Under the pieces are notes generated by a model. It worked only from the letters and a program-made list of their open reading frames with translations. It was not told where the DNA came from and did not search any database. From NCBI RefSeq assembly GCF_018350175.1, contig NC_058368.1, positions 7,564,001-7,628,000 on the forward strand: a stretch of 64,000 nucleotides of DNA, given 5' to 3'. How positions within the stretch are numbered: position 1 is the first letter of the stretch; the number at the start of each line of letters is the position of its first letter. The position numbers were made by a program, and so were the translations under genes. Source of the DNA: Felis catus. Taxonomy: Eukaryota. Positions 1 to 64,000 of this stretch are shown here, piece by piece.

Positions 1-191
1 CCCGCAGCTGGGCACCTAAGGGCACCTGAGCGCTCCCACCTTTGGGGGGCACTGGCTCACTCCCAGGAACTGTTGCTAGTATTTTCTTTTGCAGAGGGAC
101 AGCAGGGCTTAGTTTTTGTTTTGTCTTGTTTGTTTGTTGAAAGAAAGAATTTGAGTCCTAACGCCCCTCCAAATTAAAGGAGATCCACAGA

Positions 192-420
192 GGGGCGCCT
201 GGGTGGCTCAGTCGGTTAAGCATCCAGATGCTTCGTTTTGGCTCAGGTCATGATCTCCAGGTTCCCGAGATTGAGCCCAAGCCCCCCCTCCCTCGCCCCA
301 CATTGACAGCACAGAGCCTGTTTGGGATTCTCTCTCTCCCCTCTTTCCGCCCCTACCCACTTACACTCACTTGCTCCCTCTCTCTCAAAATAAACTTAAA
401 CATTTTTTAAAGAAAATAAA
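192..420 (+). mobile_element. CAN-SINE
   Basis: ggggcgcctgggtggctcagtcggttaag head, CT tract, A-rich tail. Confidence 0.9.
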
Positions 421-949
421 GGAAATCTGTCGATCTGAAAGGGGAACTTTCTCATCAGTGAGAAGTCTCACTGGGGAGACAATGACCATGCCCAAAGCTT
501 CTCCACACGTGCCTGGGCTCTGGAGTGAGGCAAATCTGCCTTCAAACCCGGGGTCCTTCAAATACTGACTCATGACCTTGATAAAATGATTCAACTACTC
601 TGTGCCTCGATTTCCGCATCTGTAAGGTGGAAGTGAACACTAGATGGCCAAGTTGTGAGATTTAAACCAAAGAATGCCTGTAAAGTGTTTAAATTCACTA
701 CCTAGAAAGAGTCCTCCTTCCCCATCACTGTTTTGGCAACATCACTCTTTTGAGAAGCCATCCCGGGAGGTTCTGGCTGCAGAGAGTCTCCTGCCAGCCC
801 TCGCAGCCCCTGTCCTGTGACAAATCCCCACGCTGTCGCTGATGATGTGACCTGTTCGCGTCACCACTGATCTCGAGCGGGCACTTCCTAGTTTTAAGAC
901 TCCCTCCCTCATAAATAAACTCTGGATTTTCCCATAGCGACCTTCGCCA

Positions 950-2780
950 GGTAAGTGAAACGGTCCCCATCTTACACGAGGGAAGCTGACGCTGGGTGGG
1001 GAGGACTGGCTGAATTGAAGCTCAGCCGCCGGGTCGGTGGAGGCGCGGAGACCGGTCCTCGGAGGCCAGGGATGGCTCCAGGGCTCCCGAGCAAACCGGC
1101 CTCCCTGTCCGGGGCTCCCGTCCCGATGTCGTGCGCTGTCCTGACCGCACCGTGGCCTCTCCGCGCGGGCTGGAGGGCTCGCCGATGCGAGAGAAGAGGT
1201 GTGGGCCACCGGGGGCGGCCGGGGGCGCAGTGGCTGACTCGGGGCCAGGCGTGCGGTCTCCAACCGCCCAGGACAGGGCGCGGGATCCCTAAGCTTCGCT
1301 GAAAGCGCAACTGGGCCGCTCACCGCGACTCGGAGACCCGCCGCCAGGGCCTGTGCGGCCCGCGGGGAAGAACTCCGGCTTTCAAGTCCCCGCGCCCGCG
1401 GCTCGAATTCCGGAAAATAAAATTCGGCGTGGCTTTGAGCTAATCCCTTCATGCTCCGCTGCCTCTTCCATAAAATGGGCGCCTAACGGGATTAAATGAG
1501 ATCATGTCTTTGGAGTGTTTATTCCCGAGCCCGGCTCCCAGGCGCCGGTACACGCGGTGGGGGTGAGGGCAGTGGCAGGGGCGCAGTGATGTCGCCGGTA
1601 GAGGCCAGCCTTCCAGGGAGGCCCCGGGGAGGCAGCGAAGAGCGCAGCCCAGCTAGCCAGATGGGCCTGGAAGAGAGGAACGGGCGCCCGGGTCGTGGGT
1701 GCCCCTGGACGCTCCACCTGAGCGGCGCCAACGGAGCGGGGGCCTTTGTCCCGACCCCTCTGGCCACGGGGGGGGGGGACTACGTCAGGCCCCAGAGGGC
1801 GACCCGCGTGGGGCTCAACGCGTGAATCTCCGACTCTGCGTGGCCACCCTTGGCCAACTGGAGGCGACCTGTGGGCCGGAGGGGCCGGGGCGCTTGGAGC
1901 CCCAAGCCCAAGCCCCCGCACAGAGCCTCGTCTCTGGAGTGAGGAGAGACCTTCCTGGAGCTGGGAAAAAGCAAAACAACAAAAACCAGCCAGCGGGGCC
2001 TCGAGAAGGGCTTCGTTCTGCCAGTCAAGTGATCTCCTCCAGCTCCCGGAACTCCAGAGGTGACCCGGGTACCCGCCTCTCCGGTGGGGCCGTCAGCCTC
2101 CCTCTGCTCTTCTGGCTGGGCGTGCCCCCCTCCTGCGGGAAACAGGCACCGGTGGCCTTCGAAAGCCCTCAGGGCAAGTGTTCTCGGCGCGGAAGATGAG
2201 CGGGGCTCCGGAGAGCCGCACGCAGTTCCGCGCGCAAGTGCGCGCCCGCCAGGCGAGCGGAGTGCGCTCCAGGAACCGGGACCGCGGGGCTCTGCTCCGG
2301 GCGCAGACAAGCCCAGGAGCGCCCGCCTGCACCTCCACGCCCGTCAAGGCAGACCCCCGACGGTCATGCAACCTGGAGCCACAAGCCCAGCCATCCCCCT
2401 GCGCTTCTGGAATCTACTACCCGAGGTTGATGGAGCGCCGCTCCGCGCTGGTGGGGCCAAAAGGAGCGCTCCCCGGCGCTCCTGCTTCTGCAGCAGGGTT
2501 CCCAGCTCTGTCAAAAGCGCCCGTCCTGGGATTCGTAAAATTCAGCACGGACTTCCTCCCCCCGACACCGACTTCCTCCCCTCCTCTCTCTAAGCCACCG
2601 AGACAGTGGGCGTTGCGGTGGAGAACCCCGGAAAGCACGCCCGCGACGCAGCAGGGGCCGAAGCTTCGGGACTCCTCGCGAAGAGAGCCGCAGTCGCGCA
2701 GTGTCAGAAAGAGTGCACGGCAAACAAAAATCTCCTTTCCTTCTGAGGTACAGCTCTTCCCGTAGGTTTCCTGACAGTTT
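950..2780. other. CpG island (intergenic, expected 3' of PDX1)
   Basis: Very GC-rich with dense CpG; no recognisable protein in any frame. Confidence 0.8.
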
Positions 2781-4496
2781 CTCGAAGAAGTTCTCACCTT
2801 AAAAGCTAAAACTCGTGCCATGCAATACCAACATCTGACGGTTGGTGATGATTTTCAGGCTCTGCCTGTGGTTTTTAGCAGGCTTGCTGTCTGTCACTCG
2901 CTTGCACCTTTCGATCCGGGACCGGTGCCCAATTGCATTCAGCAACAGTTTTGGGGCTCTTGCTGCGCGCTGGGCACTTCTGAAACAGAAGTCTGATCAC
3001 CTCTTCTCCGGATGGTATCTGCAGTCATGGAGATTGAACTGATTATTGGTGAGCTTACCTGAGTAAATGGGAGCTTATTCAGTTCCCCCAAGTTCTCCTT
3101 TTGGACCACAAGGGCTGTTTTGGTCTCTCACGTTAATTTCAGCCCCCTTGGTCTAGCCCTGTCGCCCTCGCCATCTCCTCTGCAAGGAATTCAGTTCAAA
3201 GCATTTAAGTTGGAATGAAATCAAAGCATTGCTGTGTCCTTTCGAGTTGATGAAATCTGCCTGTTCTTATATTCCCATTCCCTCATTCTCTCTCCCCTCT
3301 TCTCTTTCTCTCCAGATCTTTGTGTCTACGTCGGTGTGCTGTGTGTCCTGGAGTGAGTCTCTATCTTTGCCTAAGTATGCCTATGTATGTTTGTGTGCAT
3401 ATGGTTAGAGTGTCTTAAGTGGGTGTCAATGTGTATCTGGGGACCAGGGACACCCTCCTCTATACTCGTTTTTTTCTGCCCAGCACAGCTATCTTCCAAG
3501 TGTCTGCTCAAAACCATCCACTCAGGTAACGGTCTTAATTCTTTGTGTTGACGCAATGTTTGAAAGCGGGAAAAGCTGTCTTGAGAAGTACACAGCTTGG
3601 AAGCTTGGTGGGAGCTGACTACTAAACTATAAGGAACTATTATTTTTTCCTTCTAAGAAAAAAATGTATGACTAAGGTCTTCCCTACTTCAACAGCATCA
3701 TCTAGGAACTCTTCTGAAAACCAAGTAGTTCAGAGGATCAGAAGAAGGAATTTCTGGGTTGACATTGAAATCAAATTTTACTCAAACCCATTCTGGCAAG
3801 CTAAATTGAGGGGGGGGGTAGATCCAAAGGGAAACTGAGGCAGGGCAGCGGGAAGCAAAAAGACTTCCCTTCAGAGGAACTGACTAGGAGTGATATATAG
3901 CCTCTAAGCTGGCAGCCAGCCTTCAGGAAATTGCTACTTGGGGACAGCTTGGGCAGGGGGAACTGAGCTGCAGGCAACTGTGGGTAGGACACGTCTGGGT
4001 AGGAAACGGAGGTCAAGTTCTGCTAGCAGTAACTGTTTTAAGAATGAAAGTGGCTGGCTGAAATGGGTCTGGTAACCTGTCAACACCAAGTCCCCATATT
4101 AAAGTATACTGTATTTATGTATCATGAGCTAGATTGGGCACAATAAATTTTATTCCTTTTTTTCATCAAAATTATGTTTGATGAAATTTTATTCCTTTTT
4201 TTCATCAAAATTATTTTTCTCTCTACATAAGATGCCATGGCTTTTGAAAGGATAGATAGCTCAAACCTTAAGTGATATTTTATAAGTCAACTTTAAGTTG
4301 ACTTGCTTGGAGTCGTTCCCTAAACACAGACCATATGGACACCTTAAATATATGCTATATCATCAGATTCTTTTTTGCATTATAGAACACAAACAACTCT
4401 ACCTCCAGTGATACACATGTAAAAATTATTACAGTATTACACATATTATTTACACATATAAAAATTATTACAGTATTTTTTGCTGCGAGTAATTTA

Positions 4497-4705
4497 AAAA
4501 AAAAGTTTTTTTAATGTTTATTTATTTTTGAGAGACAGAGCATGAGCGGGGGAGGGGCAGAGAGAGGGAGACACAGAATCCGAAACAGGCTCCAGGCTCT
4601 GAGCTGTCAGCACAGAGCCCAACGTGGGGCTCGAACTCACGGACCGCGAGATCATGACCTGAGCCGAAGTCGGCCGCCCAACCGACTGAGCCACCCAGGC
4701 GCCCC
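4497..4705 (-). mobile_element. Felid SINE (SINEC_Fc-like) with 16-bp TSD
   Basis: Full SINE; TSD tgctgcgagtaattta at 4481-4496 and 4706-4721. Confidence 0.95.
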
Positions 4706-5409
4706 TGCTGCGAGTAATTTATATCACCTGCATAAATTCTAGTGTTTTCTTGAATTCTCAGTGAGTCATCTCCAAGTCCTAAGAGCTTGAAAAATTATTT
4801 ATCCAATTTATACATGCCCTGAAAAATCCAGAAGCTTCACATTTCTAGATATGTGTGAAAACACTGCCAGTTTGAAATCAATATATCCCATGGAGCTGTT
4901 CCCCCTTCCATAGCTCAAGAAACCCAATAAAATGTACAAAATAATCTCCAAGATGTTTTTTAGGTGAAAATACTAGATAACTGAATTTATTGCAATAGTA
5001 AATGCATGGCTTTTCTCCATTTAATGTTGAAAGACTAATTTTCTAGGTCAGAAGTGTCGCCGAGTAGATTATCCCTCCTCTGGATGAAGGGGCTCTCTCA
5101 CAAAGATACAAACAAACAGATTTGGGAAAAGAACAAGCCAACTTTCATGCCAGCTTTTGTCATCAATGCCCCATGGATCCAACAGAGGAGAAAGCGAAGG
5201 CTCCCTGGACAGATCTGGCAATTTAAAGTGCTGTTTCTCAGCACCCTGGGTAGGGTTTAACTTCTAGTTCTGCCTCCACTATTTACTACCCTTCTGAAAT
5301 AGGGCAAATAACTTAATCCCTTTGAGCCTGTCAACTCACCTGTGAATGAGGGATAATCCCATCCCATGTGATTGTCGCGAGGGTGAAACAGAATACTATA
5401 TGAGAAGAC

Positions 5410-5998
5410 CTGAGCTGTCAGCACAGAGCCCGACGCGGGGCTCGAACCCACGAACCGCGAGATCATGACCTGAGCTGAAGTTGGACGCTTAACCGACCGA
5501 GCCACCCAGGCGCCCCTTGAAGCTGAGGTCTTTCTTGTCCCACTAGAGCAGGGACAGTGGAGCCCAGAGGAGACAACAACAGTGACCCAAAGTAGAGGTG
5601 TCCCTTTTCCCGGATGTCCTCAGATCTTCCCCTGATAGGGGTAGCTGGATCTTCTCCTGGCTTCTCATAACAGTGTCTGGCCTGAAAAGTCACATTGGTG
5701 CTGACCAGTGGGAGAAAATAGGCCAACAACTCTATAAAACACAGAGGCAAAGCCAGCCACACTGACTGATGCCCAAATTCAGCTAGCTTTATGTGTAAAG
5801 GACACATTTGTTTATACTTTTTTTTTAATTTGAGAGCGAGAGAGAACAAGCATGGATGGGGGAGGGGCAGAGGGAGAAAAAGGGAGAATCTCAAGCAGTC
5901 TCCACACTCAGAGCAGAGCCTGATGCGGGGCTCGATCCTACGACCTGAGCCAAAATCAAGAGTCAGGTGCTCCACTGACTGAGCTGCCCAGGCATCCC
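5410..5998 (-). mobile_element. Two CAN-SINEs (5410-5516 head-only fragment; 5818-5998)
   Basis: Reverse-complement SINE heads ending ccaggcgcccc and ccaggcatccc. Confidence 0.85.
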
Positions 5999-6454
5999 AC
6001 AGCACACATGTTTATCTAACTTAGGGATAGTCTGATGGTTGGTTCAAGCCCCGTGTTGGGTGTAGAGATGACAAAAATAAAAAAATCTTTAGGTGAAATT
6101 TGTTCAGGGGTCCCTAGGCCCCCAAGAATAGGTGATTCATCCCAGGACCTCCTTAATAAGCCATTTCCTTAGATGTTAGTGTATTGGCTACCTCTGGCAG
6201 TGACCGATAGAAACCACAAATAGCAGTGGCTGACGAATGAAGTTAATTTCCCTCCTACATGGAAGTCTGGAGGTAGATAATCGAGGACTGGACTATTGCT
6301 CCAGAGTTGTCTGGGACTTAGGCTACGTTGGCTTCTCTTTCCGCTACCCCTAAACTGTGGCCCTAATTTCACTGTCCCATATGATACTCCAGCTATGACC
6401 CCCACTTTCTGAGCAGCCGGAGGAAAGAAACAAAGGAGGGTAAGCCCTTGATCA

Positions 6455-7031
6455 CTGAAAGATGTCCCCCCTTGTAATCCCTTGAACCTGTAAATATGTT
6501 CTGTAACAGGGCAAAAGGGATTTTACAGATGTAATTAAGTTAGGGAACCTCAAATTAAGGAAATCATCCCAGATTACCCGGTAGGCCCAATCTGATCGTA
6601 TAAACCCTTAAAAGCAGAGAACTTCCTCTAGCTTGGAATCCAAGATATGCAGCAGAAGGGAGAGTCAGAGTTTCCAAGTGTGAGAGGATTTGATATGCTG
6701 TTGCTACCTCTAGGGTGTAGGTGCAAGGACTGGAGAGAGGCTTCTGGGAGTTAAGGGGTGCCGCCAGGTGATAATTGGCAAGAAAATGGGGACCTCAGTC
6801 CTACAACATGAGCACCTACATTGTGCCAAGAACCTGAGTTGCTCCCAAAGCCTTTCTAGAAGAGCCCATTTGGCCAGCAACTTAATTTTAACCATCTGAA
6901 CCCTGGAGCAGAGAATTGTGCGAGCCAAAGGGGGCATTTAACCCAAGGAGACTGGGAGATAATAAATTTGTGTCGTTTTAAGCTTTTAAATGTGTGCTGA
7001 CTTGCTGTTACAACAATAGATAATGCATACA
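6455..7031 (+). mobile_element. MaLR solo LTR (MLT1-type)
   Basis: Typical MLT1 motifs: aaagatgtcc...aatccc...gaacctgtaaatatgtt, aataaatttgtgtcgttttaagc, ending ataca; subfamily not determined. Confidence 0.75.
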
Positions 7032-7173
7032 GTTCCCTTTAGTGACACTTGAGGAAAGTTACACCCCTCTTGCTTACACTTTATTAACCAGACTTAGCTA
7101 CCTGTACAGCAGGCTGGAAAATGGGGTCTTCATTCTAGATGGCCATTTGTCTAATTAAAAATGGGAGGGGGAT

Positions 7174-7585
7174 GGGGCGCCTGGGTGGCGCAGTCGGTTA
7201 AGCGTCCGACTTCAGCCAGGTCACGATCTCGCAGTCTGTGAGTTCGAGCCCCGCGTCGGGCTCTGGGCTGACGGCTCAGAGCCTGGAGCCTGTTTCCGAT
7301 TCTGTGTCTCCCTCTCTCTCTGCCCCTCCCCCGTTCATGCTCTGTCTCTCTCTGTCCCAAAAATAAATAAAAACGTTGAAAAAAAAAATTTAAAAATGGG
7401 AGGGGGAGCACCTGGTTGGCTCAGTCGGTTAAGCATCCAGCTCTTGACTTCTGCTTAGGCCATGATGCCACAGTTTGCGGGTTCGAGCCCCACATCAGAC
7501 TCGGACTCTGCTGGCAACTGGGAGCCTGCTTGCCCCTCCCCTGCTCTCTCTCTCTCTCAAAATAAATAAATAAACTTTAAAAAAA
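7174..7585 (+). mobile_element. Tandem SINEs: young SINEC_Fc-like (7174-7390) and older CAN-SINE (7402-7585)
   Basis: Two heads and two tails; flanking repeat aaaaatgggaggggga. Confidence 0.92.
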
Positions 7586-7884
7586 TGGGAAGGGAGAACA
7601 TTAAAGGAGGAAGAGTAGAATGAATACCAGGGACAGCTCGCAATCTCTACCAGTTGCCAAGAGTCTATATAAAAATTGTCATAATAATTTGGTGTTTTCT
7701 GCGAAAAAACACATGTGGAAACAATACTTACACATAGTCCAGGTAGGGAGCCCATGTCCTTGGATTTCATTCTGGGAGACTTGTTCAGATAAACTTGCGT
7801 GCTTGCTTGCCTCAGACCATGAGCACCGTACAACTCATCGTCTGCCTTTTCTAGCAAAAACCTCAAACCTAAAATTGCTGTTCA

Positions 7885-8125
7885 GGGGCGCCTGGGTGGC
7901 TCACTCGGTTGGGCGTCCAGCTTCAGCTCAGGTCATGATCTCTGAGTCTGTGAGTTCGAGCCCCGCGTCGGGCTCTGGGCTGACAGCTCGGAGCCTGGAG
8001 CCTGCTTCCCATTCTGTGTCTCCCTCTCTCTCTCTCTGCCCCTCCCCCACTCACACTCTATCTCGCTGTCTCTCAAAAATGAATACATGTTAAAAAAATT
8101 AAATAAAAGAAATTAAAATAAAATT
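7885..8125 (+). mobile_element. CAN-SINE
   Basis: Full head, CT tract, A tail. Confidence 0.92.
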
Positions 8126-8860
8126 AGAGCTCAAAGTAACTACGTCTCTCATTCTAGCATAGCATGTTGAGGAAGTTTGGGATTTTCAACCAGAAAAATT
8201 GACTTCTAGTTCTGTATTCACCATTCATTACTCTTTAGAACTGCAAGCCTGGCTTGGTTTACTTTAAATCTGTTTTCTCATTGGTGAGTTGGGGGAAACA
8301 CCCACCTCACAGGATTGTTGTGAGAGTTCAATAAAACAAAGGGTGTGAAAAGTACTTTTTGATATGGAAATGGCCGCTAAATGTTGTCTGTAATGCTATA
8401 ACGCTGGATCTCCCCCTCCTCTAGATTAGCAGTTTTCACACAGTAGCTTGCAACCTCTTAGTCATTGATGAAGTCAGTTCAGTGGGTTATGAGAGCTCGA
8501 AAAACATAAATATAGAACAAAAAATATAGAACAAACAAAATATAAAATATATAGAGCAAACAAAATAGAACAGAAAATATCAGACTGTGTTAGTCTTAGC
8601 AAGCATAAGTATTACTTTATGAAACTTTTCAGCCATGTGTATATATGTCTACTAAGTCATAATATAAAACGTGTTTCTACTTTGGTTCCCAAAGTTTTGC
8701 AAACACTTCTGAGTGGTGCTTGATCCTTACTTCAACTATTTTAAGCTTTTTTGTTTTAAATGTCCTATACAGTATGTGCCTTTGTTGGAAACCAACTCAA
8801 ATCCTCTTTAGAGGGAGAAGGACTAGAAATGAGGGGGGGGTGGTGGTGTGGAACAGCATT

Positions 8861-9480
8861 TGGCTGGCTCCGTGGATAGAGTTCTCAACTCTTTTTTTTT
8901 TTTTTTTTAACGTTTATTTATTTTTGAGACAGAGAGAGACAGAGCATGAACAGGGGAGGGTCAGAGAGAGAGAGAGAGGGAGGGAGACACAGAATCTGAA
9001 ACAGGCTCCAGGCTCTGAGCGGTCAGCACAGAGCCCGACGCAGGGCTCAAACTCCCAGACTGCGAGATCATGACCTGAGCTGAAGTCGGACGCTTAACCG
9101 ACTAAGCCACCCAGGTGCCCTTAGAGTTCTCAACTCTTGACCTCAGGTCATGAGTTCAAGCCCTGCGTTGAGTGCATGTTGAGTGTAGAGATTGCTTAAA
9201 TAAATAAATAAATAAATAAATAAAAAACTTTAAGAAAAAACAAAAATGGGGGCGCCTGGGTGGCTCAGTTGGTTAAGCAGCCGACTTCGGCTCAGGTCAT
9301 GATCTTGTGGTCCATGAGTTCGAGCCCCGCGTCGGGCTCTGTGCTGACAGCTCAGAGCCTGGAGCCTGTTTCAGATTCTGTGTCTCCCTCTCTGCTACCC
9401 TCCCCTGTTCATGCTCTGTCTCTCCCTGTCTCAAAAATAAATAAAACGTTAAAAAAAAATTAAAAAAAAGAAAAAACAAA
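8861..9480. mobile_element. SINE cluster: minus-strand SINE (8894-9120) nested in a short tRNA-like SINE, then plus-strand SINE (9248-9480)
   Basis: 17-bp TSD tagagttctcaactctt at 8877-8893 and 9122-9138. Confidence 0.9.
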
Positions 9481-9551
9481 AATGAAAAGAAAGAAAGGAG
9501 TGGGGAGAACTCGGGTCAAACACTTTTGGGTCAAACACTTTTAAAAACAAA

Positions 9552-10135
9552 TGTGACCGTTAGGCTCTTATTTCTCGGCTTCAAACCCACCCTCCTATAC
9601 TCTCCTTTGTGATGCTGGAGCTGAGCCGAGACACCAACACTACATTTCTCCTGGGGCAGCTGGTTATTGGTTTGGTTCCACCAACCAGTAGGAGGCACTA
9701 GGGGGAGGTTTGGTGGCCAGAGGCAGGAGGGAGGGTTTGTTTCTGTTTCTTGCTCACTTCAGTGCGAGCCAGGACAGGCTTCTTCTTGCCACTTTAGTCC
9801 ATTCGCAGCTGTTTATTCCAGTTTGGGGTTTTTCCAGAATCCACACCTCCGCAAAGGCAGCAATGATCCCGCAAAGACATCATCACCTTTGGCTGCCCAC
9901 AGCCCCTCCCCAGAGACCTCAGCTCCAGGGGCACCCTCTTCAAGTTTCTCAGTTTTCATATTCACCGCCTCTTTATTTTGTTGTCCCAGCCCTAGGCGGG
10001 TAGCTGGCTCTTGCATTCGTTACTTACATGATACCTTTGTGTTCTTTTTTCACTCATAGTTTCTCATGTCTGCTTCTTCTCCATGTGAGGGACGTAACTT
10101 TCATGGTTTCTGTCTCCTGAGCAGACCTTGGACCA
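9552..10135. mobile_element. ERVL-type solo LTR (LTR33-like)
   Basis: caaacccaccctcctatactctcctttgtgatgctggagctg...ctacatttctc resembles the LTR33 family as I recall it. Confidence 0.55.
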
Positions 10136-10344
10136 GGAGACCATTCGGTGTGCTTTGCGGATAAGGATGAATCGTGAAGGGGGACATTTTAAGTTTATCT
10201 TTTTCCTTCAGCTCCCAAACTTCACTGGGCATGCCTTCTTGGCTCCTTGGAGACCCCACATAGACCAGTAGTGACGAGCCAAGACAGCACTCAATTTATC
10301 ACGTGAAAATATCTGACTACTTAGCTTATCTTTTTAAGGACTGG

Positions 10345-11745
10345 TCTTTTTTTTTTTTTTAGTGTTTATTTTTGAGAGAGAGAGAGAAAAAGAGAACGAG
10401 TCAGGGAGAGGCAGAGAGAGGGAGACACAGAATCCAAAGCAGGCTCCAGGCTCCCAGCTGTCAGCGTGGAGCCTGACGCGGGGCTCGAACTCACAAACCG
10501 CGAGATCATGACCTGAGCCGAAGTTGGACGCTTCACCGACTGAGCCACCCAGGCGCCGCCCCAAAGGACTGGACTCTGAAATTTAATTGTTAAAATTATG
10601 TTTTTACACTGCTTTGGTGAGATGGGATCCCTATGAAGAAAGACAAGGTGTCATTTGTCCCCACAGGACATGTCATCGAGGGACGAATAGAAGGAAAAAT
10701 CTGTACGTTAATTTAAAACAGCGGGTTATTGTGTTCGCATCTGGTTTCACATCAGAAGCTTTGGGAATGTAGTATTTCTTACGGTGTGTTTACTTTGAAA
10801 TCGTATACATACAATATGTGATTTTATAATAAACAATATGTGGAAGGAAATGCAGCATGTTAAGATAAATGTCCTCAACATATGTACTCAAATCCTCACC
10901 CCACAAATCTCAGAATATTTGGTCTGTTCATTCTCCCTTCCAGAACCGTATCAAATCTGCTTCCTCCTCTGTCTCCACCCACCATGGTTTTTCCTTCACA
11001 CTTTGTCCTTAGGGCAGTGTCCCTAGGTCAAAGTGGTCTTTCCAGTACGTGAAGTGCTCTTTTTTTTTTTTTTTAACGTTTATTTGTTTTTGAGAGAGAC
11101 AGACAGACAGACAGAATGTGAGCAGGGGAGGGGCAGAGAGAGAGGGAGACACAGAATCCGAAGCAGGCTCCGGGCTCTGAGCGGTCAGCACAGAGCAGGA
11201 TGCGGGGCTCGAACTCACAAATCATGAGATCGTGACCTGAGCTAAAGTCAGACACTCAACCGACGGAGCCACCCAGGTGCCCCTGAATGTGCTCTTAACT
11301 CTCCATTACCTGAACTTTCTCAGCAGCTTCCATAGGCTGAAGCATCAAGGCCAAACCCCCAGTGGGGACTCACAGGCCCCTTCATTCTCTGGGCCCATTG
11401 GTGCATACGTGCAAGTTCCAAAACCACGGTCCTGCCTCTAAACAATGTTCTGTTGCCTCTGGCTGGAAGGACCCACCAACTTACTCTTCCTGTGTTTGCC
11501 TGCCTTTCTTCATTTCTTCTATCCTCCCTTACATGAAGATTGATTGGGGGGCACCTGGGTGGTTCAGTTGTGTTCATATGACTTTGGCTCGGGTCATGAT
11601 CTCACAGTTTGTGACTTCGAGTCCCACATGGGGAGAGCTCGAGCCCCGCCTCAGGAGAACAGGAGCCTCAGGTGAACCCTACTTCTCTCTCTCTCTCTCT
11701 CTCTGCCCCTCACTCACGTGCACTCATTCTCTCTCTCAAAAAAAA
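10345..11745. mobile_element. Three CAN-SINEs (10345-10561 minus, 11059-11283 minus, 11546-11745 plus)
   Basis: Recognisable heads and tails. Confidence 0.9.
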
Positions 11746-12976
11746 GATTTTTTGATAAATAATTGTAATTATTTATTATATACATTTATAATATAATATA
11801 ATAATAACTATACTAGGCTCTGGATGATACCCTGGGTCCTCTATCAAGTCTGTTAGCTCATCAACCATTGGATGTTCTCTATGAACCTTCCCTGACTTCT
11901 AGCATGTCTCTTTGCGGTAGCTAGTTTCTCAGAGGTCCCCAGGGAACCTTGCCTCTTGGTCTCTACCTCTTTATCTGGTCCCACCCATGTGGAATCTGGG
12001 CTAGGCCGGGCTACGATTCTGGGTCTGTTGTGGACCCCTTCCGGTGCTAGATGCTGGGAAGGCAAAGGTGAATAGATGGTAGAAATATTTCCGGAAAGCA
12101 AAATCCAAGATTGGAGCTGAATTTTGGCAAGGGTGGAATGTGAGTGTGAATTTGTTAAGATTCTCACTATTGTTTGTGAAGTCCGTATCTTCTGCACTGT
12201 CATGAAAACAAATGGCAAATACAGACTCCTTTTCAGATGTTACTCTTTTCAACCTGTTGTGCAAATATAACCGAGTTCTCCTGGACGTAAGGAGGGTGCT
12301 TTTTCAAGGCCAGCCCTGTAGCTGATTCTGGAAAGTATGCATAAGGCATGTTTAAAGAAAATAAATCAGCCACAAAGTCCATATTCTTGAAAACAGTCAC
12401 AACTAAGGCCATATCGACAGGCAAACCCTAGGGCTCCACCTTGAACTTTATTTAACCTTGGAGGTTAAATAAAATCACTTCACACATCATATTTATTTAT
12501 CCAAGCTATCACCTAGAGAGCCACATAGCTGTCAAGCCCTCGATGATGAAAAGTGGAGCAGAGACTACAAACAATTTAAGACCCCAGGTTTCTTTGCTCA
12601 GTTCAGCCATCGGCTTGTAAAGGTGGCTGAAGGCCTCCTTCTCAGCCGTTTTATTTTCACCACTTATAAAATTGGTGTTATGTGGGTAACCAAACAATGC
12701 TGGTAAAGTGTTGTGAGAGTCCCCATCCATCCCATTATCCTTGCCACAATATACTGAATATCTGAGAGGGTTGGGGCGGCCAGAGGGCTCGTGCACAGTC
12801 ACAACGTGCGTCCTGCACACGATTAGTTTAGCTGTCCTTAAAAATAAGACTGCGATTTTTGAAATTAATTGACCTTAGTCAGTTTTGTGGAATTTCGTTA
12901 GTTGTTTTCATTACTATTGTTGCGATCTTGTGCTTTTTTTTGTAAACAGTTGCTTTATAGTTAAGTTTATTTTGAA

Positions 12977-13380
12977 TTTTTTTTTTTTTTTACATTTATG
13001 TATTTTTGAGAGACAGAGACAGAGCGTGAGCAGGGGAGGGGCAGAGAGAGAGGGAGACACAGAATCCGAAGCAGGCTCCAGGCTCCGAGCCATCAGCCTA
13101 GAGCCCAATGCGGGGCTCGAACTCACGGACCGCGAGATCGTGACCTGAGCCGAAGTCGGATGCTTAACCAACTGAGCCACCCAGGCGCCCCTTAAGTTTA
13201 TTTTGAAAGAGAGTATGAGTAGGGAAGGGGCAGAGAGAGGGAGAGAGAGAGAATCCCAAGCAGGCTCTTCACTGGCAGCGTGGATCGCGACACAGGGCTT
13301 GAACCCACAAAACATGAGATCGTGACCTGAGCTGAAACCAAGAGTCAGACGTTTAAACAACTAAGCCACCCAGGCACCCC
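12977..13380 (-). mobile_element. Young SINE (12977-13191) inserted in the tail of an older SINE (13192-13380)
   Basis: Near-identical TSD ttaagtttatttt(t)gaa at 12961 and 13192. Confidence 0.9.
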
Positions 13381-14430
13381 TACAGTCGTTGTTGTTTTTT
13401 TTAAAGACTAGATAAAAGAATGACCAACTATTAATAGCGGTTAATTCTGGGGAGTGGGAGTAGGTATTCCTTTACATTTCACTGGATGTTCTTCTGTGTT
13501 GTTTATACTTTTGACAATAGGAATGTACTAATTTTAAAATTAATAATAAACTTTAAAAATGTTATCAGTGATTAGAAGGATTGCAGATGACGTTTTACAT
13601 TTTTTTTCTTACTTGACCTTACGAACTTCATGTTGAGAAGAAAAATGGGAAGATCTAAAAGAACATTGACTAAATCTACGGACAATGTAACAAGTGTACC
13701 GAGTTGCAACTGAGGTCTGCTTTTAAAAGTCTGTAAACACTTCATTCACCTCGTTAATCATTGGCTGACCTGTAGAGCCTCAACAACCAGAAATAATGAC
13801 GCGGGGTCAAACTGCACAGTACTTGGGAAGGCTGTCTGATTTAGGGTGCCATCAGACGGAACGGTTCAAGGTCAAACTGACTGAGGGGGGGATGGGAAGT
13901 CTTCCTGGGGTGGGAGAGTATGAGGATGGTAAGATACCCCCCACCCCTTTTGTGGCCGTTGGAAGCTGGCCAGAGAGCGCAAGGTACTGGTAAGCAAATT
14001 GTTTTTGTGAAGGCAACTTTATAGGATGTGATTCTTACTGTGGTTTTCTGTTTGTTTGTTTTTATGCCATAAACTTGGATGAACTGCTTACTATTTACCA
14101 GGCCCTCTGCTGATTACTGGGGATGGAAAGAGACAGAAGACAGGATGCCTACCCTCAGGAAGTACATCTTTTGAAGCGAGAATCAGACAAGTAGAAAGAA
14201 GAGTGTGCTATCATATAATGTAATAAGTGATACAGCAGAGAGTTATATAAAGTGCTCAAGGAACACAGAGGAAGGAGAAACCAAGCCTGGGGATCCAGGA
14301 AAATGTTAGCAGAGTTTGAAGTGGTCCAGCTGAGGAGAGGGGACGAGGAGAGGGACTGTGCCGAGAGAGCGGCTAGAGCAAAGACGCGGAGGCCAGATCG
14401 AGCACAGAGAAAGGACGCACGTGTAGATCC

Positions 14431-15065
14431 TATATTCATTTTCTATTGCTGCCATCAAATTACCACAAACTCAGCAGTTTGAAATGACATGAATATATTG
14501 TCTCACAGTCCCGGAGGTCAGTAATCTAACATAAAAGTGTCAGTGCCCCTTCTGGAGGCTAGAGGGGAGAGGTTGTTTCCTTACGTCTAAGCTTCTAGAG
14601 GATGCCTGCTTTCCGGGGCTCCTACCCCTGCCTTCAGTCACCAGACCTCTTGCTTCCATAGTCATCATGTGTGTCACCCAATCCCCCTCTGCATCCCTCT
14701 TCTTTCTTTTAAGAGAGAGAGAGAGAGAGAGTGGGTGCACACGAGCAGGGGGAGAGAATCTAAGCAGGCTCCGCTCTGAGCACGACAACGCAGGGCTCAG
14801 TTCCACAAACCGTGAGATCATGACCTGAGCCGAAATCTGGAGTCAGATGCTCAACTGACTGAGCCACCCAGGTGCCCCTGCATTCCCCCATCTAAGGACC
14901 CTAGTGATGACACTGGACCCACCCGGATAATCCAGGATCATCTCCCCATTTCAAGACCCTTAAGTTAATCATATCTGCAAAGTCCCTTTTGCCCTATGAG
15001 GCGACACTCACAAGTGCCAGGGATTGGGACCCAGAGAGATGGGGGGGTCCCATCAGCCTGCCACA
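14431..15065 (-). mobile_element. MLT1-type LTR interrupted by a CAN-SINE (14700-14878)
   Basis: attgctgcc...aaattaccacaaact and aatcatatctgcaaagtcccttttgcc motifs. Confidence 0.75.
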
Positions 15066-15526
15066 GCCCCCCTGAGATTTGTACCCCGTAATGCCTCTGC
15101 CCGAGCACCTCTTCTTCCTGAAGCCTGCTCAAGGGGGTTACCGTGTAAACATGGGCAAGTTTATTTACTGTCTTCCATTTTGGTCTCCATCTGGAAGATG
15201 GACAATAATAGACCCAGCTTCTTGGATTTTGTGAAGACGAAAGGAGTTCATGTATGGAAAACACTTAAAGCAGCACCTGAATACAATAAGCTCTCCAATG
15301 CCTGGCCCACCCAGCTCTCTATTCCAACGTCCAAAGTGGAAAAATATGTCTCCTGTCCACCTTATCTAAGGTAGTGTCTCTAGTAATCTTCTCTCTCTCT
15401 CTCTTTTCAGAGTGGTGCTCACGATCTCACGTTAACTCGTCACTGACTCCCCAGCACCCGGCATGACGCCCGGCGCACAGTGGGCCTGCAGGAAGCATTT
15501 ATCGAAGGAACAAGTCAAACTGCCGG

Positions 15527-15902
15527 GCTCTGCATCGTCCATAGAGTAGCCCCCGGCCACACGTGGCTAGTGAGCACTTGAAAGGTGGCTACTCCAAACC
15601 GAGACGTGCCGAAAGTGCAAAATGCACATCAAATTTAGGACTCGGTGGGGCGCCTGGGTGGCTCAGTCCGTTAAGTGTTCAACTCTTGACTTTTCTCAGG
15701 TCGTGACCTCACAGTTCGTGAGATCGAGCCCCGCATCGGGCTGAGCACTGACAGTGTGGAGGCAGTTTGGGCGTCTCTCTCCTCTCTCTCTCTCACAAAT
15801 TGTGATCATGACCTAAGTGGAAATCAAGTCAGAGGCTTAACCAACTGAGCCACCCGGTCGCCCTGGATCAGATTATATTTCTGTGGAATAGCCCTGCTCT
15901 AG
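15527..15902. mobile_element. MER3/MER33-like hAT-Charlie remnant containing SINE fragments (15647-15864)
   Basis: tagcc...gccacacgtggctagtgagcacttgaaaggtggcta motif. Confidence 0.65.
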
Positions 15903-16361
15903 AGAGCCTCTCTAGTGTGTACTCTAAAGCTGGACTTCCGGATTTGAATTCTTTTTTCTTTCCTTAAGTAAACTCTACCCCCAATGCAGGGCTTGAACTC
16001 ACAATCCCCCCAGATCAAGAGTCACATGCTGTACCAGCTGAGCCCGCCGGGCAGCCCCAGGTTTGAATTCTTGATCCACCATTTACTAGCTGTGCAGCCC
16101 TAGGCAAATTACTGAAGTTCTTGCAATAAATGTCAGCTATCACTAGCTAAGTTCCAAAGAAGAAATTATTTTTCGTCATCGACATTCCGCATTTTGTAGA
16201 TGTTTGCAAGTAGCAAAAAGAATATTATGAATCCAGAAAAATTTAACAGACCCTTACTGGAACTTTGGGGGGCCTCCACTCTTATTTTGTATTTCTGATG
16301 ATTTGTATTTTTCACATGACTGTGTCCCATTTGGAAAAAAAATAGACATCATTTAAAATAA

Positions 16362-16727
16362 GGGGCGCCTGGGTGGCTCAGTCGGTTAAGCATCCGACTT
16401 CAGCTCAGGTCACGATCTCATGGTCCGTGAGTTCGAGCCCCGCGTCGCGCTCTGGGCTGATGGCTCAGAGCCTGGAGCCTGCTTCCGATTCTGTGTCTCC
16501 CTCTCTCTCTGCACCTCCCCCGTTCATGCTCTCTCTGTGTCTCAAAAATAAATAAACGTTAAAAAAAAATTTAAAGTATAAATACTTAAGCAGCTTTAAA
16601 AAAATAAATAAATAAAATAAAATAAATGAATAAAAGTTTGCAAAAATTCCCTAAATCACTGGATTCTACTGAAATCATTATTGCACTGTATGCTAACTAA
16701 GTTGGATGTAAATAAAAAAAAAAAAAA
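16362..16727 (+). mobile_element. Felid SINE (16362-16575) followed by a short carnivore L1 3'-end fragment (~16650-16727)
   Basis: SINE head and tail; tgaaatcattattgcactgtatgctaactaa...polyA. Confidence 0.8.
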
Positions 16728-17376
16728 TTTGCAAATCTTCCTTAAATGTGTTCATTGTAAATACCGACTTTCAAGTCCTGAAACTGAAGACTGTCCCTGA
16801 GGGTCGGCCAGGTATGGACATCCCACCTGTCATATCACCTCTGATACGGTACATCATTCAAGAAAGCCTACTTTATCCCAGCCTTCCAACTGTTTTCTGG
16901 CCTCTGGTTCTGGGACACGCTAAGGTAAACAAATGTGCAGGGAACTATGTAAAGAAGTCCATATCTCTTTTCCAAATGTTTCCTCTTTCCATCTTGACTT
17001 TCCTCTCATAGTGTTATCAATGTTGTAATACACAACATAGAGTCTCGTGTTTGGCAAGTGTGCAGCAAACAGCGAAAGACTCACTAAAGGAATAAATACG
17101 TGAATTAATTCAACATTACGATCATCTCCCTCCTTCCCATCCCGTCAATTATGCTTCTTACTGTGTTTTCCTTATTAGGTTATAATTTTCCAACACATCC
17201 GCTTCCTTCTTTCTTTTCCCTCCCCTGATGCCAAAATCCTCCATGGATTTCTTTACTTTATTTTTTAATTTTATCTACTACTTTTACCTTCCGGTTGTCT
17301 TTAATATAGTTACTGGTGAAATTCTGGGAGACCTGTTTGGATCCCCCGTTTCAGCTAAAAGTTAGAATCATATTTT

Positions 17377-17577
17377 ATTTTATTGTTTTATGTTTATTTT
17401 TGAGAATGAGAGAGAGAGAGGGGCAGAGCACAAGTTGGGGAGGGACAGAGAGAGAGGGAGACACAAAATCTGAAGCAAGCTCAAGGCTCTGAGCTGTTAG
17501 CACAGAGCCTGATGCAGGGTTTGAACTCATGAACCACAAGATCATGACCTTAACCGACTGAGTCACCCAGGTGCCCC
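17377..17577 (-). mobile_element. CAN-SINE with TSD agaatcatatttt
   Basis: TSD at 17364-17376 and 17578-17590. Confidence 0.9.
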
Positions 17578-17989
17578 AGAATCATATTTTCAAAATAACT
17601 CTAGATATATAGTATACTACCATTTATCTCAGAAAGGGGGAATATGAATGTATGTGTTTATATATGAACATACATATATTATATATATATTATATATATA
17701 TATATGTGATATAATCAACAAACCAGAATGTAGATCATCCCCTGGGACAAATAAACCAATGTTCTTCATCAAATAAATTGTAAGATTAAAAACACAAAGA
17801 AATTTGAGGGGTTAATCTCTACTATAGATTATTAAAGCCGTAAGAGAAATATCAATCAATCAAAATGTTATGAACCTTTTTGTATCCCAGTTTAAGCAAA
17901 ACTATAAAATAAAAACATTTACAAGACTTACAAGACAATTGTAACTTTGAACTCAAAGTACATATTTAACGATATTAAGAAATATCGCT

Positions 17990-19100
17990 ATTTTTATTGA
18001 AGTATAATGACATAACATTACATTAGCTTCAGGTGTATGACAGAATGATTCAATATTTGTATATGTTGTGAAGTGATCACCACAATAAGTCCAGTTAACG
18101 TCCATCACCATGTGTAGTTGCAAAAACTGTTTTCTCATAATGAGAATTTTCAAGACCCGCTCACCTAGCCACCCTCAGTATGCCGTAAAGTATTATGAAC
18201 GACGGTTACCATGCTGTACATGACATCCCGATGACTTACTTATTTCGTAACTAGAAATTTGTACTTTTGATCCCCTTTACCCATTTCACCTCCCCTTTAC
18301 ACCCCACCTCAGGCAACAACCACTCTGTTCTCTATATCCGTGAGCTCTGTTTTGTTTGTTCCGTTTTCTGTTTTTGTCTCCTTTTTTTTTTTAAGATTCC
18401 GCATATAAGTGAGATCATATGATATTTATCTTTTTCTGTCTAACATTTCACTTTGCATAATGCCCTCAAGGTCCACCTATTTTGTCATAAATGGCAAGAT
18501 TATATCCTTTTTTATGGCTAAATAATATTTCTCTCTGTGTGTGTGACCTTCTCTTTATCCATTCATCCATCAATGGGCATTTAGTTGTTTCCATGTTTTA
18601 ACTATTGTGAACAATGCTGCAGTAAGCATAGGGTGCATATATCTTTCCGAGTTGGTGTTTTCATTTTCTTTGGGTAAATACCCAGAAGGGGAATTCTTGG
18701 ATCGTATGGTAATGGTAGTCCTATTTTTAATTTTTTGAGGAACTTCCACACCGTTTTCCACCATGGCTCTACCAATTTACGTTCTCAACAACAGTGCCCA
18801 AGGGTTTCTTTTCTCCACATCCTCAACAACAATTGCTATTTCTTGTCTTTTAATACTAGCCATTTTAACAGATGTGAAGGGATGTTTCATTGTGGTTTCA
18901 ATTTGCATGTCCCTGATGATTAACGTTAAACCATCTTTCCATGTGTATGTCTTCTTTGAAGAAATGTCTAATCAGGTCCTCTCTGCTCATTTTGTAATCA
19001 GATTGATTTTTTGCCATTGAGTTGTGTGAGTTCTTTATATATCTTGGATATTAACCCCTTGTCAGAAATACAATTTGCAAATATTTTCTCCCATAAAGTT
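17990..19100 (-). mobile_element. L1 3' end (ORF2 C-terminal remnant and 3'UTR)
   Basis: Degenerate ORF2-like peptides on the minus strand (WEKIFANCISDKGLISKIYKELTQLN; AALFTIVKTWKQ). Confidence 0.9.
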
Positions 19101-19299
19101 GACTTTGTTGTGCAGAAGTGCTGTTTTAAGATATAATAATGAAAAAATATATAAAAAATAGGTACGACAATGGTAAATGTGTCCATATCTTTTAAAGGTA
19201 CTCTCTAAAACATTTAGAGATGAATTCATATGATGCTTTGCATTTTCTTCAGAATATGGAGGAGATATAAATGAAACACGATTGGCTATGAATTGATCC

Positions 19300-19936
19300 T
19301 TTTTTTTTTTTTACGTTTATTTATTTTTGAGAGAGAGACAGAGATAGAGAGAGAGAGACAGACCATGAGTCGGGGAGGGGAAGAGAGCGAGGAAGACAGA
19401 GAATTGGAAGCAGACTCCAGCCTCTGAGCCATCAGCACAGAGCCCGAGGCACGGGTCAACCACGGGATCATGACCTGAGCCAAAGTCGGATGCTTAACTG
19501 ACTGAGCCACCCAGGTGGCCCCAAAGTGCCATATTTTAAGATGGTATACTTTGGAGCTCATCAGACTTCTAAGGATTTTAGGGAAAGCCTTACAAATAAT
19601 CTCTGTTAAACGATAGAGTTTCTAAAAATCCTTTAAGTGTTTTTTTTTTTTTTTTAATTTTAGAGAGAAAGAGTCAGGGAGAAGGGCAGAGGCAAAAAGA
19701 GAATCTTAAGCAGGTTCCACTCTCAAAATGGAGCCTGACACGGGGCACAGTTGCTACAACCCTGGGATCATGACCTGAGCCCCAAATCAAGAGCCAGGCA
19801 CTCAACCAACTGAGCCAGCCAGGCGCCCTTAAAGTTTTTATTTTTAAGTAATCTCTACACCCTACGTAGAGGACTCGAACTCACAGCTCCAAGATCAAGA
19901 GTCACATCCTCTACCACTGAGCCAGCCAGGTGCCCT
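19300..19936 (-). mobile_element. Three CAN-SINEs (19300-19521, 19640-19828, 19840-19936)
   Basis: Reverse-complement heads. Confidence 0.85.
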
Positions 19937-20593
19937 GGGTTTCTAAAACTCTTAAAGGCACTTTTGCACAACGGCTTCATGGGGACTCAAGGTAGAGAAG
20001 GACTTATCTAAGAGATTTGTGGGTAATTTAATTTAAGGGAATAGTTTTATAAATTGAAACATAAGAAATCCACAAGGATGTTAAAGTAATTATGTCACTT
20101 TCAGTTGAAAGGAACAAAGATAGTACAAAATGAACTGAGATCTTTGGGTGCCCAAACTTCTAGGCGTGAAGCAGGCTGAAAATATTGCAAACATTGACCA
20201 TGTTTCATGGAAAAAGGAAGGATGACTCAGAGAACAGGAACAAAGGCCAACCGGGCAGAGGAAAAAGTCCCAGATGGCCACTCCCAGGGAGCAAGATGGC
20301 GTCCCAATCAATAAACAGGCAACAGACACTTGGATGGATTTCAGAATTAATATAAACCAATGACTGCTGTGTGTTTCCGCTTTCTCTGCTTTAGAACAGG
20401 ACTATCAGTAGCAGCTGTCCTTTACCTGTCCCACCATTGTATGTTGGGTTTATTTGAGGGAGGAGTGGCAGAAGTCTAGGGGCTTTCTTATTTTGCATTG
20501 AATTATTTATATGTTAAAAATCACAATTCTGTCGTTTTTGTAGCAAATAATATTTTGTCATTTTTTTGTTTGCCTTTAGATTTTTGAAATGAT

Positions 20594-21735
20594 GGGGCTG
20601 CCTGGGTGGATCAGTCAGTAGAGCGTCCGACTTCAGCTCATGACCTCACAGTTCGCGAGTTCAAGCCCCGCTTCGGGCTCTGTGCTGACAGCTCAGAGCC
20701 TGGAGCCTGTTTCAGATTCTGTGTCTCCCTCTCTCTCTGCCCCTCCCCTGCTTACACTCTGTCTCTCTCTCTCTCTCTCTCTCTCAAAAATAAATAAACA
20801 TTAAACAAATTTTAATAAGTAAGTTTTTGAAATGATATTTTTGGTAGCTATCCATTATTTCCTTTATACTTTCTTACTTTGCCTTTATACTTAGAAAGTC
20901 TGCTATATTCAGGAATCAGACTTGATACTGGTTGAAATAACGTGATGTTTGATGTCAGGCCTGGATCAGAATCCATTTTATAGGACTATATGCTGGTTGT
21001 TGCAAAGATTAAATCAAATAATTTAAGTTAAAGATTCAAGCACAGGGCCTGGGATGTGGATGCTCTGCACTTCTCTTTCTGTTTAGTATAAAATAATAGA
21101 CTCAGGCAAATCACGGAAAATGCAAATACCCAATAAACACGTGAAAATATGCTCAACCTGCTTAATAATCATGGAACTAAGGTTAAATTAGCATTTTCTG
21201 TCCATCAGATTAATAAAAAGTTAAAAGATAATCTCTAATGCAGTCACAAACCTTTTTGGAAAACAATGCCTATATTTAGTAAAGTAAAAAATGGGCATTT
21301 TCTTTGATTTAGCATTTTCGGTTTAAGTAATCTGTCCTTTAAAAATATGAAGGTCTAGGGGCGCCTGGGTGGCGCAGTCGGTTAGGCGTCCGACTTCAGC
21401 CAGGTCATGATCTCGCGGTCCATGAGTTCGAGCCCCGCGTCAGGCTCTGGGCTGATGCCTCGGAGCCTGGAGCCTGTTTCCGATTCTGTGTCTCCCTCTC
21501 TCTCTGCCCCTCCCCGTTCATGCCCTGTCTCTCTCTGTCCCAAAAATAAATAAAAAACGTTGAAAAAAAATTAAAAAAAATATGAAGGTCTAAAAGGGTG
21601 TATGTTGGGGGGGGTTGGTTTTTGTTTTTTTAAGATTTTATTTTAAATAATCTCTACACCCAACATGGGGCTTGAACTCACAACCCCAAGATCAAGAGTC
21701 ATTTGCTCTATTGACTGAGCCAGCCAGGTGCGCTC
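20594..21735. mobile_element. SINEs at 20594-20810 (plus), 21358-21575 (plus, young) and 21630-21735 (minus, short)
   Basis: 17-bp TSD aaaaatatgaaggtcta at 21341-21357 and 21576-21592 for the middle copy. Confidence 0.9.
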
Positions 21736-21889
21736 TAAAAAGATATATGTTAAAAAATGTTTACCTTTTCACTGTTTATAATAGCAAAACACTGACGGCA
21801 ACTTGGATATTGTCAGTAGCGAAGTCGTTAAATATGGTTATTTGCAGTCTCTCCCCACTAGAACGTAAGCTGCCCAAGAATAGAGGTTT

Positions 21890-22281
21890 TTTTAAAAAAA
21901 TATAATTGTCAGATTGGCTTCCATACAACACGCCATGCTCATCCCAACAAGTGTCCTCCTCAATGCCCATCACCCGCTTTCCCCGCCTCCCCACCCCCCA
22001 TCAACCCTCAGTTCTCTGTAACTATTTTTCCCCCCTCCCCCTCCCCCCTAGTCTTCCGTTGAGTTTCTCAGGATCCACATATGAGTGAAAACATAAGGTG
22101 TCTTTCTCTGCCTGACTTATTTCACTTAGCAGAACACTCTCCAGTTCCATCCACGTTGCTGCAAATGGCCGGATTTCATTCTTTCTCATGGCCAAGTAGT
22201 ACTCCATTGTGTACATTAAACCACATCTTCTTTATCCATTCGTCAGTTGATGGACATTTAGGCTCTTTCCATAATTTGGCT
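21890..22281 (-). mobile_element. 5'-truncated carnivore/felid L1 3' end
   Basis: YTMEYYLAMRKNEIRPFAATWMELESVLLSEISQAEKD is the L1 ORF2 C-terminus. Confidence 0.9.
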
Positions 22282-22922
22282 AAGGAAGAGAGGCCTTTTT
22301 TTAACTTATTTTTTTAAATTTTATGATACCAGGGTTGTTATCTGCCTTTCATGGCAAGTTATTATTATTTTTTTTTTTAGTCTAGTCGACACACAATGTT
22401 ACATTAGTTTGGGGTGTGCGTCTGTGATCTTAGTGCTGTTTTCTCAGCACATAATAAACATTCAGGAAATTGTTGACTAAATGAATAGGATTCTGACCTA
22501 TCTAAATTTACAAAATGTGGTAATCACTAAAAAGAGTCTGTCGGATTTCCATGTAATGGGCTGGGGAATCCCCATGATACATTATTAAGTGATAAAAACA
22601 ACCCATAAATATGACTTGACTTTGTTTTTGTTTAAAGGAAGGAAAAAGGAAGTACAAGATAGTATGTAACATATGTTTGCATAAACACAAAAAGCTCTTG
22701 GAATGATACCTCCGGGGCTGATTGAAAGACTAGAGGAGAAATTAACTTTTGTTTTTCCCACGCTTCTGCACTGTTTAACTTTGCTGAAAGGAATTGTTTG
22801 TGCAAGCCCTCCGCTTCCATCAATAAAAGTTTACACCAAACCAGACTTCTCTATAGGAAAGACCGCATGTTTGAATCCTTTGACCACACGTTAGGAAAAG
22901 GTGACCTTGACACTAGGTATTC

Positions 22923-23151
22923 TTTTTTTTTTTTTTTAATTTTTTTTTCAACGTTTTTATTTATTTTTCGGACAGAGAGAGACAGCATGAACGGGGGAGG
23001 GGCAGAGAGAGAGGGAGACACAGAATTGGAAACAGGCTCCAGGTTCTGAGCCATTAGCCCAGAGCCTGACGCGGGGCTCGAACTCCCGGACTGGGAGATC
23101 GTGACCTGGCTGAAGTCGGACGCTCAACCGACTGCGCCACCCAGGCGCCCC
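22923..23151 (-). mobile_element. Young SINEC_Fc-like element
   Basis: TSD gacactaggtattc at 22909 and 23152. Confidence 0.95.
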
Positions 23152-23379
23152 GACACTAGGTATTCTTTTTACAAGAGGGGTTTGTTGCCTCGCTGCTTTT
23201 GTATTTTTTTTTTTTAACTGCGTGCTGAACACTTCTCCCTCGCCAGTCAATTTTGCTCTCCCCACCCTCCCACTCCCACCTCCACTGAGTTTGCTCTGCC
23301 CGTTCCCTTCCTGCGGGTATCTCTCCTGTCAAACCTGCTGACTCTCCTGCCCGCTTATCTCTAAACTCTGTGCTCTAGA

Positions 23380-25400
23380 GCCAGAGCCGCGGCGGGGCGG
23401 GCGCTGCTTCTGTGGGGCGGCTACTGTGTGCACGCTCGACCTTTGCCACTTGAGCCGCAGGAGGATGTGGTTTGCAAAGAACGTGGCCCAAGCGTCCTTC
23501 TTCCAGTGTCCTGACTTACCAAACGTACTCCAAAGCGCAAGTCCCATCTCCCATTTTCAAAGAAACACCAGAGGAAGGGGACTCGGCTTGGGAGGGGAGG
23601 GGATGATCAGGTGTCGGAAAACCACAGGCAGGGCGCCTCCACCGCTATTAATATTAACTTTTATTAAGACTTGGCCTTTCTCTCCCCGGGGCTTCACAAA
23701 GCAGGAAGTCAAGTGCAGGGAAGGGAATTGGCAGGGAGAGAAAACCTCTAGTAAATTATTTAGCTGTGAGACGAGATTAAGAATGATCCCGCCTCCACCC
23801 CTCCCCCACACTTCCCAAAGTGGGCCCAGGGTGGGGATCAGCCCTCAAACCGCCACTAATCATTTAAGCTGGAAAATTCTCCGGAGTCTGGTGAGGGGCA
23901 AACCTGTTTGGAGGAGACTGTTCCCTGCCGGGAGGAGCCGCGAGGGCGGCGGGCACCCAGGGGCCCCAAGCCGGCTCTAGGGAGGTGGCCTCTCCCCAGG
24001 TGGCAGGCCGCAGCTTTGGTGGCCGGGGGCGGGAGCGCGGGAGCGCAGCGGGGGGAAGGCGGGAAGGGGCAGGTTCGTTCGCACCCGAGGCTCGAGGCCA
24101 CACCCGCTGCGACAGACCCCGGACGCGATGCCCCCTGCCGGGAGGTCCGGGGAAACACCGATGCTGGCGCGGAGGGTCGCTCCTGCCGCAGCTCGGCCCT
24201 CCCGCTCCCCGCCCCCTACGGCCCGGCGCTCGCCTGCGTTGCCGGGACAACAGCGCCGCCTGCCGGGCACTCGCGCCAGCTCGGCCGCGACGCTAGCGGG
24301 ACGCGGGCTGGGCCGCGGGGCGGGGACGCTCGGACTGGCGCTGAGCACGCCAACGCTCCCGTCGTCCGGTTCAAAATATCGTCCCTCCGGCCTGGCTGCC
24401 GCCGCAGCCGCCCCCCATCCCCGTCCCCCGGGCTGCTCGGCTGAGCCCTGGGAAGCGACTCTCGAGCTCCCGGCTGGCTGGGGTCCCGGCAGCGCCGGCG
24501 GTCCCCGTTCCCGGTACCGCCCCCGCCAAAGCGCTACGCCCCCTGAAGAAGCGCGGTACGTTCAACTAATAAGCACAAGCAACGGCTGAAGCCAAACGGT
24601 CGCAAAGAAGGAAAAGAAAGTCAGGGCCCCTGGGTGGCTCAGTCGGTTAAGCTTCCGCCTTGGGCTCAGGTCCTGATCTCCCGTTTGCAAGTTCAAGCCC
24701 CGCGTGCGGCTCTGTGCTGACAACTCAGAGCCCGGAGCCTGCTCCGGATTCCGTGTCGCCCTCTCTCTGCTCTCCCCCCCTGCTTGCGCTGTCGCTGCTT
24801 CTCAAAAATAGACGCTAAACATTTTTTTTTTTTTAATTAAAAGAAGGAAAAGAGAGCGCCTGCAGTCTCGAAAGCGCGACTTCCAGGGTGGCGCGGAGGT
24901 GTCCCCTGGGCTTCTCGGCGAGCTGGCACCTGGCTGGCCCTCCAGCTGCGCTCCCACGCGGGGGGGAGGTGGCGTGGCGGAGGAAGCTGGGGACCCCCTG
25001 GGCCACCGCGGAGACCCAGCGAGGGCGAGCGGCCGGCCGGTCTGACCCCTGGCGACCCCCGGCGCAGCCTTCCAGCCCTGCGGGTGAAGAGGCGGCCACC
25101 GGCGCCCGGGGGCGGGAGAGACGCGCCACCTGCGCCCCGAGGAGCGCTGAGAACTCGAGGAGGCACGTGTCGCTTGGGCTGCGGCTTCTCAGGGCCTTGG
25201 GGACGGTTCGGCAGCACGAACCCCCCCCCCCCCCCCCCCGGGGAGGCTGGATTGGACGCTGACGCTTGCATCCAGGCTGCAGGGGAAGGGGTGAGGCCGC
25301 TGCCACCTGAGGGTCTATCTTCCCTGGTGGCTGGGGCCGCGCGCAGATGCCTTGACGCCAGGCGGAATGCTTCCCCCTAGCCTCTTTTGGATAACTCTTT
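23380..25400. other. Orphan CpG island
   Basis: GC- and CpG-dense; no recognisable coding sequence. Confidence 0.8.
24623..24840 (+). mobile_element. CAN-SINE inserted inside the CpG island
   Basis: SINE head and tail; flanking aaagaaggaaaaga repeat. Confidence 0.85.
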
Positions 25401-25810
25401 CTGTTTGGGCCTGAGCGAAGTTTTCTTCCATTTTTCTGTCTAAAACAAAGACTCAAATCCAGACGGTTTCTCTGGGGTAGAGGTGGGCGTTCCCGCTAAG
25501 GGAACAGCTTGCTTCTCGTCGGTTGTGCCTGGCTTTAGGTTTGCAAAAGCGGCGCCCAGCTAGCTTTACTCGGGAATACCAAGCGCATCTAGAAACCTAA
25601 CTCACGTCCAGGCTTCAAGACGGCACGATCGTTTGGTCATTTCATTCACTTGGTCATCTGGGCTTTTAGTTCTCGGTTCTGCCCAAGGGTCCACCCAAGA
25701 GTCGCAATGAGAACTAAGTGTGAGTTGCGTGACTCTAGCCCTAGAAAGGAGAAATAAATGTTGCTGGTTGGCTTTCTGTGGGCCTAAGATCATGACCGAG
25801 AGTGACGTTT

Positions 25811-26389
25811 TGGGGCGCTTGGGTGGCTCAAGTCGGTTAAGCATCTGACTTGACTTGACTTCTCAGGTTATGTCCAGCCTGGGGTAAGGCCCTCTTCTCT
25901 CTCCCTCTCTCTTTCTCTCTCTGCCCCTTGCTCACCTGCATCCCCTCCTCTCAAAAAAATAATAATCAAGAATGTTATTCTGGGGCCGCCTGGGTGGCTC
26001 AGTCCAGTGAAACATCTGAGTGTTTCGGCTCAGCGCATGATCGTCCGGTTGGTGGGTTCGAGCCCCGCCTCCGGCTCTGCACTGACAGGGAGGAGCCTGG
26101 TTGGGATTCTCTCTTTCTCTCTCTCTCAAAAATAAATAAACTTTTTTTTTTTTTAAAGAATGTCATTCTGAATCTTTTTTTTTTTTCAACGTTTATTTAT
26201 TTCTGGGACAGAGAGAGACAGAGCATGAACGGGGAAGGGGCAGAGAGAGAGGGAGACACAGAATCGGAAACAGGCTCCAGGCTCTGAGCCATCAGCCCAG
26301 AGCCTGATGCGGGGCTTGAACTCACGGACCGCGAGATCGTGACCTGGCTGAAGTCGGACGCTTAACCGACTGCGCCACCCAGGCGCCCC
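25811..26389. mobile_element. SINE cluster (25811-25960 plus, 25982-26155 plus, 26176-26389 minus and young)
   Basis: TSD tgtcattctgaatct at 26161-26175 and 26390-26404. Confidence 0.9.
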
Positions 26390-27457
26390 TGTCATTCTGA
26401 ATCTAATGTGTGTAACAATGCGTCGCTAGCAGATGTCCAAGTACTAAGGTGGCTATGTCAGATTTGCAGAAATGATGAGAATTGTAACAGGAAAAAATGA
26501 AAAGAATCAAAGGAATTTGGATTTCTGAAATTTGAATTTTTTTTCATTGAAGTGGTTTGACGAAAACCCCAAAATAGAAGCAAATAAATAAATAAATAAA
26601 TAAAGTGGTTTCAGGGGGGGAAATGTTTTTATTTTACGGATGTGGATTCCAGACATGCACACAGCCTTTCTTTTGATTCTTCCCACACGCTTCTATATTA
26701 CGGTTTATTGGCCAATGGTCTCCAAGTCTTGCTTAATTATGTCTGTCTTCTATTTGTTTCTAGCAACGTACATCATTCTACCTAGAAGGCAGGAGTGGGG
26801 GAACTGAAAATAGAATGTAATCCTGTGGCGTTTTTGGTGTGGTTTTTGTTTCTGATACGTTAGATACACAGAGCGAAAGAACAATGCCCGAAGTGTCTTC
26901 CAGGAATAAAAGACAGAGGCTGCCCGGGTCATTTTTAACAACTAATGTGTGGTTTAGGTACTTAATCTTTGTCACTTATTCCACTAATCGCCAATAAATT
27001 AAAATTCTTTAAGTGCCACCCAACAGGCCACTGTATGTTTGTACTAGTGACTAGCTCCTGCATTGGTTTTCATTGTTTGCTTTCCTGAGGTTGGAGAGAA
27101 ATTTCTCAACTATCACTTGCATAAAACCTGTCATTGTCATACTACAGCTACAATGCGTTATGATAGCAAACTGTCAATCCTGAAAGTTCTGATAACACAT
27201 AAACAATTAGAAAAGACTTCCTTTCCTAGAAATCAAAACACAAATATTAAAATGCACGAAATGCCTGGGCTCCTACTTTACCAAAACAACATTGGGCACA
27301 GAAACCCAAGACATGACCTGAATATTATTTTTTTATGTGAATATGTACGTGTGGAGAGACTGGTTATCATTTAATATCAGGGAATTCTTCATTCCCTGAA
27401 CACAGGACTGTGGATTAGACAGACCTGTAGCACAGAATCGCCAGGATCCTACAGGGG

Positions 27458-27472
27458 AAAAGAAAGAAAGAG

Positions 27473-27507
<35 letters not shown>

Positions 27508-27553
27508 GAAAGAAAGAAAGAAGCAAAGAAACAAAGAAAGAAAGGAAGAAAGA
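27458..27553 (+). repeat. (AAAG)n microsatellite
   Basis: Direct reading. Confidence 0.95.
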
Positions 27554-28829
27554 ACCAACTGGTTATTTAACTTTATCATCATAGTAGCAATATCCCCTGA
27601 GGTTAATGACAAATTCCGAAATGGAAAAACTGTTGTTGAAACAAACGTAATGTTTCGGTGCTAGAGACCTACGAGCCCAAAGGTCATCTATGTGCTGGCC
27701 CTCACCCTGTCTAAACTGATTCTTCAAAGACTGATTCTTCGGAGAACAATGTCACGGTAAATGCTGGTATAATCTCCGGAACTGGGAGATTCTCCTTTCT
27801 TGGTTTGGAGTGTGAGAGGTTTTGTGTTGTTTACATCATGTTTCATACTCTTCGAGAAAACCTACCCCCGTATGCGCTGTATGTTAGCCAATTTGCCAAC
27901 AAAGCATCTTAAAAAATAAATTTCCGCATATAAAAAAAGAATGATAGAGGTTAGATGTTTGTGTGGTCTCGATGTTATTCAAGAAAACAATTGCTAATTT
28001 AAAATGTGAACAAGTTAATCTACATTATTTAGGTATGAATGTGTCCCGTATCTTCCACAAAACTAATGTAACACGAAACCTATTGCTGTGGTTTCAGTGT
28101 AAGGGGAAAATGTGCGCACTGGAGTCAAATGCTTGAAATTACTTCAAGGGATGAAATCAGCCTTAAAGAATTAAATCCACAGCAACTTTTTGGGGTGTCT
28201 CCCAGAAGAGTACAGAATGGACATTGAGATATTGGAAGGGAAGTTACTTCAAACTAGAGAAACTTTCAATGCCATCTAATTAGAATACCTGCCTCTCTGC
28301 CCCTTTGGGGTTGAAAGCGTCCTGATCGATGTCCCTAACTACCTCCTCAACTAATCTGAGTCTCCTCATTACAACAAGAAGGGTTTGGGGATGTTTTTCC
28401 TGGTAGATGAAAAGTTAACTATGCACGGCAGTGAGATGTCTTCGTGTCTGGAACGTTAGTGCTTTGCCACTTGAGATTGTATGCAGGTGCCTAGGCAGTG
28501 GAAATCAAGAGACAAGGGACTGGGGGCTACTTGACAAAGTGAGTGAGACAATGAATTCGAAAAACTTCATGTGTGATTTCAGGAATCATCCCTGTTCACA
28601 GGTTCTCTGTAAGGATTCTTCCGCCGTTTACAAGAGATGGTTCATGATGCAGCTGTAGTTCTTGTCATTATTGGGGATTAATCCTACGTGTGTGCTGTAA
28701 ATTGCATTCCCTTACTTTTACCTTATTTGATTCCCCCATTAGTGGTGGAGATTTCCCCGAGGTCATTAAACTAGTAAATAGCAGCCCCTCTCTAAAACAA
28801 GGTGCAAACAATGCCCCTTAGATCTTAAG

Positions 28830-29350
28830 ATTTTTTTTTTTTTTCCTAAGTAAACTCTAGGCCCAATGGTCCAATGTGAGGCTTGAACTCACCACCGGGA
28901 GATCAAGAGTCACACGCTCTACCAACTGAGCCAGCCAGGCGCTCAGTGTAGTTGAAGTTCTTTACTTCTACTTGCTGCCTTCTCCTATTTTTTTCCCCCT
29001 GAGTGGCTGTGGATAACCACAGCAAGAATACTGCTCTTTATATAGATTTCCATTTAAGATTAGTTTTCTTGACTATTGTAGGACTCTTATAGATAATATC
29101 AGAAAGAAGTGAAACTGATTGAAATTTTCATTACTTTCATTAAGGGCCCATCTTGTTAGCTTTATGGGATGAATATGATAAAGCCATGAATTGTTCACAG
29201 AAGGGAAAAAAAGGACTCAAGCCGTCTTCTCTCCATATATGCTTTTTTTTTTAACTTTTTTTTTCTTTAAATTTTAAGTAGGTTCCACTCCCAACATGGG
29301 GCTTGAACTCACGACCCTGAGATCAAGAGTCGCCTGAGCCAGCCTGGCCT
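28830..29350 (-). mobile_element. Two short tRNA-like SINEs (28830-28945, 29245-29350)
   Basis: gcttgaactcac...gagatcaagagtc motif. Confidence 0.8.
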
Positions 29351-29549
29351 CCCTATGTACGCCTTGTTTGGACAGGAGTTCCACAATACGGGTACATCCC
29401 CCCCCCCATATGTATCCTAAGTTCTCAGTCTTTCTATATATTAGTATCATATCCGTATTACTGTAATGTTTTTATTTTTTAAAAAATCTTGTGCAAGAAG
29501 ACCTTTTAGAAAGCCGAGTAGCTCCTTTCACCCAAATTTGGTTTTCTAG

Positions 29550-30860
29550 AACAGCTCAACCGGTTGAAGAATCTCCTGCGCCCGTCTGAGTTGCAACAGG
29601 CTCGCGGCCACGGTGGAGAAGCCTCGCAGCGCCCCAGATGGGGAGCAGCCGCGGTGGGACCGGCGCTGGAGCTTGCGACCGTCCAGCGGGCTCCGAACGA
29701 GTCCCCTTCCGGGTCCGCTCGGGACGCGGGGGAGGAGCGCGGGCGCGGATCCCCGCTCTTCCCAGAGCGCGCGCGCCCCCTGGCGGCCTGAGCTCCGGGA
29801 GGGCCGAGGAATCCGGAGGGAAGCGGAGTCATCCCGGTCCCAGAGCCGGAGGCCCTGGCAGCTGCGAGGCCGCCCTATCAAAAACACACCCGGGCGTCCC
29901 AGCGCCAACCGCCGCCCCCCCCCCCCCGCCTTCTCGGCGGCACTGCCCGCTCGCGCCAAGTCCCCGTGTTCCTCCCCCCCCCCCCCGGGTTTGCTCGAGG
30001 GGTGAGTCTCGGCGTCGCAGGCGCGGTGGCCTCGTCGGCACCCGGTGGGGGGCGGGGGCCTCCTGGCCCGCCCCCTCCCCGACCTGGGAGCCTGGCGGGC
30101 GGCTCGCAGCCCCGGGCCTGCATTTCAGAGAGCAGCCGAGCTCCCCTCTTCGCCCCGGATGCCTGGCGCGCGGGCCCGCGGCGGGCGTCAGTGCTGGGGG
30201 GCCGGACCCGGCGAGGGGAAGAACTTGTAATCGCTTGCCGCGGGACAATGCCGACTTTTGAACCTCTAACCACTAAGCAAACAACCCTTGTGCTCTCGCG
30301 GCACTGTCCAAACAGGGTTTATTGACAGGCGTTTCACAGCAACGCATAGCAACCGCGGCGGCGGCGGCGGGGGGCGGGTGGGCGCGGCCGGGTGCGGGTC
30401 CGCGCCCCCCTCCCCGCGGCCCCACTCCGCAGGAGGCGCCGGGGGAGGGGGCTCGCGGCGATCGCCCCCCCCCCCCCCCCCCCCCCCCGGCTCAAAGGAC
30501 CCCGCAGCCCGAGAGGCGGGCCGGGCTCTCTCCCTGCGGCTCCGAGCCGGGCGCCCGCGGGCCGGGCCGCCAGCGCCCCTTTCTCAATCCCCGAGCGAGC
30601 GGAATGCCACCCGGAAGGGCCGCGGAACCCGGGAGATGCTGCAGGCGGTATTTAGGTCTCGCCGCTCAGCTCTTCCTCCGCAGCCCTCGGGGCACCTCCT
30701 CCCTCGGCGGAGGGCCGCGATGAGGACCCGAAGGTGCCTGTGGGAAGACCGAAATCGAGAGCGAGGCCCTTCTCCCCAGGCCCTGCTCGCTGGCTTCCAG
30801 GACCCAAAAACCTCAGGGACAGCAGCCCGGTCCCCAGCGGGTCGGCCAGATAACAAGCAA
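29550..30860. other. CpG island at the CDX2 3' end
   Basis: GC- and CpG-dense, with several poly-C runs. Confidence 0.8.
30318..30323 (-). promoter_or_regulatory. Candidate distal poly(A) signal of CDX2 (AATAAA)
   Basis: First canonical AATAAA I find on the minus strand after the CDX2 stop; followed by GT-rich sequence (gggttgtttgcttagtggtt). Confidence 0.55.
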
Positions 30861-32487
30861 CCACCACTGAAAGGCTCTCCTTATACTGGTTCTTGAATTC
30901 TTTGTGGGGTAGGTGGGGGGGGGGGGGGGGGGGGGGGGAGGATTTCGCGAGAAAGGACAAGGGGTGGAGACAGGGCTCACAGAAATGCCCAGTGATTCAC
31001 AGAAGACTATATTCATGGAAACACCCCGGGAGAGCAGAAAATAAAGCCTTTTTACTTAATGCTTATGTTTAGCTGGATTGTGGGGCATCCCTGGGGTGAA
31101 GGGACTCACTGATGCAGGGAATGTCGGTAACTGCGTCAGTGCAGATTTGAGGAGCTGGTGTGAGAGGGGACGCTTACCCCCACCCCCCCACCCCCTAATT
31201 CCTGGCCGCTGGGAAGCAGCTGACCATTCAGATGTGCATTTTGCCCAAAGGCACCCCCAGGAGAACCACACATTCCACAATCCAAGGCTGGGCTCAGGCT
31301 TGGGGGCAGGGAAGGTCTCAAAACCTGCTCCCTCAGGCTTCTGATGCTCTGGGGTAAAAATGAGGTTGTTCAGATAACCTTCTCCACTCCCTGTCCGAGT
31401 TTTCCCACACGAGGTTGCAAGTAGACAAGGTATTTCATTTCTTAAAAAAAAAAATAAAAATAATAATTCTGGACAAAATCTGAAGACGATAAATACAGAA
31501 TCTGAAATCTGGAAAACTCATTTATCTCTCTCTCTTTTTTTCTTTTTAGAAAAAATTCAACTGTGTTCAAATACCCCCCACTTCCCTTCACCATACCACT
31601 TCTCTCCCCGTGGATCCAGAAGGCTTTTGAAATGCTGGCTTGGATGTTACCCAGACCAACAACCCAAACAGCAGCAACGACAACAAAAACTCCCCTTCTT
31701 CATCAGCCCCAAGATTGTGAAAATGACAGGAAGTCCAGCTCGGCTCTGGCATTTATAGCACTGACATACATTTAGCCCAGAGAAGCTCTGGTGACAGGCT
31801 TTCTAAACAAGGCCCTGTCCTGGGCCCTCTTGTCAGGCCTGGAGTCCAATAACCACGCCTCTCACACCATCCACTGGGCGCACACATCAGTCAAGCCTTT
31901 CCTGGTCTGGGAAGGGAAGAGAAGAAAGACAAGACCTGGGGGTTCTGCAGTCTTTGGTAGGTCCAGGTTCCTATCTTAGCCGCCTGTGACTTCTGCAGTC
32001 ACAGAATCTTGCCTGCCCTTGAGCAGGAGGGCCCAGCGGGCCCTCGGATGGCAGTGAGTAGGTGGCAGCCATCTTGGCTCCGAGCATTGGTGTTCCCCTG
32101 AGTCTTCTCCCCCCTCAACCAGAGGTGCCTCCTGTAGATTTGGGAAGCCAAGAGCTGGGGAGGTGGGGGCCGGAAGCCCGGTCTGTTTAGCCAGTCCAGG
32201 CAATGCTTCCCTGGCGGGACGAGATGAAGCCTCAGTGATCATATCCCATCTTCTTGCTGGCAGAAAGTCAGACCAGAAAAAGTCAAAATCTGGGAGAATG
32301 TCTTCCTTGAGGCCTCCAACCCAACCCCCCCTTGTCCTTACTCCTGGCCCCCATTCTTCCTCTGAGAGCTAGGTCAGTTGGTGTACATTTGTGGAGGGGA
32401 GGGGAGGGGTCTCTCCTGAGGATTCTAGCAGAGTCTGTGCTCCTCGTGGCTCGGCCCTCGTGCTCGGCCGCTGCAGGCGCCCGTAGG

Positions 32488-32742
32488 TCATTGGGTGACA
32501 GTGGGGTTTAACACCCCCGCGGCTGGCCCCAGAACCCCAGGGACAGAGCCGGGCACCGAGCCTTGCAGGGAAGACACAGGACTCAGGGGCTCCGGGACGC
32601 TTCTCAGAGGGCCTGGCGGCGGCTGGGGGGGCTGTGGTGCCGGCGGTGGGGGCTGCGGCTGCTGCTGCTGCTGCTGCTGCTGCAACTTCTTCTTGTTGAT
32701 TTTCCTTTCCTTCGCTCTGCGGTTCTGAAACCAAATTTTAAC
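32488..32742 (-). CDS. CDX2: CDX2 coding exon 3 (homeodomain helix 3, polyQ/Pro tract, stop)
   Basis: [21 protein letters not shown]8PQPPPP...VLNPTVTQ*; acceptor gtccag|GTT; the three exons total 942 nt = 313 aa + stop. Confidence 0.98.
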
Positions 32743-33589
32743 CTGGACGTGGAAAATGGAGGGGAAAACAGGGGGGTGAAGAAGACGATGCAAGGGGAAA
32801 ACGAATGGCCTTCAGCACCAGCATCTACCCCTCCAGTTAAAGAAGTGCCTTCTCTAAAGGACCCCCAAACCTTCTCCCAGACGTTCATTCGAGAGCCCCG
32901 TGACAGCCCCAGCCCTGGAGCCCTTCCCAAGCCCAGTACGGTCTCGGGAGAGAAGAGCCCCTCCCCTCCCTCCCTCCCTCCTCCCCCCCCCCTCCCCCCG
33001 CCTCGTTCACCAGGTTTCGTTCTAAAGCAACCTTTATCTACAACTTTACTGGAAAAGTTCAGAGTCTCAGAGCCAAGGGAAAGAAACTTTGCAAAGGCCT
33101 TTCTACAACAAGCAGGAGGAGGCCAGCATGGATGTGCTTCAAAATGACAACCTTTGGCCTCTCAAAGCTAAACTGAAATGGAATAGGCCTCACCTTCAAG
33201 CTGAGAATGAGATTTACTGTGGGGCTTCCCGGCTGCGGATGTGGCCTGTTTTGTTTATTTATTTATTTTTCTAGACCATATACAGTGTTCATGAGTCAAG
33301 CCTCGTTCTAGTTTTTACGGGTAGGGATTGGGGTCTTGTATTCATTTTTTCCCCCAGGCGCTGGGCTGGGCACAAAGCTAATAGGTCTTTAATGTAAGTC
33401 TTTTTTCACCCAAATAGAGATCTGGATTAAAGTACTGCTCCGTTCTTTGGGGTATTTTTTTTTTCTTTTTTGCACCTCCCGGGTGCCGGAAAGCGGGGAA
33501 ATTTTTCAACACCTGAAAAAGACAACTAGCGGTGGAAGGAACTTTTTCTAAACTCATTCAGGAGGAAATGCTCTCCATCCTCCTGATTT

Positions 33590-33700
33590 ATTTATTCATT
33601 TGTTTATTTAAGTAAGCTCTACGCCCAACACGGGGCTTGAACTCACAACCCGGACATCAAAAGTCGCGAGCTCTACAGACCGAGCCAGCCAGGCGCCCCT
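33590..33700 (-). mobile_element. Short SINE in CDX2 intron 2
   Basis: cggggcttgaactcacaacc...gagccagccaggcgcccc. Confidence 0.85.
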
Positions 33701-33813
33701 CTAACCTGTGCTTTAATCTGCCCACAGAACTAGGTGGCTTCCGGGGGCCCAGCTTCCAACTCTGCCCCCCCGGGGAACCCCACCAGCCCTGGAGGGAACA
33801 AGGCGGTTCGCAC

Positions 33814-33959
33814 CTGCCTCTCGGAGAGCCCCAGCGTGGCGGCCAGCTCGGCTTTCCTCCGGATGGTGATGTAACGACTGTAGTGAAACTCCTTCTCCAG
33901 CTCCAGCCTCTGGTGGTCCGTATACACCACTCGGTATTTGTCTTTCGTCCTGGTTTTCA
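33814..33959 (-). CDS. CDX2: CDX2 coding exon 2 (146 nt; homeodomain N-terminal part)
   Basis: [49 protein letters not shown]; acceptor ttcctccacag|TG, donor CAG|gtgcga; phases match exons 1 and 3. Confidence 0.98.
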
Positions 33960-36624
33960 CTGTGGAGGAAGGAGAAGTTAGGCCGGGGAACCGCAAGGCG
34001 GCCCATCAGTCATGGGTAATGACAAACCTCCCTAACCCAAGGGCTATTTCTCTTCCTTCTTCGCCCCGGGGGGCCAGGGTTTGGCTGATTCCTGCCGGGT
34101 CTGACAAGACCCCCCAGAGGGTCCTGAGGGGAGGGTGCGAGGCTATCTGAGACAACTAAACTCACCTTGGGGTTAAGTGGTTTTTAAAAACGAAGAAAAA
34201 CTCCAACCTCCTACACGCAAGATAGCAGAACCCAGCCCCCCCCCCCCCCGTTTGGTAAACCAAACACAGCACTGGAGCAGGCTGGGCCCAAAGGGAAAGG
34301 GGGCAGGACAGAGTCTCCAGAGTCCTGGGAATGTTCACATTTTCTGGCCTATTGAAGACGGAAGCCCACCCTAAAAGCAGCTGGGGCCCTGGGGATGCGT
34401 TAGTGTCGCTGCGTGGGGTGGTGGTGTTACTTTCTGTCTGTGGCTTTCTACTTTTATTAACAGTAGAAAGGGGGGTGGGGGTGGGTGCAGGATGTGACAG
34501 ACCAGAATCACCTCCTAGGCACAGAGGCCCATCTGGTGGAATTCCGAGCTGGGGTCTGGCAGGCAGAAGACCCCTCCCGCTGGCGACATTCTATACCTGG
34601 CTGAACACGGTTTCGCATTTGGCGCTTTTTCTTTTTTGAGCCCACCCCCCACCCCCATTTATTTCTGCTACAAACTCTGCCAGAGCTATCCTGACCAGTG
34701 ATCTGTGCTCATTGGATTGAGTCAACATATTAAACCTCAGATTGATTGTTTTACTGAAGGGCCTTGACAAATAGTGCCGTCGCGGTTGGAGCAGGCCCGA
34801 GAAACTGGCGTCTCCCCCGGGTCTGTCCTGGGTCATCCCTTGGCAGGGGCTCCTCGTTGGCCCCGGGTCCTGGTCATCCTGCAGCCGAACAGGTTCAGTC
34901 GCCCGGTGCCCAATCCTACAGGAAGATCTAAAGGGTCTGGGAGTTTCTTGGAGGTGTTTAATGCCCCGCAGGCCGACTTTGTTCAGGTAAAACCCTTTGC
35001 AAACCACAACAAAAGCGCCCTGGGAAGATACAGGGCCGGATCAGAGGGAGCTCCCCCGAGCCGCTGAAAGGGGAACACAGTCCCAAACAATGCAGGACAA
35101 GGCGATCTTATCAAAGAAAAGCCCTTTCAATGCCTTAATAACAACCGCATTCTGTTTGAATTACCACTACTGAGCAAATGGCGGCCCCCGCTTTCATCCC
35201 CCTCCCCGCCAGGCGCATTAACATAAACACGGCCCGGCAGGCGCATTTGAATGGGCGCAGCGGCCCCGACCCTGCGTCTGCGAAGCCAGTGAAGGGAACT
35301 AACACGTCCTGGGAGCCTTGCAAGGGGCGGGCGCGTTCACACGCGCTACCGCCTCTAACCCACTCGAGGCTACCGGCGGGAGTCGCCCGTTTTACAGATG
35401 AGGAAACTGAGACTCGGGCTGGCTCAGGCACTCAGTGCAGGGCGCGGCTGCCACTGCACCCAGGTTGGAGCCACAAAGGGGCACCCTTTGGGGTGGGCTG
35501 GGCAGGGGGGCGCAAGAAAGTTCTCCGAGCCGAACATCCCGGGAGCAACACTCGCCTGGGGGAGCGGCTCCTGCGCCAGGGCCGCCCTTTCCGTCTGCCG
35601 GACGGGCCGGGGACGCGGTGACCAGGACCCCTGCGCGCTCTGCGGCCCGCGTCCCCAAGGGCCTTGGAGGCGCCCCGCACCCCCTGGGAACCAAGGAGGG
35701 GGCTGGAGGAGGGGAGAGATGAGAGGGACTTGTGAGAATTCATTATTGACTGCGAAAGTCACCACCCTCTTTCCGGGCCCTAAAAGAGACAATGGCAGGG
35801 CTGGGAAGGTGTATATCAAAGCGGGCCGGGCCGAGGACCAACCCCCCTAGCCCGTTGACAGATGACGCTCCGCAGAGGAGCCGGGCTCTGGCCCGCGGGC
35901 CGCGGCCTCCCGACATTAACATCACAAGGGCGCCCGGCGCCGACTGCGGCCTTGCCACCTCGGCGCGGGACTTCACAGCGGCCTCTCATCTGCTGACCCC
36001 GCGGCCTGGGCTCCTGTGGCTTCCCTCCCTCTCCCTCTCCCCCCTCCCCGGCCCTGGCCCCGCGGCCACTGTCCCGGGACACACCAGAGGTCTCCCGTAG
36101 GACCCCCGGTCGCTGCCAGGTGCGCCCCAGGCAGGCTCCGTAAAAGACAGCCTTCTCTGAGACAGCGCCCGATCGGGCGACGGCGTCTCCCTTTGGGGGA
36201 GGCACCAAGGCGAGGTTCCGAGGCTGGCCCTGTGGCCTTCTCCCTGGGCGGCCGCATTTCCCACCCGGCATGTGCCCGGTGACTCAAGTACTGATGCCCG
36301 GAGACAGCCCCCAACGGCTGCTCTGATTTATACGGCTGTAATTGGCTATAAACCTCTGCAAAGTGGCCATAACCTGCGCGCAGGCCGGGCTGGGCCAGAA
36401 ACAAGGGAAGAGAAGAAAGCGGAAGTGCAGAAGGCTGGGAAAACTTCGTGGAGCGAAACGGGGATGCCAACAGGACTCTCCCACCACACCTATTCCAACT
36501 TCCTTCCCACTTTGACACATATCCCCATAGCAGAAGGGGCAGACCGGGACCTGATGGGCCCTCGCGGTCCGGCAAACCTAGGATGTCTGCAGGGACATCT
36601 CCTGAGCCAGCTTCTTGAACATGG

Positions 36625-36667
36625 GCGCGCGTGCACACACGTACACACACACACACACACACACACA
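36625..36667 (+). repeat. (CG)n/(CA)n alternating purine-pyrimidine tract in CDX2 intron 1
   Basis: Direct reading. Confidence 0.9.
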
Positions 36668-37453
36668 GCCCCGAGACCCTGGAAAGGAAAGGTGGGGAGA
36701 AATGATCCCTGTCTGGAGCAGAAGCTGAATCCCCACCAAGGATTCTTCCCCTTCTCCCTCTGCAGACACAAGAGGACACCCACGACTTCTTGCCCCTAGC
36801 CCTCCAGCTTCGGACTGCTCGAACTCCTTTGCAAATCAAAGGAGTTCAATGACGGGGCGCGCTCCCTTCCGCCTAATTCCTGGGGCCTGCCTTTCCTGCA
36901 ACAGCAGCTTTGCCGGCTCTCCCTATTCGCCCTAGCTCTTGAGATTCCTTGACCCCGGTCCCACGCGCGGCCTCGCCGCCCTCCTGGCTCCCCAGGGCAC
37001 CCCTCTTCTTGAGCGGCTCAGCGGCGTGGAGAGCAAGGCTCTGAAGCCCGGCTCGGTGGAGTTCGAGGCTCCCTTTCCCCGGCGGCTCCAAGCTGCGCAC
37101 CGAGTGCCAGAGGCACCAAGTGCGGGGGACGCGCGTTCCCACTCCTACGCAGCCGTGCTACGCCCACATTCCCGGGGGTGTCCTGGGAGTGTTGGGACGT
37201 TGGAAGGAGGAAGGCTCTCCTCTGCCCTAAACTAAACACGGGTTGGGAGACCCACTTACTCCCTCCCGCCCCCCACCCCCAGCCCGCCAGCCCAGGCGCG
37301 GTAGAGAAGCCCGGCAGTCGGGGGCCCCCTGACTTTGTCTCCCTCTCCGGCCCTCCTGGCGCCCAGCTCCCAGACAGCTCGGGACGCCCGGGTCGGCGCG
37401 GGACGCGCGGCCGGCCCAGCAGCCCCCTCCCGCGGGGCGCCGCCGCCGCCTAC

Positions 37454-37994
37454 CTTGGCTTCCGAGGGACTGCTGCGCGGGCTTCCGCATCCACTCGCAC
37501 AGGTTCCGCCGCTGGCCGCCCGGGGACAGCTGCTCGGCGGCGGCGGTGGCGGCCGGCCCGGGAGGCCCGGGATTGAGTGTCTGCAGCAACCCCGAGGCGC
37601 AGGAAGGCGCAGCGGCCGGGTGGTGCGGGTGGTGGTGCGGGTGATGGTGCGGGTGGTAGTCGGCCGGGCCGCTGTAGCCCATGGCGGCGGCCGGGGAGCC
37701 CCCGTTGAGGCCGTGCGCCACCGCGTTGGCGGCGGCCGCGGCGCCCCCCGGCGCGTAGCCGTTCCAGTCCTCTCGGAGCGGGGCCCCGTACGCCGCGGGC
37801 CAGGACGGCCCCGGGGACTGCGCAGTGTCCAAGTTCGCGGCCGCGGCGGCCGCGGCCGCCACATGGTAGCCGCCGTAGTCCGGGTACTGCGGGGGGCTGA
37901 CGAAGTTCTGCGGGGCCAGGTTGAGGCCGCCAGAGTGGCGCACGGAGCTGGGGTACATGCTCACGTCCTTGTCCAGGAGGTAGCTCACGTACAT
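37454..37994 (-). CDS. CDX2: CDX2 coding exon 1 (541 nt; N-terminal activation domain, His-rich tract, hexapeptide CEWMRK)
   Basis: Translation [45 protein letters not shown]...[17 protein letters not shown] is the CDX2 N-terminus; ATG in gccaccATG context; donor CAAG|gtaggc at 37454/37453. Confidence 0.98.
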
Positions 37995-38026
37995 GGTGGC
38001 GAGGGCCCGACGGCAAACCTCACCAT
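37985..38026 (-). other. 13-codon uORF ([13 protein letters not shown]) overlapping the CDX2 start codon out of frame
   Basis: ATG at 38026-38024 in context agcATGg; TGA at 37987-37985, downstream of the main ATG. Confidence 0.75.
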
Positions 38027-38279
38027 GCTGCCTGGGGGCCGACGCTGGAGGCTGCCGGGGGGCGCGAAGGGGAAGGGGCGAGGGGGCGCCGAGAGCGGCG
38101 GCTGGCTGCACCCCGGCCCGCGGTGCTCCGCTGGCTCCTCGCGGCGCTTCTGCCTCCGAGGCGGTCCCTCCCTCTGGCCTGCCTCCTCCCTCCTCCCTTT
38201 CTTCCTTCTTTCCTCCCACCTCCTCCCCACTGGGCTGCAGAGGCGGGGAAGACCCGCCACAGGCTGGAGTGCGGAGCCC

Positions 38280-38500
38280 CAGGCCGGCGGCCTTACGTGA
38301 TTAACGAGTGTTTACAAGACTCTATTAGTAATGACACAGACACCAATGGCTGGAGACGTCGAGGCGCAGCGCGCACCCCGCGCACAACCCCCCGAAACAC
38401 GATTTGCATTTTAAAAGATAAGGGGAGAGGGGAGCTCAAGAGAGGGCTGCGACCCGAGCACCGCGAAATATTCAAACCTTTATTGTTAAGAGCTTCCTCC
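38280..38500 (-). promoter_or_regulatory. CDX2 proximal promoter
   Basis: AT-richer block directly upstream of the GC-rich 5'UTR with TGTTTAC (38309-38315, FOX), CCAAT (38343-38347), octamer ATTTGCAT (38402-38409), AGATAA (38416-38421) and TTTATTG (38479-38485, CDX-type). Confidence 0.7.
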
Positions 38501-41500
38501 TTCCAACCTGGTGCACTTTAACCTCCAATCACAGGTTCAAAGAATGAAATCAAGAGACTTGCAAAAGAGGGGGGGGGGGGAGAGCTATCTTGGTGGGAAT
38601 CTGGGCTTGGAAACTAGTAGTGTTTCTGCATTTGCGGGGTGGGGGGGGGGTGCATCTAGAGGCTCGTTCTACACCAAAGAGGAAAGAAAAGGGAAGCCAT
38701 TGCTTTGATGACTACGTTTCTGACCCACCCGGGAGGTGAGGAGCCGAGCCCTTAGAGATGGGGCCGGTTCCTGCCCTCTCTGCGCTCCCGGCCAGAACGG
38801 TTGCGCGCCCCAAAACAACTGTGGCTGCTAATCAGCTATTTTCCTCTCCAAGGAAACCTCTTGCCTCTGGCACAAGATAAATGATGCCGCTAGCTTCAGG
38901 CTGCGTCTCCGAGTTCATCTCACGTTTGGGATTTAAGTTAAATTAAAGCAGTTCATATTTTAAAAAAGCATTTGCATCCAAAGACACAAAACAGTCAGAC
39001 CAAGGAGCCTGTGGCAGAAGTCAGACGGTGGAGGGCAGTTATGGGGGGGGGCGGGTAAAAGAGGGCTGCTAGAGTGCTGGCAAAGTTCTGGTTTCTTGAA
39101 CGGGGTGCTGGTGACACGGTAGGTTGTCTGCGAAAATTCAGCGAGCCTAGCCATACGTGTTTATTTTACTGAAGCGGTTAAAAATCCAGGTAAAGAGAGT
39201 CAAAATTGCTGCTAATATATACCTAGGGATTTGTATATTGTACATAACGCCTTTGTCTTAAAACCACTTTCTGCTTTCCAAGCTAGAACATTGTCCAAAG
39301 AAAATCGTTTCTCGTCTCTAGGAGATGGGCAGGGAACCCGGGCCGTTACTAATGATTGCTTCTGAAGAGCTCCTAGTGAAGAAAAGTTGAGAAAGGATCG
39401 ACTTTGAAGCACTGTGTCGGGGGCCCCAGGGGCTCAGTGGCAGCTGCGGGGACCAGTGCTGTGAGGCCTGGCTTGGGAACTGCCGGGACAGGAGCGCAAG
39501 GCGACCAGATCCGTCTTGCGCACGCGCCCGGCCCGGCTCCGTGTAGCCACTGCAGGGAGCAGCCCCGCGGTGGCCTTCCAAGCTTTCTCCCCGAGCCCAG
39601 ACAGTGCCACCAGACTAGGATTTGAGGATCGCAGAGGCCCGGTCCGGGGACTCGGCAAGCTGCCTGGGCGGCTTCGGGCGCTCCGGGACCAGCGGGACAC
39701 TAGCCGCCCATCTCCATAGCTGCACTTGTCGGTTCTCATTGTCACGCGCTCTTTGGCGGTTGTCACTTCTTCACCTTCTCATCTCTGGAGCTTTTTCCAG
39801 TGCCCTTTACCTGCCTCGATCCTCACATCTCCCTAAGTGGGGAACTGAGCTGGTGTTGTCAGCACCTCCGTTTTACAGACGACACCCACCAAAGCTGCAT
39901 AGCGGAGGGAGGCCAGGCCCAAGTTGGATGCGAACAAGCCCAGGGCTGAGGGATCCCTGCTTGCTGGTTCTTCTCCTCTGCGTTTCCTAAGGAGGTTGGT
40001 TACAATCAGCAGTCTGCGGGGCGGGGGTAGGTCAGATAGCTGAGCCCCCAAGAGGTGGAAGACGTGGGGGTGGGGGGGAGGTGGGCAGGCAAGTCGTCCA
40101 AGTGGACCTACTGAGCCTGGTCCGGACAGCTGAGTTCATGGGACCGCTCAAGAAATAAAACAGGGAAAAAAGGTCGCAAGCCCCATTGCAGAACCCAAAT
40201 CATTGAGTTGGGGGAGGGGGAGCGAAAGAGAGAGTCTGCAGTCCTGATGGGGTGGGAATGTGGGAGGTTAAGTGGTGGGCACTTCAGACTTTTGATCTAG
40301 CAAACATCTTCCTCCTCTTCCTGGAGACACAATTCCTCTTTCTGTCCCCCACAACCCCCTCCCAAGCCTCGAGCTCTGGAAGCCGAGGCCCAGGCTCAAG
40401 CCTGCGTCTTCGGAATGTGGGCATTCTTTGGAACAATCGCTTTATTGGGGACAGCCATTCCCTCCGCCCTGCAGTGGCCGCTTCCTGCGTTTTTATGGCC
40501 CGGCCGCCGGCCGCTGGCTAATTGTCCCTGTTTTCCAGCTGTGTCTCTGTGCTCTGCCCCGGAGAAAGGGCTCTGGCCTGCCCGCCCAGATGCTTTGGGA
40601 GCAGCCAGGGTCGCTCTGGCCCCAGGGGTCACGCCAGGCCCCAGAGCTGGCTGGACCCCAGGCAACCTGAGGCTCTCTTGGGGTGTGAGAGCTGGAGAAA
40701 GGAAATCGTGGTGAAAAACCAATTGGTTTTCTTAATGGAAAATGGGCCTGCAGGGCAGTAGCATGACCCTGCCCAAGGTCCTGGGGTCTGGGCTGTTTGA
40801 TGAGGAGAAAGGAGCCAACACTGATGTCCTTGGATAAGCTTCTCAGGGTGGAAGTGTCCCTTCACATCCGGCTGCACTCTCAACCAAGAGGCCCATCTGG
40901 GTCCCCAAAGGGCAGGGTGCCAGGAGCAGTCAGAAAGGGGTGGATGGTGGCTGATGAGAAGGAAGCTTGGGTGTCTTTTCATCTTGATGGCTTAGCCTTT
41001 CTGGTGGGTCTTCACCAGGTGCCTATCCTCTGGAGGCCTCCTCTGGATGGGACTCTACCAGCCTTTGGGTGCAGATGTGTGGCCCTGGGAGGGTGGGGGT
41101 GCCACCCGCAGGAGACCCTGGGGGAGAGCCTTCTCAGTCCTGGACCCAAGGTGCTTGGTGGCTTTCTTAGGACCTTTGGCCTGAGCTGAGAACCTCCTGG
41201 GATAGTTGGCCCCAACTTCTCTGGATCAAGGCTTTTTTCCAACTGGCTGCCCTACCAGAGAAGCCTTCAGCAAATGGCTCTGGATGAGGCAAACTTGTGG
41301 AAAGCTTGGGGCTGGGGTTGGGGTGGGGCTGAAGCTGTGACCCCGTGGAGCCTGAGCCAAAGCAGGCTTTTAAGGGCAGGAGAGGGTGGGAAGAAAGAGA
41401 CTCAGGTAAATAAAGCATCAGGAAGACCACAGGGCAGCCACAACGGTTATCAAAGGGACGTGGTCTCTTTGTTGCTAACGTTGTAAAGGCCATTCAACAT

Positions 41501-44500
41501 TCCTTGCAGAGGGTCAGGGGCTTCCAGAATTCCGGCTGGTGGCAAGGGCAGGGGCAGGGGGTGTGTGTTGGGGGTGTAGGGAGGCACAGGAAGGGGGCGG
41601 GCTGCTCCTCTGGGCAGATGAGACACTCCTTGAATCCACAGATCATTGACAGGACTCTCTCCCTGCTCAAAGGTCCCCAGTGTTTGCTCTGGCTCCGGGC
41701 GGCGGTGGGGGGGGTCCTTTCCCCATATTTGTGGCTCTTGAAAAGCGGGGAGCCTGTGGCCCTTGTAAGCCAGATAGGGCAGACCATCTCTCTCCACCTT
41801 AGCATGCACGTCTGCTTTCTGAGTCCCGTTGAGATCAAGGAAATTATTCAAACAGTGCAACTGCTCCTATCCTTCCTCTCTTCTGCACAGGAAACCCTCA
41901 CCCTGCATTGATCTGGCTTGTCAGGGTAATTAAGGAAGAGCGAAAATGAAGACAGTGTTGCAGGATAAAATTGTTCGGCTTGGCGATCTGTACTGCTGTG
42001 GAGAAATGAGACCATCTCTACCTCATTTGGCATTGAGGGAGCTCGTCAGCCACCACCCGCAATCAGACACCCGATCAGCAACTCCCTCGCACAAAGGAAG
42101 GGCTCAATAAGGAGTGGTTTGACCGCAACAACCCCACCCTGCCCGGCCGCGGCCCACTCAGCTAACATCTCTGGGAAGGAAATCGATGGCAGTGTCCTTT
42201 CGGCCCCATCAGGCCACAATGGGTCCCAACGTGTTCATTCTGAACAGCAGGGAGGGGCCGCAGCTGTCCACAGCTGCCCGGGCTTCATTCCCAAGAGCAG
42301 ATGTGTCCCTGCCCCCACTGGTGTCAAGAATGTTCTCCCCCCCGCCCCAAGCAAACCGAGTATCTGGTCTTCTGTACCTGAGGGAAGGCTCCCGAATTCG
42401 TAGGAGGTCACTAGTGGACTAGAGTTTTACCGCTCAGGGCACAGGGTGCAGGGGAGTGAGGAAATGCACTGCCTTATTCCTCCCATGGAGTAACCCCCAA
42501 GGTTTCTTATCCAAGGCAAGGAATATACATTTTTTTTGTCATGCTCTTCTATCCAAAAATACACTGTTAAAGGCAGGAGATTTAGGGAGGTGAGCCCTGA
42601 GAGAGGTGCCGAAGTCTGGTTTTGCTCATTGGGTAAATGTCACGCAAATAAATGGCAGTTGCCCATTTTCGTTCTTTCTTCTGGAATTAGAGTCTGTGGT
42701 CACTGTGTGGGGATTGGATGAACCACTCTAGCGCCTTGTGGGGGGCAAGCACGGAGAATGATTTAAAGTCCCTCGAGGGAGAGGGCCTTGGGGGGGTCTC
42801 ACCCCAGAGGAAACCCCGCGATGCTGAGGGAGAAATCAAGCTCTCAGGCCAGCAACAGCTAAACGTTATCACTTGGTTTTGACGTGGAAGGCCTTTGGTT
42901 ACCATTTGTCCGCTCACCAACGTCTGTGCCTAGAGGGACTTTTGCTTATCATATGAAAATATGTTCCGAGGAAACCTTGCACAGTAGGCTTTATGAGGCC
43001 GAGGGAAGGAGCTCAGATAAGGTTCAGTTCTCCTGGAGTCACTGGGCCCTTTGGGAAGCTACTCTCTCTGGAGGGGAGACAAAGGACTTACTGTCCATGT
43101 AGTACGTCCAGTTTATAAAGGAGAAACCTGAAGCTCAGAGAGGTTGAGCGACTCTCCCAAGGTCACACAGCTAGCTGTTCCAGTCACTGAAACTAAATGA
43201 GCTACTATAGGTGCATTTTGGGCAGCGCGTAGGACTCTGGACAGACGTTAATTATTACTAAGGCTTCTGGTGCCACCCTGGAAACCCAAAACCAACCAGC
43301 ATGATTCCCGGAATCCAAACTCCCCACACCCTACGCCAAATAGGGCCAGAACAATCAGGCTCTGCTGTTCTACCTTTCTGACTACCTTCCACATCCTACG
43401 TATATCTCTCTTTCACAGGCACCTGCTAACTGCCGTTTATTAGTTTATCGAATGACAAATTTTCCATAAATTCCTTCCCAGATTCTTCGCCAATTACCAC
43501 CTGCTCTTGTCCTCCGGTAAATACTTTCTGAAAAGAGCTCTTTATTTTTGAATGGGAACTGATATCCTAAGCCTGATCCCTGAAATTTAAAATGAGTAAA
43601 GAAATGTATGCAAATAAATTGTGCTGTCTGCCCCCCCCCCCACCTTCTTCCCATGAGAGTTGTCCGTGGACATCTTTCGGACACACAGACCAAAAAGCCT
43701 ACTTCTTTGGGTAAATACAAGGAAGGCCCCATTCCGTTTCCGGGTGACATACGTGAATACCAGGCTCGGACTGGGCTGGTGAATTCCTAGCAGGAAAGCT
43801 CTCAAGTCTTTTGGCCAAGAGTGATGGCCGGGTGGGCTGGCTTGGACGTTTTAAGGGAGAGGTGAGAATTGGCGAAGCAGTTCCCCAACCTGGGAAGGTA
43901 GCGTGGAGCGGTTGGGAGGGTTAGGAAGAGGGACATCAGCTGTTCGCCTTCCAGCCGTTTTTTAGTATTGCCATTGTGGGGTGTGTGTGTGTGCGCGCGC
44001 GTTAACAAATCAGTAAGTAAAGTATGAAATTAACCACCCTAGACTCTGCACCAGCCACTTCTGGACTCCCGGACGCTCGCGGGGGCGCGTTGGGCCACCC
44101 CGCTGTCCCGGCTGGTGCGCACGCCCAGGATCCAGACCGTGGCCCCCGGCCTCAGAAGTCCGGGTTTGTCTCCCGCATCCTGCGCACCGGGGCGCGGAAA
44201 TGAGAAACATCTCCGCCAGGCCGAAGCCAGCGAAGTCCAGGGCGCGATGCTGTGTGAGCCAAGAGGTGGCCACAGAAACCTCTGCTGCCAGACCATGGCA
44301 GCCACGGCTGACCCGCCCGGGCAAGGGCGGCCCCCGCCTCTTTGCTCCTACCGGAGAAAAAAGCAAGAGCTACCTGTGGCTTTGGCCAGGGCCCTTCCCA
44401 CCCGGGCGCTCGCGTCCCGCGTCCCGCGTCCTGCCGGCAAGACTACAAGCGCTCAGCAGCGTTGGGAAGAGGCATCGCTCGGCCAGCCCTTCTTCCCCGT

Positions 44501-45774
44501 CCCCCTCCCCCTCCCAGCTCCTTTGAAGGGGTGGATCCAGAGTCTTCCCCAGCCCGTACCCCCTCCTGCAGAAATAAACAATTTCTGGCAAGCTTTGAAA
44601 TGTAACTGTGTGATTGAGGACACCCAGGTCGTGCCCCAGAGGATCTCACCTACACTCGGTCTAAAAATACGGCTGCAAGGCCTCCCCCGCGGGAAGCCTA
44701 TCTTAGCTTGAGCACATTTACACGGACAGTCCAGACTCTGCAGCTGGGGCCCCTCTATTTAAGAGACTGACTCATCCTAGGGTTGGACAGGGGGGCTTGA
44801 ATACACTGGATTAGTCAGAGTCTCAGGCCCGGCCTGTGGCGCTTGTATCCTGGGGCAGAAAGCCCTCTGTCTGGCCAAAGATTCCTTGTGTGTGTCAGTA
44901 AAGCCCCCAAGTTACCTTGGCTAAAGTGAGGCGGGCGTCTAGCCCCAGGCCCCAGGGGCCCACTGTTGCCGTAGGGTCCTAGAGCGCAGGAACTGAGTCA
45001 TCAAGCTGCCTTTGCTGTGTGCCCCTGATGCTCCCGCTTCCAGAAAGGCGTCTGGCCCAGGCCCAGGCAAAGGAGGCCTTGGTCTGCAGGGATGCTGGTA
45101 GCCGCAACTCACTTCCCTGGCACCCCAACCTAGCCCGGCCACCAGCTTCCGGCCTCCGTTCGCCCTTACCACTAGCGGAAAACACCTGCAAGGTGGCAAA
45201 GGGATTGAAGTACCTGGGGCGGCCAGGGTGGCTTCTGTCTGTGGGACTCTAGCCTGACCATGCTTGCTTTTTACGAAAAGGTTTTCTTGTTGCTGCTGCT
45301 GCTGCTGCTGCCGCTTACCTGGACGGGGTGGGAGGTGGGGGGTGGGGGGGTCACTAATGGAGGTTCCAGTCTTCAAAGGGCCAAACTCTGCCTTCCTTTC
45401 TCACCCTATCCGCATGGAAGAGGAGGGGTACGGCTTGTTTCTCTCCTCTGCCAACGGAAACTTAGGTTCGCTGGGGTCGGGTAGACCTTCCAGTGTGTGG
45501 GGCTGAGAGAGAGGGAACACGATGAGCCCGTCCTGCACGAGTGGAATTTTGGCCCTCAGTGTAGACAGCTGTCCGGTCTGCGGGGGGGGGGGGGGGGCTC
45601 TGGAGCCCCAGGGTTCAGAAGCTCCCCGGAATAGCTTACTCTGGCCACAAAGATTTCCCTGGGCACCGATCTTTCTCCATCACCTGCTTTGTCAGCCCTC
45701 TGGGGGGAGGGTTTCTCACGTTCACCTCGGGCTAGAATGTCCAGCACTGCTCAGTCAGTGCTATTAAATTATTA

Positions 45775-45785
45775 TTTATTTTATT
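45775..45785 (-). promoter_or_regulatory. Candidate URAD poly(A) signal (overlapping AATAAA hexamers)
   Basis: TTTATT twice on the plus strand, about 770 nt past the URAD stop. Confidence 0.4.
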
Positions 45786-45849
45786 ATTAACTTTGTAATG
45801 ACCGACGGGTCTCCCGTGGCAGCCTGAGGGTCTGACCAGTCAGCTCTCA

Positions 45850-47480
45850 AGGGCCGAGCTCTGGGAGAGTCCGGGAGGCCGCCTGCCCCTGACTTTTGGG
45901 CCCATCCAGCCTGGAGACGCCCCCACTCCCAACCCTCTCTCAAGGGCGACCGTGCCAGCTACTCCGCCTGCCCCCACGGGGCGCCTTCCCAGCGTCGGCC
46001 CATCACGGGGCTCCCTCCTGCCCACCTTCCCCCACACGCGGCCTCCCCGGCACCAAGGCCCCGCACCAGTGTTTTGCCTTCCTGGCTCCAGCTTCCAGTA
46101 GGCGCCCCAGAGTGAGAAAACGCCTTCCGCTCGCCTGTAAACGTCGGGTGCGGCAAATGAGGTGGGAGAAGAAGAAAACAAACAGACACACCGCTGCGGA
46201 ATAAAAGATCCCTTTTTCAGCCCGCTTTTGCCTTGCGGCTCGGGCTTAGCAGGAGAGGATGGGGAGCCAACAAGAGCCGGACCATCGCTTTGGAATCCAC
46301 AAAGGCCGGTGGCGTCAAAAGGGCTGCAAAGGGAGTGGAGACTCGAAGCAGTGAGCTGGCTAAATCGGGGCGAAGCGCGACCCCCTACAGATATTTTGGC
46401 AAAGCGTGCGCGGGTGGGCGGCTGGGTGGGCGGACAAAGGGGCTCATTACTCGCCCGATGGCTCCGCCGCTCCCCTCCCTCCGTGCGCGTGTGGACGCCG
46501 CTCCCGGCCCGCGCCCGCCGCGGCCGGTCCCGACGTGCGCCCGGGGTCCCGGGCTACGGTCCGGCGAGGCCGGCGGCGCCGAGGAGGTCGGCGAGGCGCA
46601 GGCGGCCGATCTTCTTCACCTCGCCCAGGGCGGTGCGCAGCTCCTCGGCGGGCGGGCGCTGCAGCCGGCGCGCCAGCTCCCCCGGCACCGCCGCCCGGTC
46701 GCTGAGACGCGCGGCGAGCACGAAGGGGAAGCCGAAGCGCGCGCGGTACTGAGCGTTGAGCTCCGCCAGCCGGAGCCGCTCGGCCGCGTCCAGGCTCATC
46801 AGGCCCGCGCCCCTCTGCTCCCGCCGCGACTCCGCAGTGAGCGTGCCCTGCTGCAGCTCGCGGCCCGCCAGGTCCGGGTGGCAGCGCAGGATGCCCTCTT
46901 GGCCTGCGGGGAAGCACAGACACGCAGCGGGGACGCGTCAGCGCGCGGCGGAGACGGCGGAGAGGGCGCACGGGGCTGCCAGCCGGCCTCCCGCCCCGCC
47001 CGAAGGGGGGCTTGGGGGAGGGCGGAGAGGGGGGAGACGCAGGGTCTTCTGGAGGTGACGAAGGGCAACGAGGGGTGTCCCGGATTGCGGGGGCGCCCAC
47101 CGCCGCAGCCCCTCGAACACGTCCTGAACCTTGCGCCCCTCGGTGCCAGCTCCTTCGGCCTGGGCCCGGACCCAGGGGCGGGGCGGGAAGTGACAGGCTT
47201 GTCCTTTGAGACCTTGGGGCAAGAAGAGCGGAGGGGAGAGGCCTCCGAGGCTCGGAATTTACGACTTGCTCGGGAGGGAGCAGGGACGCGATAAGGAGCC
47301 CGAGCGTTTCGTATCTTTTCAAAGTCCTTTGCTCTCGAGGGGGCTTTGATGTCGGAGAGGGCCGGACGCGGGGGCCTGAAGACTTCCTGCAAAAGCCACC
47401 GAATGGGTTTCGTTCCGTTCCGAAGGAGAAGGGCGGGGAGGGCCCAACGGGGATAACATCCATGGGGCTCGGCAAATAAA
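45850..47480. other. CpG island over URAD exon 2
   Basis: GC- and CpG-dense. Confidence 0.85.
46554..46903 (-). CDS. URAD: URAD coding exon 2 (350 nt)
   Basis: Acceptor cttccccgcag|GC; encodes QEGILRCHPDLAG (His67), ESRREQ (Glu87), YRARFGFPFV, EVKKIGRLRL, ends LLGAAGLAGP*; total 525 nt = 174 aa + stop. Confidence 0.96.
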
Positions 47481-49819
47481 CGTCCAGGATTTTGTGATCC
47501 TAAGTGTGAGGTTGGGGCGTCTGGAATGAAGCATCCAGAGAAACTTAGAGATGATTAACTGCAAAGAAACTCATTTCCAGCCGGATTTCCACAGCCTTTT
47601 GAATGAAAGTGGCTCTCCTCCTTTTAGGAAAATAACGCCCCCTTCCCACCCCACCCCCTCCCCTCCACCCACCGCACCCCCCCCCCCAGCCCACCCGCCG
47701 TCTGAGGCTCATTCCCTTTCTCCAAATATAGATCCTAAAGACAGCGCAGAGAACAACTTGGGAGTTTTCTTGCAAGATAGCTTCTCATAATCTCCGAGGC
47801 TTAAAACTGGAACCCCCTGGTGTAATGCCTGAGCTTTTAAATCCTAATCCGGGGAGTTTCCGTGAGCCCTGACCAACCATTTTTGCTTAGCTCTCTCAAG
47901 CCAGGATGCAAATGCTCAAGGCTGGGCAAGATTTCCGATATGGTGAGCAACCAGCCATAATCTGTAGGAGGAGGGTAATGACACCTAACTTGCCGAGTCG
48001 TTATGAGGATTGGAGACAATTAATTCATCCCCCCACCCCAACGCAGCGCCTAATGCTAGCAAACATCCAAGAAACAGCCGTTGTTATTAGTCGTAGTAAA
48101 CATTGTAACTGGACTGTGGGGCCGAAGCATCTGACTCTGGCGCTGAGGTGAGTCAGGAGCTCTGTTGGAGAGGGAGATCATTTAAAACTCGCTTTAAATC
48201 CGGCATAAAACCTCCCCTTACTCAAACCTTACGGTTTCTGCCCAATTAAAGGATGGTTGGGATTGCACCATCCAACTCACAGACCAGGGTCCAGGTCGGG
48301 AGAACCGGACCATCTGCTTTGAAGAGAGGATTCCGTGGAGGCTCAGAACGGATTAGGGGACCTGCCCAAGGTCACTTGGCTAGTAGCTCAAATACCAGGC
48401 GACTTGGGGGGCATTGGCCGTCCCTACAAGGTTAAAGGGCGTTTTAAACGAAAGTCGTGTCACCTGTAATTCTATCTCTACGACACCACTATTTTAGGCC
48501 CCTTCTCATGGGTCCTGTCCCGGGGCACTGCAAATGCTAGGTGCTTCTTTTCCCGGTCCGGGTGGGGCGAAAATGAAGGTGTTAAATTCCCTGCCTGCAC
48601 TGATCCCCGCCCCAGGCCCTGGAGGCTGTGCCCAGCGACCATCCGCCACTCGGAATCCGAATCCCCTCTGCACCCACCCAGCCCTGGCCCCCAGCAAACC
48701 GCAGGCTGGGGAGGGGAAATAGAGTCCTGAGCGTCTCTACAGGTCCTGACCCAGAGAGCTCTCCCTGGTGCCCCCTCCTTGCATATTCAGGTTTTCAAAG
48801 CAGCCTTTAGGCGAGGGGGACCGTGACCCAGTCTTCTGACCGACCCCCGTCTTCACTTCCTTTCCCCCCTATTTCTTATTCTCTAGAGGCCCAGCTCAAG
48901 CTTGGGGGAAAGTAGTTATTGGCGGGGAGCGTCAGCGTGGGGCTAGCGTCCGTCCCCATACAGCCCCCGAGCGGACTCCCCTAGGGGACCGCGGAGCAGA
49001 GACTGGAGGCCGCGCGGCGGGCCGGTCCCACGAGCGCCACACCTGCCCCTTTCCTCCTCGCTCTTGCACCTCGCTTCTCACCCCCCTGGGTTGTCTCCCC
49101 TCTTGAAAACACCGTCTGGGGTTAATGTTTGCCTAGGACTGGACCTGTGTCTTACACTGTTTGTGGGGAAGGTAGGGGGAAGAGAAGAGAAGGGAGGCCC
49201 AGGGAAGGGCAGGGCAAAGAGAAGAAGAAAACACACGCGCGCACGCACACACGCACACACGCATGCACGCACACCTGCGACACATATACACAGCTGCAGA
49301 TTAGAGAGAAAAAAAAGGTGCAAGGGGGCCAGTAGAGGCTGGTAGCTCAGAAAAAACAAAAAAACAAAAAAAAAAAACACAAAAAAAAACAACGTGATCC
49401 GGTCCAGCCCAGGACTCCACCTTTTCTGCCCCCACCACTGACCCCTGGAGTACTATCCGGGATGACGCTGACCCAGCCGCACCGGGCTGCGCACTCGCCA
49501 GGTCAGTCGATTGTCCTGCGGTTGGCCGGACCTTTTCAATGCTGCCTGTTTTCTTCAGTCTTTCCTGAAATCCTACGGCCTGTGCCATTGGCATGGCACA
49601 CGCAGGGATGTAGGGGTACACGTGTCTTATTTGCTGTGACCACAAGTCATCAATCTTTGCATCTAGGAGAGTTCCTGGCACAAAGCGGACACTCTTTGTT
49701 TCAATAGGAGAGCAGAGCAGGCAATTGGCTTAGAACCCATTACAGGCCACCAGGGTCCCTACATCGGTACCAACTAGTGTGTTCTCCCTGCCGGTACAAT
49801 GGATCATCTATTCCTTCTG

Positions 49820-50289
49820 GTGTGTGTGTGTGTGTGTGTGTTGATGTTTATTTTTGAGAGAGAGAGAAGGCACATGCACAAGGGAGGGGCAGAGAGAGAG
49901 GAAGACAGAGGATCAGAACCACACTCTGTGCTGACAGCAGAGAGCCGGATGTGGGGCTGGAACTCAAGAAGATAATGACCTGAGCCAGAGTTGGAGGCTT
50001 CAGGTAGGTCGCTTAACCAACTGAGCCACCCGGGCGCCCCCCGCATCTGTTGTGTTCTTTTTTTTTTTTTTTAATTTTTTTTCCCAACGTTTATTTATTT
50101 TTGGGACAGAGAGAGACAGAGCATGAACGGGGGAGGGGCAGAGAGAGAGGGAGACACAGAATCGGAAACAGGCTCCAGGCTCTGAGCCATCAGCCCAGAG
50201 CCTGACGCGGGGCTCGAACTCACGGACCGCGAGATCGTGACCTGGCTGAAGTCGGACGCTGAACCGACTGCGCCCCCCAGGCGCCCCCC
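49820..50289 (-). mobile_element. Two SINEs (49820-50040 with TG tail; 50060-50289 young)
   Basis: TSD catctgttgtgttctt at 50044-50059 and 50290-50305. Confidence 0.92.
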
Positions 50290-51399
50290 CATCTGTTGTG
50301 TTCTTGAAGCTGGTCCTCTTTCCATATCAAGTCTATGATTTCAAACATCCATTTCTTCCCCCCTCACTCCCGGCACTGCCTTATCCTCAGCAACCACGAA
50401 TGCGCCTTAGAGTCACTCGTCCCACCAACAAAATTAAACTCTCCCTTGATTCCTCTAGATTCTCCCTATATCTCTGCTCCTCCTTACAGCAAACACCTCA
50501 AAGGGGTTCTCACCTCCTATTCCAGGTTCACTCTATCAAGCTTTCAGTCCCACCCGCCATCCGCCAACCAATCTGCGCTCATCAAGGTCACAGATGATGG
50601 CCATCTTGCCCAAACCCAGCGGCCTGTGCTCCTGTCTTCTTCCTCAGCCTCTTGAGAGAATGTCATATGGTTGTTCCTCTGTCCTTCTTAAAAGATTATC
50701 ATCACTTGCCTACTTTCGTCATTGGTTCCTGTTCTGCCAGATCACTAACACTGAAGTACCCCAGGACTCAGTACTTCTCTTCCCCTCTGTATTTGCACAA
50801 ATGCCCAGGTGTTCTCACCGGGTCTCATGGCTTTAAATGCCATCAGTTTGTGTGTGTGTGTGTTTTTTTTTATGACACCTGGATCCAAAAAGTCTCAGGT
50901 TCCTTTTCTAAGATGGCCTTCTCCTGGAGCTTAGACTGCTTTCTTCTCATCTTTTGGTTTTTGGGACTCCAATGTCACTTCCTAAGAAAGACCTATTTTA
51001 TTACATATTTTCTTCTAACACTTTTTTAGAATGTGAAATTATCTCATTTACTTATGTTAATCCAGTCTCTCTCTACTAGAATGTAAACTCGTTGAAGGTA
51101 GGCACTTGTCTGATCCACAATGCCTGGGACAATTCCTGGGGCACAGTGGGCGCTTGACCAACACATCACTTTTGGGAAGGAGTGCCATATATATCTTTTG
51201 ATTGAACACATTTGAACAGCCTCTTCTAAATACCTGATAGCCTGCATTTCAGGGAATTATTAGTATCTTTTTTATTCATTCAACAACTATGTTCTGAAAG
51301 AAGTATTAAATAATAAATGATGGCATTATTGCAATTCTGAAATGTCACAAGGAGATGCACTTTTTATCTTTGATTTTAACACAAATTAGTACTGAATTG

Positions 51400-51401
<2 letters not shown>

Positions 51402-51435
<34 letters not shown>
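51402..51435 (+). repeat. (TG)n microsatellite
   Basis: Direct reading. Confidence 0.95.
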
Positions 51436-51437
<2 letters not shown>

Positions 51438-51954
51438 CAACTGTCTTCCCTTTATTTTCTCCACGCCCCTTGGCTGGAAATCAGGAACTGATGGGCTTGA
51501 AAGGGTGCTTGGCCAATTAGTGCTGGAACTGAATATTAATCCTGGACTGCCACCTACTGACCAACAATCATCATAGTGCAACGGAGTGGATTGTCAACCT
51601 TGGTTTACTCTACAAACAAGATTTTGTTTTCTGCGAATTGTGGAGGATTTTCTTAGATCGTGTATAAAACAAATCCTTGACCAGGTAGATCACCCTATCC
51701 CGAACTTTCTTTTAAGGCCTCTTTTCGTTATGGGATTAAAAGACTCTATTACATTCCCAACTCTGCAGATTAAAGCTAGACTATGCAGTAAATCCCGTTT
51801 TATTTGCTTATTGAAATAACCCAACATAGGATCTGGGACATCAAGCCTTAATATGAATTGAATAAATTAGTGAATGAATAAAAGAACTCCCTAGAAACTC
51901 TTTTTAGCCTGTTCTGATTCTCTAAAAAATGCTTCAAAAGCTGCTGGGTCGACC

Positions 51955-52182
51955 ATCAAGGTTGGAATCCCGGTTCTGCCACTTTCTAGCTGTGTGTTCT
52001 TGATCAAGTTATTTATCCTTGCTGTTCTTCTGTTTTCTCATCTGTAAGATGGATATGATCACGATAATGCTTGTTTTATAAGATTACCATAAGGATTAAA
52101 TGAGTTAATAAATGGAAAGTGTTTACAAATGTGCCTGAAATACACCAAAAGTAAGGGTTAAATGCATTTTCGCTATTATTAT
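51955..52182 (-). mobile_element. MIR
   Basis: aatcccggttctgccactttctagctgtgtg...tctcatctgtaagatgg...aggattaaatgag core. Confidence 0.8.
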
Positions 52183-54255
52183 TTTCATCGCTCACGTTGC
52201 CTCTCCAACATCATGGAGGTGATTAGATACAAAGTAACCACCCTTATAGCTTTGAAGCCCTGCTCCCAGCTGCCTAAGAGAACGTGGACACTGGCATAGC
52301 ACTGAGAAGCAGGATCCACATAAGGAGGTCCCTCCAAAGGACAGTGTCTGATGCAGAAGGGAGAAAACACCCCAGTGACCCCAGCTCCCTCTGTCATTTT
52401 GTCCCATGGGCCTGTCACTAAAGTCGCTCCAGGTGAAATGTGTGGGGAAAGGGTACCAGGATCCATCACCTTTCAAAATCATCTTATGATCTCATCTTCT
52501 GAATTGTTTCATGCATTCGATATTAAGTCCCTATTCACTGAGCGATGTAGGATTCTGACACCGACCAGAATACGGAGCTCCCGCTGAGTTAGGAGAGGGA
52601 TCAAATACAAGCCTCAGGAGGGAGGGGGTGAATGCCAATCCCCATATCCCACTTTGCTCAGGACTGTGATTGGATTTGACCTTAACTAACCTTAACGAGA
52701 ACCTCTGCTCAAACTGATTGGAGTGACTGCTGATGAGAGAGAAGACAGAAATAGGGAAATTTTAATTTTATTATCTAAGTTCTTGGCACGGCAAGCCCTA
52801 AATAAATGTTGAATAACTGGATAAACCAGTGAATACTGGGTTTGAATTATCCACGCAATCCTTTCCCAGCCCTACCACCCCTTAGGTATTGAGACAGATG
52901 GTGGAATTTTTCTCCTTTATTTTTTTTTTAACATGCTAGAAAAAATGCCATTCATAAGGCATCACACCCTTTAAAAATTATTTCCCCTCTGGCCTAGAAG
53001 CCTTCCATTTGACCTGCCTTTTCCTGTCAGACATTTCGAACACGGGCTCTGGTAGCTTCTTACTGTTTCCAGCTTGTTCTGCAGGCTGTATGCTGACAAG
53101 GGGAGCCTCTCGGCTCATCAAGCTGGGACTGACCATCCTGTGAGTCACCGGTCACAAGGCTTTGGTGTCCTTCAGCCCCACGAATGCCCGAGCCCAGTGG
53201 CAGAGCTGAGCAAGGCCCCGAGAAAGGGGTGACTGTCAACGTTTCTGTCAGTTTCATTTTATAACACGATCCTCTCCTCTTGCCAGATGTGCCCCAAATC
53301 AATTAAAACGAGTTCTTTATTTGGGGGACGTTCGGGAACCACCCCGGATGTCAGACTCTGGACGGATGGGCAAGACTGTCCGTTGGCCTCATTACGGGGG
53401 AGAAGACGGTGGCGGTCCTCCTCTCCCCCACCCCCACCCCCACCCCCCAGGCCTCTGTGGGAGCCCCTCTGTGAAGGCAGCCCTTGCCCCTCGCCTCCCT
53501 TCAGGCTTTTCTGAAGATACCCGAACAGCCCCGGAAGCAGCCCTGACTCTAACCCTCGGTCTCTGAATCCCTGTGAGGCCCTGTGTCACTCTGAGTCACT
53601 TGCGGTAAGCCTAAACCTCCACCCTCCTCACCCTACACCCGCAAGGGTCTCCTTGTCTCTCTCTAGCCAGAGGAAATCAACAATTTCTCTCCCTTTCGCC
53701 GGAGGAATTCCTTCAGATTTTTGTCTTTTCCTCTTCGCTCCCTCAGGGAGTTGCTGATCTGAGTGAGTCTCCTTTCCTCGGTGGTCCAGTCCAAACTGGC
53801 CCTTTCTGGTAAAAATGTCAGCCATTTGCTCTTTCCCCTGGGCTCCTGAGATATTCTGATACCGTGCTGTCTCCTCTCTTGCATACAGGACATTCCCAGA
53901 GCCAACACACTTGGCTAAGAGAGGGTGGGCCCTCAGCCTGACCTTTGGCCTCTGTGGGGCTGCGAGGAGGCCCGAGGAGAACTGTGCCTGTTCCTCTTCC
54001 GTCGTGACCTCGTGGCTTTAATATTTAACAACCCCTTTACCCGAGCCCACGTACCTCGCCAATTCTACCTCCGGCCCGACACCTCGCAAGCGTCTGACCC
54101 TCATTGACCGAGTCTAAGGAGATCGAGCCTTACGATAAAAATACCAATCAATACGTCAGGGATAAGCAACTAGGCTAAAATATCTCAAACCATCCGGGTA
54201 AATACGCTTGATAGCCCTTCGCACAGACTCTCGGCGTCTAATGCCGAAGCCTTAC

Positions 54256-54430
54256 CTGACTGTGGAAGGGCGTCAATAAAGGCAAAAAAGTGCTTCTCTA
54301 AATCTTCCGAGTTGGAGAACGGGCGCTGGGACCACACAGCAGCCGCGATCAGAGGGCATCTCTCAACGACATTCCCGAACACATCCACAAATTCTCCAAA
54401 GTCCATGGAGTTGACCTTCTCCATGTCCAT
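54256..54430 (-). CDS. URAD: URAD (OHCU decarboxylase, PRHOXNB) coding exon 1 (175 nt)
   Basis: MDMEKVNSMDFGEFVDVFGNVVERCPLIAAAVWSQRPF...FIDALPQSG; donor TCAG|gtaagg. Confidence 0.96.
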
Positions 54431-54506
54431 TGCTCGCGTTCAGCTGGACGAAGCAGAACGTCAGCTCCCCTCTCGGCGACTGAGCGACGCTCGGCCCGCT
54501 CACCCG

Positions 54507-54515
54507 CTTATATTT
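54507..54515 (-). promoter_or_regulatory. TATA-like box of URAD (AAATATAAG)
   Basis: About 80 nt upstream of the URAD ATG. Confidence 0.5.
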
Positions 54516-54542
54516 GCCGAACACACAAGCTTTTTTCCTGGT

Positions 54543-54569
54543 TGTGTGTGTGTGTGTGTGTGTGTGTGT
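54543..54569 (+). repeat. (TG)n microsatellite in the URAD promoter
   Basis: Direct reading. Confidence 0.95.
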
Positions 54570-55323
54570 TTATGCAACACCCGCTTGGCATGTTTTGAAT
54601 GCTTCTGGGAGCAGTGGGTCCAGAGTACTCGGGTGATGGACAAACACAGGCTTCAGGCTCCAGTCCCGGGAGTGGAGGGCTCTATGGGAGGAATGTTTCC
54701 AGCCACTCTGCTCCCACAAAGCCAGGAGGGACCCGATTTCACTGTGGGCCTTCAGGCCAGAGAGACTCTCGGTGTCATGAACATTTTAACGCCAACGTCA
54801 TCCCGGGAAGCTCCCTCTGGTAACTCAGAGACTGGTCGCAAGTCAACCCGCTTGGAGTTTGATTTCCCCTCTGTTGCCGCTGTGGGGTCAGGTAGTGCGT
54901 TTTACGCGCTTTCCCTGTATTTCGGATACCTAAGACATCAGGTGCTTTATAAATGCTCTTGAAACGGGATGTGGTCTCAAAGCAAGAACTCTGCCCCATT
55001 CTCAACTGTCCCTCAAACACCATTACGTGCTGTCTTCTTCCTGAGAATATATGCTTATCTGAAATCACTTTGCTTCTTATATTTACTTATTTGCATATCA
55101 CCTCTCAGCTCTGACCAATGCCGTGAGCCTGGAGACCGCGTGTCTTGCGTGCTTCTGTGTCCCGGGTGCCTAGAACCGTGCCCACGGTAGGCGCACAATA
55201 AACGCCATGGGGTGAATTCGTTGACCCAATGACCACATGGATCGAATTTCTCACCCGGATATCCTTCATGGGTACTCAAAATGAAAACTACCGTGGAAGA
55301 TAAAGCCAAAGAAAAGGAGGGGA

Positions 55324-57998
55324 GGGGCTCCTGGGTGGCTCAGTCGGTTAAGCGTCCAACTTCGGCTCAGGTCACGATCTTACGGTTCCTGAGTTCGAGC
55401 CCCGCCTTGGGCTCTGTGCTGCCGGCTCGGAGCCTGGAGCCCGCTTGGGATTCTGTGTCTCCCTCTCCCTCTGCCCCTCCCCTGCTCCCGCTCTGTGTCT
55501 CTCTCTCTCTTTCAAAAATAAAATAAAACATTAAAAAAAAAAAAGAGTTGGATGCTCAAGCAACTGAGCCACCCAGGCGCCTCAAAACTTTGCTTTTCAA
55601 GGAAGTAAATCCAGCACCCGAAGTACCACCGTTGCTGGCTTGTCTTCACATGTGAAAGAGGAGCTACGAGATTAACACTTACGTATAACATACTTGTGTG
55701 TACGTGAAAGCACATTGAATCCTGTGGTGTATGAGTTTCAGGCAGTAGAACGCAGCGTGGAGAACACGGACCCAGGAGGGTTTTGATCCTGGTTCCGCCA
55801 TTACAATCAGACGTTTGTCAAGTTACGGAACCTTCTGTTTTCCAGCTTGTCTGTATAATGGGGACAATGACGTGTTCACCTGGTGGTAGCACGACGTAGC
55901 TGTTGGCTACTATTTTCTGGGTCGAATCTCTCCACTGGACCAACCACAGAGTTTTCTCCTCTTTCCTTCCCGCCCTTAGCGTCTGTTGCTCGTCCATGCA
56001 GGCTTTGCGGTGGGCCCAGTCAACAGGCCAATAGCCATTTCTTCTCCCTCCGCCACCCCCCCCCCCCACCAGCCTCGGTTCATTGTAGTGTGACCTGTGA
56101 AGCACCTGCAATGTTCAAATCAGAGTGTGGGGAAAGGGAGGAGGAGTCTGGCTGGATCCCGACCCTGGTCCGTCCAGGCTCCTTCGCCTCATTACCACCC
56201 GCATCCCCAGACGCTGGGAAAAGCAGGTAGAGCAGAAGTAGAGAAAGAAGGGCATTCTGGTTCCATCGCTCCTTGTCGCCCCCCCCCCTTTTATATGACC
56301 CCTTATCATTTCCTGCTCTTACCTCTGCACATCAAGGGTCTCCCCGCCCCCAAAGGAGCCCCTGTCTGGGGCTTGGAGCCTGGGGGTTCTCGGCTGCTCA
56401 CAGAACCACATCTCAATTTGCAAATGGAAACCCTTCCGCTCACAGCGATGCCAAGAGGCATGATGGGAAAGACCTATTGATATTACCACCATTCTGGCAC
56501 GGGGCTGGAAACCGAAGCTTTTATTTTGCTGTATCTATCGTATAATAATGGACCTCCCAAAAACCTACCGACGTAGGAACCCTCAAGACGCAAAAAGTTC
56601 AGGAATTAAACAGTCACGGACACGGAAACAATGTTGATGACAACAAAATACAAATTACCAGCGTGGAACCAGCAGCTCGTGCCACTGGGCTTAACTCAGC
56701 ACCTTGGGCTCCACTTCTGCTGACTCTCAACCAATCAAACCAACCAGAAACATGGAAGGCGGTGAGCAAGTAAGGCAACTTTCATCCGGGGAAAAAGCTG
56801 AGTTATTGAGTAGTTCAATATAAATAAGAGAATTGTGTGGTATACGAATTATGTATCAGTAAAGTTTTTTTTTTTTTTTTTTTGAGAGACAGCACAGTGA
56901 GGGAGAGGGGCAGAGAGAGAGAGAGAGAGCTAAACAGGCTTCACACTCAGCATGGAGCCCAACACGGAGCTGGAACCCCCAACCCTGGGATCATGACTTG
57001 AGCCAAAATCAAGAGGCGACGCTCAACCAACTGAGTCATCCAGAACCTCCTCGATAAAGCTTTTTTAAAAAAGTTATAGAGGTGTGCCTGGGTGGCCCAG
57101 TCAGTTAAGCGTCCAGCTCTTGGTTTCGGCTCAGGGCATGATCTCAGGATATGTGAGCCCAAGCCCTTGGGTCGGCCTCTGGGCTGATGACACAGAGCCT
57201 GCTCAGGATGTTCTCTCTCCCTCTCTCTCTGCCCTTCTGCTGGAGCGCTCTCTCTCTCTCTCAAAATAAATAAATAACCTTTAAAAATTAAATAGATAAA
57301 AAATAAAGAGTTAAATTCTATAAAGATGTAGCCTCATAAGTTAACAGCACCAGATAGCCTTCTTGCCTTCCAGTTGTTGAATGTATCATATTTGACTTTA
57401 GTATAGTTTTTCTCTTAAGAGACTTTTACCAGAACACGGAAAAAGTTCTTACACGGGCATACATACATTTTTGTTTCATTTTTGTAGCTGAAACGTTCAC
57501 ACGTCAGCTCCCTCCCACCAGCCGCCCTTAACTTTTCGTGAGTGGAGCTGACGCGAAGTGTTTTGTCAAGAAGATACCAGAAAGACAGTTTGCTTTTCTT
57601 TCACAGACGTTTTTAATTTGAGGCACATTGGGAGTCAGAACTCATCTCATCTTGCTGTTCCCAGACGGCTTTCATAAGCTGAGGACTGAGCCAAAGCAAC
57701 AGGCCCTGGCAGGAGCCCAGACCCCCGGTGTGGCTGTGAGATGGGTGAGTACTTAGTACCTGCTTTGGGTCTAAGGAAGTGACTTAACCTGCTTTCTTCT
57801 TTTTTAAAAAAATTTTCAAATGTTTATTTGCATTTGGGGGGCGGGGAGGGGCAGAGAGCGAGGGAGACAGAGGAACTGATCGGGCTCTGCGCTGACAGCC
57901 GAGACCCTGACACGGGGCTGGAACCCACGAACCGTGAGATCCTGACCTGAGCTGAAGTCAGATGCTTGACCGACTGAGCCCCTCCACTGGGCGCCCCA
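55324..57998. mobile_element. SINEs at 55324-55545 (plus), 55543-55583 (minus head fragment), 56865-57050 (minus), 57081-57290 (plus), 57800-57998 (minus)
   Basis: Recognisable heads and tails; unique sequence lies between them. Confidence 0.85.
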
Positions 57999-58129
57999 GC
58001 GACTTAACCTTCTTCAAGCGCCTTGGTGTCACCAGCTGTTCAGCTGCCACACAGCAACTCCAACCCCACGTTTTACTAAATGGGACGATACATGTGACGC
58101 CTTTAGCACAGCTGCGGGACGGAGTGTAT

Positions 58130-58512
58130 TATCGACAAATGGTAATATAAAGAGTTCATCACAGCGAACCTTGAGGACGTTATAGGCTAGGTGCGATAAA
58201 CCAGTTACAAAACGACCCATCCTGGGTGATTCCACTCAGGTGCCTAGAGGAGTCAAGATCACAGAAGCAGAATGTAGGAAGGTGGTCGCCGGGGGCCGGA
58301 GGTAGAGGGGGTAGGGAGTTAATGTTTAATGGGGACGGTTTCCGTTTGCGGAGATGAAAACGTTCCATCTGGAGACGGTGGTGGTGGTGATTTGCACAGC
58401 AGCGTCAATGTGCTGAATGCCATTGAACTCCACACTGAGGGATGGTTGCAGGGGGTAGGTTGTACATGCACATGCATGTATGTTATACGTGTTTTGCTAC
58501 CAAAAAAAAAAA
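58130..58512 (+). mobile_element. Old L1M 3'-end fragment
   Basis: aaccttgaggacgttataggctag...gagttaatgtttaatggggacgg...aatgccattgaact. Confidence 0.75.
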
Positions 58513-59068
58513 TTCATCCATGCCTTTCTTGCCTCGGTAAGATAATGTGGAATGTAATACACATTGGACTCCTACGAGCTGAAAAGATAGAGTGTTTTTA
58601 GGTGATAACCGCCCCCCACCCCACCATTTTCTTTTTTTCTGTTGCTGATGGTAATGGCATAGACAGGAACAAATGTGAAGGCTGATACGTCATTTATTTT
58701 TGACAAAATGATCGGGGAATGGCCGAGGAGTACGGATAAGCGTGTTCCTGAGAAAGTCCTTCGCGAAGAGCTGAGGAGAGAGAAGGAAGATCAGGAAGAA
58801 ACACAAGTGGTGGGTGAAGGAGGGACACAAGGCGGCTAATCGAAGGGCTGGAACTTCAATAGGAGGTCACCCAGGACATCTTCCCTGGCTGTATTTTTTA
58901 CTCCGAAAGATCTCTGGGAAACAGACTCTTTGTTTTCAGTAGGAGGCCAGTCCAGGCTCAGGCAGCACTCAGCACAGAAGACGCTCCGAGAAGAGTCAGT
59001 TCAGAAGTCAACCCCCTGGGCAGATAAACGTGCTGCGTAAAAGTGAATGTTAAAAACCAGGTCCTACA

Positions 59069-61272
59069 GGGGCACCTGGGTGGCTCAGTCGGTTAAGCGC
59101 GGAACTCTTGATTTCCGCTCAAATCATGAGACTGAGACTGAGTCCCACATCTGGCTCCGTGCTGTGCGTGGAGGCTGCTTGGGATTTCTCTCCCTCCCTC
59201 GTGTGCAAACCCTCTCTCTCTCTCTCAAAAAAAAATTAATTAAAAAAATGAAAGGTCTGGGGCATCTGGGTGGCTCAGTCGGTTGAGCATTAGGTTCAGG
59301 TCATGGTGTCACGGTTCCTAAGTTCAAGCCCCGCATCGGGCGTGCTGCTGTCAGCACAGAGGTCGCTTCAGATCCTTTGTCCCACCCCCCTCTCTCTGCA
59401 CCTCCCCCCACCCCCATCTCGAAACTAAATAAACGTTAGAAGATATTGGTGTTCGAAAAAAACGTCCCATAACGAAGCTGACATAGACTGCTCTGTTAAT
59501 GTCCGGAATGTGATAAATAATGCACATAAAGCGCACAATCGTTAGCAGAGTCAACTCTGAAATAACTGAATATTGAATAAATGACCTTAAGTGATCTGCG
59601 CAGAGGGTTGTTCTTCCCTCTCACCAACAGATCGGCCTTTTCTTTATCCTGTCGGTTACAACGTGCCTTTCCAAAGGCAGGGTAGGGTGTAGGAGTGAAG
59701 TCAAGCCCTGTGATTGAGATTAAGGGAAAAAACAGTAGTCCTGGGGCGCCACCTACTGGTCGGATGGAAAGGGCTGTGCACGCAGGAGCAGAACCCGTCT
59801 CTAAGATCCGTGCTTTTGAGTTGTGTTCTTAGCCGTGTTAACAATGTGTAGTTTGGGGCGCCTGACCGGCCCAGTCGGTAGAGCATGCAACTCTGGATCT
59901 CAGGGTTGTGAATTTGAGCCCCACGTTGGGTGTAGAGATTACTTAAAAATAAAATCTCTTAAAAAAACGTGTAGTTATGTCAGAGACAAACGACCGAACT
60001 CAAACCAGATCTGGATTTGATAGAGTCTGATTTTGTTTCCTCCAACAAGGGTTTTAAATACCTTCCTTCCTCAGAGAATGTTGCCTTTTATTTTTTATTT
60101 TTATTTTTAATACTTATTCAGTTTTCAGAGAGAGAGAGAGAGAGACAGAGCGTGAGTGTGGGAGGGGCAGAGAGAGAGGGACACACAGAATCCCAAGCAG
60201 GCTCCAGGCTCTGAGCCATCAGCACAGAGCCCGACGCGGGGCTCGAACCCACAAACTGCCAGATCATGACCTGAGCCACAGTCGGATGCCTAACCGACCG
60301 AGCCATCAGGCGCCTGGAAAATGTTGCCTTTTAAATACTATATTTGATACATACAAAAGTTATGTTATAAAGAAAAATAATATTAATGAACGCCCATGAA
60401 CCCATTACCCCACCCAGCCCCGAAGCCCCAAATATCATCAGTGTGAAAATGAATAAATGGTGGTCATTGTATATTCACGTTGCACATCAGTGAAATACAA
60501 GCCCTTAAGATCCATGTAACAGCGTGAGTGAATCTGAGACGTATGAACTGGGGTTTTTTTCTTTTTCAAGAAAGCAGGAACTGGAAGTCTACGTAGGGCA
60601 TGGAGCCATTTCTAGAAAGCTCATGAGCAGGAGAATATTCATTTGCAAGGAAATCAAATTCTTCAGTGCCTTGGGTACTACAGCAGCAAGGGGGGTGCCG
60701 TGTGGGATCCCACATACAAACGTGCTTGTTGGTTCCCATCCACAGCGAAGTCACGTTCAGAATGGATGTGGGTCTGACTGAAATCGGTTTGGCCGCAGGT
60801 GTATGTGCCAAGGGTCTTGGTTAGAAGCACTGGAGGCCAACTTGGGTTCACAGCATCCGAAGGGGATTTCTGGAAAAGAGACAGTGGCTCCCAGGCTCAG
60901 GAAGGCCAGAGAGCAAGGCTTGGGCAAGAAGAGGGGCCAGAGCAGCTCCAGGGATCTAGGAAGTGGGGACTGCTTATCACTCTCGGTCGGAGACGGCTGT
61001 TGCTGAGAATTGTAAGTTCCCACTCCCTTTCTCTTTTTCTTTTTTATTTCAAAAAATACTTTTTTTTTTAACATTTATTCATTTTTCAGAGACAGAGAAA
61101 GAACACGAGTGGAGGAGGGCAGAAAAAGAGGGACACACAGAATCCGAAGCAGGCTCCAGGCTCTGAGCTGTCAGCACAGAGCCCGACGCAGGGCTCGAAC
61201 CCACGAACTGTGAGATCATCATCACCTGAGCCGAAGTCGGACACTTAACCAATTGAGCCACCCAGGCACCCC
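59069..61272. mobile_element. SINEs at 59069-59245 (plus), 59259-59440 (plus), 59855-59967 (plus, short), 60091-60316 (minus), 61060-61272 (minus)
   Basis: Heads and tails; TSD aatgttgcctttta around the 60091 copy. Confidence 0.85.
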
Positions 61273-61554
61273 CCGACCCCCCAACTCCCTTTTTCATCCT
61301 TGCCTGAATCCAGGTCGGGCACCAACTTCCAGAACGAAAGAGGAAGTTTATCAGCCAGGCTTGAGTCAAGGACCCTCCTTGGCTAGAAGGCACCACCCCC
61401 TGCCCCCACTGAAGTCCCACCCCACTGCCTCGATACCATAGGGACAAGTAATGTATCAAATCACAGTGCTGCTACTGAAAGAAATGGGAATAGATATCGG
61501 ATGGCCAAAGAAACACATGATCACTATAACGGCATCTTTAAAAATAATATACAC

Positions 61555-62223
61555 AACAAAAAGTTAAAAATAGGATTACCATTTGATCCGGCAATCCCAC
61601 TTCTTTACAAAAGAAAACAAAAATATGCCAAAGAATCGGAAGCAGGTTCTCAAAGAGGTATTTGCACACCCGTGTTCATAGCACCATTATTCACAAAACG
61701 CAAGAGCGGGAGCAAACTAAATGTCCATCAATGGATAAGTGAATCACGAAATGTATACACATACTGTGAAATGTTATTCAGCATTAAAAAGAACGGAAAT
61801 ACGTACTGTCACATGTCACAACACGGATGGACCTTGAGGACATTGTGCCAAGTGAGATAAGTCAGTCACAAAATGACACATATTGTATAATTCCACTTAT
61901 ATGAGGTAGTAAAATTCATAGAAACAAAGTAGAATGATGGTTGCCGGGGCTCGGAGAAAGGGAAAGGGGGAATTATTATTGTTTATTGGGGACAAAGTTT
62001 CAGATTTACAAGATAAAAAATTATGGAGATTGGTTTCACAACAATGTGAATATACTTAACAATACTGAACTTTACACTTAAAAATGGTTAAGATGAGGGG
62101 CACCTGGGTGGCTCAGTCAGTTAATCCTTCAACTTCAGCTCTGGTCACGATCTTGTGTGTTCGTGGGTTCAAGCCCCGCGTCGGGCTCTATGCTGACAGC
62201 TCAGAGCCTGGAGCCTGCTTTGG

Positions 62224-62265
<42 letters not shown>

Positions 62266-62400
62266 CCTCCCCCACTTGTATGTACGTGCACTCTCTCTCT
62301 CTCTCTCTCTCTCAAAAATAAATAAACATTAACAAATTTTTTTTATGTTTTGTGTTATGTGTTCTGTTATCACAATTAAAAATAAATAAATACGATAAAT
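61555..62400 (+). mobile_element. L1M 3' end with a CAN-SINE (62097-62335) inserted
   Basis: [16 protein letters not shown]...ICTPVFIAPLFT ORF2-like remnant plus L1 3'UTR motifs. Confidence 0.85.
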
Positions 62401-63039
62401 AAAATAATAATAGAACCCAAGAGTGACCACAAGATAAGTGTTAACAAGGGCTTGGAGATCACAGGTTACTAAGTGAACTTTCTAATTCTCCAGAAGAAAA
62501 ATGGTATCATTTTAGTACCTACCTCATAAGGCACTTACGAAGATTTAATGAGATGATACATACGTCATTCTTAACACTTACCTCATCACAGGCTGCTTCA
62601 CAAACATGTCTAGTTGGGAAAATATTGACACGTAGTTAAGAACCAAAATACATTTGACAATGTGGCTGGTGTGGTTCCGTTTTATGTAAAGAAACAAAGA
62701 ATTCGGTGGGTTGAGTGTATTTGTGTAAGTATGTGTAAGTAATGCACGTATATTTAAACAAGAAGGTGGGAGAAATATATCTGAAACTTTAACAGCATTT
62801 CCCCTGAAGGAACATTTTGGGCTTTGGGTTGGGCACATAAAGGGAAAGTTTCACTTACTACTATAAGTGAAAAGACAAAATTATCTGAATTCTTAACACC
62901 AAGCATATTTGATGCTTTAACTTGAGTAGGTAAAAAAAAACAATCAAATACAGATATTTCTTGTGTCCTGACTGTATACACAAGTGGGAATTAGCCATAC
63001 AACTTAGAATAAATCATATCTACTTTCACACTTCTAAAA

Positions 63040-63352
63040 ATCCAAGTGAAGAGACATGATCCTTGCAATGAGAGAAGTGGTCTCTGCTGAGTTCATGGGC
63101 AGAGGGAGACAAGGTTGCAGAAGAACAGATGGAAAGATGCAGTATTGTTGGCTATGAAGATGGGGGCAGGGGGCCACCAGCCAAGGAATTCTAGCAGCCC
63201 GTAGAAGCCGGAACCGGTGAGGACACAGATTCTCCACTAGAGCCTCCAGAGAGGAACGTAACCCTGATGACACCTTGATTTTAGCCCAGAAGGACATTTG
63301 TCGAACTGCTTACCTATAGAACTGAAAGATAATACATTTTTGTTGCTTGAAA
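63040..63352 (+). mobile_element. MLT1-type LTR fragment
   Basis: agattctccactagagcctccagagaggaac...acaccttgattttagccc. Confidence 0.7.
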
Positions 63353-63544
63353 GAAATCCAAGCGAAAAGAAAGGATGTCCACGTTAAGGGCCAGTTGGAT
63401 GATATGGACAAGAAGCTTGTAGATTTCGGCAGAGGAAGCCATCACTCATGATGGCTGGTGGAGCTGAAAAAGACCTAAAGTATAAGACAGAGCTCAAGTC
63501 TAGCAACAAAGCAAGGGCTTAAAGAGGAATAAACATCCCAGGAG

Positions 63545-63990
63545 GGGCCATGTTCCAGTAAACCCACAGTAAGTTGAAAATATCATAAGTTGAAATGTAT
63601 TTAATAGACCCAACCTACCGAACATCACAGCTTAGCCTGGCCCACCTCAAATGTGCTCAGAATACTGATGTCAGCCTCCAGTTGGGCAAAATCATCTACA
63701 CCCAGCCTATTTTATAATAAAGTGTTGGATCTCTCATGTCACAGACTGAATACCGTACCCAGAGTAAACACCAGAATGCCGTCCAGGGTGTTGCTTGTTT
63801 ACCCTGTGATCCCACGGCAGACTGGGAGCTTCTACTGTCCAGCATCATGAAAGAGGGTAATATTGCTAACCCAGGAAAAGATCGAAATTCAAAATTCAAA
63901 GGACCGTCTCTACTGAACGTGTATCCCTTTTGCGCCGTCGTAAAGTTGAAAAATAGTAAGTTGAACCACTATAAGTTGGGGACCATCTGT
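63545..63990 (+). mobile_element. Tigger5/MER47-family DNA transposon remnant
   Basis: aacctaccgaacatcacagcttagcct...ttgggcaaaatcatct...taagttggggaccatctg terminal motif. Confidence 0.75.
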
Positions 63991-64000
63991 GTATGTGTAT

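Follow-up and report, generated by a model that had tools for sequence, protein, structure and literature searches.

An intestinal enhancer of mouse Cdx2 is reportedly contained in a 250-bp element, described by Benahmed and colleagues in 2008, on which GATA6, TCF4 and β-catenin act in synergy; a 2013 study by Saandi is cited together with that work for the −8.5-kb enhancer (PMC8763054). In the literature, which is cited here and below for individual passages unless stated otherwise, mouse Cdx2 is described as partly controlled by an upstream −8.5-kb enhancer to which HNF4A and further factors of the intestine bind (PMC8763054), and the Benahmed work is credited with tying HNF4 to Cdx2 transcription in mouse (PMC2761415). 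A preliminary description of the DNA studied here had invoked a mouse element responding to HNF4A, GATA6 and TCF; the HNF4A part of that claim is in print (PMC8763054), and the GATA6 and TCF part reportedly goes back to the 2008 work.

Several other cis-elements of Cdx2 have been described. The +7-kb 3′ shadow enhancer (Watts 2011, PMC3174211; Singh 2022, PMC8763054) resembles the upstream element in that it enhances Cdx2 in endoderm and has sites of FoxA and HNF4 type, but it lies downstream of the gene, is conserved to birds, is repressed by Rfx and is dispensable for normal intestinal CDX2. Mice without this 3′ enhancer retain intestinal CDX2 (PMC8763054), which argues that other enhancers carry normal expression. 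The intron-1 P1/P2, 5′ and trophectoderm (TEE) elements (PMC12979250, PMC4891713) belong to the same gene, and P1/P2 contain TCF/LEF sites; they differ in position and in being active in caudal epiblast or trophectoderm. For an element designated “Iee”, PMC12979250 cites the papers on the 3′ enhancer as well as those on the −8.5-kb one; deletion of Iee had no effect on Cdx2 in the caudal epiblast.

The window, by which we mean the whole 64-kb stretch of DNA that was analyzed, is a mammalian ParaHox locus. Its repeats resemble carnivore SINEs. CDX2, the presumed target gene, lies on the minus strand, with the coding part of exon 1 at 37455–37994 (ATG at 37994) and further coding exons at about 33814–33957 and 32491–32742; the first two of these coding exons match Pfam Caudal_act and Homeodomain. 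URAD is upstream of CDX2, also on the minus strand. The coding parts of its exon 1 (54256–54430) and exon 2 (46554–46903) both match Pfam OHCU_decarbox and are separated by a phase 1, GT-AG intron of 7352 bp (46904–54255). The spliced reading frame is intact and encodes an OHCU decarboxylase of 174 amino acids. A CpG island covers exon 2 (about 46001–47500; GC at least 0.56 and CpG observed/expected at least 0.71 in 200-bp windows), and more CpG-rich islands lie 3′ of CDX2 at 1001–3000, 24001–26000 and 29001–31000. Candidate URAD polyadenylation signals at 45775 and 45780 (minus strand) overlap FOXA-, HNF1- and TCF-like words in the region 45768–45797, where the HNF1 match reaches 10 of 12 positions at 45779. 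Neither PDX1 nor FLT3 peptide words were found in the window, and a scan of 38000–56000 for structured non-coding RNAs gave no Rfam match at gathering score.

A cluster of short motifs, with its core at 47258–47351, is found close to where the URAD intron ends on its 3′ side, just where the exon-2 CpG island has its distal edge. The preliminary description had listed seven motif words and placed them inside this intron, about 9 kb upstream of CDX2. All seven occur exactly where it put them, and the gene layout confirms the placement: the motifs are 355–656 bp from URAD exon 2 and 9.26–9.57 kb from the CDX2 ATG, and the cluster lies ~9.0–9.3 kb upstream of the CDX2 start, or 8.9–9.05 kb with the start estimated at 38,300–38,350. 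Position and the types of motif present make it likely that the cluster is orthologous to the intestinal enhancer at −8.5 kb of mouse Cdx2, a candidate intestinal CDX2 enhancer in the 3′-terminal part of URAD's intron. If orthology holds, the element is probably one already known from mouse.

The sites of the cluster differ considerably in quality; their labels and consensus words are generic rather than drawn from a matrix library. The first is TTTACGAC (47258–47265, plus strand), a CpG-containing word of CDX or posterior-HOX type. It is followed by a GATA-like word, (C)GATAAG (47290–47295, plus strand), that does not fit strict WGATAR. The TCF/LEF-type word TTCAAAG (47318–47324) overlaps the HNF4-like word CAAAGTCC (47320–47327). 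The two share a CAAAG core and count as one site, a composite TCF/HNF4-like site (47318–47331) built as a CAAAG-TC-CTTTG inverted repeat; compared with a DR1, the HNF4-like site agrees at 9 of 13 positions whichever way it is read. No single site is stronger than CTTTGATG (47344–47351, plus strand), a high-consensus TCF/LEF site and one of just two CTTTGAT[GC] words in 64 kb. The other such word is at 38703–38710, ~0.4 kb above the CDX2 promoter.

Additional words flank this core. An ETS-type word, CAGGAAGT (47382–47388, minus strand), was absent from the earlier list. Another weak GATA word, (G)GATAAC (47452–47456, plus strand), likewise does not fit strict WGATAR, and the FOX-like word GCAAATAAAC coincides with a FOXA-type TATTTGC within GTTTATTTGC (47472–47481, minus strand). 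An HNF1 half-site, GTTAATCAT at 47559–47551, belongs to a weak match that agrees with 8 of 12 palindrome positions (47547–47559, minus strand). On the plus strand 219 places match as well or better, and we dismissed this half-site as meaningful alone. On the other side of the core, a GC box of SP/KLF type and an ETS-like GGAAGTG word occupy the edge of the CpG island (47175–47192, plus strand). The likeness to the mouse −8.5-kb enhancer, drawn by position and motif type, lies in the HNF4-, GATA- and TCF-type words, which here fall within ~60 bp; we know of no description of CDX, FOXA, ETS or HNF1 words as parts of the mouse element.

The position of the cluster was compared with that of the mouse enhancer through two landmarks. 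Mouse primers from the supplement of PMC3174211 match the CDX2 proximal promoter (38289–38425, minus strand) at 22/22 and 18/22 letters and the orthologue of the +7-kb 3′ shadow enhancer (30245–30315) at 20/20 and 17/20 letters. Agreement of all four primers, at 17–22 of 20–22 letters, indicates that the locus is colinear. The mouse 3′ enhancer is 7508 bp from the Cdx2 start (PMC3174211); here the corresponding distance is 7970–8070 bp from a start estimated at 38,250–38,350, which gives a scale of 1.06–1.075. Rescaled in this way, −8.5 kb in mouse corresponds to 47,273–47,486, on the cluster, with the qualification that the scale was derived on the opposite side of CDX2, that the start is estimated and that the two sides may scale unequally. 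Unscaled, it corresponds to 46,750–46,850, in URAD exon 2 and ~0.45 kb off the cluster. The cluster therefore lies no more than ~0.5 kb from the mouse-predicted position with or without rescaling, and it occupies the syntenic position, 8–9 kb upstream of the CDX2 start. Gene and side are the same as for the mouse enhancer, and the distance agrees after calibration. At the 3′ landmark itself, DR1-, FOXA- and RFX-like words can be seen by eye in 30245–30355.

A grouping of short, partly non-canonical words at a CpG-island edge might also arise by chance, in which case the true orthologue would either be a neighboring segment, such as one within the exon-2 island, or would have turned over in this lineage. 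We regard this as rather unlikely. With lenient words, the window beginning at 47258 is the sole 100-bp window in 64 kb that contains CDX, GATA, HNF4 and TCF words, and only one 320-bp window adds FOXA and an HNF1 half-site to these four classes. When overlapping sites were allowed, the four-class cluster was found in 0 of 5000 local shuffles, in 4/150 block shuffles of the whole window and in 2/500 shuffles of the upstream 16 kb; when sites were required not to overlap, it was found with 2/1000 letter-permuted decoy motif sets and in 20/3000 circular shifts. The rarity under three of these nulls (block shuffles, decoy sets and circular shifts) speaks against chance, as does the closeness to the mouse-predicted position. 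These figures should be read with the motif classes in mind, which were chosen, with lenient consensus definitions, after the sites had been seen.

The four-class rarity holds under the lenient definitions only. Requiring strict WGATAR, CAAAGKYCA or TTTATDRC each reduces the cluster to three classes, and a three-class cluster appears somewhere in 39–55% of 1500 shifts (P 0.39–0.55); with HGATAA as the GATA word, four classes are retained. In favor of chance, moreover, the HNF1 and HNF4 words fall short of consensus, as does each of the two GATA words, and the motif classes were picked post hoc. The trio expected from work on the mouse enhancer, HNF4, GATA and TCF/LEF within 250 bp, is present here with lenient words; its GATA and HNF4 members fail stricter ones, and its TCF member is high-consensus. 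Within 100 bp the trio is unique in the window, yet it occurs somewhere in 756/3000 shifts, and within 250 bp it occurs at five places in the window, which adds to the case for chance, and in 2523/3000 shifts. In a 1.5-kb zone around the expected position, drawn with knowledge of the cluster, the trio appeared in 124/3000 shifts. The same lenient scan detected no HNF4 or TCF words at the validated CDX2 3′ enhancer, which marks it as a poor classifier. Because significance is lost with strict words and the trio is common in shifts, the cluster is suggestive, and position is needed to persuade. The claim of orthology made in the preliminary description is thus borne out in part: the position fits the mouse landmarks, and upstream of CDX2 the trio within 250 bp is found just twice, here and at −3.1 kb, so that this cluster is the sole such grouping beyond −3.2 kb.

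Two published observations count against orthology with the mouse enhancer. In stomach organoids overexpressing HNF4A, binding was reported at the 3′ element and none upstream in the section concerned (PMC8763054), and CDX2 motifs were reported to be missing from the enhancers specific to duodenum that had been assigned to human CDX2 (PMC7826262). The passages available from three papers on CDX2, URAD or enhancers (PMC10703676, PMC9203705, PMC12542110) contain no description of this element; two of them (PMC9203705, PMC12542110) deal with a distant PAN3 enhancer and read-through RNAs. We found no mention in print of the mouse −8.5-kb enhancer being located in the URAD intron, in a literature seen partly as excerpts and including few subscription papers. 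Supplements of PMC5574553 (10 files), PMC11754732 and PMC8763054 (3 files, file 1 excluded), in the portions available, yielded neither “Urad” nor mouse peak coordinates, the latter sought with coordinate prefixes that may be wrong. Seven mouse guides from Table S2 of PMC12979250 matched the window at best in 12–15 of 17–19 letters, none convincingly and none in the cluster.

Two leads from sequence searches were rejected. Apparent cross-species conservation in three public runs of other organisms (7–12% of words) proved an artefact, as the reads matched the poly-C tract at ~47636–47696 only; the comparison covered 4 of 24 runs. This low-complexity tract, at 47638–47696, gives rise to spurious cross-species read matches. 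A motif-grammar scan of metagenome contigs returned two matches that we attribute to chance; no alignment to the region of the cluster exists for either, and a bacterial operon accounts for one of them. The match L002:268–2043 comprises unrelated bacterial genes that resemble, by eye, the hydrogenase-maturation genes hypB and hypE. A gut RNA run produced contigs over 47694–48950 and none over the cluster, a gap that proves nothing in a library that may contain DNA.

With the sites and the order in which they stand, the arrangement of the genes and the distance between element and gene established above, a model for the candidate CDX2 enhancer can be proposed. TCF7L2 and β-catenin would bind CTTTGATG in gut endoderm and epithelium, and HNF4, or a second TCF, would occupy the composite CAAAG site. 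GATA4 or GATA6 may act at the weaker GATA word, and FOXA and ETS factors may help to open the edge of the CpG island. The element would then contact the CDX2 promoter ~9 kb away and keep intestinal CDX2 on. URAD, whose promoter is ~7 kb away on the other side, probably shares this input. CDX2 itself could act at TTTACGAC to provide positive feedback, of a developmental kind, at the island edge. Cdx2 is described as preferring a CpG-containing motif when methylated, in development, in passages of PMC11754732 that do not give the letters of that motif. An extended version of the model, in which a gut enhancer shared by CDX2 and URAD carries a methylation-sensitive CDX latch, so that through the CDX site with its CpG, placed where the island ends, CDX2 would fix its own expression in the intestine during mid-gestation, is highly speculative and in our view improbable.

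The same sites could instead belong to a real endodermal element that serves mainly URAD and hardly affects CDX2, either by driving the uricolysis enzyme in liver or gut or as a CpG-island promoter inside the gene. HNF4, HNF1, FOXA and GATA are liver factors as well, URAD is intact here, and the GC-box and ETS words at 47175–47192 are promoter-like; all three points favor such an element. So does the comparatively high level of human URAD transcripts in gastrointestinal tissue (PMC13751858). On the other hand, control of Cdx2 is the role ascribed to the upstream element in mouse (PMC8763054), and FoxA2 ChIP-chip in adult mouse liver, with 30 kb upstream tiled per gene, lists 11 peaks on chr5 and none near Cdx2 −8.5 kb in the portion cited (PMC3174211), a weak argument from one factor in one tissue. 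We consider an element directed mainly at URAD distinctly unlikely.

The gut expression of URAD bears as well on the role of the host gene in the favored reading, that of a CDX2 enhancer. The preliminary description had cast URAD as a bystander that carries an enhancer for its neighbor, and this is too strong. Human URAD has no detectable activity, yet its levels are comparatively higher in gut transcriptomes (PMC13751858), which suggests that the element may be shared rather than ignored by its host. Shared use of the enhancer may fit this expression better than an indifferent host does. The words “Cdx” and “ParaHox” are absent from the main text of this review of URAD (PMC13751858).

The concept of a genomic regulatory block describes a developmental gene whose enhancers lie in a bystander gene. 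This locus resembles such a block in that a developmental transcription-factor gene adjoins an unrelated enzyme gene with a candidate enhancer in its intron and an old linkage between the two; it differs in that URAD seems to share gut expression. The age of the linkage between host and target comes from papers only. PRHOXNB/URAD flanks the ParaHox cluster in coelacanth (PMC4471637), and the linkage has been proposed for the chordate ancestor and is absent in Ptychodera (PMC3698058). The preliminary description had suggested that the enhancer helps to explain this persistent linkage. An enhancer known from mouse alone may as easily be a result of the linkage as its cause.

If the cluster is indeed the orthologue, a published mouse enhancer has merely been located in another mammal, within the URAD intron. 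The practical gain would be that deletion of the upstream enhancer in intestine could be aimed at individual sites; the literature searched, which included few subscription papers, held no report of such an intestinal deletion. The element also offers a regulatory reading of why human URAD, though inactive, is expressed in gut, and of a variant in that gene linked to disease. This variant, rs9581957, has been assigned to URAD or CDX2 and shows association with peptic ulcer (PMC10703676, PMC7895976) and with pancreatic cancer (PMC13751858). Were the shared enhancer with a CDX latch real, it would explain gut transcription of the catalytically dead human URAD, and it would suggest that the URAD-intron GWAS signal rs9581957 reflects regulation in cis of CDX2 or PDX1 rather than the linked URAD missense variant.

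Other motif groupings were seen closer to CDX2. A guide for the mouse 5′ element matches at 40404 with 15 of 19 letters, which alone is not significant. The surrounding segment, 40250–40500 (~2 kb upstream of CDX2), has an RBPJ-like word (GTGGGAA) next to a TEAD-like one (GGAATG), as well as a CDX word, TTTATGGC. Some 3.1 kb upstream of CDX2 is a second endoderm-type cluster (41171–41732), in which five of the six motif classes occur in 320 bp; it contains overlapping GATA and TCF words (41447–41455), a TCF word at 41467, a CDX-like word at 41480, a FOXA word and two HNF4-like words.
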